Positions 1 through 49,939 of a stretch of 49,939 bases of DNA are shown in pieces. Position 1 is the first letter of the stretch, and each line of letters opens with the position of its first letter. The DNA comes from a bacterium (GTDB taxonomy: Bacteria; SZUA-182; DTGQ01; JAFGSM01). The stretch covers positions 1 to 49,939 of the forward strand of contig JBLIRP010000017.1 in NCBI GenBank assembly GCA_049472355.1. The letters are read 5' to 3'. The notes under the pieces are model-generated. The model searched no databases and was not told where the DNA came from. It worked only from the letters and a program-made list of their open reading frames with translations. The translations under genes and the position numbers were made by a program.

Positions 1-571
1 TAGACAGGGTGATACGCCGCGGATGGAACCCGAAGCGATCCGGATCGATGAGGCTTGTTACTGCATGAATGGTCTGATCGTAATTGTCGAGGGGCTCGCC
101 CATGCCCATAAGCACGATATTGGTCACCCGTTCCTGTTTCGCGGACCTCATCACCTCCAGCACCTGATCGCTGATTTCATGGTGCTGAAGGGAACGCTGA
201 AATCCGATCGTCCCGGTCACGCAGAATTTACAGCCCTGCCTGCAGCCCGACTGGGTGGATAGACAGAGGGTGAGGCGATCCCCCTCCCTGATGGCGACGG
301 TCTCAATCAGTGCCTCGTCGTGGAGGGAAAAGAGAAATTTCCGGGTCCCGTCCCGTGACTGTCGGATCTCCCGGCAATGCAATGAGGAGAGGGTACAATG
401 CCCCTTCAGCCTGTCGCGCAGGTCAATGGGGAGTGTGTGCATTTCATCAAAGGAACAAACCCCCCGCCGGTATAAACAGTGGTGCACCTGACGTGTCCGG
501 AACGGCGGCTGGCCCCATGATGCAAACAATGTGGTAAGCTCGTCTGCGGTTAATGCGGTGATACATCTCAT
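1..571 (-). CDS. rlmN: 23S rRNA (adenine-2503-C2)/tRNA methyltransferase RlmN, 3' end outside the window
   Basis: Not in the ORF track. Manual translation from ATG at 571 gives MRCITALTADEL...DGTRKFLF...IETV...TLCLSTQSGCRQGCKFCVTG (radical SAM CxxxCxxC)...NIVLMGMGEPLDNYD...RRITLS, open to the window edge. Confidence 0.93.
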   Translation of the reverse strand, partial: MRCITALTADELTTLFASWGQPPFRTRQVHHCLYRRGVCSFDEMHTLPIDLRDRLKGHCTLSSLHCREIRQSRDGTRKFLFSLHDEALIETVAIREGDRLTLCLSTQSGCRQGCKFCVTGTIGFQRSLQHHEISDQVLEVMRSAKQERVTNIVLMGMGEPLDNYDQTIHAVTSLIDPDRFGFHPRRITLS

Positions 572-613
572 GTAATCATTACTATAGCACCGCATGAGCG
601 GAAAGGTCAAAGT

Positions 614-636
614 GCCTGCCGGCAGCGACGGCAGGC
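614..636 (-). terminator. Possible terminator hairpin after the first Gly/Tyr-rich gene
   Basis: GCCTGCCG-7 nt-CGGCAGGC inverted repeat about 30 bp past the stop codon; the U-tract is weak. Confidence 0.4.
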
Positions 637-664
637 CCTCAAATATGCCTATAGGAAAAGAGAA

Positions 665-1582
665 TCAGATAACCGCCGCAGCAATCAGTTCGAGAGAGAA
701 CGTCCCCGACTCTTGCGGCGTGGTATTGGGGAGCTTGTAGATATCGTAATACCCCTGCATGGTGGTCGGCGTGGGGAGCGGCGCCGTTATGGTAATCGCA
801 TAGCTCACGGTTGGATCCTGGCCGGTGAGCTGTACAAAGGTGGCGGTTCCTGACCCAAATACATTAAAAATGCCGGCGAAGGTATTATTCCCGATCAATT
901 GCGCCGTACCGCTAAGGCTGCCGGTCAATGGGTCCTCCTTGAGATTCATCACCATGGTGCCGAAAAGGAAGCCAAGATTCCACTGACCTATCCATGTGCC
1001 TGCCTGCTCCGCAACAAACGGATTATCCAGCGCTGCTGTGCTGAGGGGATTGGAGCCGAGCCCGGTCAGAAGCGAGCCGAGCCCGGTCAGGGAATTGAGC
1101 CCATACAGGCCGCCTTGACCGAGAAGGCCGAGCATTCCGCCAAGACCGTAAAGGTTGCCCGTGCCATAGAGCCCGTAGAGCCCACCCATGCCGTAAAGCC
1201 CACCGTAGTAGCCGCCGTAGAGCCCGCCATACATGCCATAGAGGCCACCATACAGCCCGCCCATGCCGTAGAGCCCGCCCATACCATAAAGCCCATACAG
1301 CCCGCCCATGCCGTAGAGCCCGGAGAGCCCCCCAAGACCGGAGAGCCCAAAACCGCCAAGGCTTGTGGTCAGATTGTAGATGCCGCCAAATCCGTATGGA
1401 TTCAAAAGGTTTTTCATCAATCCCGAGCTGTAAAGGGGATTCGATACGCTCGACAGGGCATAGATGGAGGACATGCCGTAATATGCATGCCCAGCACCGG
1501 GGCTCCACAATCCAATCATCCCGAATCCGATGACCGTGGCAACGATCAGCGGAATAATCCTTGCATAACAGTGCCGTTTCAT
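665..1582 (-). CDS. Secreted Gly/Leu/Tyr/Met-rich repeat protein with a conserved C-terminal beta-rich domain (paralog 1)
   Basis: Signal peptide ending AGHA|YYGM, many GGLYG/GMGG repeats, and a C-terminal ~115-aa domain (FVAEQAGTWIGQW...) shared with 1816..2739. SD GGAGG upstream. Confidence 0.85.
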   Translation of the reverse strand: MKRHCYARIIPLIVATVIGFGMIGLWSPGAGHAYYGMSSIYALSSVSNPLYSSGLMKNLLNPYGFGGIYNLTTSLGGFGLSGLGGLSGLYGMGGLYGLYGMGGLYGMGGLYGGLYGMYGGLYGGYYGGLYGMGGLYGLYGTGNLYGLGGMLGLLGQGGLYGLNSLTGLGSLLTGLGSNPLSTAALDNPFVAEQAGTWIGQWNLGFLFGTMVMNLKEDPLTGSLSGTAQLIGNNTFAGIFNVFGSGTATFVQLTGQDPTVSYAITITAPLPTPTTMQGYYDIYKLPNTTPQESGTFSLELIAAAVI

Positions 1583-1701
1583 CCCTAACCCTCCTTCATC
1601 TCCTAACCATAGATTTTATGAAAATAACCAATCAGGATATCCGGATTGTATTGTTTTTTTTATATCCCAACGGTGTATTTTCGATATTTTAAATACTATA
1701 A

Positions 1702-1717
1702 AGCAAGAATGGTGCCG
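1702..1717 (-). promoter_or_regulatory. sigma54 -24/-12 promoter element
   Basis: Minus strand reads CGGCACCATTCTTGCT (GG-N10-GC), 120 bp upstream of the 665..1582 start. Confidence 0.8.
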
Positions 1718-1721
1718 CATT

Positions 1722-1775
1722 AAAAAAGGGGTTGGTCCCCCCCCGTTCGATACCTCTCGAGGAAGGCCAACCCCT
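1722..1775 (-). terminator. Intrinsic terminator after 1816..2739
   Basis: Minus strand AGGGGTTGG...CCAACCCCT stem, extended by G-U pairs, followed by a T run. Confidence 0.65.
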
Positions 1776-1815
1776 CATATAAACCATAACGCCTGAGGCT
1801 ATATGTTCCTTTTGA

Positions 1816-2739
1816 TTAAATGACCGGGGCTATCAGCCCAAGGTCGATCGTCCCGGATTCCGTCACCGTGCCGCCACTGCTCAGGTTGATCAGATTATAG
1901 GTACCGGTCATATGATCAGGGGCGATCAGGATCCCAATGATCTGGAGTTCAAAGGTCATTCCGCCGAGCCCGGTCGCGGTGCCGCTCACAATGACCTGGG
2001 AATTGAGCGCCTGCCCGGCCACCTCGACAAGGGCACTCAATGTCGGGTTGCCGAGCAGTTGTGCGGTTCCGATGATACCCAGGAGTGGATCCTCGATCAG
2101 ATTCATGCTCATCTGGCCTCCCAGAAGGCCATTCGACCACGTTCCCAGCCAGGTCCCTGCCTGCTCTGCAATGAACAGGGGAATCAACGGGAGGATCGCG
2201 GATGCGGTTGCCGTCGGCGCCGGGGTGATGGTTGCGGTTGACGGGGATGTCATGAGGCTGGACAGCAGGCCTCCCATGCCCCCCATGCCATACAGGCCGC
2301 CGAGCATCCCGAGTCCGCCGAGACCGGTGAGTGCCCCCAGGCCGCCAAGGCCGCTGAGGCCGCTGAGGGCACCAAGCCCGCCAAGGCCGCCAAGGCCGTA
2401 TAAACCACCCATCATGCCATACAGCCCGCCGTACATTCCAAGGCCGCTAAGACCGCCAAGGCCGTATAACCCGCCCATCATGCCGTACAGCCCGCCGTAC
2501 ATTCCAAGGCCATAAAGGCCGCCAAGCCCGTAAATGCTTCTCAGGCCATAGAGCCCGCTCAGGCCCGAAAGCCCGCCGAGGCCGCCGAGGCCGTAGAGCC
2601 CGCCGAGGCCATAAAGGCCGCCGAGACCGGAGAGGCCGAACATACCGTAATAGGCATGTGAAAGTGATTCCAAGAAAAGAATCAGCAAGGCAATAAATAA
2701 CACCACTACCAAGAGCCTACCTAACCACGAAGAATTCAT
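1816..2739 (-). CDS. Secreted Gly/Leu/Tyr/Met-rich repeat protein with a conserved C-terminal beta-rich domain (paralog 2)
   Basis: Signal peptide ending [15 protein letters not shown] repeats, a Thr/Pro/Ala linker, then [13 protein letters not shown]... domain. SD AAGGAG upstream. Confidence 0.85.
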
Positions 2740-2982
2740 CGTACTACTCCTTGTCGCGATCCTGAATAATCAACCCTCTTTCTTTATGGATCTTTCTTGT
2801 TCGGTAAGGGACACCACGTCCGATTCCCAATCAATGGATCTTTAACGCAAAAAAATCCGTAACAATGGCCGTCATATCACCTCCTTACGCATTCAAGGAC
2901 TTCCAAAAATACTGCCCATCAAATAACGAGGAAAATTGTATTGTCTGGGATGGAAAGCATATGTATTGTCTGTAATCAATTT

Positions 2983-2998
2983 TGCAATCGTTATGCCA
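2983..2998 (-). promoter_or_regulatory. sigma54 -24/-12 promoter element
   Basis: Minus strand TGGCATAACGATTGCA, 244 bp upstream of the 1816..2739 start. Confidence 0.8.
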
Positions 2999-3256
2999 TC
3001 AGGTGGGTGAATGACGGAGTGTTTGCGTATCCATGTATCCCACGAGGCCGTAAATAGTAACTGCTTAGAAATAAATAAAAAATGACTAATACTTTTATAT
3101 TATTTCTAATAAAGTCTTTGTCTTATGGCAGATAATAACCGTATTGCATGATGATGCAGACATAGGATTTATGAAAATATAAGAATTTTTTATGATTTTG
3201 ACTTGTTCTCGTATGTAAGGGGTTAAAAAGCGGGAACAAACGGTCCTCTACGCTAT

Positions 3257-4963
3257 TTAAAACCACCTCCACCCTGAATTATTTGATGGCCATGGATATC
3301 TCCGGGCGGAGAAGGTCGATGGAAATGGAGACATGGAGGGTATCCCCCGAACAAAGACGCCGCTGAATGGCATATATCCGGGCATTGTCCAAGGTCCCTG
3401 TTGAAGGCCCTGCAAACGAGCGGGATAGGCCCCCATGGCCCCGAAGGGGGATGCACGGTATGAGGTGGGATTGAAGGGAACATACTGGATGACCGACTGT
3501 TTCATCCAGGGGGATCCCTGATACATGCCCACAACCCCTTCCCATGAAGGGGAGTACGCAAGGGGAGTACTCCCGGCGCTCACATACGCCCCATAGGGAG
3601 CAGAAAATGGGGGGAGAAGGGGCTGGAGCGGAGATACCGATGCCGCAGTGGCAATCACCGGTAATGACGCGAGCGCTGCGGCAGCATCAACAAGACCCGC
3701 CCCGAAGTATTGATCCCACCCGACTGCACCGATGTCTCGCGCAGTGCTTACCAATGTGGATTGTATCAAATCGGGACCGAGCGCCCCCCCTGTTGCTGCG
3801 ACGATCAAGGCGGCCACCCCTGTTACATGGGCCGCTGCGCAGGATGTTCCCTGAAAGATATAGTAGTCGAATGTCTGAAGGTCAATGCCGTTATGGGTCT
3901 GCTGGACAATCCCGTCGGGCTTGCCATCCAGATTTTGATCATAGGCCAGGCTCCCCCCCGGTGCACAGATATCGATGTCCGATCCGTAATTCGAATAGAA
4001 TGCCAATGTCTGATCGTATTTGATGGCGCTGACGCTGATGCACTCTGGGTAGGAAGAGGGATAATGGGGCGCTGAGGAGGCGCCGTTCCCTGCAGAGCAC
4101 ACCATGGTCACCTTGTTGAGATTCGCATAGGTTACCGCCTCTTCAAGGGTAAGGGAGGAGATAACGGTACCGAAACTCGTATTTATGATCTGTGCGCCGT
4201 TATCCACGGCAAAGTAGATCCCCGCAACCACATCATCAAGGAGCCCGTTGCTGTTTTCATCCAGGACCTTTATCGGCATAATGCTGCACCCAAAGGCCAC
4301 CCCTGCGCATCCGAGGAGATTGTTGGTCGTTTGGGCGATGGTGCCGGTAATATGCGTACCGTGCCCATGGTCGTCGTCAGGGTAAGGATCATCATTGACA
4401 AAGTCCCATCCCGGAAGGATGGCGGTCCCTGCAAGGTCCGGTGCCTGGGCATAGGGGAGGGCGTTTCGATAGGCGGCGCCGGTATCAAGAACCGCCACCA
4501 CAGCGCCGCTCCCATTCTGAACGTCCCAGGCCGTCTCCATATTGATCATCCCCAGATGCCATTGATAGATGTAAATGGGATCATTGGGCACGAATTCCGC
4601 CTCCACATAATAATTTGGCTCCGCGTACCGGACAAAGGGAAGAAGCTCCAGAAATGACGCAACCTGCTCAACCTCAACAGGCAATGCCAGGGTCACTGAA
4701 TAGAGCGGTATGGTATGGTGAAGGTGATGCCGCTCATGGGCGCCGCATGAATCGAGTATACCCTGGATATCCGAATAGCTTGCCCAGTCGACAAACCTGA
4801 CAAGGACCTCCTGAGGGGCATACAGTGGATGCGGCGCACATCTCATCGGAAAGGGCAGAAAGGCGAAGGACTCGACGCGGAAAAACAGGCAGAAGAGGAC
4901 ACCAAGGACACACCCTGGCCCCAGAATGACCGGCCATTTTCCTTTTCTCACTCCATCACCCAT
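3257..4963 (-). CDS. Secreted subtilisin-family (S8) serine protease with a low-complexity C-terminal tail
   Basis: Catalytic motifs VAVLDTG, HGHGTH, SAGN and GTSCAA; propeptide ending YAEPNY; N-terminal signal peptide; tail rich in P/G/S/Y/F/W/M. Confidence 0.93.
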   Translation of the reverse strand: MGDGVRKGKWPVILGPGCVLGVLFCLFFRVESFAFLPFPMRCAPHPLYAPQEVLVRFVDWASYSDIQGILDSCGAHERHHLHHTIPLYSVTLALPVEVEQVASFLELLPFVRYAEPNYYVEAEFVPNDPIYIYQWHLGMINMETAWDVQNGSGAVVAVLDTGAAYRNALPYAQAPDLAGTAILPGWDFVNDDPYPDDDHGHGTHITGTIAQTTNNLLGCAGVAFGCSIMPIKVLDENSNGLLDDVVAGIYFAVDNGAQIINTSFGTVISSLTLEEAVTYANLNKVTMVCSAGNGASSAPHYPSSYPECISVSAIKYDQTLAFYSNYGSDIDICAPGGSLAYDQNLDGKPDGIVQQTHNGIDLQTFDYYIFQGTSCAAAHVTGVAALIVAATGGALGPDLIQSTLVSTARDIGAVGWDQYFGAGLVDAAAALASLPVIATAASVSPLQPLLPPFSAPYGAYVSAGSTPLAYSPSWEGVVGMYQGSPWMKQSVIQYVPFNPTSYRASPFGAMGAYPARLQGLQQGPWTMPGYMPFSGVFVRGIPSMSPFPSTFSARRYPWPSNNSGWRWF

Positions 4964-5042
4964 GAACCGACTCTTCTCATCGCGTTATCGTATGATCGTC
5001 CTGATTAATCCTCCCGCATCAGGGGGACCGCATCAAAATACA

Positions 5043-5303
5043 TCAAAATCCCCACCAATATGGCCAAACAAAAGGTGCACCAAAGGGGTTGTAAGGCAAT
5101 CCTCCGAACCCGAAGGGTGTCACCCAGGACAAACCATACAGGGTACCATAGCGAAGGGTGCCATAATGATAAAAATCGCCGAGTCCCGAGGTGACCGGAA
5201 AATACCATTGTGCAACCGCGGAATGAACGGAAACGACCAGAACATGAAGACATATCAGGGCGCACACAATGCACCATACGATATAAACCCTCTTTGCATC
5301 CAT
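5043..5303 (-). CDS. Small secreted aromatic/Gly-rich protein
   Basis: Likely start at ATG 5303 (SD TGGAG; the ORF track starts at GTG 5330). Hydrophobic signal ending SAVA|QWYF; mature part rich in Y/W/F/G/P, ending PFVWPYWWGF. Confidence 0.7.
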   Translation of the reverse strand: MDAKRVYIVWCIVCALICLHVLVVSVHSAVAQWYFPVTSGLGDFYHYGTLRYGTLYGLSWVTPFGFGGLPYNPFGAPFVWPYWWGF

Positions 5304-5408
5304 CGTTAATTGCTCCAGTACATCCGGCACGGGAAGGATCGGAATATGGTGAGGTCCCCCCGCCTTTCAATATGTCCATAATGAATATATGGTCTCTCTT
5401 GTAAAGAG

Positions 5409-5424
5409 AGCAATATCAGTGCCA
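5409..5424 (-). promoter_or_regulatory. sigma54 -24/-12 promoter element
   Basis: Minus strand TGGCACTGATATTGCT upstream of the peptide-S8 protease unit. Confidence 0.85.
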
Positions 5425-5786
5425 GGACACTACACCCCGCTCCCTGGCATGCCAGCCTATCCTCGCCTGCTGTAAAGCGTCTTATACAAGCTATCTATCT
5501 GATTTGTATAGTTCAAATATCTTGTGCATGCGTGGTGCCGACAATACCCTCGACCACAGAGCGGTCATACCCCTGAGCACCCCGTATAGATTTTTCCCGA
5601 TGTCATAGGAATGATGCACAGGGGGGTCTTCCTGACTCGGGCACGGAGGGAAGATGGCATTCCACAACTGCGGGTGCGAATACTAGCAGTCTGGGGACCC
5701 TTACGGATAACGGCAAGGATTATTGCGGGGGATTTCGATGGGTGAGGATCAGGGGCAGTGTTGTATGATTTGCACAGATTGGCTCT

Positions 5787-6557
5787 TTACCCCTGGCGGG
5801 ATACGATAAAGGACTTGATCTGTTTTTTATGCGCCTGGGTCACATGTGAAAAGCATACCCCGAGATAGCGCCACGGCTCCGAGCTGTTGAACCGCTCCCA
5901 GCGGATTTCCCCCTCGATATTGAGGGGTGCCGTGGAAGTGGGGAGCAGGATATTGAGATACACGAACTCCGAGAGCTTCGCCCTGAAATCGGCACGAAAC
6001 ATGATGCCTTCCTGGCTCATGTTCACGGTCTTGGATACGTTCTCCTCGGAGGGGATATTCCCCAATGGTGAAACGAAGGTATACTTGATAGGGATATCCG
6101 CAGGGACCCGGAAATGCCTCCTCCGTTCCTTTGGAATTGCCCGTTCTTCATGGAGAGGGATCTGCGCCCCCCTTCGCTGTGATTTTTCTTCCTCGATCCT
6201 GTCCAATAGGGTGGGCAGGTTTTCAAGCAGGAGGGGCTTCAAGAGATAGTGATGCATTTTTTTCCCGGACACACAGTGTTTATCGATGTCACAATTCGGA
6301 TGAAAGAGAAAGACCACCTCGCTGGCGGGATTCATTCCCTTGATCTCTTCCGTGGTGAGCACATCCTCTTCCTGATCGAATTTCGAGATGCTCAGGAGGA
6401 CGAGATCGTACTGAATCCTCTGAAGCATCTGACGCGCTGTATTTGACTGGGTGGCGGAATCGACATAATGTCCATCCATCAGTAAGTAATTGCAAAGATA
6501 GTCCCTGAAGTTTACATCTCCGCTAACCACAAGAATAAACAGATCTCCCATGAGCAT
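5787..6557 (-). CDS. Pseudo-receiver plus PilZ domain protein (probable c-di-GMP effector)
   Basis: Receiver-like pattern (ILVVSGD...YDLVLLSI...YLLKP) without the phosphoacceptor Asp; PilZ motifs RRHFR (RxxxR) and NMSQEG (D/NxSxxG). Start placed at ATG 6557 by SD GAGGAG; ORF track extends to 6638. Confidence 0.82.
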   Translation of the reverse strand: MLMGDLFILVVSGDVNFRDYLCNYLLMDGHYVDSATQSNTARQMLQRIQYDLVLLSISKFDQEEDVLTTEEIKGMNPASEVVFLFHPNCDIDKHCVSGKKMHHYLLKPLLLENLPTLLDRIEEEKSQRRGAQIPLHEERAIPKERRRHFRVPADIPIKYTFVSPLGNIPSEENVSKTVNMSQEGIMFRADFRAKLSEFVYLNILLPTSTAPLNIEGEIRWERFNSSEPWRYLGVCFSHVTQAHKKQIKSFIVSRQG

Positions 6558-6743
6558 TCTTCTCCTCTGAAATTCCGTCATATATGACGTGCTTTTTGGC
6601 AATGGATAGGGGCGGCTTGCGCCGCCACCCCGATTCATAGAATCGGCCTACCCATTGGGGGGGGATTCGAAATGTCTTTTATATCTGAATATTGTCTCTT
6701 AATCTATTCTTTCCCCCTAGATCTTTATTCAGTTTTTATAATT

Positions 6744-6759
6744 TGCATATGCTGTACCA
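6744..6759 (-). promoter_or_regulatory. sigma54 -24/-12 promoter element
   Basis: Minus strand TGGTACAGCATATGCA upstream of the PilZ gene. Confidence 0.65.
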
Positions 6760-7011
6760 GATCATTAATACCGGAGAAAATTTTTTATATACCATGCTAA
6801 CTCATTATTATATTTGAAGTTTTAGCGATCTTCCGCCGTTCGCCCGGCACTGCGCACGGCCCCATCGGACATGGCTTTGCGGAATGATAGAGCGGAAGGT
6901 TTATGCGCCGGAGAGCGAGCAAGGGATAACATGTTCAAAAATAAGAGGTTATCTGGATTCTTATGACGGCATAAAAGAAATGATCATTTTAAAAGAATTT
7001 ATGAATGGTTT

Positions 7012-8037
7012 CTACATGCCTCGCGCACGCCGTCGCTCTTCGGGATCAAGTATATGGTGCTTGCGGATGAAGTAGCTCAGATTCCGCTGGTCGATCCCGA
7101 GAAGCTGTGCTGCGCGGCACTTTACCCAATCAGCCTTGTTAAGGGCCTTCAGGATGAGTTGCCGTTCGTAGGTCTTGAGCCTCCTCTTGAGGTTGAAATC
7201 CTCCAGTTCATTCGAGTCGTGATGATTACATCCATGCTGGAAGATGTGATGCGGGAGGGACTGAAGCTGGATAACGTCGGAATTCTCGATTATCACCGCA
7301 TGTTCTATTGCATTTTTCAATTCCCTGACATTTCCGGGCCATTCATAGTTCATCAATGCATCCATGGCCTCATTGCTGATTCCCCGCATACTCTTTTTGG
7401 TCTCATAGTTCTCAAATTCGATAAAATTCTTCACCAGCAGCGGGATGTCATCCTTTCGCTCCCTGAGCGCGGGGAGGAATATGGTTATTACGCCAAGCCG
7501 ATAAAAGAGATCCTCCCGAAAGGCACCCTGCTGCACCGCCCTTTTGAGTATCACGTTGGTGGTGGCGATCACCCTCACGTCAACCGGGATAGGGATTGAA
7601 TTGCCAACCGAGACAATCTCATTCTCCTGAAGGACCCTCAGCAGCTTTGCCTGCCCTGAAAAGGACATGTTTCCGATTTCATCCAGGAGTATGGTACCGC
7701 CGTTCGCCAGCTCGAATCTTCCCTTCCTGCTCTCGCACGCGCCGGTAAACGCCCCCTTCTTATGCCCGAAGAGTTCACTCTCGAGGAGCGTTTCACTGAG
7801 TGCGGCACAATTGACCTTGATAAAGGGCCTGTTATTTCTCCTGCTGCTCGCATGGATGGCATTCGCTACCAGTTCCTTGCCAGTCCCGCTCTCGCCCTGG
7901 ACCAATACGGTGGAATCCGTTCTCCCCACCATCTTGATCAACCGGCATACCTCGCGAATCTTTGTATTTCTGCCAAGGATATTGCTGACCTCACATTCGA
8001 GACTGACGGGCATGACCTTCCCCCTTTGGTACATCAA
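7012..8037 (-). CDS. sigma54-dependent enhancer-binding protein (AAA+ and Fis-type HTH) without an N-terminal regulatory domain
   Basis: GESGTGKE Walker A, ESELFGH, GAFTGA, LLDEIG Walker B, FREDLFYRL, WPGNVREL and C-terminal AAQLLGI HTH. Only about 20 aa precede the AAA+ domain (start could be 8013). Confidence 0.95.
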   Translation of the reverse strand: MMYQRGKVMPVSLECEVSNILGRNTKIREVCRLIKMVGRTDSTVLVQGESGTGKELVANAIHASSRRNNRPFIKVNCAALSETLLESELFGHKKGAFTGACESRKGRFELANGGTILLDEIGNMSFSGQAKLLRVLQENEIVSVGNSIPIPVDVRVIATTNVILKRAVQQGAFREDLFYRLGVITIFLPALRERKDDIPLLVKNFIEFENYETKKSMRGISNEAMDALMNYEWPGNVRELKNAIEHAVIIENSDVIQLQSLPHHIFQHGCNHHDSNELEDFNLKRRLKTYERQLILKALNKADWVKCRAAQLLGIDQRNLSYFIRKHHILDPEERRRARGM

Positions 8038-8310
8038 AATTAATAATACTATATTGCTTACCGTGTTCTTATGGGCATCATAACCACAAGCAAAACTAAC
8101 AATACATGTTATTCATTATTCACGATGGCTGTATAAATCTATCGAACAAAATCAATTAATAATTGCGTTCCTCCAGTGATCATGATGTCCTTTTAAAGTA
8201 TACAAACATGGGTAATTGATAGGATACAAACATCATTTTTTTAACCGAAGTTAGTTTTTAAAATTTGTCCATCATAATCGACAATTGTTACAATTTCTTT
8301 TTATACATCA

Positions 8311-8326
8311 AGCAATTCAAATGCCA
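8311..8326 (-). promoter_or_regulatory. sigma54 -24/-12 promoter element upstream of the activator gene itself
   Basis: Minus strand TGGCATTTGAATTGCT. Confidence 0.78.
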
Positions 8327-8350
8327 AATAACAGGAGAAATTGATACAGG

Positions 8351-8363
8351 TAACTTACTGATT
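8351..8363 (-). promoter_or_regulatory. Probable IHF binding site
   Basis: Minus strand AATCAGTAAGTTA matches WATCARNNNNTTR, about 25 bp upstream of the -24 element. Confidence 0.55.
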
Positions 8364-8422
8364 TATCAGCATGTCAATTTGTTGCCACAATAGGGTATTG
8401 TTATCTGTTTACATTATGCGCA

Positions 8423-8440
8423 AAGATATGCGCATATCTT
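8423..8440. promoter_or_regulatory. Perfect 18-bp palindrome, candidate upstream activator sequence
   Basis: AAGATATGCGCATATCTT, about 100-115 bp upstream of the sigma54 element at 8311-8326. Confidence 0.5.
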
Positions 8441-8573
8441 GATTTTTATGAATGGGTCATACCTTTAGGGATGATAAAAGTGAAGGGACTATGATGTGAG
8501 CTGATGCAGGGGTAAATGGATCAAGCAGTGAATTGGAATGAGATGCCCATCGGGTGAGGATGCCGTATACATT

Positions 8574-8610
8574 AAAAAAGGGCGGCGGGTTTGCTGTTCC
8601 CGCCGCCCTC
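8574..8610 (-). terminator. Intrinsic terminator after the 1767-aa surface protein gene
   Basis: AGGGCGGCGGG-9 nt-CCCGCCGCCCT stem with an A6 run on the plus strand (U-tract on minus). Confidence 0.85.
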
Positions 8611-8647
8611 TGTATGTCTCTATCAGAAATGCACGAGGGACGCCCTC

Positions 8648-11600
8648 TCAGTAGAAGAGGAGGTCGTCAACGGCAATCCTCCCGCCGATCCAGACACGCT
8701 CGACCGAGCTGGCGCCTACACCGGCGAAGATCTTGCCCATGACCGTATCGAGGTTCCGCTCGATGGTCTGCCATTCTCCATTGGTGAGACCAGGGCCGAG
8801 GAAGTAGTAGGCATAGTTCCCACGGCGATATTCGTAGGTGTCGGCGGTGCCGCCGTTCACGAATCCTATCGTAAACGGCAGTCCCAGGGTGTCTTCGATG
8901 TCCACCCAGATGACGAAGTTGTTCTCCGTCTTTATCCTGCAGCTCATGCCGGTCACATCGGTCACCGTAGTGATATCCCTGTACACGTTGTACCTGTCAG
9001 GGTAATCACCGGACGGATCGAGCACCATCACATTGCTCTGGACAGCATCGTCCGGCTCTGCGGTGAGGGTGGCGCCGGTGGCCGGATAGAGCGACCACCC
9101 GGAGGTGTCGTCGAAGGTATCAAGATCCTTGAATGCACGGGGTGTGGCGGAAACCGACACGCCCCTGCTCTCTTCACCCTCGACCACCTGCATGACGGTA
9201 AAGGTGTAAGGCGAAGTTCTGTTGTTCTGCAGGCCGCTCCTCGTATAGGTGAAGTTGTTCGTACCAGTGATCTGGTAGATCTCCATGTCCGGATCAACGA
9301 GGTTCGTATCGATGAAGAGCTTCGTATAGTCGATCTTATTGGGATCGGCAACGGTCCAACTCAACATCACAAGTTCGTCTCCGGCACGCGCGGTCAGGTT
9401 TTGCACGTCAGGCACACCCTCGCCGAGTGCAATATCGTCGGTGTCGAGTGTCCCGCGCAGAAGCACGCCGAGCAGGTTAACGAAACCAACCGCATCGTTC
9501 GTTGCAAAACGGAGGTCCTCATCCAGATTCCTCTGCAGGGGATACCACTCGGTAGCGCTCTTGCCGCTCCAGCCCAAACGATACTTGTACCAACCGGTCT
9601 GTTCTTTGCCAACATAGCTGTCCGCGGTGGCATTCTTATTCCCTTCGTAACTCAGGAAGTAGCCCTTGCCGTCCGTGCCCCTGACATAGGCGTCAACCCT
9701 GAAGATACCATTCGACCTGATCCGCATGCTGAGCACCGGGTTTGCGTACTCTTCAGGACTGCTCAGCCACTTGGTGACAATGTAGTTGAGTCCGGCGCTG
9801 CTCGTCATCTTCAGGAAGTAATTGTTATCTTCAGCCTTACGCGCGGTGGAGCCGGTTCCCTGCAGCCTGTACCACCCCTTTTGCAGGAGGCTCTCTCCTG
9901 ATGCATAGCCGGCATCGAAGTCATCGACCAGTGTTGTGGTCGGGGTGCTCAGGGTGATAACGACCTTTCTCCCCTCGGAGAGATTCTCCGGTGAGGCCGT
10001 ATCCACGGCCTTTAGCGTAAAGGCGTAGTCATCCCCATAATCCAGGGGATTGAAGTCTTTATCCTTGGTGATGTAGTAGGTGAAGTTGCCCTGCGAATCC
10101 GCTTTGCTTGCAGACACCAGTTCCTTCACGCAGGTGTCGCATCCCCCGGAGACACAGTCGCAGTAATAGATATAGTAGCCCTTCAGATCCTGGTGCTGAC
10201 CTGCCGGGTTATTCCAGGTCAGCTTTATTCTCCGGAACTCCTGCTCCGCCTGGAGGTTTTCAGGCGGCAGGGGTATGGTGGCCTGCGCCTTCGCGCTTAC
10301 CCTCACTCCACCGCTCTCGTTAGGCGTTGGCTTGCTGTCATAGGCAGTCACCATGAAATGATAGGTGAGGCCGTTGGTCAGCCCGGTGGCCGAATAGGAG
10401 GTAGCGGTCTTTGCAACGCTCCCGATGCGATTCGCCGGGTCCTTTGCAGGGGGTTCACCCTGTTTCCTGTAGATATAGTATCCCGCAATGTATTCGGATT
10501 GTTCTGCGGGAAGCTGCCACTGCAGTGAGACCTGGTTCTCGTTCCCCTGGGCCGTGAGATTGACCACGTCCTTGAGGATCGGTGGAGGCCCTGCGGAATG
10601 AACGCTGATGTCATCGATAAGGTCGATGTCGCCCCGCAGCAGGATGCCCTTGAGATAGTGGTACCGGTAGCCGGTCGCGTTGAAAAGATCCTCATCCATG
10701 TTCCTGCTCACCGTCTTTCCGTTCGGATCGATGAACTCCGCACCGATCTTGCAGGTCACGTATCGTCCGGAAACGCTGCACTCATCTGCCGGATCCTGTG
10801 GCACGTAGCGGATGAAAAAGTTGGATTCAGTGCTTCCCTTTACCGCATTCACATAGGCATCGAAGTAGTACAGGTTTGTGTCCTTGATGAAGAAGTTGAT
10901 CTTCGGGTAATCGGCGTTAAACGCATTGCTCGGTATCGACTTGGTGATGATGTAATTGAGCTGGCTGTTATTCGAGGGCGTGGTCTTCATCTTCGTCTGG
11001 AGAAAACGGTTCACATTTGAATTGGCATCGATCTCCTGTTTTTTGAGCATCTCACCCGATCCCTGCAGCCAGTACCATCCCTTTGCAGTGAGACTCTCCG
11101 TATATTCGAAGTCATCCACCGTGGTCGCCGGGATCTGGATGACGAAGGTGACCAGCTTCTCGGCGCTCTTATTGGGGGTGCCGCTGTCGGTGACCACGAA
11201 TTTCACCCTCACCCTGCCCGGCGAACCGTATCCGAAATCAACCGAAGAGCTGTCGATAGGCGGCATTGCAGTGAGCACGGGCGGGGTAGCGCCGGCATCA
11301 AAGTCCAGCCACTCCTCCACCAGCGGATCATTGGGATCGGCGTAGTTCGGATCGAGGGTAAAGACAAGCGGGGTATCTCCATCGGGATCGCTTGCGATCA
11401 CCTCCACGACGAAGGTTTGCCCCTCGCTCCAGAGCTGCTCCTCGGCGCTCGGGCTCGTCTCCATGACCGGCGGCTGGTTGTTGATGTTGATATCCGCCGA
11501 ATTCACGTTGATCGAGGCCGTCCCGTCCGTAGCGGTCACCGAGCAGTACCAGGTCTCATCCTGGTCGGTCAGGGCGGCCTGAAGGGTGAAGCTGGTTGCG

Positions 11601-13951
11601 GTGATTGCCCCGGATGATACCGGCGATTTCTTGGCGTTCTTCTCGGTCCATTCATAGGTGTAGTGAATGGTATCCACCCCGTCGGTCACATCCTGATCGG
11701 TCGGCACGGTGGTCACCGTGCACACCAGGCTATCGTCGTCGGTGGCATTGGGACTCGGGGCCACCTGCACGGCAAGCCCTGAAGGCGCCGAGTTTTCGAT
11801 GGTGACCGCGGTCGCCGTTGCCGAGCTTGCACTGAAGGCGCCGGAGCCATCCTTGGCCCTCACCGAGCATGACCAGGAGTCGCCCTTGCGGGTATTGCTT
11901 GCGATCAGGGTGTCGGTGGTTGCCCCCTGCGCCAAGGTATGGACCACATCGGCCTTCCCCGAGCAGGACCAGGTGAACTCATACTGCATGATGGAGACAT
12001 CCTCCGGGTCGATATCCACCGGCGATGCCGGGCTCACGGTGCAGGTAAGATTCTGCCCGGAGGTCGCCGGCGACGGTGCGCCAGAGTATGTTATAGACGC
12101 ACCAGCAGGGGTGTTCGGAGGCGTGTTGTTTATAGTCGCGGTGGTCGAGCTGGCCTGAGTCGAACTTGCCGCTTCACCGTCCCACGCCCGCACCGTACAT
12201 GTCCATACGTGGCCCTTTCCGGTCTCGGAATCCTCAAGCGTATCGGAAAGAGCGGTTTTGGGTCCATGCTCGATGGATGCCTTTCCTCCGCAGTTGGTGC
12301 AGGACCATACGTAGTAGTAATCAAGCGGCGAATCTTCAGGATCGGCATCCGTTGACGATGTTCCGATGGTGCAGGTAATATCGTGAGTGGTATCCGTACT
12401 ATTCGGGTCGACCGTGACATTGCCCGGTGCGGTAGGCAACGAGTTCCGCACTTCCACCGGATCTGAATCTATCGGGTCTGCGGAACCGTCCTTGTCCTTC
12501 ACCGTCACGCGGCAGTAATACTCCTTCCCCTTTTCCGTCTGCGATATGGGTAGGGTATTGGTAAACGCGGTGCTGTTCGTGTCCGTGAGGATGCTCACGT
12601 TATCTTCAAACCATTCGTAATCGTACAGGAGCGTATCACCAGTATCGGGATTCTTGATCGAGTTGGGATCCACCTTGCAGATAATCTCATCATCGGTATA
12701 CGGTTCCGCAGGCTCAATGGTCGGCTTATCCGGTTGCGTCGGAGGGCCGTTCAGGACTATCACCGTAAAAATCGCCTCATCCTCCATGCCTTCGACATCA
12801 GCCGCCGTGATTTTAATCTCCCGGTGAAATCCGCCAACCGGTGACGGCCATACAATTTGGACGCAGTTCGTGTCCCCGGAAACGGTTTGTAAGTTCATAC
12901 CATCAGGCTCGTCGATGAGATCAAATGTAACAGCAGCTCCTTCGGGGTCATAGGCGCACACCTGTGGTAGATTCGAACTGTAGTAGGCAGGGATATTCGT
13001 ATTCTCTGGATCTGTCTTGTCTGGCTCGTCAAGGGTAAGATTTGGTTTCTGGTTGTGATACAGGACAAGCTGGTTATAGCCGGACAAGCATCCCATATCT
13101 ACTGTTGGAATATGTGTTAATATGCAACTAGGTGCATTACTGTTTTGTGGATTAATCAATTGGTATGGGAATGTTGTATTGATAATCCGTTGCCCGACAT
13201 TATTGCCAGCGACCTTTCCTCCGAATGCAATAATCTTGATTGGATGATTCGTGGGGGAAGTCACCCAATCCATATATCCTCCCCCCGTTGTTCGAAGCGA
13301 ATTTAACAGAATATTCACTATCGAACCTGACGGCCACCCATTATTTCCTCCTGAAACAGGATAATTCCCACCTGCAGCTACAATCACGAGTGCCCCATCA
13401 CTAATTATATTTGAAGATGCTATACTGCCTTCATACAGGATGAATCTAAGGAACCCATTATTAGTAGGAGACGCTGTCTGACTCGGCTCCGTTTTCACCT
13501 CCAACAACGACCCAAATGGCGGATAATCGATATTTGTTGCGCTTCCTGTAACACGCGAACGCGTTTGGACATAATATGTTTTCGGGTCTGTCGGAAGATT
13601 GTCGACGACGGCCTGCATAATCCCCCGCTGTTGGGCAAGGGTGGGATCTGCACTGCCATCCCAGGGCGTTACTGTGTATCCTGAAACAAGGGTAGGAGAC
13701 GATGTATTGTTCTCGTAAACCAAGACATCGCAGTAATCGCTTTCTTCATCTACCTCCCAGACAACACTAAATTTTCCGACAGTCACATCATAGATATAGA
13801 CATCTCCAACAGGCTGTCCGGAAATAGCTGGATGGGTAAAGCAGAGTGCCAAAGCAATTGCCATAAAAAAGGGCAGAATTTTTAGAAAAATGCCCTTCTC
13901 TCTCTTCACCCAGCATTTTTTATTTCTCATTATACACCTGGGACCATGCAT
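8648..13951 (-). CDS. Large secreted/surface protein with Ig-like, cadherin-like and FN3 repeats and three copies of an uncharacterised domain
   Basis: N-terminal signal-like segment; four ~100-aa repeats (N-x-x-P...C...Y-x-W...C-x-V...DG); DPEG/DPDG cadherin-like units; FN3 units (V-x-L-x-W...Y-x-F-x-V); three DDF...RN(L/M)D...DD(I/L) domains. Confidence 0.88.
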   Translation of the reverse strand: MHGPRCIMRNKKCWVKREKGIFLKILPFFMAIALALCFTHPAISGQPVGDVYIYDVTVGKFSVVWEVDEESDYCDVLVYENNTSSPTLVSGYTVTPWDGSADPTLAQQRGIMQAVVDNLPTDPKTYYVQTRSRVTGSATNIDYPPFGSLLEVKTEPSQTASPTNNGFLRFILYEGSIASSNIISDGALVIVAAGGNYPVSGGNNGWPSGSIVNILLNSLRTTGGGYMDWVTSPTNHPIKIIAFGGKVAGNNVGQRIINTTFPYQLINPQNSNAPSCILTHIPTVDMGCLSGYNQLVLYHNQKPNLTLDEPDKTDPENTNIPAYYSSNLPQVCAYDPEGAAVTFDLIDEPDGMNLQTVSGDTNCVQIVWPSPVGGFHREIKITAADVEGMEDEAIFTVIVLNGPPTQPDKPTIEPAEPYTDDEIICKVDPNSIKNPDTGDTLLYDYEWFEDNVSILTDTNSTAFTNTLPISQTEKGKEYYCRVTVKDKDGSADPIDSDPVEVRNSLPTAPGNVTVDPNSTDTTHDITCTIGTSSTDADPEDSPLDYYYVWSCTNCGGKASIEHGPKTALSDTLEDSETGKGHVWTCTVRAWDGEAASSTQASSTTATINNTPPNTPAGASITYSGAPSPATSGQNLTCTVSPASPVDIDPEDVSIMQYEFTWSCSGKADVVHTLAQGATTDTLIASNTRKGDSWSCSVRAKDGSGAFSASSATATAVTIENSAPSGLAVQVAPSPNATDDDSLVCTVTTVPTDQDVTDGVDTIHYTYEWTEKNAKKSPVSSGAITATSFTLQAALTDQDETWYCSVTATDGTASINVNSADININNQPPVMETSPSAEEQLWSEGQTFVVEVIASDPDGDTPLVFTLDPNYADPNDPLVEEWLDFDAGATPPVLTAMPPIDSSSVDFGYGSPGRVRVKFVVTDSGTPNKSAEKLVTFVIQIPATTVDDFEYTESLTAKGWYWLQGSGEMLKKQEIDANSNVNRFLQTKMKTTPSNNSQLNYIITKSIPSNAFNADYPKINFFIKDTNLYYFDAYVNAVKGSTESNFFIRYVPQDPADECSVSGRYVTCKIGAEFIDPNGKTVSRNMDEDLFNATGYRYHYLKGILLRGDIDLIDDISVHSAGPPPILKDVVNLTAQGNENQVSLQWQLPAEQSEYIAGYYIYRKQGEPPAKDPANRIGSVAKTATSYSATGLTNGLTYHFMVTAYDSKPTPNESGGVRVSAKAQATIPLPPENLQAEQEFRRIKLTWNNPAGQHQDLKGYYIYYCDCVSGGCDTCVKELVSASKADSQGNFTYYITKDKDFNPLDYGDDYAFTLKAVDTASPENLSEGRKVVITLSTPTTTLVDDFDAGYASGESLLQKGWYRLQGTGSTARKAEDNNYFLKMTSSAGLNYIVTKWLSSPEEYANPVLSMRIRSNGIFRVDAYVRGTDGKGYFLSYEGNKNATADSYVGKEQTGWYKYRLGWSGKSATEWYPLQRNLDEDLRFATNDAVGFVNLLGVLLRGTLDTDDIALGEGVPDVQNLTARAGDELVMLSWTVADPNKIDYTKLFIDTNLVDPDMEIYQITGTNNFTYTRSGLQNNRTSPYTFTVMQVVEGEESRGVSVSATPRAFKDLDTFDDTSGWSLYPATGATLTAEPDDAVQSNVMVLDPSGDYPDRYNVYRDITTVTDVTGMSCRIKTENNFVIWVDIEDTLGLPFTIGFVNGGTADTYEYRRGNYAYYFLGPGLTNGEWQTIERNLDTVMGKIFAGVGASSVERVWIGGRIAVDDLLFY

Positions 13952-14079
13952 TATAAATCCTCCTTTCGCAGGATAAGACGCTTCGATATGATATTGTAAT
14001 CATAAGCCTTTTTAGCGAATAGCTTTAAAATTTGAGTTTTTTCAAAATCTTAAGTCTGTTTATTGGTAGTAATTCCCCT

Positions 14080-15573
14080 TTAGTTTGAAAATGGATCCCA
14101 AGAAGTAACATCGCTTGTTGTAACAATTTTTGCAAAATAGAATTGCGCATTTTGCATGAAGTACACGCTGTCAGTAACCCATTGTTCTGTAACAGGATTG
14201 TAATAACGGGTGGTCGGCCACTGCCAATCCTTTTGTTTATTATCAAATACATTAATAAGCTGAACGCTTCCTTGACCAAGTCTTGCTTCTATATCCAACA
14301 ATAAATTTTCAGTAGTATAATATGCAGGTAATTGCGTAAAGGTAACCAAGTTATTCCCATTTCTCAATCGTACGGAAACGGACTCGGGCTTGCCATAAAA
14401 TGTTACCTCCCCCGTCATGTCGACTGCCATAATAATGAAGCATCCCTGACCTGCCTGAATCTCCTCGCTATCTTCAATTACGTATTGTTCCAGCACTGGA
14501 TTATACGCCTTGTACGTCGGGTAATTATACCTCTGCCCATTATTGTCCCATAAGTAGATGTAAATGACATGGCTTTCTTCATTATCACCTACCCCATCCG
14601 CCCGGTCTATGTCCTTTAAAAGATCCCCGGTGGTGTATCCCTCAGGCAGCTTGAAGGGTAATGAGAAACAATTCAATCCCTTGGTGAATTTAAAGCTCGC
14701 CGAGACCTTCGGCATCATGATCGGCTCCCCGTTCACCTTGTCAATCGATTCCACCCGGCCCCAACTGATCACATAATGATTCGGGTCTTCCGTGCTTTTC
14801 CCTAATATTTCCTGAGTGCCGCACACGATCGTGAACTTGATCATCTCCGCCCCTTGGAGCTGCAAGGGGAATTTATAATTGTCACCTGACGCGTATCCGC
14901 CGAACAGGTTGTTCATTTCGATAAGGGCATACTGTTTATATGACGGATTGTTGGGATCGTAGGTCGTTGATTCTCCCCCCGGTAATCCATCACCGACCCA
15001 TGCAGAAACTGAATAATCGCTGAGCTGTGTGGTACCGCTGGAATCATAGATATCCGCGAGCACCAGGGCACCGAGCGCAGGACTCGTGCCGTCGGCCTTC
15101 TTGAAGACTGCCTTGTGCACCACATCGTTGCTCACGATGTCGTGGTCATTCGGGTCGTTCGACGCCAGGCCCCTGAGGCTTTCAGTGGTTACCTCGCTGT
15201 AATGGAAAGGGGTTCCGCTGTCCTGGGTGACCCCGAAATGATATGTCGTGCCATAATCCAGCCCCACGACGCTTACCTTGGCAATCCCGAAATCCTTCCC
15301 ATCCTCTCCGGGTTGGCCGTCAGTGGTATCCATTATGATTTGATTGGGATTTAAGGCGACCTCAGTACTGTGGCTGCCATCGGTATAGAGTTTGATGCCG
15401 CAGCTTGTATACGTCCCCTCGGTCGTCCAGACCACGCTGAACATCTTGGTCGTCACGTCGCAGATGAGCGGCGGCTGAAGGGTTGCGGCATTGACCTGCG
15501 TCAGGAAAAAAAGAAATGGTGAAATAGCAACAATCACAAAAAAAATCCTCTTCCATCCCCTCGGGCAACTCAT
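14080..15573 (-). CDS. Secreted protein with an FN3-like N-terminal domain and a duplicated C-terminal module
   Basis: Signal peptide ending VNA|ATL; N-terminus homologous to that of the 1767-aa protein; two C-terminal repeats (G-x-N...YTT-x-x-LL-x-DI...YNPV-x-EQ). SD AAAGGAGG. Confidence 0.85.
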   Translation of the reverse strand: MSCPRGWKRIFFVIVAISPFLFFLTQVNAATLQPPLICDVTTKMFSVVWTTEGTYTSCGIKLYTDGSHSTEVALNPNQIIMDTTDGQPGEDGKDFGIAKVSVVGLDYGTTYHFGVTQDSGTPFHYSEVTTESLRGLASNDPNDHDIVSNDVVHKAVFKKADGTSPALGALVLADIYDSSGTTQLSDYSVSAWVGDGLPGGESTTYDPNNPSYKQYALIEMNNLFGGYASGDNYKFPLQLQGAEMIKFTIVCGTQEILGKSTEDPNHYVISWGRVESIDKVNGEPIMMPKVSASFKFTKGLNCFSLPFKLPEGYTTGDLLKDIDRADGVGDNEESHVIYIYLWDNNGQRYNYPTYKAYNPVLEQYVIEDSEEIQAGQGCFIIMAVDMTGEVTFYGKPESVSVRLRNGNNLVTFTQLPAYYTTENLLLDIEARLGQGSVQLINVFDNKQKDWQWPTTRYYNPVTEQWVTDSVYFMQNAQFYFAKIVTTSDVTSWDPFSN

Positions 15574-15809
15574 TGGATGGATCCTCCTTTCATTCGCTTG
15601 AAAGTGTCAACAATTTCGGGTCACGTATAGACCGGCTAACCGAAATTGACGACTTACGTAAGAAATTACTTACTCCTCATCCGATCGCTCGAAATGCGTG
15701 TAATCTATTTGTCAATAGCGCAGGATGCCGGAGCATTCAATTATGTATCACATTTGTTCTGTTGTATCGTTTCCCCCCTTGGTATACGGTTTCACGTAAT
15801 AGATAATGA

Positions 15810-15825
15810 AGCAAGATTAGTGCCA
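15810..15825 (-). promoter_or_regulatory. sigma54 -24/-12 promoter element
   Basis: Minus strand TGGCACTAATCTTGCT, 237 bp upstream of the 14080..15573 start. Confidence 0.85.
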
Positions 15826-16201
15826 TATATTTTATGAATACAACACCTGATTCCGAATATTTTCACTGGTTATAAGGTTAAGATAGCATAGTAAATAAAT
15901 GACCGGTCCCCTTATCCTGCTCATGCTGGGAGCAGGTATACAAAAACATTCACAAGTATGCATTGCACTACATAATAACCATGCATCTCTTTGCATAGGT
16001 GTTTGACAAGAGGGAAATATATATACGGTTACCCAAAATGACCATCATCGGAATGCTTCTGGAGGAGCAAAACTACCCTACAATCAAGAGGTTTAAGTAA
16101 ATACCCAGTAAAATACCATTTTTATTAAAGTTAAAAAATTACATCCCAATTATAACAATTAAAATCTTCCATGTCAATCGGTTATCATATATTTTATAAG
16201 G

Positions 16202-17491
16202 CTAACCGATCCGTGCCTTGATCGATCGGGCATGGGCATCAAGGCCTTCAATCCGTGCGAGCATAATTGCCTTTTCCCCTATGTCCTGCAGCCCTTCCCG
16301 AGTGTAAAAACTGATCCCGGAGCGCTTGATGAAATCATCCACGCCGAGGGCAGAGAAGAACCTCGCCGTCCCTCCGGTGGGAAGGACATGATTCGGCCCT
16401 GCGATATAATCCCCCACCGGCTCAGGGGTGTAGTATCCCAAAAAGATGGAGCCCGCATTCCTGATCCTTCCCAGCCAGGGGAACGGATCATTGAGTGCGA
16501 GTTCCAAATGCTCGGGGCCGATCGTATTCACCACCTCGACGGCCTGGTCGATATCCGCGACCTGGACGATGAGACCGTACTGTTCGAGTGAACGGCGGCA
16601 GATATCGCCGCGCCGGAGTAGGCCCAGTTGTGATTCAATCTCCCTGCGAACGGCATCAATGAGAGAAGCGGACGGGGTGACAAGGATCGAGGAGGCACGC
16701 TCATCATGCTCCGCCTGTGATAGCAGGTCTGCGGCGACAAATTGGGGCGGGGCGGAATCATCCGCCACCACCAGTATCTCGCTTGGTCCGGCGAGCATAT
16801 CGATGTTCACGTGTCCGAACACAAGTTTTTTTGCCAGGGTGACAAAAATATTCCCTGGACCGACGATCTTGTCGACCTTCGGGATCGTTTCGGTACCAAA
16901 GGAAAGGGCGGCTATTGCCTGCGCACCCCCGACCTTGAATACCTTGTTCACCCCCGCCATATCAGCGGCAACAAGGATATACGGATTCAGGCGCTTGTCC
17001 GGCCGGGGTGGTGAAACGCAGCAAATCTCATCCACGCCGGCGATCTTCGCCGGAATCGCACACATGAGAACCGATGAGGGATAGGGCGCCTTGCCGCCGG
17101 GGACATAGATGCCGACGCGCTCAAGGGGGGTAATCATCTGACCGAGCATACCGCCGAAGGGCCCGGGATGAATCCAGGTATTCCTCCGCTGCCTTCCATG
17201 GTAATCCTCAATCCGTTCCATGGCAAATCTGATGACATCGATCCCCTCCTGCGGCACCTTGCTGTATGCCTCCTCGATCTCCGATCGATCGACAACAAGG
17301 TCCTTTGGGGAAAGATGGGCACCATCAAACCGCCCGGTATATTCAAGCAGGGCGTCATCACCCCTGCGGCGAACATCGCTGACGATCTCCTTCACCCTCG
17401 TTTCAAGCGATGCGTCATCAAAAGAGCCTCTCGATTTAAACTCCGCAAGGGCTGCGTGAAACCCCGGCTCATGTGCCTTTAGTACCCTCAT
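16202..17491 (-). CDS. hisD: Histidinol dehydrogenase
   Basis: GIYVPGG, GGAQAIAAL, KIVGPGN, IDMLAGPSE, DLLSQAEHD, PEHLE and GPNHVLPT motifs; ATGA overlap with murA. Confidence 0.98.
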   Translation of the reverse strand: MRVLKAHEPGFHAALAEFKSRGSFDDASLETRVKEIVSDVRRRGDDALLEYTGRFDGAHLSPKDLVVDRSEIEEAYSKVPQEGIDVIRFAMERIEDYHGRQRRNTWIHPGPFGGMLGQMITPLERVGIYVPGGKAPYPSSVLMCAIPAKIAGVDEICCVSPPRPDKRLNPYILVAADMAGVNKVFKVGGAQAIAALSFGTETIPKVDKIVGPGNIFVTLAKKLVFGHVNIDMLAGPSEILVVADDSAPPQFVAADLLSQAEHDERASSILVTPSASLIDAVRREIESQLGLLRRGDICRRSLEQYGLIVQVADIDQAVEVVNTIGPEHLELALNDPFPWLGRIRNAGSIFLGYYTPEPVGDYIAGPNHVLPTGGTARFFSALGVDDFIKRSGISFYTREGLQDIGEKAIMLARIEGLDAHARSIKARIG

Positions 17492-18756
17492 GACTCTCGC
17501 TCCCTCCTGATTACGGCCCCCAATTTACCGAACTTTTCCTCTATCCGTTCATACCCCCGGTCAAGATGATAGATCCTGGAGACAGTGGTTTCTCCTCGTG
17601 CGGCGAGCCCCGCCAGTATAAGGCATGCACTTGCCCTCAGGTCGGTTGCCATCACCGGAGCACCGTCCATATGGTTCACCCCCTTGACAATCGCCGTATG
17701 GCCGTCGATATCGATGTCCGCCCCCATCCTCATCAGCTCCTGAACATGCATGAAGCGATTTTCAAACACCGTCTCCCTGATCAGGCTCACCCCCCGTGCC
17801 AGACAGAGGAGCGCCATAAACTGGGCCTGCATGTCCGTGGGGAAACCGGGATAGGGGGCGGTGCTGATCTCCGCGGGAAGTATCTTATCCGTAACCTTCC
17901 GCTCCACCTCGATGATGTCCGGAGCGGGATTGGTGACCACCGCCCCCGTCTCTTCCAGTTTTTCGCTCACCGCAGAAACGAATTCGAAGGGGCAATTCCT
18001 GACTGCAATCCTTCCCCCCGTTATGGCCGCCGCAACCATGAATGTGCCCGCCTCGATACGGTCGGGGATAATCCGGTGATCGAACGGACGGAGGTCTCGA
18101 TTCCCCTTGATGAGAAGGCGGTCGGTGCCGGCTCCCTCGACAGAGGCCCCCATTGCTATCAGGACATGGGCCAGATCGACGATCTCCGGCTCCCTTGCGG
18201 CATTATCGATGATGGTCTCACCGTCGATAATGGCAGCCGCCATCATGAGGTTTTCGGTACACGTAACACTGGGCAGGTCAAGGATGATATGCCCCCCGTG
18301 CATTCGTTTACATTCCGCCTTCACATACCCACGCACCAGATCGATGTTCACCCCGAGTTTTTTGAGTCCCTTGAGATGAAGGTTGATGGGACGCGCTCCG
18401 ATTGCGCAGCCCCCGGGAAGGGATACCTCAGCCTGGCCGAAGCGCCCCACCAGAGGGCCTAAAACAAGGACAGAGGCCCTCATGGTTTTGACCAGATCAT
18501 ACGGAATACGGCACGGAGAGACCCGTGAGGAATCAATCTCGATGACATCCGCACCGATATGATGAACGCCGGCACCGAGCAGGGCCAACAGCCTCTCCGT
18601 GGTGGCAATGTCCTTAAGCCGGGGTATGTTACGTATGGTTGATTGTCCCTGTGTCAGGAGGGTGGCGGCAAGCACCGGGAGGGCGGTGTTTTTTGCGCCG
18701 CTGACATACACGTCGCCGAACAGGGGCTTACCTCCCTCGATAACGATCTTATCCAG
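17488..18756 (-). CDS. murA: UDP-N-acetylglucosamine 1-carboxyvinyltransferase (probable CTG start)
   Basis: [33 protein letters not shown] and TDLRAS motifs. The conserved N-terminus (L/M)DKIVIEGG begins at CTG 18756 with SD AAGGAG; ORF track starts at GTG 18711. Confidence 0.97.
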
Positions 18757-18778
18757 CTTAACGACTCCTTTCCCTGCA

Positions 18779-19654
18779 CTACATTTTCCCCGGACGGATC
18801 CCGGCCACCACCCGCTCCTGTCCGCTGTAGTCCTTCACCACCTCTATTTCACGATATCGCCAGGCGGCCAGCATCTCCCGGACGGATGGGGCCTGATCCG
18901 TTCCGATTTCAACGACAAGCCACCCCGTCGGCTTCAAGAATGCGATCGCATCGGGAACCAGACGGCGGTAAAATGCAAGGCCGTCGATTCCTCCATCCAC
19001 GGCAGCCCTCGGTTCAAAACGACTGATTTCCGGCTGAAGTCCATCTATATCCCCTGACGGGATATAGGGAGGATTACAGACCACGAGATCAAAACACGTC
19101 CCTTGTGCGCTCACCGGCTCGAAGAGATCCCCAACAGCGAAATGAATACGTTCCAATACATTATGTATCCTGGCGTTCTCCTTTGCAAGCTCGATCGCCT
19201 GCCCGGAGATATCCGTCGCCCAAAGGGAAGCGGACGGCACCTCCTTTGCCAGGCATACGGCGACGTTCCCGCTCCCGGTGCACACATCGAGTATGCAGTG
19301 TCCCGGGCGGGCCCGTGTAAGGGCGAACTCCACGAGGTGTTCCGTTTCCTGTCTGGGGATGAGCACCCCCGGTCCAACGGCGAACTCAAGCGACCAGAAG
19401 CCCCAGTGGCCGAGTATGTATTGGAGCGGCTCCCTCCTGGAACGCCTGATGACTGCAGAACGGTATTTGGCGAGCTCGGGTGGTGTCAATGGCTGATCAT
19501 AGTGGGTATAAAGCCAGAGGCGATCCTTGCCGAGGGCACAGGCGAGGAGCATTTCCGAATCGAATCGCGGCCGTTCGAGGCCCAGGCCTTCAAGGTAAGG
19601 AATGGTCCATTCCAGAAGCCGTCTTATGGTCCAGACCTTCTCCACATCAGGCAA
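18779..19654 (-). CDS. prmC: Release factor glutamine methyltransferase
   Basis: [25 protein letters not shown] and NPPY motifs; follows prfA. Confidence 0.96.
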
Positions 19655-20717
19655 CCTTCTTCATTTCTTCGGACTTAAAGTGGGCGATGAGTGATTCGAT
19701 CATCTCATCCAATTCCCCGGACAGGACACCCTCCAGCCTATAAAGGGTCAGGCCTATCCTATGGTCGGTAATACGATTCTGCGGGAAATTGTAAGTGCGG
19801 ATCTTCTCGCTCCTGTCACCGGTGCCGATCTGGGATCGACGGTCCCTGGCAATCTGCTCGTGCTGCTCCTCCTGGCGTTGCGTGAGCAGGCGCGCCCTGA
19901 GCACCCGCAATGCCTTCGCACGGTTCTTGTGCTGCGACTTCTCATCCTGGCAGCTCACCACGAGGCCGGTGGGGAGATGGGTGATTCTTACCGCTGAATC
20001 GGTTGTATTCACGCTCTGTCCCCCATGACCTGTCGAACGGAAGACGTCGACTCGAAGCTCTTCCGGACGGATCTCCACATCCACCTCTTCGGCCTCCGGC
20101 AACACGGCAACCGTAACGGCGGAGGTATGGATGCGCCCTGAGGATTCCGTCACCGGCACCCTCTGTACCCTGTGAACACCCATCTCATACTTAAGGTAGC
20201 TGTAAACCTTCTCGCCCTGAATGCCGATAATGATCTCCTTGAATCCCCCCACGCCTATGGGATGGAAACTGATGACCTCTGTCTTCCACCCCTTGCGCTC
20301 CGCATACCGGGTGTACATTCGGACAAGGTCCGCTGCAAAAAGGGCCGCCTCCTCACCCCCTGTTCCCGCCCTGATTTCGAGGATGATATTCTTGTCATCG
20401 TTGGGGTCCTTCGGGAGAAGGAGGATCCTGAGCTCGTCTTCCAGTTCTTCTCTGCACTGTTCCAGTTCTTCCATCTCCATCCGAGCCAGGTCCCGCAATT
20501 CCTTGTCATCCGTCTCCTCCCTGATGATCTGATGTGCCTCTTCAATGCGATCCTCAACCTCTTTGTACCGGCGGTAGGTAGTGACCACCTTTTCAAGCTC
20601 AGCCTGCGACTTCGCATATACTCGATACTGAACCTGATCGGCGATCACTGCCGGATCACTCAGGAGACGATTCAACTCCTCGTATCGTTGTTCAACCTTT
20701 TGTAATTTTTCAAACAT
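19647..20717 (-). CDS. prfA: Peptide chain release factor 1
   Basis: [22 protein letters not shown] (PxT), GGQ, and RTYNFPQ motifs. Confidence 0.98.
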
Positions 20718-20983
20718 GGTCTATTCCTATGGCATATACATCTTAATGGGTTTACTTTTTCCAGTTTAACCCAAAAATTCCATTAAAAAAACCACATAGC
20801 GCGGAAAGTGTCCAATACGGCGAACTCATTATCATGCTTTGGGTGCCCAAAGAAAAGCGAAAATATTCTCGGTATCAGTACGTTTCTTTGTGCCCTCTGT
20901 GGCGGATTGCATTATCGTGATGTAACGCAAACACAACTGCCTTGTCGAAGCGGTGAAGATCAAGGGGAATAAGGATATGGACC

Positions 20984-21751
20984 CTATGAGAAGGGAAGGC
21001 AGTTAAGGCGATCGAGCAATTCCCCTTCCGGAAGGGTGGCAATGCGGGAAAACGCCTCCTTAACCTGGGAGGAGAGGCCGCAGGTCATTTTTCCTTCCGG
21101 ACAGGGCCCTGCCAGGCAAAAAGGTCCTGCATTCTCGAACAGGCTGGGAGAGATGCGCAAGACCTCACGAAGCATCAAGACGGACAATGCCCTGATTTCC
21201 CATTGCGCCCTCTGGCAGCAACGGTAGCGGAAAAAATGCCGCAATTCCCTGGCATTCATGGTAACCGCGATCTTCGTCTCGGCTGCATTGGGAAGGATGT
21301 ATCGGGCATCCTCCTGGGAGACGCCGTCTTCAACCCATGCATCATAGAGCTGATAGATGGTCGCCATAAGATGCTCAAATTGGTCGATCTTTTTTGTGTC
21401 CTGTTTGAGGCATGGTGGTATGACATAGCGAAATCCGCCCTCTTCCCGCACATACCTCTGGCTCCGCTGGGAATAGGATGCCACCCGATGACGGACGAGC
21501 TGATGGGTGGTAACCCGGGAAATACCCTCGATAAGAAAGGTGAACGATGCATGCTCCAGGACCGACTGATGCCCTAAGGAGATGATCTTCCGGACAAAGG
21601 GGATCTGATCGGTCTTGTCCACATCATCCTTCAGGTCCTCCACGTCCAGCGATGAATAACAGAGCCGCGCCGCAGTTGCCACAGCCCTTTCGGGATCGGG
21701 GGTGTGCCGGAAGAGGATTACCCCTGGATACGCCCTCATGCCGTTATCCAT
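20984..21751 (-). CDS. thyX: Flavin-dependent thymidylate synthase
   Basis: [26 protein letters not shown] (RHRx7S), [14 protein letters not shown]. Start likely ATG 21751 overlapping the rpmE stop (ORF track 21811). Confidence 0.95.
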
Positions 21752-21974
21752 TTTTCGCCTTGCCCGCCTTTTTGAGCCCCTTTTCATATTTACGGCGGAA
21801 CTTTTCCACACGTCCTGCGGTATCGATCAGTTTCTGCTTTCCGGTAAAAAAGGGATGGCAGCTCGAACAGATTTCAACATGCATCGTTTCAACCGTGGAT
21901 CCGATGTGATAGGTAGCACCACACGCACAGGTGATCGTTGCGTCATGGTATGGCGGATGGATGTCCTTCTTCAT
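21744..21974 (-). CDS. rpmE: 50S ribosomal protein L31, zinc-binding type
   Basis: MKKDIHP, CACG...[19 protein letters not shown]. Confidence 0.98.
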
Positions 21975-22021
21975 GCTTCAATGCCTCCTGATCATTCTCT
22001 TTCATAGTTAGGGGAGATCGC

Positions 22022-23278
22022 TCACCCTTCCATCTTATTCATTGCATTAAGGAATTCCTCGTTGTTCTTGGTGCCCGAGAGTTTATCCAGCAGAAATTCC
22101 ATCTTTTCCGTGATGGTGAGGGGCTGCAATATCTTTCTCAACATCCAGACCCTTTGCAACTCAGCCGGTTTAACGAGGAGTTCTTCCTTCCTGGTTCCGG
22201 AGCGGTCGATATCGATCGCCGGGAAGATTCTCCTGTCCACGAGACGACGATCAAGGTTGATCTCCATGTTGCCGGTTCCCTTGAATTCCTCAAAAATGAC
22301 GTCATCCATGCGGCTCCCCGTATCAACCAAGGCGGTGGCGATAATGGTCAGGCTGCCTCCCTCCTCGATATTTCGCGCTGCGCCGAAAAACCTCTTCGGC
22401 TTTTGCAGGGCGTTTGCATCGATCCCGCCGGAGAGCACCTTGCCGCTGGGCGGGGTAAGGGTATTATAGGCACGGGCAAGCCTCGTGATACTGTCTAATA
22501 GTATTACCACATCATGCTTGTATTCCACAAGTCTCTTCGCCTTTTCCATGACCATCTGGGCGACCTGCACGTGTCGTGTCGGGGCCTCATCGAATGTGGA
22601 GCTGATAACCTCACCCTTTACCGAGCGGAGCATGTCCGTCACCTCTTCCGGCCGCTCATCGATGAGCAGGACGATAAGAATGATCTCAGGATGATTGATA
22701 GTGATGCTGTTGGCAATCGCCTGAAGAAGCATGGTCTTCCCCGTCCGGGGAGGTGCGACGATAAGTGCCCTTTGCCCCTTGCCGAGCGGGGTCAACAGGT
22801 CCATCACCCGGGTGGAGAGATTCCCGTCTTCCGTTTCCAGCTTGACCCGCTCCTCCGGATACAAAGGGGTCAGATTGTCGAAAAGGATCTTTTCCTTTGC
22901 CTGCTCGGGGGGCTCAAAGTTGATCGCCTCCACCTTTAGGAGGGCGAAGTATTTTTCAGCCTCCTTGGGAGGCCTGATTTGGCCGAATACCGTGTCACCG
23001 GTTTTGAGGTCAAAACGCCTGATCTGAGATGGAGAAACATAAATATCATCCGGCCCGGGAAGATAGTTATAGTCGGGCGCCCGCAAAAAACCAAAACCGT
23101 CAGGGAGTGTTTCGAGAACACCTTCTCCATAAATGGACCCGTTCATCTCCGTCTGCGCCTGGAGAATACGGAAGATCAGGTCCTGCTTCCGCATGCTGCT
23201 GGTCGATTCTACCCCTAATTCCTTGGCAACCTTGTTCAGTTCTCCGATGGTTTTTTCCTTCAATTCTACAATGTTCAT
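22022..23278 (-). CDS. rho: Transcription termination factor Rho
   Basis: [61 protein letters not shown]. Confidence 0.99.
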
Positions 23279-23590
23279 CTTCGTACCCTTTTACGCCCCT
23301 TTTTGAAACGGTTACAATAATTAAATGCCATAAAGGCGTTGTGCACTTACACTATATTCCACAATCCCTTAACAGGGTATCTCTATATGTTAAGAACCTT
23401 TTGAAATACTGACACGTAGGATGAATTCGACGATTACAGATCACTATAAACCTGAGAAATGGCTGGACCTCTGAAAAGTAGTGTTTTGCAATTTTATCAA
23501 GAACATACCCGTAATGATATGTAAATCGGAAAGGATCTTTTAATAATACTATAAACGTGCACATGCGATTTGTCAAGTCCTTATCGTTTT

Positions 23591-24535
23591 TCATAATAAT
23601 TCATGCATTTCCACATGCTGACCGATCAGAAACAGACGGAGTTTTTTTATGGCGGAACATTCGATCTGCCGAATTCTTTCACGGGTCACGCTGTATCTTT
23701 TGCCGATTTCCTCGAGGGTCTTCGGCTCGCCGTTATGCAAACCGAACCGGAGCGTGATGATCTCCCGTTCCTGAGTGTTCAGGATTTTGAGGAGCAAGGC
23801 GACGTATCGTTGCCGATTCTGCCGTATTATCGACTCTATTGGCGATCGTTCCATCTCGCCACCGTGTTCGCCTGCTTCGAAGATGCCCTTTTTCTCCAGG
23901 TACGTTTCAATGGACACGCTGTGCTGCAATGCATTCATCAGGTTTCGTATCTTCTGAGGCGATTCGTCCAGTTCCGTTGCAAGCTCCTCTGATGTGGGAT
24001 CACGTCCCAATCGCTGCACCATATTCCGCAGGATTCGTAAAAAACGGTTGACCGTTTCGGTCATATTCATGGGCAGCCGTATGGTATTCGAATACTTGGC
24101 CAGCGCCCTTACGATATACTGTTTGATCCACCACGTTGCGTAGGTGCTGAACTTATACCCCCTGCACGGATCGAATTTTTCAACCGCACGTATGAGCCCG
24201 AGATTACCCTCTTCGATCAAGTCCAGTAGGGGCAAACCATGATTCGCGTACCTCTTGGCGATGCTTATCACCAACCGGAGATTCCCTTTAATCAGGAGGG
24301 CGCGCGCCTCCTGATCCCCATGTGTGGTCCTGAGGGCAAGGTCATACTCTTCTTCAGGACTCAACACCTTGATGCCGCTTATATCCTTGAAATAGACGCG
24401 CACGGGATCGAAAATATTTTGGCGTACCCTTTTAGGGGACACCTCCGCATCGATCTCCAGGTTCCTCTTCGTCGCCTCGGAACCGCCTTCGTCATTCTCA
24501 TCTATGAATGAGTCATATACGTCAAGCGAGAGCAT
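23591..24535 (-). CDS. sigma70-family group 2 sigma factor, RpoS-like
   Basis: Region 1.2 (DPVRVYFKDI), NLRLVISIAKRY, DLIEEGNLGL, FSTYATWWI, TLEEIG...TRERIRQIE; no region 1.1; lies directly after an nlpD-like gene. Confidence 0.9.
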   Translation of the reverse strand: MLSLDVYDSFIDENDEGGSEATKRNLEIDAEVSPKRVRQNIFDPVRVYFKDISGIKVLSPEEEYDLALRTTHGDQEARALLIKGNLRLVISIAKRYANHGLPLLDLIEEGNLGLIRAVEKFDPCRGYKFSTYATWWIKQYIVRALAKYSNTIRLPMNMTETVNRFLRILRNMVQRLGRDPTSEELATELDESPQKIRNLMNALQHSVSIETYLEKKGIFEAGEHGGEMERSPIESIIRQNRQRYVALLLKILNTQEREIITLRFGLHNGEPKTLEEIGKRYSVTRERIRQIECSAIKKLRLFLIGQHVEMHELL

Positions 24536-24565
24536 GGTGTGTGCAGTGGCCCTTGTGCAGCATGT

Positions 24566-25237
24566 CTATAGGTGCGGAAGAAATTGAAGGGGATTGACGG
24601 ATTTTTTTTCCTTCCTGATCTCAAAGTGAAGATGCGGCTCTCCACCGTTTTTCGCCTTGCCCACCTGGGCAATAATCTGTCCCCTCTCTATCAAGGCTCC
24701 CATCTTCACCAGTGTTACTCCATTATTGGCGTAGACCGAGGAAAAACCCCCCTTGTGCTTGATGATGATCATATTCCCGTAACCGGCCATATGGTCGCCG
24801 TTATAAATGACCTCTCCCGATGCGGCCGCCTTCACCGGTGTTCCTTCGGGAGATAAGATATCGATACCTGAATAATTGATTGACCCGGAACGTCTAAATC
24901 CCCGAACAACAGGCCCTTTTAAAGGCCATATGAAATCAGGGGCATCATCTTTTCCGAAAGCAGTCTGAGTGGGAATGTATATCTTTCTGCCGACAGGAAG
25001 TTTTGTAACATCATCTATATTATTATATCGGACAATATCCTCCAATGGTACGCCATAGGTATGCGCAATTCTCCAGAGTGTCTCCCCTTTCTTGACAATA
25101 TGGCACCGCTCTTCGTGCGCCGCATCGTCGGTATTTTTGTAATGGTATCTCCCCTGTCCCGGCCAGGTGCAGTGGGAAAGAAACAGACACGCAATACAAA
25201 GGAGCACTATGCGAAATTGTGCAACATACCTTCCCAT
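24566..25237 (-). CDS. LysM-M23 lipoprotein, NlpD-like (degenerate M23, probable amidase activator)
   Basis: Possible lipobox Cys; LysM HIVKKGETLWRIA; M23 with YSGID in place of HxGxD, GYGN and HLHFEIR. Confidence 0.88.
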   Translation of the reverse strand: MGRYVAQFRIVLLCIACLFLSHCTWPGQGRYHYKNTDDAAHEERCHIVKKGETLWRIAHTYGVPLEDIVRYNNIDDVTKLPVGRKIYIPTQTAFGKDDAPDFIWPLKGPVVRGFRRSGSINYSGIDILSPEGTPVKAAASGEVIYNGDHMAGYGNMIIIKHKGGFSSVYANNGVTLVKMGALIERGQIIAQVGKAKNGGEPHLHFEIRKEKKSVNPLQFLPHL

Positions 25238-25497
25238 GTACGATAACGTCTTGTAGGCCTATCCCTCAATTGTCTCTTCGTGATCGCCCTTCTCATTCCG
25301 GCAGGGCACGATACTCATCGTAACAATCCTTGTGCCTTTTCGAGAACAGGCGATTGGGGCTCGTATGGGCAAAGAATCCTTACAGGGCCATAGTAAGCGC
25401 CCTTTAAGGCAGTGACATACGAGAAAATAATGATAATCTAATTAGCGTGCCGAGATGGGGTAATGGTTGATCCTGTACTGCAGGAAATTCTGTATCA

Positions 25498-25575
<78 letters not shown>

Positions 25576-25612
25576 AATCAGCAAATCAGGCACGTATTAT
25601 AGTATATGTTGT

Positions 25613-26113
25613 TCATAAAAAGCAAACGGGTTTGATGAAAACATGCCAACCGAACAATGTGGCCACGGTAACAATGATCCCGGCAATCAAAACCCCGATA
25701 GAGATCGCCGTCAATGAACGGACAAAACCGAAATCAAATAAAAAGGCAACAACGCTCCCTGTCCACGCACCGGTCATGGGCAAAGGAATCGCCACAAAAA
25801 GGAGCAGGCCCAGAAGCTCCAGCCTCTCCACTAAACGGCTCCTCTTACGGGACCGTTCAAAAAGCCATGCAAAAAACCTGGAGAAGGGTCTGAAGCGACT
25901 CAGGTAGTTCGAAACAGGGCCCAAAAACAATAGGACGGGAATAATGGCGACGACGTTACCGCATACGGATAAAAGGTATGCGGATATAACGGGCATCTTC
26001 AAATAGAGGAGGGCCATCGGGATTGCCCCCCGCAATTCAAAAATAGGGAGCATGGCCACCCCGACAGTCTTTGCCTCGGGAGTGGATAATAGCCTTACTA
26101 CCTCGGTCAACAT
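25613..26113 (-). CDS. COG2426 / putative small multidrug export family membrane protein
   Basis: LPIFELRGAIP and LFVAIPLPMTGAWTG motifs; several hydrophobic segments. Confidence 0.85.
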   Translation of the reverse strand: MLTEVVRLLSTPEAKTVGVAMLPIFELRGAIPMALLYLKMPVISAYLLSVCGNVVAIIPVLLFLGPVSNYLSRFRPFSRFFAWLFERSRKRSRLVERLELLGLLLFVAIPLPMTGAWTGSVVAFLFDFGFVRSLTAISIGVLIAGIIVTVATLFGWHVFIKPVCFL

Positions 26114-26116
26114 CCC

Positions 26117-26818
26117 TCAAGCCTCCCAGCCGTAACTGCCTATGAGCTTTACAAAATCGCAGTCTGCGATCACCGTGTGAGAAATGCCGTGATCTTTACG
26201 CTCAACAAGGGTGAGCCGTTGCGCCTTATCATTCCCCACCGGCATGACAAGGCGCCCTTCCTCTGCCAGTTGCCCAACTAGGGGGTCCGGTACCGACGGC
26301 GCTGCAGCGGTGACTATAATCCTATGAAATCGGGCATCTTCCGGCCATCCCTGTGATCCGTCGCAATGCCTGATGACAACATTGTAAAACCCCAATCCGG
26401 CCAGAAGATGTCTCGCCTTCATCGCCAACCCCTGTATTCGTTCAGTACTAAAGACCTGCTGACACAGCATCGCCAAAACGGCTGTTTGATATCCGGAGCC
26501 CGTTCCAATCTCCAGGACCCGATGCCAGGGCTCAAGCGCGAGTGCCTCCGTCATAAGGGCCACCACATATGGTTTGGAGATGGTCTGCCCGTCGCCGATC
26601 GGCAAGGAAAAGTCACCGTAAGCGGTTGCAGCGAGGGCCTCTTCAACAAACAGGTGACGGGAAATCTTCTCCATGGCGTTTATCACCCGTTGGTCCGCGA
26701 TCCCGCGGGCTGCGATCTGCTCCCTGACCATTCGTGAACGAAGGATTTGGTATTCCTTCTCTCCTCGTATGCCTAAAAGGCTCACCATTTTTCTCCGGAA
26801 GGCGGGACCATTCCCCAT
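26117..26818 (-). CDS. pcm: Protein-L-isoaspartate O-methyltransferase
   Basis: [49 protein letters not shown]. Confidence 0.95.
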
Positions 26819-27027
26819 ATCGGCGCAGCATCAACGAATACCTGCACCCATCGAGTCAAAACAGGATATCCTTCCCGTGCACCTATGCCATGGGAGTGGA
26901 ACAGAAACACGCCTCACAGGCCATGCAGGTCAATGCCCAGCGGCATTCCTCCGCACATCGCCCTCGACCGTTTCAAAGGCGCTCTATCAGGGGGAAGGAT
27001 ATGAATACAATCCATTATTGGTATTGA

Positions 27028-27096
<69 letters not shown>

Positions 27097-27106
<10 letters not shown>

Positions 27107-27546
27107 ACCTCGTTTTCCGGCTGCATTTCTGATTCCGATTTCACTATATTGAGGATCTGAAGAAGCTGATCCTTATGCTCTCGAAGCAAATGGATGCAGA
27201 TGGCCGGATCCAACTCCATTGACTTTTCCTCTTTGGGGCCGCCGCCATTCCCTGGAAATCCCTGAGCCTTGCCCTGACGTGCCGCCTTTTCGGCGCCCAA
27301 CTGTTTTTTGGCCCCTGCGATGGTGAATTTTTCATTATACAATAATTCTTTTATCCTGGAAAGGACCACCAGGTCCTTTTGCCGGTATACCCGCTGTCCG
27401 AACCGGTTTTTTGCCGGCCTGATCTCCTTGAATTCGGACTCCCAATAACGCAATACATAAGGCTTTACGCCAAAAATGCGGCTTACCTCGCCGATCTTAT
27501 AAAACATCCTTCTGGGAATGGAGGGATCCAAGCTATTCTCATCCAT
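27097..27546 (-). CDS. MerR-family HTH regulator of the type usually found next to ihfA and tRNA-Pro
   Basis: YKIGEVS...[13 protein letters not shown]...GQRVY...[14 protein letters not shown]. Confidence 0.92.
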
Positions 27547-27624
27547 TATTGCGACATCCTACTCTTTCTATATTAATATTTTTGGTTCAGGGATACAATA
27601 ACGAAGTTACTCTGTAAGAGGGCG

Positions 27625-28722
27625 CTACGACGTCTGAGGGCTACTCTTGAGAATAGGTGTTTCGAACCCTTTTTTCATCAAATCCTGACGAACGGCCTCT
27701 GCCTCCTTCGCGCTTTCGAAATTCTCCAGAACAACGGTATACATCGTCGTTTGAGTCATTTCCTCCCGAATAACCGTCCTGTATCCTCGCCGGTTGAGCC
27801 CTTCAACGATCCCCTTGGCGCTCTCCTTATGGATACACGAACTAATCCGAAGAGTAAACCTCCCATCAGGGGAGGGAATAAGGACCGGATCAAATTCATC
27901 GCCCTTTAAGCGATTGAGTACCTTCACTGCCTCCGATTTCTGCGTAAACGTGCCGGAATATACATTGTACATCTTGACCTTACCCGGATTCTCCTTGATT
28001 ACCGGGGCATATCCCATGCCGATCATTTTTTTGAGCAAACCTTCCGCATTCTCGCGTATCACACAACTGCTAAGCTGGAGGTAGTATGGTGAAGGGGATG
28101 CTGCCGAGCCTTTCCGTGACACTGCCCGTCTGACCTCTTCCTTTGGTTGCTTCTTGATCTCCTTTTTTTGCGTGGTCTGTGATTCCCTTTGTTCCTTCAT
28201 CCGAGCGGGTGCGTCCTTCCGAGCGACGTCGGACGATCCGGGAGCCGCCTTCTTTTCTTCCGCCGGCGGCCCAGGCGCCGGCCTTGGCGCCCCCTTGCTC
28301 TCCACAGGCTGGGCATGCTGCACCACCTGAGGGGAAACGTCACCCTTGCCCTGGGCACCCCTGTCGATGCCCGCCTGAACGGGCATCTCCTGATCCGGTC
28401 CCTTTCGGACCCGTGCGTCGTGTTCCGGTACGGTTACGGGCGGGGGTTCCACCGGCTTTACGGTATCGGCAGCCTTTTTCGCAGCAACTGTTACGGAGCC
28501 TGACCCCTTTTCGGGTTTGGGGGTAGAGACCCAGGAGTCAATCTTCGACCCAATCCCTTCCATCAGCAGCGAAAACCATCGTTTCCCATAGGGCGTGGCC
28601 TGAGAGAAATACACTGCACACAACAGCATCAGAATAATCAGCCCGACGAGAATGAATGGCTTATTTCCCCGAGCTTCCTTTACAGAAGTGGAAGAGGGTG
28701 GGGCTAAATTGATATTTTTCAT
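27625..28722 (-). CDS. Membrane-anchored SPOR-domain protein
   Basis: One TM helix, a long Pro/Lys/Ala-rich linker, then tandem SPOR-like repeats (YYLQLSS...NA..L...GY; F....EA.....L...GF). Confidence 0.8.
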   Translation of the reverse strand: MKNINLAPPSSTSVKEARGNKPFILVGLIILMLLCAVYFSQATPYGKRWFSLLMEGIGSKIDSWVSTPKPEKGSGSVTVAAKKAADTVKPVEPPPVTVPEHDARVRKGPDQEMPVQAGIDRGAQGKGDVSPQVVQHAQPVESKGAPRPAPGPPAEEKKAAPGSSDVARKDAPARMKEQRESQTTQKKEIKKQPKEEVRRAVSRKGSAASPSPYYLQLSSCVIRENAEGLLKKMIGMGYAPVIKENPGKVKMYNVYSGTFTQKSEAVKVLNRLKGDEFDPVLIPSPDGRFTLRISSCIHKESAKGIVEGLNRRGYRTVIREEMTQTTMYTVVLENFESAKEAEAVRQDLMKKGFETPILKSSPQTS

Positions 28723-28785
28723 TATGGTCTGTTATCCCTCTCTGTTCCGTATGACATTTCACTATATATAAAAAATTCAACCATG

Positions 28786-29301
28786 TCAACCAATTGTTAG
28801 CCTCTCCGTTCGAATAAAATCCAGCAATTCCCTGACCGCTCCCTTGCCGCCATCCCTTTCGGTCACATAGTCGACTGCCTCCCGCACCTCCCTGACTGCA
28901 TCACCAGGGGCCGCAGAAAGCCCCACCGCTTCCAAAAGGGGCAGATCGTTCAGATCATCCCCCATAAAGGCCACATCCTCGGGCGCGCATGCGCATTGCT
29001 TCAGAATGTCCCTGAGCAGGCCCACCTTATCCCCCACCCCCTGCCAGACATACGCAATGTTCAGTTCGCCGGCCCGTGCCTCAACCAATCCGGAATTCCG
29101 GCCGCTGATAAGACCGACCTCGATCCCCTCCCTCCGGGCAAGGCTGATCCCCATGCCATCCTTGACATTGAATGATTTGAATGCTTCGCCGTCAGGGCCG
29201 TAAATCAGTTGCCCGTCAGTGAGGGTGCCGTCAACATCCAAGAGGACGAGCCGTATACGACGGGCCTTGTTTTTCAGCATATCCCGGGAAACAGGTGGCA
29301 T
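28786..29301 (-). CDS. kdsC: KDO 8-phosphate phosphatase
   Basis: LLDVDGTLTDG, FNVKDGMG, ISGR, MGDDLNDL, GGKGAVRE. Confidence 0.95.
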   Translation of the reverse strand: MPPVSRDMLKNKARRIRLVLLDVDGTLTDGQLIYGPDGEAFKSFNVKDGMGISLARREGIEVGLISGRNSGLVEARAGELNIAYVWQGVGDKVGLLRDILKQCACAPEDVAFMGDDLNDLPLLEAVGLSAAPGDAVREVREAVDYVTERDGGKGAVRELLDFIRTERLTIG

Positions 29302-29303
29302 GC

Positions 29304-30266
29304 CTACACCATTCCCGCCTTCAACAGGTCGTGGAGGTGGATGACCCCAATGGGTCTTTCGTGATCATCAGTGCAGATGAGGGAGGTGATGGAATAGCGT
29401 TCCATGATCTCCACCGCCTTTGCCGCAACCTCATTCTGTGAAATAGTCTTGGGATGGCAGGTCATGACCTCTTCCACCCGCTTGTGCAGGAGATCGTTGT
29501 GTCGTTCCAGCAATCGCCTCAAGTCGCCGTCGGTTATGATACCGGCCAATTTCCCTTTTCCGTCCACCACGCAGGTCATGCCCAGTCTTTTGATGGTCAT
29601 TTCATAGAGGGCATCACGCATCAGTTGCGACGCCTGAATAACCGGTATCTGATCATTTTTATGCATGAGATCACCGATCCTCATCAACCGTCGCCCCAGG
29701 GCACCCCCTGGGTGAAAAACGGCGAAGTCCTCTTCCTTGAATCCCCTCTTTGACAAGAGGGCTATGGCCAAGGCATCCCCGAGCGCCAGGGAGACCGTCG
29801 TACTCACCGTCGGGACAAGGTCGAAGGGGCACGCCTCTTTCTGAAATGAGGCGTTCAGAAAACAGTCGCTCTCCCGTGCCAGCGTGGAAAGCGGGTTGCT
29901 GCTGATGCAAACGAGGGGGATGCCGAATCTCTTGATGCAGGGGATTAGGCCCTTTATTTCATCCGTCTCCCCGCTTCGCGACATTGCCAGCACCACGTCA
30001 CCGCGGACCAGCATTCCCAAATCACCGTGCAGGGCGTCGGCAGGATGAAGGAAAAATGCAGGTGTTCCGGTGCTTGCAAGGGTTGCGGCAATCTTCTTAC
30101 AGATGAGGCCTGATTTGCCCATCCCCGTTACCACTACCCTTCCCCTTGAGGTGTAAATCAAATCCACGGCCTTGACGAAATTCTCATCGAGCCGTTCCTT
30201 CAATTCCAGGATTGATCGACCTTCAAGGTCCAGAACCTCCCTGGCCTGTTCCAAAATGTCACTCAT
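29304..30266 (-). CDS. kdsD: Arabinose 5-phosphate isomerase (KpsF/GutQ family; SIS plus CBS domains)
   Basis: GMGKSG, STGTPAFFLHP, HGDLG, SGET, HPGGALG, GIITDGDLRR. Confidence 0.95.
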   Translation of the reverse strand: MSDILEQAREVLDLEGRSILELKERLDENFVKAVDLIYTSRGRVVVTGMGKSGLICKKIAATLASTGTPAFFLHPADALHGDLGMLVRGDVVLAMSRSGETDEIKGLIPCIKRFGIPLVCISSNPLSTLARESDCFLNASFQKEACPFDLVPTVSTTVSLALGDALAIALLSKRGFKEEDFAVFHPGGALGRRLMRIGDLMHKNDQIPVIQASQLMRDALYEMTIKRLGMTCVVDGKGKLAGIITDGDLRRLLERHNDLLHKRVEEVMTCHPKTISQNEVAAKAVEIMERYSITSLICTDDHERPIGVIHLHDLLKAGMV

Positions 30267-31767
30267 GATCCTCCCTCACCTTGTTGACATCCCGTACACA
30301 TCTGAACCCCGCACACCTGTATCCGCCATCAGGACATCCCCCTCTGCGGAAGGCTGCGCGTAACTCGTCCGGGGGACTCTCCCAGCCTCCGCCTCTTAAT
30401 ACATGCCATGAACCTTCCGAGGGACCCTGGGGATTTGCATGCACCGTCTGGTGGTAGTATTCCGGACTATACCAGTCCGCGCTCCATTCCCACACATTGC
30501 CTGCCATATCGAGACATCCGACGGGGCTCACCCCCGTTGGATAGCTCCCTATCGGGGCGGGGCCGTCGGATGTGCTGTTTTCTTTCGAGTAGCACCTCCC
30601 TTCCTCCCAGGCATCTCCCCATGGGTACCGCCTGCCATCGGTGCCGCGGGCGGCCTTCTCCCATTCGGCCTCGGTGGGGAGCCTTTTTTGTGCCCATGCA
30701 GCATAATCAGCGGCATCCTCCCAACTCACCCCGGTGACGGGCTGATCAGGTTGATCAAAACCGGGCTTCCCCCACAGCAGGGGAGGACGATGGCCCGTTT
30801 CCTTTAAAAACACCTCATACTGCACATTGGTCACCTCATATTTGTCGATATAAAAGGCATCCAGAAAGACCTCGTGGATGGGGTCCTCGTCCTCACGCTC
30901 CTTCGAACCCATCATAAAAGGTCCGGCAGGGACAAGCACCATAGACTCAAATCGACTCAGATCCATTGCCTTAAGCGCGGCATGTAAGGCCTTGGGCTCG
31001 CATCCGTCATTATCCCGCCCTTTCCCTCCCGTTGACGTCCCGGCCATCCTCTCCTTGATGACCCTCACGAGATCCTTCATATCCTTTATGTCCCCGCAAC
31101 CCTCAAGGTCAAGCAGTTGCCCGTTCGTCTCTGTAGGCGCCCTCTTCCTCGTGGGGGTATCCATGGCATGCTGCCCGGTTTTTATCTTTCCCGCAAGACG
31201 GGCTGCAAGCTCCTCGATTCGCCAGTCGATATCCTGCAGCCTTTCGGGGAAGGAAATCTGATCCGTCACCTCAAGCTCCCTGGTAACCGTGTCAAAAATC
31301 TTTATGCTGACGGTATATCGCCCATCGAGTTTGTTCACCAATCCCACCAGGACCTTTTCGATCCCCAGCATCCAGCCGATTTCCAGGGCGGCTTCATGAT
31401 CGGATACACCGCACTTTTGAAGAAACCGAAGGGTGCCCTGGGGATCGAAAATGGAGGGATGACATTCAATCTTGTTGCACCCCGAGGGTCTCAGGAAACC
31501 TCGCTTGTTGAGAATCTCGCTCATTCCATCCTTGCTCATCACATCGAATTGCTGAAGATGACCCAAGTGTGTCCTGATGTCTTGTGCGATTGTCTCTCCC
31601 AGATCCACAGAGAGGTTCGGCGAGGTCTCAAGATCGACGACTGCAATGCCGATCTTATTCGATGCCGGTGCAACTCCGGTAATGAGGCATACGACCGCAA
31701 TGATGACCCCCAAGAGCAGCCCGATGCGACAAGGAGTTCCATCCATTAGTCCTTCTCCGTTCCTCAA
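30259..31767 (-). CDS. Exported protein with an N-terminal alpha/beta (TolB_N/CsgG-like) domain and a C-terminal FGE-sulfatase (SUMF1-like) domain
   Basis: GPFMMGS, YIDKYEVTN, PVTGVSWEDA, RLPTEAEWEKAARG, DMAGNVWEW, RGG.W, GFRC; N-terminal hydrophobic signal. Confidence 0.88.
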   Translation of the reverse strand: MRNGEGLMDGTPCRIGLLLGVIIAVVCLITGVAPASNKIGIAVVDLETSPNLSVDLGETIAQDIRTHLGHLQQFDVMSKDGMSEILNKRGFLRPSGCNKIECHPSIFDPQGTLRFLQKCGVSDHEAALEIGWMLGIEKVLVGLVNKLDGRYTVSIKIFDTVTRELEVTDQISFPERLQDIDWRIEELAARLAGKIKTGQHAMDTPTRKRAPTETNGQLLDLEGCGDIKDMKDLVRVIKERMAGTSTGGKGRDNDGCEPKALHAALKAMDLSRFESMVLVPAGPFMMGSKEREDEDPIHEVFLDAFYIDKYEVTNVQYEVFLKETGHRPPLLWGKPGFDQPDQPVTGVSWEDAADYAAWAQKRLPTEAEWEKAARGTDGRRYPWGDAWEEGRCYSKENSTSDGPAPIGSYPTGVSPVGCLDMAGNVWEWSADWYSPEYYHQTVHANPQGPSEGSWHVLRGGGWESPPDELRAAFRRGGCPDGGYRCAGFRCVRDVNKVREDHE

Positions 31768-31785
31768 CGCGCACCCCTGCTACGA

Positions 31786-32652
31786 TTAAACCCATCCACT
31801 GCCTTTTATCAGGGCATCAATCTCCATCGCCTGAAGGAGAATACCCTCCAGATCATTGAGCGGTATCATATTGGGGCCATCACAGAGCGCCTCATCCGGC
31901 CTGTCGTGCACCTCCAGAAAGAGGGCATCACACCCCACCGCAACGGCCGCCCTGATGAGGTATGGGCAGAATTCCCTTTCACCCCCGGATGCGATCCCCT
32001 TGTGAGCAGGCAATTGAACACTGTGCGTAGCATCAAATACAATAGGATAGCCGAACCCCCGGATGATGGGGAACGACCTGAAATCCACCACCAGATTCTG
32101 GTAGCCGAACGCATATCCCCTTTCGGTGATCAGCACCTGGTCGTTTCCCGCTTGTAACGCCTTTGCAGCGATCTGGCCCACCTGACTGGGAGCGATGAAT
32201 TGTCCCTTCTTAATGTTGACTGGCTTTCCGGTCTGTGCGGCGGAGACTATGAGATCGGTTTGCCTGCAAAGAAAGGCAGGTATCTGGATCACATCGAGCA
32301 CCTCCGCAACCCTTTCCGCCTGATCGGGGGTATGGATGTCCGAGAGCAGGGGAACACCCACCTCGAACTTGACCTTTTTAAGAATGGCAAGCCCCGCATC
32401 GAGACCAGGTCCCCTATACGAGGAATGGGCGGTCCGATTGGCCTTGTCAAAGGAGGCCTTGAAAATGAAGGGAATGTTCAGTCGGGAGGTCAGTATCTTG
32501 AGGGCCTCCGCCATACGAATACAGTGCGACTCCGACTCAATAACGCAGGGACCTGCGATGAGGGCGAGCGGAGCCCCATCACCCACGACGACGCCCTCAA
32601 TGTGTATCCGGTGCGGCGGATGATTACCCCTCTGTATCTGCCCCCCCTCCAT
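31786..32652 (-). CDS. kdsA: KDO 8-phosphate synthase
   Basis: IAGPCVIES, KASFDKANRT, QIPAFLCRQTD, KKGQF, DATHSVQ, CDGP. Confidence 0.97.
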   Translation of the reverse strand: MEGGQIQRGNHPPHRIHIEGVVVGDGAPLALIAGPCVIESESHCIRMAEALKILTSRLNIPFIFKASFDKANRTAHSSYRGPGLDAGLAILKKVKFEVGVPLLSDIHTPDQAERVAEVLDVIQIPAFLCRQTDLIVSAAQTGKPVNIKKGQFIAPSQVGQIAAKALQAGNDQVLITERGYAFGYQNLVVDFRSFPIIRGFGYPIVFDATHSVQLPAHKGIASGGEREFCPYLIRAAVAVGCDALFLEVHDRPDEALCDGPNMIPLNDLEGILLQAMEIDALIKGSGWV

Positions 32653-32664
32653 GCCCTCTTTTCC

Positions 32665-34293
<1,629 letters not shown>

Positions 34294-34836
34294 CTATGTT
34301 CCTTGACGCCCGTCAAGGATTCAATGCCCACTGCTGAAAGGAATTCAGGACTTAAGGATCGTTCAATACCGCTCCGCCTTATGCAGCGGATACGGCCCGG
34401 CCTCAAAAAAATAAGGCCCCCGGAGAAGTCATTTGGCTCTTTTTCATTGTGTCTCAGGAGGTCTTCAATTCGGGCAATAAAAACGATCCACATAATTCAA
34501 TAGCGGGAAGTGGTATCCATTGAATCCGTAAACGGGGTAAGTATAGTATACCCCTGTAGACAATTCAAGGGCATTCGGGCACCTTGTCCAGGCACCTACG
34601 TCGCGCAACAGGAGAAATTCGTTGTTTTTACCAAAGCAAGGCTGTCGATTTCGATATTCTAGACCTTGCCAAGGCAAGCGATGAGGGATGAAAGAATTAT
34701 ATGCGGAGATATCATAGAAATCCGGGATTCATTCATTATATTTTAAAATGATGGCAAAATTTGAAAAAATATCGAGATATATCATAAAAAATGGAGGCGT
34801 AATCATCAAAGCATACGGTCAATCCCCTGCATATTC

Positions 34837-34866
34837 TTTACAAAGCACTCTAAAAAGTGGTATAAT
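34837..34866 (+). promoter_or_regulatory. sigma70-type promoter with extended -10
   Basis: TTTACA-18 bp-TATAAT with TG one base upstream of the -10, about 50 bp before the 34914 start. Confidence 0.55.
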
Positions 34867-34913
34867 TTCATAGGTCTTAGTTATAGTTAATCCCTTTTTC
34901 CGAGAAAGGTTAG

Positions 34914-35375
34914 GTGAGAGAGGTGAGAAAAACTATCCTAGTGTCCTTCCTGATTCTTTTAATCCCCCTCATGTGTGTCAATGCAACTGCTCAGCAATAC
35001 TACTCCGGGTATTACACCAGTCCCTACTACGGTGGATACTACGGCGGGTACGGCTACGGCTCTCCCTCCTACGGCTATAGCGGCTACGGCGGGTACGGCT
35101 ACGGCTCTCCCTCCTACGGCTATGGCGGCTACGGCGGGTACGGCTACGGCTCTCCCTCCTACGGCTATGGCGGCTGCGCACCCCGTCAAGGTGGTTTCGG
35201 TCCGCCCGGGCATGGCAGTCAAGGATGCGGAAGAGGCCGGGACCACGATTCCTGGTCTAAATATTTTGCTGCCCTGGCCGTTGTGAATGCCCGACTCCAG
35301 ACCATGCAAATGCTCTACGGAAGTCTGCATCTCAGCGGGGCATTGGGAAACAGTGCAGCCATATTGCTCCAGTGA
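34914..35375 (+). CDS. Secreted Gly/Tyr/Ser-rich repeat protein
   Basis: Signal peptide ending NATA|QQYY; three 15-aa repeats YGGYGYGSPSYGY(S/G)G. Confidence 0.8.
   Translation: MREVRKTILVSFLILLIPLMCVNATAQQYYSGYYTSPYYGGYYGGYGYGSPSYGYSGYGGYGYGSPSYGYGGYGGYGYGSPSYGYGGCAPRQGGFGPPGHGSQGCGRGRDHDSWSKYFAALAVVNARLQTMQMLYGSLHLSGALGNSAAILLQ
35040..35175 (+). repeat. Coding tandem repeat, 45-bp unit, three near-identical copies
   Basis: TACGGCGGGTACGGCTACGGCTCTCCCTCCTACGGCTAT(A/G)GCGGC starting at 35040, 35085 and 35130. Confidence 0.93.
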
Positions 35376-35470
35376 TCATTTCCACGTGTTGAAAATGGAT
35401 GGCGAGCAAAATTGCTGATCACTTTTCCTTGCCGTGACGCGTATGCAATTGAAACTGTGACATAATTTCT

Positions 35471-36016
35471 ATGAGAAAGGGGTGTGTCATGACGTATCGA
35501 GCGATGAGACGTGCCTGCGTGGTCATTTTATTCTCGCTTTTATTGCTTGTGTCTATTAGCCTGAGCAACGCGAGCGCCTATTTTTCATCAACCTATGGCG
35601 GCTATAGTGGGCTCTACGGTGGCTACGGTGGCGGCTATGGCGGGCTCTATGGTGGCTATGGCGGCATGTATGGTGGCCTCTATGGTGGCTACGGTGGACT
35701 CTATGGCAGCTATGGCGGGCTCTATGGTGGCTATGGCGGCCTCTACGGCATGTACGGCGGTGGCTACGGCGGACTTTACGGTGGCTACGGCGGCCTCTAT
35801 GGTGGCTATGGCGGCATGTATGGTGGCCTCTATGGTGGCTACGGCGGCCTCTACGGCATGTACGGCGGCATGTCCGGACTTGACCTCGGACTGGGCACTA
35901 TGCTTAATCCATTGGGTTATTATTCCTTAGGCGGCATGTATGGCCCATGGAATTCCTTTGATCCGCTTTCCGATCCGTTGCTGGGATTGGGTATGTTTTC
36001 CGCGGGCCTTTTATAA
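35471..36016 (+). CDS. Secreted GGYGGLY-repeat protein
   Basis: Signal peptide ending NASA|YFSS; about 90 aa of near-pure YGG/LYGG/MYGG repeats. True start may be ATG 35489. Confidence 0.82.
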   Translation: MRKGCVMTYRAMRRACVVILFSLLLLVSISLSNASAYFSSTYGGYSGLYGGYGGGYGGLYGGYGGMYGGLYGGYGGLYGSYGGLYGGYGGLYGMYGGGYGGLYGGYGGLYGGYGGMYGGLYGGYGGLYGMYGGMSGLDLGLGTMLNPLGYYSLGGMYGPWNSFDPLSDPLLGLGMFSAGLL

Positions 36017-36305
36017 TGCGTGGCGGATTTACGATCTACCACCCCTTTTGCAGCCCATTGGAATAAATAAACCATGAATGGCGATTATGCAATGTAATTC
36101 ATTCATTGGAAGCGTTATAAATTCAAGGGGTATGTAAAGTGATGCGGGAAGATATGAAAGGCTTTTCATACTATCATGCATTTTATCTGCCGGTCATGCG
36201 ATTGTTAGAGGAGAATTTGTCATTCGACATACTCATTATAACTATTAAATTATTGTTTCATTATACGTCTTTATGTTCGATAAAAAAAAGGGGGAGACTC
36301 CCTAT

Positions 36306-36321
36306 CGGCATAAAAATTGCA
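36306..36321 (+). promoter_or_regulatory. sigma54 -24/-12 promoter element
   Basis: CGGCATAAAAATTGCA, 269 bp upstream of the 36590 start. Confidence 0.72.
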
Positions 36322-36589
36322 GCAAATATTATTGAATTATAGATGTTTTATTTTTCAGACGAGGTATATATCAACTGAAATTTCTTAGTTATCGGTTCAT
36401 AATTTTTAAATTCAACAAATTAAGCGATATGCAGTTCGCTGTGGACCCCAGGAGGTGATGAGTATGATTTACCCATACATGAAACTAAGGAGGTGGTGTT
36501 AAGGAACGAAATGTCGTAGGGTTTATGTTTGTGACATATTAAACTCCCAAAATAAGTGATTACAGTGCAAGGTTCATGGAGGTAGGATA

Positions 36590-37084
36590 ATGAAGAAAGG
36601 TATTTTGTTTGTTTGCATATTGGTAATCGCTCTTGGCCTTTGTTTCTCCGGAGCACAAGCCTACTATGGCGGCTATGGCGGCCTTTTGGGCGGCTATGGC
36701 GGATATGGCGGCCTTTTGGGCGGACTCTATGGTGGACTCTATGGCGGACTGATGGGCGGACTCTATGGCGGACTGATGGGCGGACTCTACGGTGGCTATG
36801 GCGGCCTTTTGGGCGGATATGGCGGGTATGGCATGTACGGCAGTATGTACAGCCCGTTCGGCTTCCATAACCTCTACTATCCTGTGCAAACGGCCGGTGG
36901 GCTGACCTATCAGGTACCGTTCCTGCAGATTGCTCCTCTACTGGGTGTTGCCGGATTGTATAACCAACTCTTCCCGAATCTGTTTAATCCTCAGCCGCAG
37001 CTTCCACCTATTGTCAATGTGAGCACACCGACCTCATTGGGGGTAACCTTCCCCACTCCGGTTGGTACCTTTTCGATAACCTGA
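36590..37084 (+). CDS. Secreted GGYGGLL/GGLY-repeat protein with a Pro-rich C-terminus
   Basis: SD GGAGG; signal peptide ending GAQA|YYGG; GGLY/GGLM/GGLL repeats. Confidence 0.88.
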   Translation: MKKGILFVCILVIALGLCFSGAQAYYGGYGGLLGGYGGYGGLLGGLYGGLYGGLMGGLYGGLMGGLYGGYGGLLGGYGGYGMYGSMYSPFGFHNLYYPVQTAGGLTYQVPFLQIAPLLGVAGLYNQLFPNLFNPQPQLPPIVNVSTPTSLGVTFPTPVGTFSIT

Positions 37085-37100
37085 TAGTATCCGGTTGCAC

Positions 37101-37140
37101 AAAAAAGGCGCGGGGATCACCAATCCCTGCGCCTTTTTTT
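37101..37140 (+). terminator. Intrinsic (possibly bidirectional) terminator
   Basis: AAAAAAGGCGCGGGGAT-CACCA-ATCCCTGCGCCTTTTTTT. Confidence 0.88.
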
Positions 37141-37311
37141 CGCCCTTTTTTACGAAAACGATCCTCGCCGACATTTTTCCTCGAAAATATCCCGAAGGAT
37201 ATTGAGTAATTACTCCATGCTGTTGTATCGCATCGGCAATTATCTTACTATACCCATGGCGCCCAATTCTGATCACCGTACGGGCAATCTTTCATAGGCC
37301 GGAGGGTTTCT

Positions 37312-39324
37312 GTGAGGGGCAGGGATAAACGAATCGCACCGGTCGGCATTGCCGTCATCGTCATCCTTACCGTTTTTGCGTATCGAGGCAGCATCCGCAA
37401 TCATCTCCTCGAATGGGACGATCAGGTTTATGTGCGAGAGAATCCCTACATAAAGGGGATAACGTGCTCACATCTCAAGACCATCCTCACGCAACCCTAT
37501 TTCAAAAACTTCAGCCCCCTTCATCTTCTCTCCTATTGCGCCGACCATGCCCTCTGGGGAGAAGGCTATGCCGGCTATCACGTCACCAACCTGGCCATCC
37601 ATATCGTCAATGGCATTCTTCTGCTTCTCCTTGTGTTCCTCTGGACCCATGATTATTGGATCGCCCTTTTTGTTGCCGCTGCATTGCTCATACATCCCGT
37701 GCATGTGGAGTCTGTTGCGTGGATCTCCGAACGAAAGGGGCTTTTATGCGCCCTGTTTTTTTTCGGTGCCTTGCTTGCATATGACCGGCTCAAAAAAACC
37801 CGAATAAGGGGATGGTATCTTGCAGCCTTCCTTCTCTTTTCCCTCAGCATCCTGTCAAAGCCCATGGCGGTCACGCTTCCCTTGATTTTTGTACTCCTGG
37901 ATAGGACGCTCTACCGGGAACCTTCATCCCCGGGAGACCTCATCCCATTTTTCATCCTTTCCCTGTTTTCCGGGCTTACCACAGTATGGGCACAAGGCAC
38001 CGGCGGTGGAATCAAGGGATACATGGGAGGAAGCATCGTTACATCCATCCTCTCCATCCCCGTTATCATACTCCGCTATATCTCCCGGATATTCTGGCCG
38101 TTTCCCCCATTCAGGCTTTCTGCACGATACGTACTCCGCGGGAATATGGTTGCCCCGCATGCGGCTCTCCCTGCCTGGGGTCTGCTGGTACTCGTTGCGA
38201 TTCTTGTATTCTACCTGTACTCCCGGCTCCCCTCCGGGGAAGGTCGCATCACCGTTGCGGGGACCACCTGGTTTTTCATCACCCTGCTGCCGGTGCTGAA
38301 CCTTATCCCCACCAGCACGCAGATGGCCGACCGGTACCTCTATCTCCCCGCCATCGGCATTTATATAGCGATGGGGACATTGCTTGCACGGGGGATACGA
38401 AAGGCCGCTCATGTATCCCCTGCAGGGATGATCTCACTCATTATCCCGCTTGTGTGGCTGACCTGCCTCGGCGCGAAGACCCGCATGCGGGTGGCGATCT
38501 GGCAATCGGATACCACCCTCTGGGAGGATGCCTTGGAGGAGGACCCCGAAAACTATTATGCACTCACCAATCTGGCAAACGTCTACCTTTACAAGGCGAT
38601 TGATGAGCCCGATACAGGACAACGAAGGAAGGCCGCCGAGAAGGCGAACAGCATCTTTCTCCGTGCCCTGGAGATCAATCAGGATTACGCATCAGCGCAC
38701 CTGGGAACCGCAAGCACGCTCATTCATACCGGCTCCGCCCGGAAGGCACTGCCGCATCTCAGCAGGGCGTTACTCCACAATACGGAGCCCCTACAAAGGG
38801 TTCGAATATACTATACCGCGGGTCTCGCATTCATGCACATCGGACGAAGGGATGAGGCAGCCCTCTGGTTTCACAAGGCAATAGAGGAGGACAGGGGTTT
38901 CAAGCCCGCCTATTTCGGCCTGGGCCATCTCTATATGAACATCGGGCAGAACACGGAGAAAAGGGACCTGTGGCTGCAACGCGCCGCAGCGGTATATCAG
39001 GAGCTGATGCGCCGGTTTCCTGAGGAATTCAAGGCCTATTTCTCTCTGGCGGTGGTGAGGGAGAATGAGGGGCGTCCGGCCGAGGCACTGGCACTCTACA
39101 GGCAGGCCCTTGCACTTCCGGTGTCACCGGGGGAGGAAAGGGAAAGGGCCGATGCCCACATCAATATCGGAATCATCCACCAGCGGCAGGGAAGATATTC
39201 CCAGGCGATGTTCCATTACAGGGAGGCGCTGAGGATTGCACCCGGACATTCCCGTGCCCAGGAGATCGAGAGGACACTCGATGCGCTTCGGGAGGCCCTT
39301 TCGGCACAGCAGCATGCCTCATGA
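37312..39324 (+). CDS. TMTC-like GT-C membrane glycosyltransferase with C-terminal TPRs
   Basis: WDDQVYVRENP, YHVTNL..H..N, HPVHVESVAWISERK, SKPMAVTLP, ADRYLYLP, multiple TM segments, then TPRs. Confidence 0.85.
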   Translation: MRGRDKRIAPVGIAVIVILTVFAYRGSIRNHLLEWDDQVYVRENPYIKGITCSHLKTILTQPYFKNFSPLHLLSYCADHALWGEGYAGYHVTNLAIHIVNGILLLLLVFLWTHDYWIALFVAAALLIHPVHVESVAWISERKGLLCALFFFGALLAYDRLKKTRIRGWYLAAFLLFSLSILSKPMAVTLPLIFVLLDRTLYREPSSPGDLIPFFILSLFSGLTTVWAQGTGGGIKGYMGGSIVTSILSIPVIILRYISRIFWPFPPFRLSARYVLRGNMVAPHAALPAWGLLVLVAILVFYLYSRLPSGEGRITVAGTTWFFITLLPVLNLIPTSTQMADRYLYLPAIGIYIAMGTLLARGIRKAAHVSPAGMISLIIPLVWLTCLGAKTRMRVAIWQSDTTLWEDALEEDPENYYALTNLANVYLYKAIDEPDTGQRRKAAEKANSIFLRALEINQDYASAHLGTASTLIHTGSARKALPHLSRALLHNTEPLQRVRIYYTAGLAFMHIGRRDEAALWFHKAIEEDRGFKPAYFGLGHLYMNIGQNTEKRDLWLQRAAAVYQELMRRFPEEFKAYFSLAVVRENEGRPAEALALYRQALALPVSPGEERERADAHINIGIIHQRQGRYSQAMFHYREALRIAPGHSRAQEIERTLDALREALSAQQHAS

Positions 39325-39379
39325 TGAGCCGAATAATTCATTTGACCAGGACAGCCTGCAGTCGACCCACAGGAGATAC

Positions 39380-42286
39380 CTAAAAAAGCCCCTGGGGGAA
39401 TCCCGTTGAAGGCCTGATTCCCAAGGCTGCCATTCCCATTGCCTTCTCAAGCAGGATCCTTCCCTCCACATAATCGGGCTTGATCCTGAGCGCCTCCTGG
39501 ATGTTTTCGATTGCATCCTGATACGAGCCCAGCATCAGGTGGCTGTACCCGATTCCGTAAAAGGCCTGGAAGTTTTGCGGCTGGCGTCGTGTGACCTCCT
39601 GGTACTCCCGTATCGCCTCCCGGAACCGTTGCTGATTGAAATACGCCACCCCCAGATTAACCCTGGCATCAATATGATCGGGGTCCATCTTCAAAACGTT
39701 TTGATACGCCTCAATGGCCTCGTCGATCTGCCCCTTCCCGAAATAGGCCAAGCCGAGGTTGATGCGGGCCTGCACATTGTCAGGCATCACCGAAAGGGCA
39801 CGGGTATACTGCTCGATCGCCTCATTGAACATGCCCAGATTATAATAGGCGACCCCCAGATTCACCATTGCCTCAACGTTCATGGGGTCGAACTCAAGTG
39901 CCTTCCGGTAGTCTGAGATGGACTGATCGATGAATCCCTTGTGGAATTTCGCTATCCCCATATTCACGTATGCCCCGGGGATGGAGGGGTCGATATTGAG
40001 TGCCCTGGTGTATTCGTAGATCGCCTCGTCGATACGTCCCATGCCGAAATACGCAATCCCCAAGTTGTAATAGGATTCGGCAGAGGTTGGATCGAGGTAT
40101 ATGGACTCCTTGTACTTCTCGATTGCCTCATCGAGCCTTCCCTCTTTGACCAGGAGGGTCCCCAGTGCATTATATGCCTTGGGGATATGGGGATTATGAT
40201 CGATAATCCGCTTGAGCTCCGCATGGGCCTCATCGTGCTTCCCCACCTGTATATACACGGTGGCCAGATTTATCCGTGCCTCGTTGTGATCGGGTTCCCT
40301 TGCCAACGCCTCCATGAAAAGGCCTTCAGCCTCCTCCAGTCTTCCCAGTCCCAGGTAGGCACTTCCCAGGTTGTTATAGGCATCCACGAGGTTCGGATCA
40401 TATTCCAGTGCCTTGCGGATCGGCTCCACTGCCTCGGCAAAGCGATTCCGGGCCACGAAAATACTTCCCATGTTGTTGTATGCCTGGGCGTAGGTAGGCT
40501 CGATCTCGATGGCCTTATGAAAATATCCCATGGCCTTATCAAAATCATTGTTCATATAATACACTACACCCAGATTATCGTACGCCTCGATATAGGTGGG
40601 ATTGAGCTCGATGGACTTGTTAAAGCACTGAATCGCATCCTCAATCCTTCCTATCCTGTTGTAGATCGTGCCGAGGTTGTTATAGGCATTGATGTATTGG
40701 GGATCCAGCCTGATGGCCTCTTTCAGCTCCTCAATCGCCATATCCGTCCATCCCTTTTTGTCGTATACATACCCCAGGACGAAATGGGTGAAGACATCGT
40801 TGGGATTCACCTTGAGGAGGCTCTTGAATTCCTCGATCGCCCTGTCAAAATCCCCGATCATGTAAAAGTACGTCCCCCGGTTCAGGAATTCAAGAAGCCC
40901 GATCATATCCTTGGGATCCGGGTAGGATGCATCCTCCTTTTCGTCACCGATTGAGGCGGTCCACATATAACCGAGGCTCTCCAGCCTGTCCCTGGTGTCC
41001 TTATCAAGGCTCCTCTGGGTCCGATGGGAAAAGCCCTTGTTGGAAAAGCTCTCTATCATGGCGTCCAGGCGACTTTCCATTTCCCGCACCTTTTGAGTGT
41101 TTTTCTCGTAGAGATTGACGGACTCATTTGGGTCCTCCGACAGGTGATACAATTCGGAGCGGGGGGCCCTGATCAACTTCCAGTCCGCGGTGCGTATCCC
41201 CTCCAAGGGACTCCACTTGTGGTTATACAGCGGATAGAAGGTCTCGCAGTACATCTCGAACTCCCTCGCCGGCGGGCCATCCCGCCTTAAAAGGGGCATA
41301 CCGTGAACACCCCCGTTATAGCGAAGACCGGCAAGATCGAGAATGGTGGGAAAGATATCGGTGAGGCAGACCTCCTGATGCACGACCTGACCGGGGGAGA
41401 TGCGCGCGGGATAGCGAAAAATGAGCGGCACGTGGATGGTGGGATCATAAATGAAAATCGCATGGGTCTTTTCTCCATGGTCCCCCAGACCCTCTCCGTG
41501 ATCAGAGGTAAAGCATATCAGTGTCGTGTCGAAGAGATCCATCTCCTTGAGGGCGGAGAAAAGCCTCCCCATGGCCTCATCCACGTACCTGATCTCTCCG
41601 TCATAGAGATTGTGCATATACTCCTCCTTGATCGGGGAGGGAGGATCATAGGGGGCATGGGGATCGAAGCAGTGAATGAATGCGAAAAAGGGGCGGTTAT
41701 CCGCATCATCGATCCACTCGATGGCTGACTCAACCACCTTTTCGGCAGGCCGTTCGTTGTAGAAGAGGACCTTCTGCTCCGACTCGGAATTAAGATGATC
41801 GTCGTACACATCAAACCCCTGATTAAGGCCGAAGCGGGAATCGAGCACAAAGGCACCGATAAAGGCGCCGGTTCTATATCCTGCCTGCTGAAAGATCTCC
41901 GCCAGGGTGGTATTCTCCTCCTCGAGCCTGAATGTTCCATTGTTTCGCACACCGTGTCCAATGGGGAAAAGGCCGGTCATCATCGTTGAATGTGAAGGCA
42001 GGGTGACCGGTACTGCAGAGTATGCCCTTGAAAATCGTATCCCCTCCGAGGCCAAGGCATCGATATGCGGCGTCTTGATCCCTTCATACCCATAGCAGTG
42101 AAGGTGGTCCGCCCTGAGTGTGTCTATGGAGATTAGGATACAATTGACCCGCGATGAAGGGGGAGCGGTGAGCGAAACGGTCGGTTCCGGGATGTGGCGA
42201 CAACCCGGAGCAACCAGAAGGAATAGCGGAAGAAAGACGATTAACACAGTAATGATACGACGATACTCATATGTTACACAATGCAT
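39380..42286 (-). CDS. Sulfatase/alkaline-phosphatase-superfamily protein with a long C-terminal TPR array
   Basis: ISIDTLRADH, TPHIDALA, TLPSH, FDPHAPY, YDGEI, SDHGE; more than ten TPRs (YNNLG/NLG). Start likely 42286 or 42319 given the APGC lipobox-like segment; ORF track 42526. Confidence 0.88.
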   Translation of the reverse strand: MHCVTYEYRRIITVLIVFLPLFLLVAPGCRHIPEPTVSLTAPPSSRVNCILISIDTLRADHLHCYGYEGIKTPHIDALASEGIRFSRAYSAVPVTLPSHSTMMTGLFPIGHGVRNNGTFRLEEENTTLAEIFQQAGYRTGAFIGAFVLDSRFGLNQGFDVYDDHLNSESEQKVLFYNERPAEKVVESAIEWIDDADNRPFFAFIHCFDPHAPYDPPSPIKEEYMHNLYDGEIRYVDEAMGRLFSALKEMDLFDTTLICFTSDHGEGLGDHGEKTHAIFIYDPTIHVPLIFRYPARISPGQVVHQEVCLTDIFPTILDLAGLRYNGGVHGMPLLRRDGPPAREFEMYCETFYPLYNHKWSPLEGIRTADWKLIRAPRSELYHLSEDPNESVNLYEKNTQKVREMESRLDAMIESFSNKGFSHRTQRSLDKDTRDRLESLGYMWTASIGDEKEDASYPDPKDMIGLLEFLNRGTYFYMIGDFDRAIEEFKSLLKVNPNDVFTHFVLGYVYDKKGWTDMAIEELKEAIRLDPQYINAYNNLGTIYNRIGRIEDAIQCFNKSIELNPTYIEAYDNLGVVYYMNNDFDKAMGYFHKAIEIEPTYAQAYNNMGSIFVARNRFAEAVEPIRKALEYDPNLVDAYNNLGSAYLGLGRLEEAEGLFMEALAREPDHNEARINLATVYIQVGKHDEAHAELKRIIDHNPHIPKAYNALGTLLVKEGRLDEAIEKYKESIYLDPTSAESYYNLGIAYFGMGRIDEAIYEYTRALNIDPSIPGAYVNMGIAKFHKGFIDQSISDYRKALEFDPMNVEAMVNLGVAYYNLGMFNEAIEQYTRALSVMPDNVQARINLGLAYFGKGQIDEAIEAYQNVLKMDPDHIDARVNLGVAYFNQQRFREAIREYQEVTRRQPQNFQAFYGIGYSHLMLGSYQDAIENIQEALRIKPDYVEGRILLEKAMGMAALGIRPSTGFPQGLF

Positions 42287-42732
42287 TATATACCCCCATC
42301 GTTGTAATAGGCTTACCATGTTGGCACCATTTTTATTGTTAAAAACAAACGATGATAAAATATTACAAATGATGATAAAATATAAAAATTGTTCATAAAA
42401 AGAACAGGTTAGCTTATTTAGCATACCACACAAGGTCATAAATGACAATATCTTCCTTGTTGTCATTTCATGCGCCTTATGGGCCACGATTCTCAAAGCA
42501 TACTTTGTGCCATATACGCGGTCCATGAAATTTTGATAACCGCAGGGTTATCCACGGAATTTCACCGAGGGTGTGATCGTGCCGTTGTGAAAACTCCGTA
42601 CAGATGTTCATCGGATTGACAATTTTTTGAATGAGAATTTTCGTGAAAAGGGATTCGTAAAAAAAGATATTGACTTTATCGGGCATACATTCTATTCTTT
42701 AGGGATATTTCTTAAGGAACATCTTAGAAGGG

Positions 42733-43581
42733 TTGGTGACCATGGGTAAAAAGAAACGTGAACATTCAGGGAAGGGAAAGCCCGCCGTAAACGAAAGGGA
42801 TCACCTGTCCGTGTGGAGAAAAATCGCCTCGGATCCTGTGCCCTTCATCTTTTTCGGATGCATTATCGGCTCAAAGATCTATTTCTTTATCGATTTCACG
42901 ATCATCAGGGGTAATTTCGCCTACATGCTGAGGCTCATTGAATCCATGAGCAAGGGTGGAGGATTATCCAATGTTCTCATGAACATCATTGCACATTTCA
43001 CCTACAATTGCGTCGCCATCCTCTTTGACGCCCTCATCATTGCCAGCTACATCATCCGATGCGAGCCGGTCAGCAGGGCGGAGGGATTCTGGGAACGCTA
43101 CTATCCCCTTATCACGGTACTGTTTCCCATGCTGGGATTTACACTGCTCCTGATTCCCAACTTCCGTCTCTTTTTTCCGCCCTTCCAGATCGGCAGGCTC
43201 CTCATGCGTTTTGATCTTCCGCTCCTTTTCCCGCTTTTTATTGAGCTTGGCGGATTGCTCATCTCGCTGTTCGGTGCCGCGTTGAGCATTGCCGCACTCT
43301 GGAGCCTTCGGCAATGCTTCAGTCTCATGGCCGAGGTCAGACGCCTGGTGACCACCGGCATGTACCGTCGCATTCGCCATCCGCTGTATATGTCGGAGAT
43401 CACCCATGCATTCGGCACCTCCATCCTCGCGGCGCATCCCGTTGCCCTCGGCATCTTTGTGATCACCCTGTTCCTTGAAATTATTCGGGCGAAAATTGAG
43501 GAGCGCAAGTTCCTTCGGGTAGTTCCGGCCTATGCTGAGTACAAAAAGCGGACCGGATTCCTGTGGCCGAAAATCTGGTAA
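42733..43581 (+). CDS. ICMT/PEMT-family membrane methyltransferase (paralog 1)
   Basis: Multi-TM; FSLMAEVRRLVTTGMYRRIRHPLY...RAKIEERK...YAEYK..TG. Confidence 0.85.
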   Translation: MVTMGKKKREHSGKGKPAVNERDHLSVWRKIASDPVPFIFFGCIIGSKIYFFIDFTIIRGNFAYMLRLIESMSKGGGLSNVLMNIIAHFTYNCVAILFDALIIASYIIRCEPVSRAEGFWERYYPLITVLFPMLGFTLLLIPNFRLFFPPFQIGRLLMRFDLPLLFPLFIELGGLLISLFGAALSIAALWSLRQCFSLMAEVRRLVTTGMYRRIRHPLYMSEITHAFGTSILAAHPVALGIFVITLFLEIIRAKIEERKFLRVVPAYAEYKKRTGFLWPKIW

Positions 43582-43593
43582 GAGGTTCCCGCA

Positions 43594-44412
43594 TTGAAAG
43601 CAGCGTGGCCCGTCATCCTTCCGCGCGTAGTGGCGATTATCAAGAACCGGTGGCCATACGTCTTTTTTCCGATCCTTATCCTTTTCTTCATATACTGGCT
43701 CTTGACACCGAGACAGAGGGAATGGACCAGGGACTACCTCGTACCCGTCCTGTTCTTCCTCGCCCTGGCAGGGCGCACGCTATGGCGTGCAATCAAATTG
43801 TTGCGCAGCACTGCAGCCAAGGGATCATTCGTCGCCCTGCTCTCCGTCAACTACCTTCTCGTCCTTTCCTTCATGGCCCTCACCATATTCAGCTACATCA
43901 TCCGCAGCAAACCGACTCATCGGGCGGTCGGTATCAAAGAAAGGGCATTTCCGCTCTCTGTGGTTCTCTTTCACCTCATCGGTTCCTATCTTATCGCGAC
44001 CCGGACGCAATTTCATTTTCATATCGTGCTGTACATCGGGGGCATCATGCTCTCCATTCTCGGAGTGGCCATTGATTGCCTTGCTATGTGGAGGCTCAGA
44101 CGTTCCTTCAGTATCATGGCGGAGGTGCGGAGCCTCATCACCTCCGGGATCTATGGATGGATACGCCACCCGCTGTATGCAGGTGAACTCATCCATTTCC
44201 TGGGGATCGCATTGGTCTTCAACAACATCCCGACATACGGCATGTGTGCGGTGCTGATCGTGCTGCAATCCATGAGGGCACTGATAGAGGAGCGAAAATT
44301 GACTGCCCATTTTCCCGAATACATGCACTACCGGAAACAGGCGGGATTCTTTTTCCCGAAGCACCGGCGCGTGAAGATGTCACCTTCCGATGGTGTCCTG
44401 TTACCACCATGA
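43594..44412 (+). CDS. ICMT/PEMT-family membrane methyltransferase (paralog 2)
   Basis: FSIMAEVRSLITSGIYGWIRHPLY...RALIEERK...PEYMHYR; TTG start; 3' end overlaps the convergent gene by 12 bp. Confidence 0.85.
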   Translation: MKAAWPVILPRVVAIIKNRWPYVFFPILILFFIYWLLTPRQREWTRDYLVPVLFFLALAGRTLWRAIKLLRSTAAKGSFVALLSVNYLLVLSFMALTIFSYIIRSKPTHRAVGIKERAFPLSVVLFHLIGSYLIATRTQFHFHIVLYIGGIMLSILGVAIDCLAMWRLRRSFSIMAEVRSLITSGIYGWIRHPLYAGELIHFLGIALVFNNIPTYGMCAVLIVLQSMRALIEERKLTAHFPEYMHYRKQAGFFFPKHRRVKMSPSDGVLLPP

Positions 44413-44895
44413 AAACAGGTTTGTCAAGGCAAACATGCTCCCGAAGAGGTCGATCGGCTGGTGGTAGCCAAACAGGGGATGATAGTTGATCCCATATCCC
44501 GACAATGCGGCAGGGCTGAGCCCCCCCGGATTGACCAGCGCATTCTCTACACCGGTCCCGTACACCCCATAGAGATAGCCCAAGTAGCTCATGAGGCCCC
44601 CAGGATAGCCAAGGCCGTATATACCGCCACCGCCGTACAGGCCGCCGTACAGGCCGCCGTACAGGCCGCCATACAGGCCGCCATACAGGCCGCCGTACAG
44701 GCCGCCGTACAAATCCTCGGGATACAATGATGTCTCACCATCGGGATTCGTGCCGACGGCATACAAGGCCGGATTAGCCAGAAAAAGGGACCCCCCGAAA
44801 TAGGCGTCGACGGGGGAAACCATTCCTGCGGCAATAATGAACAACGCCGCTGCTGCAATGACGATACAATAGCCCCACACGGTATGTCTGTCCAT
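44401..44895 (-). CDS. Secreted LYGG-repeat protein
   Basis: Likely start ATG 44895 (SD GAGGAGG; ORF track 44940); signal ending PVDA|YFGG; perfect LYGG run encoded by a 12-bp tandem repeat; ends FSWW. Confidence 0.8.
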   Translation of the reverse strand: MDRHTVWGYCIVIAAAALFIIAAGMVSPVDAYFGGSLFLANPALYAVGTNPDGETSLYPEDLYGGLYGGLYGGLYGGLYGGLYGGLYGGGGIYGLGYPGGLMSYLGYLYGVYGTGVENALVNPGGLSPAALSGYGINYHPLFGYHQPIDLFGSMFALTNLFSWW

Positions 44896-45219
44896 TGTCG
44901 TACCCTCCTCGTCAAAAGGATGAAAATCTAAAAAACGCAAAAACGCAATCGCTCACGTTCCACTACCCTATTTCCCCCAACCTATTGAAAAGTTATCAAC
45001 AAACCAGGGTTTAATGGATCGAGCCGCTATGTGTGTATATCGAAAAGCATAAGATACTGTTTATTATAACATTTTTCCTATAATAATTCAACGGAAACCG
45101 TCTGAAGCCGTCTGATCATATCGACGCCTGTTGAGGTGGACTGAAGGTATGGCGTGTCCACCGTGCCGGAGGGATTCGACCCGTTCATGCGGGCATGATG
45201 GGTATGCATGGAGGGTGAA

Positions 45220-45306
45220 ATGCTCCCCATGTCCGGGGAAGCGGGGAAAATCGGCTATTAACCTGCAATGATGCAGGTAGATGCTTCCCATGTCCGGGGA
45301 AGCGGG
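45220..45306. repeat. Pair of 26-bp hairpin-forming direct repeats
   Basis: ATGCT(C/T)CCCATGTCCGGGGAAGCGGG at 45220 and 45281, separated by 35 bp containing ACCTGCA-ATGA-TGCAGGT. Confidence 0.7.
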
Positions 45307-45319
45307 ACTTCCCCGCGTA

Positions 45320-46627
45320 TCAGCATTCCGTCCGCCGGGAAGCGAATCGTTCGTGAAGTGTTGCGGAAATCTCCTCCAGGGGGATCTCTTCCTGGTTTCC
45401 GGTCCGCATCTGTTTCAGGATGACCGATCCCCGGGCCAATTCATCCTCCCCCACGATGATGGTGTAGAGTGTATCCAGCCGGTCGGCATGCTTCATCTGC
45501 GCCTTGAGGGAGCCTTCCTGAAAGGACATCTCAGCAGGGACCCCAAGCAACCTGAGGTGATGTACCGTGCTGAAGGCACGCCTTTTGGCCTCAGGGCCAA
45601 GGTATGCTATGAATACAAAGCACCCCGCATGCTCGTCCGTCCGGGGGGAGGTCCCGGATAATGCCAGTACGAGCCTCTCCATTCCCAGGGCAAAACCGCA
45701 GGCAGGGGTAGGAGGACCGCCGAACTCCTCGACGAGCCGGTCGTATCTGCCTCCTCCGGCTATGGCATTCTGCGCCCCGAGCAGATGGCTGGTGATTTCG
45801 AACGTGGTCCGGGTATAGTAGTCCAGGCCGCGTACCAGATGCGGATTAAGGATGTAGCGAATCCCCTGCTCGTCCAGTAGCCCTCGTACCCGATCGAAAT
45901 GCAGCGTGCAGTCGTCACAAAGGGTATCGATCACCCGGGGTGCCCGTTCCAGCACCTCTTTGCATGCCGGGTTTTTACAGTCAAGTATCCTGAGGGGATT
46001 CACCTCGAACCTCCTCCGGCAATCCTCACACAGAAGCGATGCTCGCTGCCCTACATACCTTCGTAATACGGTACGAAATCCCTCACGGCAGTCATGACAT
46101 CCCAGCGTATTCACCTGTACCTGAAACGGCTCAGTGTCCCCGGCTCCACTCGTTCCCCAAAGCCTCTTGAACATGGTGAAGAGCAGGATGATCTGCTCCG
46201 CATCCGCCTCCGGCTCCGCAGCGCCGAAGAATTCCGCGCCGATCTGATGGAATTGCCTGGTCCTTCCGGCCTGGGGGCGCTCGTATCGAAACATGGGCCC
46301 CATGTAATAGAGCTTATGCCACCTCGGGTCCATATGCAGGCTGTGCTGCAGATACGCCCGCACCACCGGCGCAGTGCCCTCCGGTCTGAGACTCAAAAGC
46401 TGTCCCTTTTTGTCCGGGAAGGTGTACATCTCCTTGGAGACGATGTCCGTTTCCTCGCCGATGCTGCGGGTGAAAAGGGCTGTCTGCTCGAAGATGGGGG
46501 TCCTGATCTCTTTGTACCCGAAGAGTTCGAGCATGAGACGCGCGGTATGTTCGATCCATTGCCAGACACCAACCTCGGAAGGAAGGATATCGGACACTCC
46601 CCGTACGCTCTTGATCTGCACTGTCAA
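45320..46627 (-). CDS. hisS: Histidine--tRNA ligase
   Basis: TPIFE, KEMY, LRPEGTA, FRYERPQAGR.RQFHQ, LVRGLDYY, GGGRYD, GFALGMER and a C-terminal anticodon domain. Confidence 0.98.
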   Translation of the reverse strand: MTVQIKSVRGVSDILPSEVGVWQWIEHTARLMLELFGYKEIRTPIFEQTALFTRSIGEETDIVSKEMYTFPDKKGQLLSLRPEGTAPVVRAYLQHSLHMDPRWHKLYYMGPMFRYERPQAGRTRQFHQIGAEFFGAAEPEADAEQIILLFTMFKRLWGTSGAGDTEPFQVQVNTLGCHDCREGFRTVLRRYVGQRASLLCEDCRRRFEVNPLRILDCKNPACKEVLERAPRVIDTLCDDCTLHFDRVRGLLDEQGIRYILNPHLVRGLDYYTRTTFEITSHLLGAQNAIAGGGRYDRLVEEFGGPPTPACGFALGMERLVLALSGTSPRTDEHAGCFVFIAYLGPEAKRRAFSTVHHLRLLGVPAEMSFQEGSLKAQMKHADRLDTLYTIIVGEDELARGSVILKQMRTGNQEEIPLEEISATLHERFASRRTEC

Positions 46628-46641
46628 TCAGCCTTCCTCCT

Positions 46642-47370
46642 CTACTTTCCGATCTGCATCCGCAGCCGCTCGACAATCCGTTTCAGGATCTCGAATAGAT
46701 CGAAGTGGTAGCCCGGACTCCACGGCAGGGTCCGCTCATGCGCCACGATCCGGACCGATTCCCGAGAGCATCGGGAGATCTCGATCAAGGAACGGCTGTC
46801 TCTCTCCCCTGCCGCGCGAATGACAAAGGACCCCCGTTCCGTTTGCTGGAGGAAAAAAAGGAGCCGTTCATTGATCATATACTCGATGAGACGTTTGATT
46901 TGAAAGGACACCGGTTCGAGAATACCCGCTATGTCACCCCCTTCGGGCGAAAATACGATCACGGCCTCGCCCTTTCCGGGCTGCTCCACACGATCGATCA
47001 TGCCCGGCATGATCAGGGGATGGGTGTGAATCGGCTGGAGGGGGATCCTTCGGGTACCCGGCTCCCTGCTTCGGGTGGCCAAAATCTCCTTCGGGTTTGG
47101 TGGCTTAGCCAGAGGGTTGAGGGAACGAAGGGATTCCTCATAGTCTTCTTCGGCCTCCCTCAGTTTGCGTGCATCCTCCAACCGCTCTTCCCGCCGCCTT
47201 CTTTTCCAGTCCTCCTCGAAACGTTCAAATCTATCCCACCATTTCTTTTCGTTCTTCTTTTCAGCAACCATGGACAATCCTAATGCGACTTGGATGGGAA
47301 GGTGATTCGCCTCTTTTTTTAGGAAACAAAGGGGGCAACAATCCTTGCCTTTCCGGCACCACCCTGTCAC
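46642..47370 (-). CDS. Hypothetical protein with a charged N-terminal region
   Basis: ORF fills the gap between the BON gene and hisS in the same orientation; start is GTG 47370 (GTGA overlap) or ATG 47271; no family recognised. Confidence 0.65.
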   Translation of the reverse strand: MTGWCRKGKDCCPLCFLKKEANHLPIQVALGLSMVAEKKNEKKWWDRFERFEEDWKRRRREERLEDARKLREAEEDYEESLRSLNPLAKPPNPKEILATRSREPGTRRIPLQPIHTHPLIMPGMIDRVEQPGKGEAVIVFSPEGGDIAGILEPVSFQIKRLIEYMINERLLFFLQQTERGSFVIRAAGERDSRSLIEISRCSRESVRIVAHERTLPWSPGYHFDLFEILKRIVERLRMQIGK

Positions 47371-47729
47371 CTGACCTTGATGTTGTTCTTGACCTTCAAA
47401 ACGCCCTTGACTTCCCGTGCCAACTCGATCGCCCTCTCCGCTTCCCCCTCGGTGCCCACAATGCCTGTCAGGGTCACCTCACCCTCCAGGGTATCGACAT
47501 CGATCTTGAATCCCTTTACCATTGAGTCGGCGATCAATCTGGATTTCACCTTCGTGGTAATAATGCCGTCATCAACCTGTTGCCCCATGGTTCTTTCGTC
47601 CGAGGCGATGATGTATCCCCCTGCCGCGCCGGCACCCACCCACAACGGGGCGCATCCCACGGCGGTGAAGAAGGAAAACATCGAAAGAACGACAATGGCG
47701 GCGGCCCGTTTCACCCCGAAAAGTTTCAT
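47367..47729 (-). CDS. BON-domain lipoprotein (OsmY-like)
   Basis: Lipobox TAVGC; DDGIITTKVKSRL...IDVDT..GEVTLTG.V...A..LA..VKGV..VKN; start ATG 47729 with SD GAGGGG. Confidence 0.9.
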   Translation of the reverse strand: MKLFGVKRAAAIVVLSMFSFFTAVGCAPLWVGAGAAGGYIIASDERTMGQQVDDGIITTKVKSRLIADSMVKGFKIDVDTLEGEVTLTGIVGTEGEAERAIELAREVKGVLKVKNNIKVR

Positions 47730-47852
47730 AAAGCTCCCCCCTCTATCATCTTCATGATAATTCCTTGCCACGATGCATGCCTCATGCATATCCCTGATAA
47801 ATATATATAATTATCCCTGAAAAGTAAACCGGCAAGGCCCTTTTGCAGCCCC

Positions 47853-48443
47853 TTACCGTACCGTTGCCCCCCCCTGGAGTCGAGCCACAAACGGAACAAG
47901 GACCAGCTCGATGAGCACTATGAACCCGAAGACAAGGTGCACCTTTGGGGTGAGCCACTCCGGACTCCACCATGCAAGCACAAAAATAAGAAGCAGTGCC
48001 ACCTGCGTGCCTACCCATATGAAGTACCATAGACCTACCCAGTTTTTTCTGAAGTAACACCCATAGGCAAGCAGCAGGGTGAACGCCCCGAAAAAGATCC
48101 CCAACAGCAGGGGGTATAAATGGGCCGGGTTCAGGAGAAACTGCAGCCCGTGCGCAGGTTTGAACCATTTGACAATGGAGAAAACAAGGACAACGAATCC
48201 ATAGAGAAAAAGACCTGCGGCCATGCCGTAGAGCAAACGCCGATCCACCCCTTGATTCATCCTCTGAAGGCCGATGGCCTTCCACCTGATGGAGCCGGGA
48301 AGCCTTTTATGTTCGGATTGTTTTTTGGGACGTGAGGCCTTCGGCGCCATCAGGGGATGGCCGCACTCACCACAGATCTGCGCCCCGTAGGGATTAAGAA
48401 AATTGCACTTCGGACAATGTCGTGCCATACGCTCCCTCGTCAA
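47853..48443 (-). CDS. Zinc-ribbon membrane protein
   Basis: CPKC...CGECG followed by about four TM segments. Confidence 0.75.
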   Translation of the reverse strand: MTRERMARHCPKCNFLNPYGAQICGECGHPLMAPKASRPKKQSEHKRLPGSIRWKAIGLQRMNQGVDRRLLYGMAAGLFLYGFVVLVFSIVKWFKPAHGLQFLLNPAHLYPLLLGIFFGAFTLLLAYGCYFRKNWVGLWYFIWVGTQVALLLIFVLAWWSPEWLTPKVHLVFGFIVLIELVLVPFVARLQGGATVR

Positions 48444-49939
48444 AAAAGAAATTGGACACCAGCCTGAAAAAGGGGACCTCCGAGGTCAAGTTCGCTGGAC
48501 CCGAAGTTGTCCACCCGGCTATAGATGACCTCCAGGGTGAAATAGGTATCCACGATACCATAGTCCCTTTCCAGGACTTCCGCATGTTTCGGATCGAAAT
48601 GATCAAGGAGTATCCGTATCCCGCCCAATCCGTGGTACCCGAAGTGCCATCCATCCTGATCCTTGCCCAATGGCTTTTTCTCCTGGTACCACCACGCATC
48701 CACACCGCCGCCCACATAGGGAAGCAGAACCCCCTTCGTGGTGCGAAAAGGGACCCATCGCACGCTCATAAAACAGGGGACCATCCTGAAGGCGACCTCG
48801 TCGATGGACTTCTCTTGCGTGGCGGAAAGGATTGCGGTCCCCTCCATTTTCATGTATCCGGCACCGACACTGACATCGAGGTGCCGCCGATGAATCCATC
48901 CCATCTCGAACTGAAACTGCCATGGCCGATCATCGTACACGAGCTTGGCCTCATCGGATTGCGGCTCGAACCGGCCCACCTTCAGCCAGGCAAACCATTC
49001 CCCCCATGTGCCCGGTTGGTCCCTTTTCTCCGAATCCAGCGAGGAGATGAAGCACCCCCCCTTCTCCTCCACAAGATCCAACCAGCCCTTGGTTACCTGT
49101 GGCATCCCCTCCAGCTCGTTCGACCAATCAGACACATTGTCCGCCTTATCCCGTGCCCTGACTCGGATCATGTATGTCACATAATTGTCCAGGTGATTGA
49201 TGTCCCAGTACAGACTCGGACTCCCCTGGACATCCGCCACCAGAACATCGATGTTCGCATCCTGGGCAGGATCATCCTTCGGCCAATAGTGCAGTTCATA
49301 CCACCCGATGCTCTCCGTGAAATTCGGATCATTCACCCCGTCCGCATCCTGAAGGCTGTCGGTTGAAGGCTGCCAGTATATCCTCAGCCGGGTATCGCCG
49401 ATCCCCACCCATAACCCAGAAGGGGGCGAGGGTGAATTGGGGTCCCAGGCAAAGGTGAGATACCTGACGACATGCTCATTATCCCCATACGTCAATGAGA
49501 ACCTGAGGGTATATACCCCCTCCCGATCCACGATCGCGGGATCGAACTCCCAGGTCGAGATCCCGTCAGGGTCCATCAGGACCGGGCTTACCGGACTGAG
49601 TTGCCTGTTGGGATCCATGGTGGTGAACAGGGAGGCGTCGGGAACATTATTCGGATCACGCCAGTGATTCGGGTCGTCCCAGTTGGGCAGAACACGCATG
49701 CTCATAGATTCCTTGTTCGGACCGATAAACCGGTCCGTCATCGACAAGGAGAGCACATCCACCCGGGGAACATGGCGTGCCGTAATCCGGGCACCGGTAT
49801 GGTGCGCGGTTCCTGCAAAAATGAGATCCTCGTTGGAGGGATTGGAAAAGATACCCCGAAGTCGGTTGTTGGGATCGAATTGTTCGTTGGGATCCGAGGG
49901 GGAGGGCACCGCGATCCATTCGGTTTCCTCGCCCCGATA
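48440..49939 (-). CDS. FN3-containing protein fused to a C-terminal outer-membrane beta-barrel; 5' end outside the window
   Basis: Frame open to the window edge (YRGEETEWIAVPSP...). FN3 (LRIYW...Y.I.VRA.D...N.S.WS), GGCFISS motif, amphipathic strands (LPYVGGG) and terminal GVQFLF. Confidence 0.8.
   Translation of the reverse strand, partial: YRGEETEWIAVPSPSDPNEQFDPNNRLRGIFSNPSNEDLIFAGTAHHTGARITARHVPRVDVLSLSMTDRFIGPNKESMSMRVLPNWDDPNHWRDPNNVPDASLFTTMDPNRQLSPVSPVLMDPDGISTWEFDPAIVDREGVYTLRFSLTYGDNEHVVRYLTFAWDPNSPSPPSGLWVGIGDTRLRIYWQPSTDSLQDADGVNDPNFTESIGWYELHYWPKDDPAQDANIDVLVADVQGSPSLYWDINHLDNYVTYMIRVRARDKADNVSDWSNELEGMPQVTKGWLDLVEEKGGCFISSLDSEKRDQPGTWGEWFAWLKVGRFEPQSDEAKLVYDDRPWQFQFEMGWIHRRHLDVSVGAGYMKMEGTAILSATQEKSIDEVAFRMVPCFMSVRWVPFRTTKGVLLPYVGGGVDAWWYQEKKPLGKDQDGWHFGYHGLGGIRILLDHFDPKHAEVLERDYGIVDTYFTLEVIYSRVDNFGSSELDLGGPLFQAGVQFLF

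Follow-up and report, generated by a model that had tools for sequence, protein, structure and literature searches.

The window, a stretch of 49,939 nucleotides from a bacterium, carries near its start a block of genes on the minus strand (665..15825). The outermost gene (665..1582) encodes a 305-aa protein with a predicted signal peptide, an uncharged Gly/Leu/Tyr arm and a C-terminal eight-stranded avidin-like barrel, and beside it lies a paralogue of 307 aa with the same signal peptide, arm and barrel (1816..2739; its barrel is 42% identical to the first one). An S8 subtilase with prodomain (3257..4963; PF00082, PF22148) ends in a low-complexity tail of Pro, Ser, Gly and aromatic residues. 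It comes second after its promoter, behind a reading frame absent from the first list of genes (5043..5303) that encodes an 86-aa predicted exported protein rich in Gly, Tyr, Phe and Trp, 93% identical in the relative G001 and not found in G004. A pseudo-receiver/PilZ protein (5787..6557; PF07238 over cut-off) is followed by an activator that we call type A, which by profile match consists of an AAA+ domain with GAFTGA and a Fis-type HTH, with no sensor domain (7012..8013). The block closes with an operon for two large predicted exported proteins, one of 1767 aa with FN3 domains, four Ig-like repeats and three "DDF" modules (8648..13951) and one of 497 aa that is beta-rich (14080..15573). The gene content originally predicted was right: the block has a PF00158 activator, a REC-like and PilZ protein, an S8 protease and these two exported proteins. 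All of these genes are on the minus strand. On the plus strand, a gene at 36590..37084 encodes a Gly/Tyr protein of 164 aa that is predicted to be exported and lacks the barrel; the protein has no family match and gave a single match, at 0.76 and below lead level, in an Atlas search.

Canonical PilZ domains carry the motifs RxxxR and D/NxSxxG. The block's PilZ domain has RRHFR and NMSQEG, which makes it a putative c-di-GMP receptor, and in its pseudo-receiver the acceptor Asp is replaced by Ser. The 497-aa protein is order-specific, present in 12 of 13 genomes of the order and none of seven class kin, and a profile of the DDF module matched only the 1767-aa protein itself among 2980 crude gene calls. 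Assembled RNA-library contigs cover much of the 1767-aa gene, and one spans 5013-5229 in the 86-aa gene with no differences. Such cover is absent from the middle of the protease, the PilZ gene and most of the activator gene, which proves nothing about their silence; among the RNA runs, X1 holds 0.09 of the words and X2, X3, X4 and X6 next to none.

Sigma54-type promoter motifs in the block and the genome

Seven GG-N10-GC 16-mers had been put forward as sigma54 -24/-12 sites, and each occurs once, where it was placed. Six are on the minus strand of the block, at 1702..1717, 2983..2998, 5409..5424, 6744..6759, 8311..8326 (activator gene) and 15810..15825 (large-protein operon), and are named here by their lowest plus-strand coordinates; their PWM scores are 17.8, 16.3, 21.2, 14.8, 19.5 and 19.6. 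The seventh is on the plus strand at 36306..36321 (PWM 16.8). All seven are intergenic, and 135 to 313 bp further on each is followed by a gene that is read in the same direction and has an RBS-like sequence. An eighth site, at 42497-42512 on the minus strand, was absent from the first list.

The motif stands well above background, as had been expected: the genome has 96 intergenic matches, where 20 shuffles gave 7.75 and never more than 12, and altering the spacer length leaves 11 to 25. Over positions 1-16200 the right spacer gives seven matches and four wrong ones 0, 1, 0 and 0. Sites precede 82 of 1121 operon heads, and the longest run of site-bearing heads, five, is the one in the window (the next longest is two); runs of at least five arose in 5 of 2000 shuffles. 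The length of five comes from a crude gene caller, which set a wrong start for the 1767-aa gene. The genome has rpoN, as the prediction required. It also has 32 PF00158 matches (25 at E < 1e-50) and ~108 strong intergenic sites (~100 in another count), some of them 5' of pilin-like, LpxC-like, kinase and response-regulator genes and one serving an ECF-type sigma factor gene. Genomes across the order have 66-192 sites each. Sigma54 is a broad regulator in this genome (G000), and because of the ~108 sites and 32 activator matches the motif alone defines no regulon here.

The predicted enrichment upstream of exported Gly/Tyr genes was nonetheless found: sites precede 15 of 54 such genes vs 41 of 844 non-exported ones (p 1.8e-7). 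Within 700 bp, 21 of 53 exported Gly/Tyr genes have a site and 32 do not, and the 26 Gly/Tyr genes without a site that were searched share no upstream motif beyond the RBS and AT-rich words. Conservation of the neighbourhood was also borne out. All six block sites are kept in G001 and also in G004, a more distant relative in which the flanks of the sites have diverged and the sixth site reads AGGCATCATTTATGCT. The 6744 site precedes the PilZ gene at 8/8 orthologous loci, the activator gene has its own site in 8/8 orthologues, and a site of the 5409 type also precedes the protease orthologue in G005, G008 and G009.

The large-protein operon had been assigned to sigma54 control, and this holds in part. 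A sigma54 site is present at 9 of 14 homologous loci, but a perfect sigma70-type promoter (TTGACA-17-TATAAT with extended TG; 16149..16177, minus strand) also points into the block and is likewise kept in G001 and G004. The region behind the sigma70 site folds no better than shuffles (z +1.46). Leaders of ~600 nt were considered as riboswitches and rejected, because an Rfam scan of the window and six loci turned up three tRNAs and nothing else; three of these leaders contain a gene for a small CxC protein.

Two palindromic boxes near the promoters

Two palindromic DNA boxes, apparently undescribed, accompany these promoters: box 1 (CATA-N5-TATG) and box 2 (TATGAA-N6-TTCATA). On sequence grounds we predict that they are activator sites; one or the other occurs at five block promoters, in one case downstream, with a weak copy at the activator's own.

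Box 1 was the best de novo palindrome on 26 promoters (information content 9.58 vs 7.08-7.55 in shuffled sequence). All 13 order genomes and two of seven class kin have exact copies 50-220 bp 5' of a sigma54 site, and in a cross-genome wrong-spacer control over five genomes the right spacer gave 42 matches against 9 for spacers 3 and 4 together and 7 for spacers 6 and 7. A partner copy lies 21 bp away in 11 of 24 site rows. With a matrix trained on other families and a score of at least 11, box 1 is found at 7/26 promoters of low-complexity exported genes vs 4/82 other sigma54 promoters and 6/250 control regions, and 10 of the 11 barrel genes with a sigma54 site (of 15 barrel genes in all) have it. 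In G000 alone, exact box 1 is weakly enriched (7/100 vs 12/473, p 0.033) and box 1 at one mismatch is not (18/100 vs 68/473, p 0.36). G013 has seven box 1 matches but no barrel or YGGLYG match, so box 1 is not tied to Gly/Tyr proteins.

All box 1 copies in the block are on the minus strand. An exact palindrome, CATAAAATCTATG (1608..1620), lies 97 bp downstream of the 1702 site and has an exact counterpart at +100 in G004. The copy CATAAATCCTATG (3161..3173), exact here and in G004, is at -175 of the 2983 site (rank 5 of 108), and one with a single mismatch (5604..5616) is at -192 of the 5409 site (rank 12 of 108). A tandem pair 21 bp apart (6970..7003; rank 2 of 108) stands just past the activator stop codon; box 1 is exact there in G008, G010, G011 and G012, and an exact tandem in G007. 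The copy at -124 of the 8311 site (8438..8450) is weak (PWM 4.9), and this position scores 14.4 in G004, but G008, G009 and G011 have no site above 0.4. No IHF consensus lies between box and promoter at the six window promoters, and in 24 promoters that lack box 1 a sampler picked up no clear third motif.

Box 2 occurs in 11 of 13 order genomes and in none of seven class kin, with no exact match in G005 or G006. It stands 5' of the large-protein operon and of the seventh site, and also of the gene of a paralogous activator. The operon has a tandem degenerate pair (15957..15997, minus strand) at -149 and -172 of the 15810 site, and all nine sigma54-bearing homologous loci carry box 2 at -146 to -173, with at most two mismatches. 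The seventh site has an exact copy at -153 (36153..36170, plus strand; rank 4 of 108), exact also in G001, G003 and G004. At up to two mismatches, box 2 is found at 10/10 promoters of a second sensor-less activator, type B, vs 0/8 of type A and 18/424 control windows.

The original prediction of one co-regulated set is thus upheld for the sites, rpoN and the Gly/Tyr enrichment, but the seven promoters share no single box: 15810 and 36306 carry box 2 and the others box 1. The block is therefore better described as two linked sub-regulons, and the seventh site, which had been grouped with the Gly/Tyr block, has its box in common with the operon for the large proteins rather than with the barrel-type Gly/Tyr genes. 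That these boxes define sigma54 co-regulation is very probable. A further nine site-bearing exported Gly/Tyr genes have neither box.

The block's own activator does not account for the whole set. Type A is absent or a remnant in G005, G006 and G007, genomes of 93-98% completeness that keep box 1 with no intact type-A gene found; where the gene is present, it is followed by box 1, the sigma54 site and the REC-PilZ gene in eight of eight genomes. The type-B activator on contig C116 has a recognition helix nearly the same as that of type A. In a tree of 28 rows (four loci without a parsed GAFTGA were excluded) type B forms a clade (100/99), and two type-A groups and G013 sit on an open fork, so the type-A label rests on synteny and the HTH.

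The Gly/Tyr proteins and their barrel

The Gly/Tyr proteins form an order-specific family with ~55 members in G000, their signal peptides called by a crude custom rule, and many are built on the unclassified avidin-like barrel. All 13 order genomes contain DNA encoding YGG(L/M/I/F)YG, with 17-217 occurrences each; seven class kin have none and 61 other genomes 0-3. The arms have zero to three charged residues and almost no Cys, and six proteins contain YGGLYGGLYGG. Predicted mature N-termini are stereotyped, with YY or YF in 19 of 55 and Q-aromatic or QT in 11 of 55. Arms are also fused to Kazal, I42, alpha-2-macroglobulin and carbohydrate-binding domains and are found on proteases.

Barrel protein 665 matched no Pfam or NCBIfam family, and window proteins 665, 1816, 36590 and 44401 matched no Pfam family, in searches where low-complexity queries lose sensitivity. 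The predicted model of the barrel has eight antiparallel strands, a GxWxGxW first strand, a hydrophobic inside and a polar outside. Its shape matches agroavidin (8amh, Z 11.8), the QHNDH alpha domain (1pby, Z 13.1) and the N-terminal barrel of PvdP at no more than 17% identity, and the barrel has no Pfam or PDB sequence match. Outer-membrane barrels match the shape about equally well (OmpA, Z 11.9), but the arrangement of the faces is the one expected of a soluble barrel, as in avidin and streptavidin.

G000 has five secretin matches, and the block has no dedicated secretion gene. Flagellin was not found in G000 or G001, and in curli searches long G000 proteins matched CsgG over just part of its length (positions 41-99 of 210), with no match to curlin. 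Tyrosinase was found in none of five genomes, with control genomes also giving no signal.

A proposed cascade and its relation to known systems

We read the block as the conserved centre of a gene set, found across the order, whose members have a sigma54-type motif and either box 1 or box 2. An activator that lacks a sensor domain and has its own sigma54 promoter suggests a cascade. We infer two steps that lead to exported Gly/Tyr proteins and a self-assembled matrix or sheath around the cells, an explanation that, taken whole, we judge slightly better than even; the coat, sheath or matrix of the original prediction was likewise inferred. In the first step a box 2-binding activator would turn on the operon of the large FN3/Ig surface proteins and the type-B activator of contig C116, together with protease paralogues, a degenerate GGDEF protein and short Gly/Tyr genes, 36590 among them. 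In the second, types A and B, active on synthesis, would bind box 1 and so induce the barrel-type Gly/Tyr genes and the S8 protease; they would also induce the pseudo-receiver/PilZ protein, through which output would be linked to c-di-GMP. After presumed Sec export, the GGLY arms may condense through tyrosine stacking and glycine-rich packing, by analogy with the suckerin and beak proteins of squid, and the soluble barrels would serve as compact hubs; arms fused to proteases or protease inhibitors would lodge these partners in the matrix.

The same cascade could instead time a differentiation programme in which a dormant cyst or spore-like cell receives its coat. With sensor-less activators that are themselves under sigma54 promoters, the cascade looks switch-like; activator cascades drive development in Myxococcus (PMC9765219) and sigma54 drives conversion in Chlamydia (PMC7482065). 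The many paralogues, proteases and inhibitors would suit a layered coat, and the ECF-type sigma factor with its sigma54 site would also fit this reading. However, the arms are nearly Cys-free, a multicopper oxidase was not found in four of five genomes searched, and the large-protein operon, besides its conserved sigma70 promoter, has cover in bulk RNA libraries, so we consider a dormant coat unlikely.

Improbable, in our view, is that the six promoters are ordinary sigmulon members under several unrelated activators, clustered by history, with boxes that are AT-rich noise or another regulator's sites. The ~108 sites, 25 strong activator genes and 66-192 sites per genome would allow it, as would the lack of enrichment of box 1 at one mismatch and the synteny broken between families. 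Box 1 enrichment is, however, specific in spacer, position and tandem arrangement in three families, box 1 is at nearly all barrel promoters that have a site, and box 2 separates cleanly by activator type.

We give equally little credence to proteins that stay periplasmic and envelop a storage or mineral inclusion, like SgpA-C of Allochromatium, which PMC10386293 describes as Sec-exported, hydrophobic, keratin-like structural paralogues. The want of a dedicated secretion gene in the block would agree with this, but dsrA exceeded the cut-off in none of 20 genomes (no control genome passed either), the four window Gly/Tyr proteins scanned have no Pfam family, and the co-regulated FN3/Ig protein and subtilase point outward. 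The family also differs from the at most six sgp genes of that account in its far more numerous paralogues, barrel and enzyme fusions and sigma54 control. Least probable is that the arms are precursors cut by the subtilase into signal or antimicrobial peptides, or sacrificial protease decoys. Protease adjacency (kept in G004, G005, G008 and G009) and the stereotyped N-termini would fit, but the repeats follow no leader/core pattern and differ in both length and order, arms of this kind are present on the protease and inhibitors themselves, and the block has no modifying enzyme.

For an uncultured lineage, the proposed cascade amounts to a specific trait that can be put to the test: a sigma54 regulon with two candidate operators and sensor-less candidate activators that need no signal and are easy to rebuild in E. 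coli, together with a low-complexity exported family whose repeats match a studied animal biomaterial. Should assembly occur as predicted, it would offer a bacterial route to suckerin-like material, candidates for the unidentified matrix proteins of sediment biofilms and an example of a low-complexity tag that addresses enzymes to an extracellular condensate. A bolder version, which we hold only tentatively, is a bacterial "suckerin" system that defines the whole order: dozens of GGLY proteins on avidin-like hubs would form a tough extracellular material, the repeat would double as an addressing tag by which the material holds proteases and protease inhibitors of its own, and the cascade would be two-tiered and sensor-less. 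If true, both the structural biomaterial and the developmental switch of these uncultured sediment bacteria would be new to description. No named system was recognised originally, and none emerged from family-model scans or the open-access literature, which leaves out most subscription papers and held no prior description of a sigma54/Gly-Tyr system.

Chlamydia trachomatis sigma54 and CtcC remodel the envelope, and there, too, an ATPase domain without a regulatory domain activates, but Chlamydia has one phosphorylated activator and unrelated targets (PMC7482065). The Myxococcus xanthus cascade of Nla28, Nla6 and ActB resembles the block in having activator genes under sigma54, tandem sites and envelope targets. 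Nla28, however, is a two-component response regulator acting on direct 8-bp repeats (PMC9765219), whereas the activators here are sensor-less, with palindromic sites, and have no known developmental phenotype.

The nearest regulatory precedent is the PEP-CTERM/exosortase system with PrsK-PrsR (Haft et al. 2006, PMC1569441), in which exported paralogues, mostly in single-gene units, lie behind extended intergenic stretches that each combine an enhancer motif with a -24/-12 site, in sediment and biofilm organisms and with a matrix role; RpoN-dependent pepA acts in floc formation (PMC9850573). An enhancer and sigma54 5' of an exported matrix protein family is thus a known logic. The Gly/Tyr proteins differ in lacking a PEP-CTERM tail (TIGR02595 matched none of 23 proteins scanned and has two matches elsewhere in the genome) and in having uncharged arms vs Ser/Thr/Asn-rich chains. 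Exosortase was not found in G000 (88%) or G001 (97%) and was found in 12 of 21 genomes searched. The activators lack a receiver domain, with type A scoring 323 bits against TIGR02915 (PrsR; cut-off 502.6), and there are two boxes vs one, the PEP box having TTTACA.

On the protein side, the closest likeness is to squid suckerins and beak histidine-rich proteins, which have GGLY repeats, with the exact YGGLYGGLYGG run in the suckerin amorphous domain and Tyr-driven condensation documented for the related GHGLY motif (PMC11931252). Suckerins, which are animal proteins, join the repeat to Ala/His-rich crystalline blocks, whereas the bacterial proteins join it to a globular barrel or an enzyme, and we read the match, a likeness of sequence rather than demonstrated homology, as probable convergence on the same repeat.

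Sigma54 promoters in the block and across the genome

The seven -24/-12 16-mers of the original prediction, six in the block at 665..15825 (sites 1702, 2983, 5409, 6744, 8311 and 15810) and one at 36306, all lie where it placed them, intergenic and on the same strand as the next gene. The rpoN gene that this reading requires is present (E 1e-132), and the expected excess over chance was found: the 3.49-Mb genome has 96 intergenic GG-N10-GC matches, whereas shuffles give 7.75 and wrong spacers 11-25. The window holds the longest run of successive operon heads with a site (five by a crude gene caller; the next longest is two), a run of five being reached in 5 of 2000 shuffles. All six block sites are retained in the related genomes G001 and G004, standing out against diverged flanks.

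Use of sigma54 is broad in this genome, which has 108 strong intergenic sites and in which the sigma54 activator domain is matched 32 times (25 with E < 1e-50); order relatives have 66-192 pattern matches each. Judged by their sequences, genes behind other sites appear to encode kinases, response regulators, two LpxC-like proteins and a type IV pilin-like protein; a further site precedes the gene of an ECF-type sigma factor. The strong sites before the two LpxC-like and the type IV pilin-like genes (contig positions C96:825, C138:61326 and C61 near 39030) have neither of the two boxes described below. This abundance of sites and activators weakens a simple one-regulon reading, and resembles Desulfovibrio, for which an excerpt of PMC4641369 gives 36 sigma54 regulons.

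RNA evidence consists of assembled contig cover, in which DNA carry-over is possible: contigs from one run reach 24 of 30 bins, long pieces among them spanning 8620-15694 (two without differences), and a contig of a second run matches 5013-5229 exactly. G001 and G004 both retain the perfect sigma70 promoter that lies at 16177-16149, so the large-protein operon behind site 15810 may also be read constitutively. Between this promoter and box 2, a short conserved stretch with a CTCC run (16040-16080) is kept in G004; no stable fold was found for it.

Two upstream boxes and the sensor-less activators

Alignment of the six block promoters with G001 and G004 revealed conserved CATA and TATG words, and a palindrome sampler applied to 26 promoters, picked after these words were already known, gave CATA-N5-TATG (box 1). 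Exact box 1 stands 50-220 bp upstream of a sigma54 site in 13/13 order genomes and 2/7 class kin; in five genomes the proper spacer gives 42 matches and two wrong-spacer pairs give 9 and 7, and a partner box lies at 21 bp distance in 11/24 site rows. With a matrix built from other families only, window promoters 6744, 2983 and 5409 rank 2, 5 and 12 of 108. In the window's genome alone, exact box 1 is mildly enriched (p 0.033) and box 1 with one mismatch shows no enrichment. The 1702 promoter has its exact box 97 bp downstream, kept in G004; downstream sites have been reported (PMC4641369, in part).

Genes next to box 1 (30 loci read) often encode an exported Tyr/Gly/Pro low-complexity protein; others include an S8 protease, an orthologue of the block's pseudo-receiver/PilZ gene (REC-PilZ, 5787..6557) and unrelated genes. 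Among 15 barrel genes (the 16 strong paralogues less one that lies at a contig edge), 11 have a sigma54 site, and box 1 accompanies 10 of these. An eighth window site, at 42497-42512 (-) with a box 1-like element at 42684-42696, lies where a sulfatase-TPR gene begins and is oriented divergently to a pair of PEMT/ICMT-like membrane genes; such membrane genes also occur near the protease-barrel cluster of G008 and G009. Locus L026 (G006:C12:70000-89900) is an eight-gene cluster with a Pro/Trp-rich QNWxxLPPYNTLWPLW module in place of the Gly/Tyr arm, several multi-barrel proteins and four intergenic sigma54 sites, the first preceded by two exact box 1 elements.

A second palindrome, TATGAA-N6-TTCATA (box 2), precedes sigma54 sites in 11/13 order genomes and 0/7 class kin, and is exact upstream of site 36306. 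Among 14 loci of the 497-aa family, the nine with a sigma54 site all have a degenerate box 2 at a fixed -146 to -173; box 2 also stands before genes for S8 paralogues and for a GGDEF-like protein lacking the GGDEF motif, among others. The two promoter sets are nearly separate, so the block, predicted to be a single regulon, divides into two sub-regulons. Both boxes are enhancer-like, putative activator sites.

The block activator (type A, 7012-8013) is an AAA+ protein with GAFTGA and a Fis-type HTH and lacks an N-terminal sensor domain. Sensor-less sigma54 activators such as PspF are usually active as soon as they are made. In Chlamydia, activation by the bare ATPase domain is reported (excerpt of PMC7482065). 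In 8/8 genomes possessing type A, a sigma54 site precedes the gene itself, and downstream of the gene come box 1, another sigma54 site and then the pseudo-REC/PilZ gene. A paralogue on contig C116 (type B; 60% identical, HTH GIDRRNLGYF against GIDQRNLSYF) is present in 11/13 order genomes. Box 2 with at most two mismatches precedes type B in 10/10 promoters examined and type A in 0/8, against a background of 18/424. Type A appears dispensable for box 1, since G005 keeps block order and box 1 with type A reduced to a 31-residue remnant, in G007 REC-PilZ is preceded by an exact box 1 tandem, with no activator in the upstream 1.5 kb, and G006 has 12 box 1 matches with neither type A nor REC-PilZ found. 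As the simplest fit, we infer that box 1 would be read by both sensor-less paralogues, with box 2 belonging to an earlier tier, read by type B itself or by another activator. Two further paralogues of the sensor-less activator, L115 (G004:C69:37395-38363) and L111 (G014), retain the HTH, but GAFTGA and the acidic pair of Walker B are gone; such proteins could be DNA-binding anti-activators.

Gly/Tyr arms, barrels and export

A six-frame scan gave 70 Gly/Tyr-rich frames, of which our own rule assigns a signal-peptide-like start to 55. DNA coding for YGG(L/M/I/F)YG occurs 17-217 times per genome in 13/13 order genomes; it is absent from seven class kin, and 61 other genomes have 0-3 occurrences each. 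Gly makes up 33-46% of the arms and Tyr 10-35%; charged residues number 0-3, and Cys is nearly absent. A sigma54 matrix built from 74 sites, none of them in the window or near Gly/Tyr genes, places sites within 500 bp of 15/54 exported Gly/Tyr, 22/160 other exported and 41/844 non-exported genes (wrong-strand control: 1, 3 and 17), and within 700 bp of 21/53 exported Gly/Tyr genes. The predicted enrichment is therefore genuine, but for most family members no site could be detected that would control them directly. The window has three further predicted exported Gly/Tyr genes, at 34914-36016 (+) and 44401-44895 (-); the two scored have no site within 500 bp, and pattern search found none for gene 44401.

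The C-terminal domain of proteins 665 and 1816 is found in 13/13 order genomes and 0/28 others. It has only 190 matches among 1.84 billion representatives, the weakest being small barrels of other bacteria, and no sequence match in Pfam or PDB. Its model (pLDDT 87.8) is an eight-stranded barrel close to avidin-like folds, with faces alternating hydrophobic and polar in a soluble-barrel pattern. Gly/Tyr-like arms are also fused to nine Kazal domains, two I42 inhibitors, alpha-2-macroglobulin and a carbohydrate-binding domain, and the block protease has a low-complexity tail. A membrane-anchored protein of 92-120 aa with a conserved Y-x-x-C-x-C-x-FPDEILDL motif and no Pfam family leads four operons (C56:37143-37520, C71:6995-7381, C79:28913-29374 and C62:42952-43341 of the window's genome), its gene sitting between sigma54 site and barrel gene; it is a candidate assembly or metal-binding factor.

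In the large-protein operon, the 497-aa protein is order-specific and its model (pLDDT 78) is mainly beta, with two similar alpha/beta repeats at the C-terminus; FN3 and Ig-like repeats occur in the 1767-aa protein, for which there are some dozen full-length relatives. One relative, P0190 (47% identical, 94% covered), comes from a 4.2-kb contig labelled Promethearchaeota archaeon, by either misbinning or transfer. Given what we take to be LPS genes in the window and five secretin matches in the host genome, type II export is possible. The frame at 48440-49939 (-) combines an FN3 domain, a GGCFI motif and an outer-membrane barrel; it matches the MXAN_2561 and MXAN_2562 families below cut-off and looks like a fused sorting-associated pair.

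Relation to known systems

Sulfur globule (PMC10386293, in part) and curli readings are weak. The Myxococcus activator cascade, as excerpted from PMC9765219, is alike in logic only. YGGLYGGLYGG, a run found in six of our proteins, also lies within the suckerin amorphous domain, as quoted in part of the review PMC11931252, which describes Tyr-driven coacervation of GHGLY repeats. Searches of open-access literature found no publication on this two-box sigma54/suckerin-like protein system. The sites of the original prediction stand as observed, and its interpretation, supported in part, is now refined to a two-box and probably two-tiered sigma54 system for order-specific, suckerin-like predicted exported proteins. 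PEP-CTERM/PrsKR, in the parts of PMC1569441 and PMC9850573 consulted, is like it in regulatory design but differs in its components: the proteins here have no sorting tail, the activator has no receiver domain, and exosortase was not found in the window's genome or G001.
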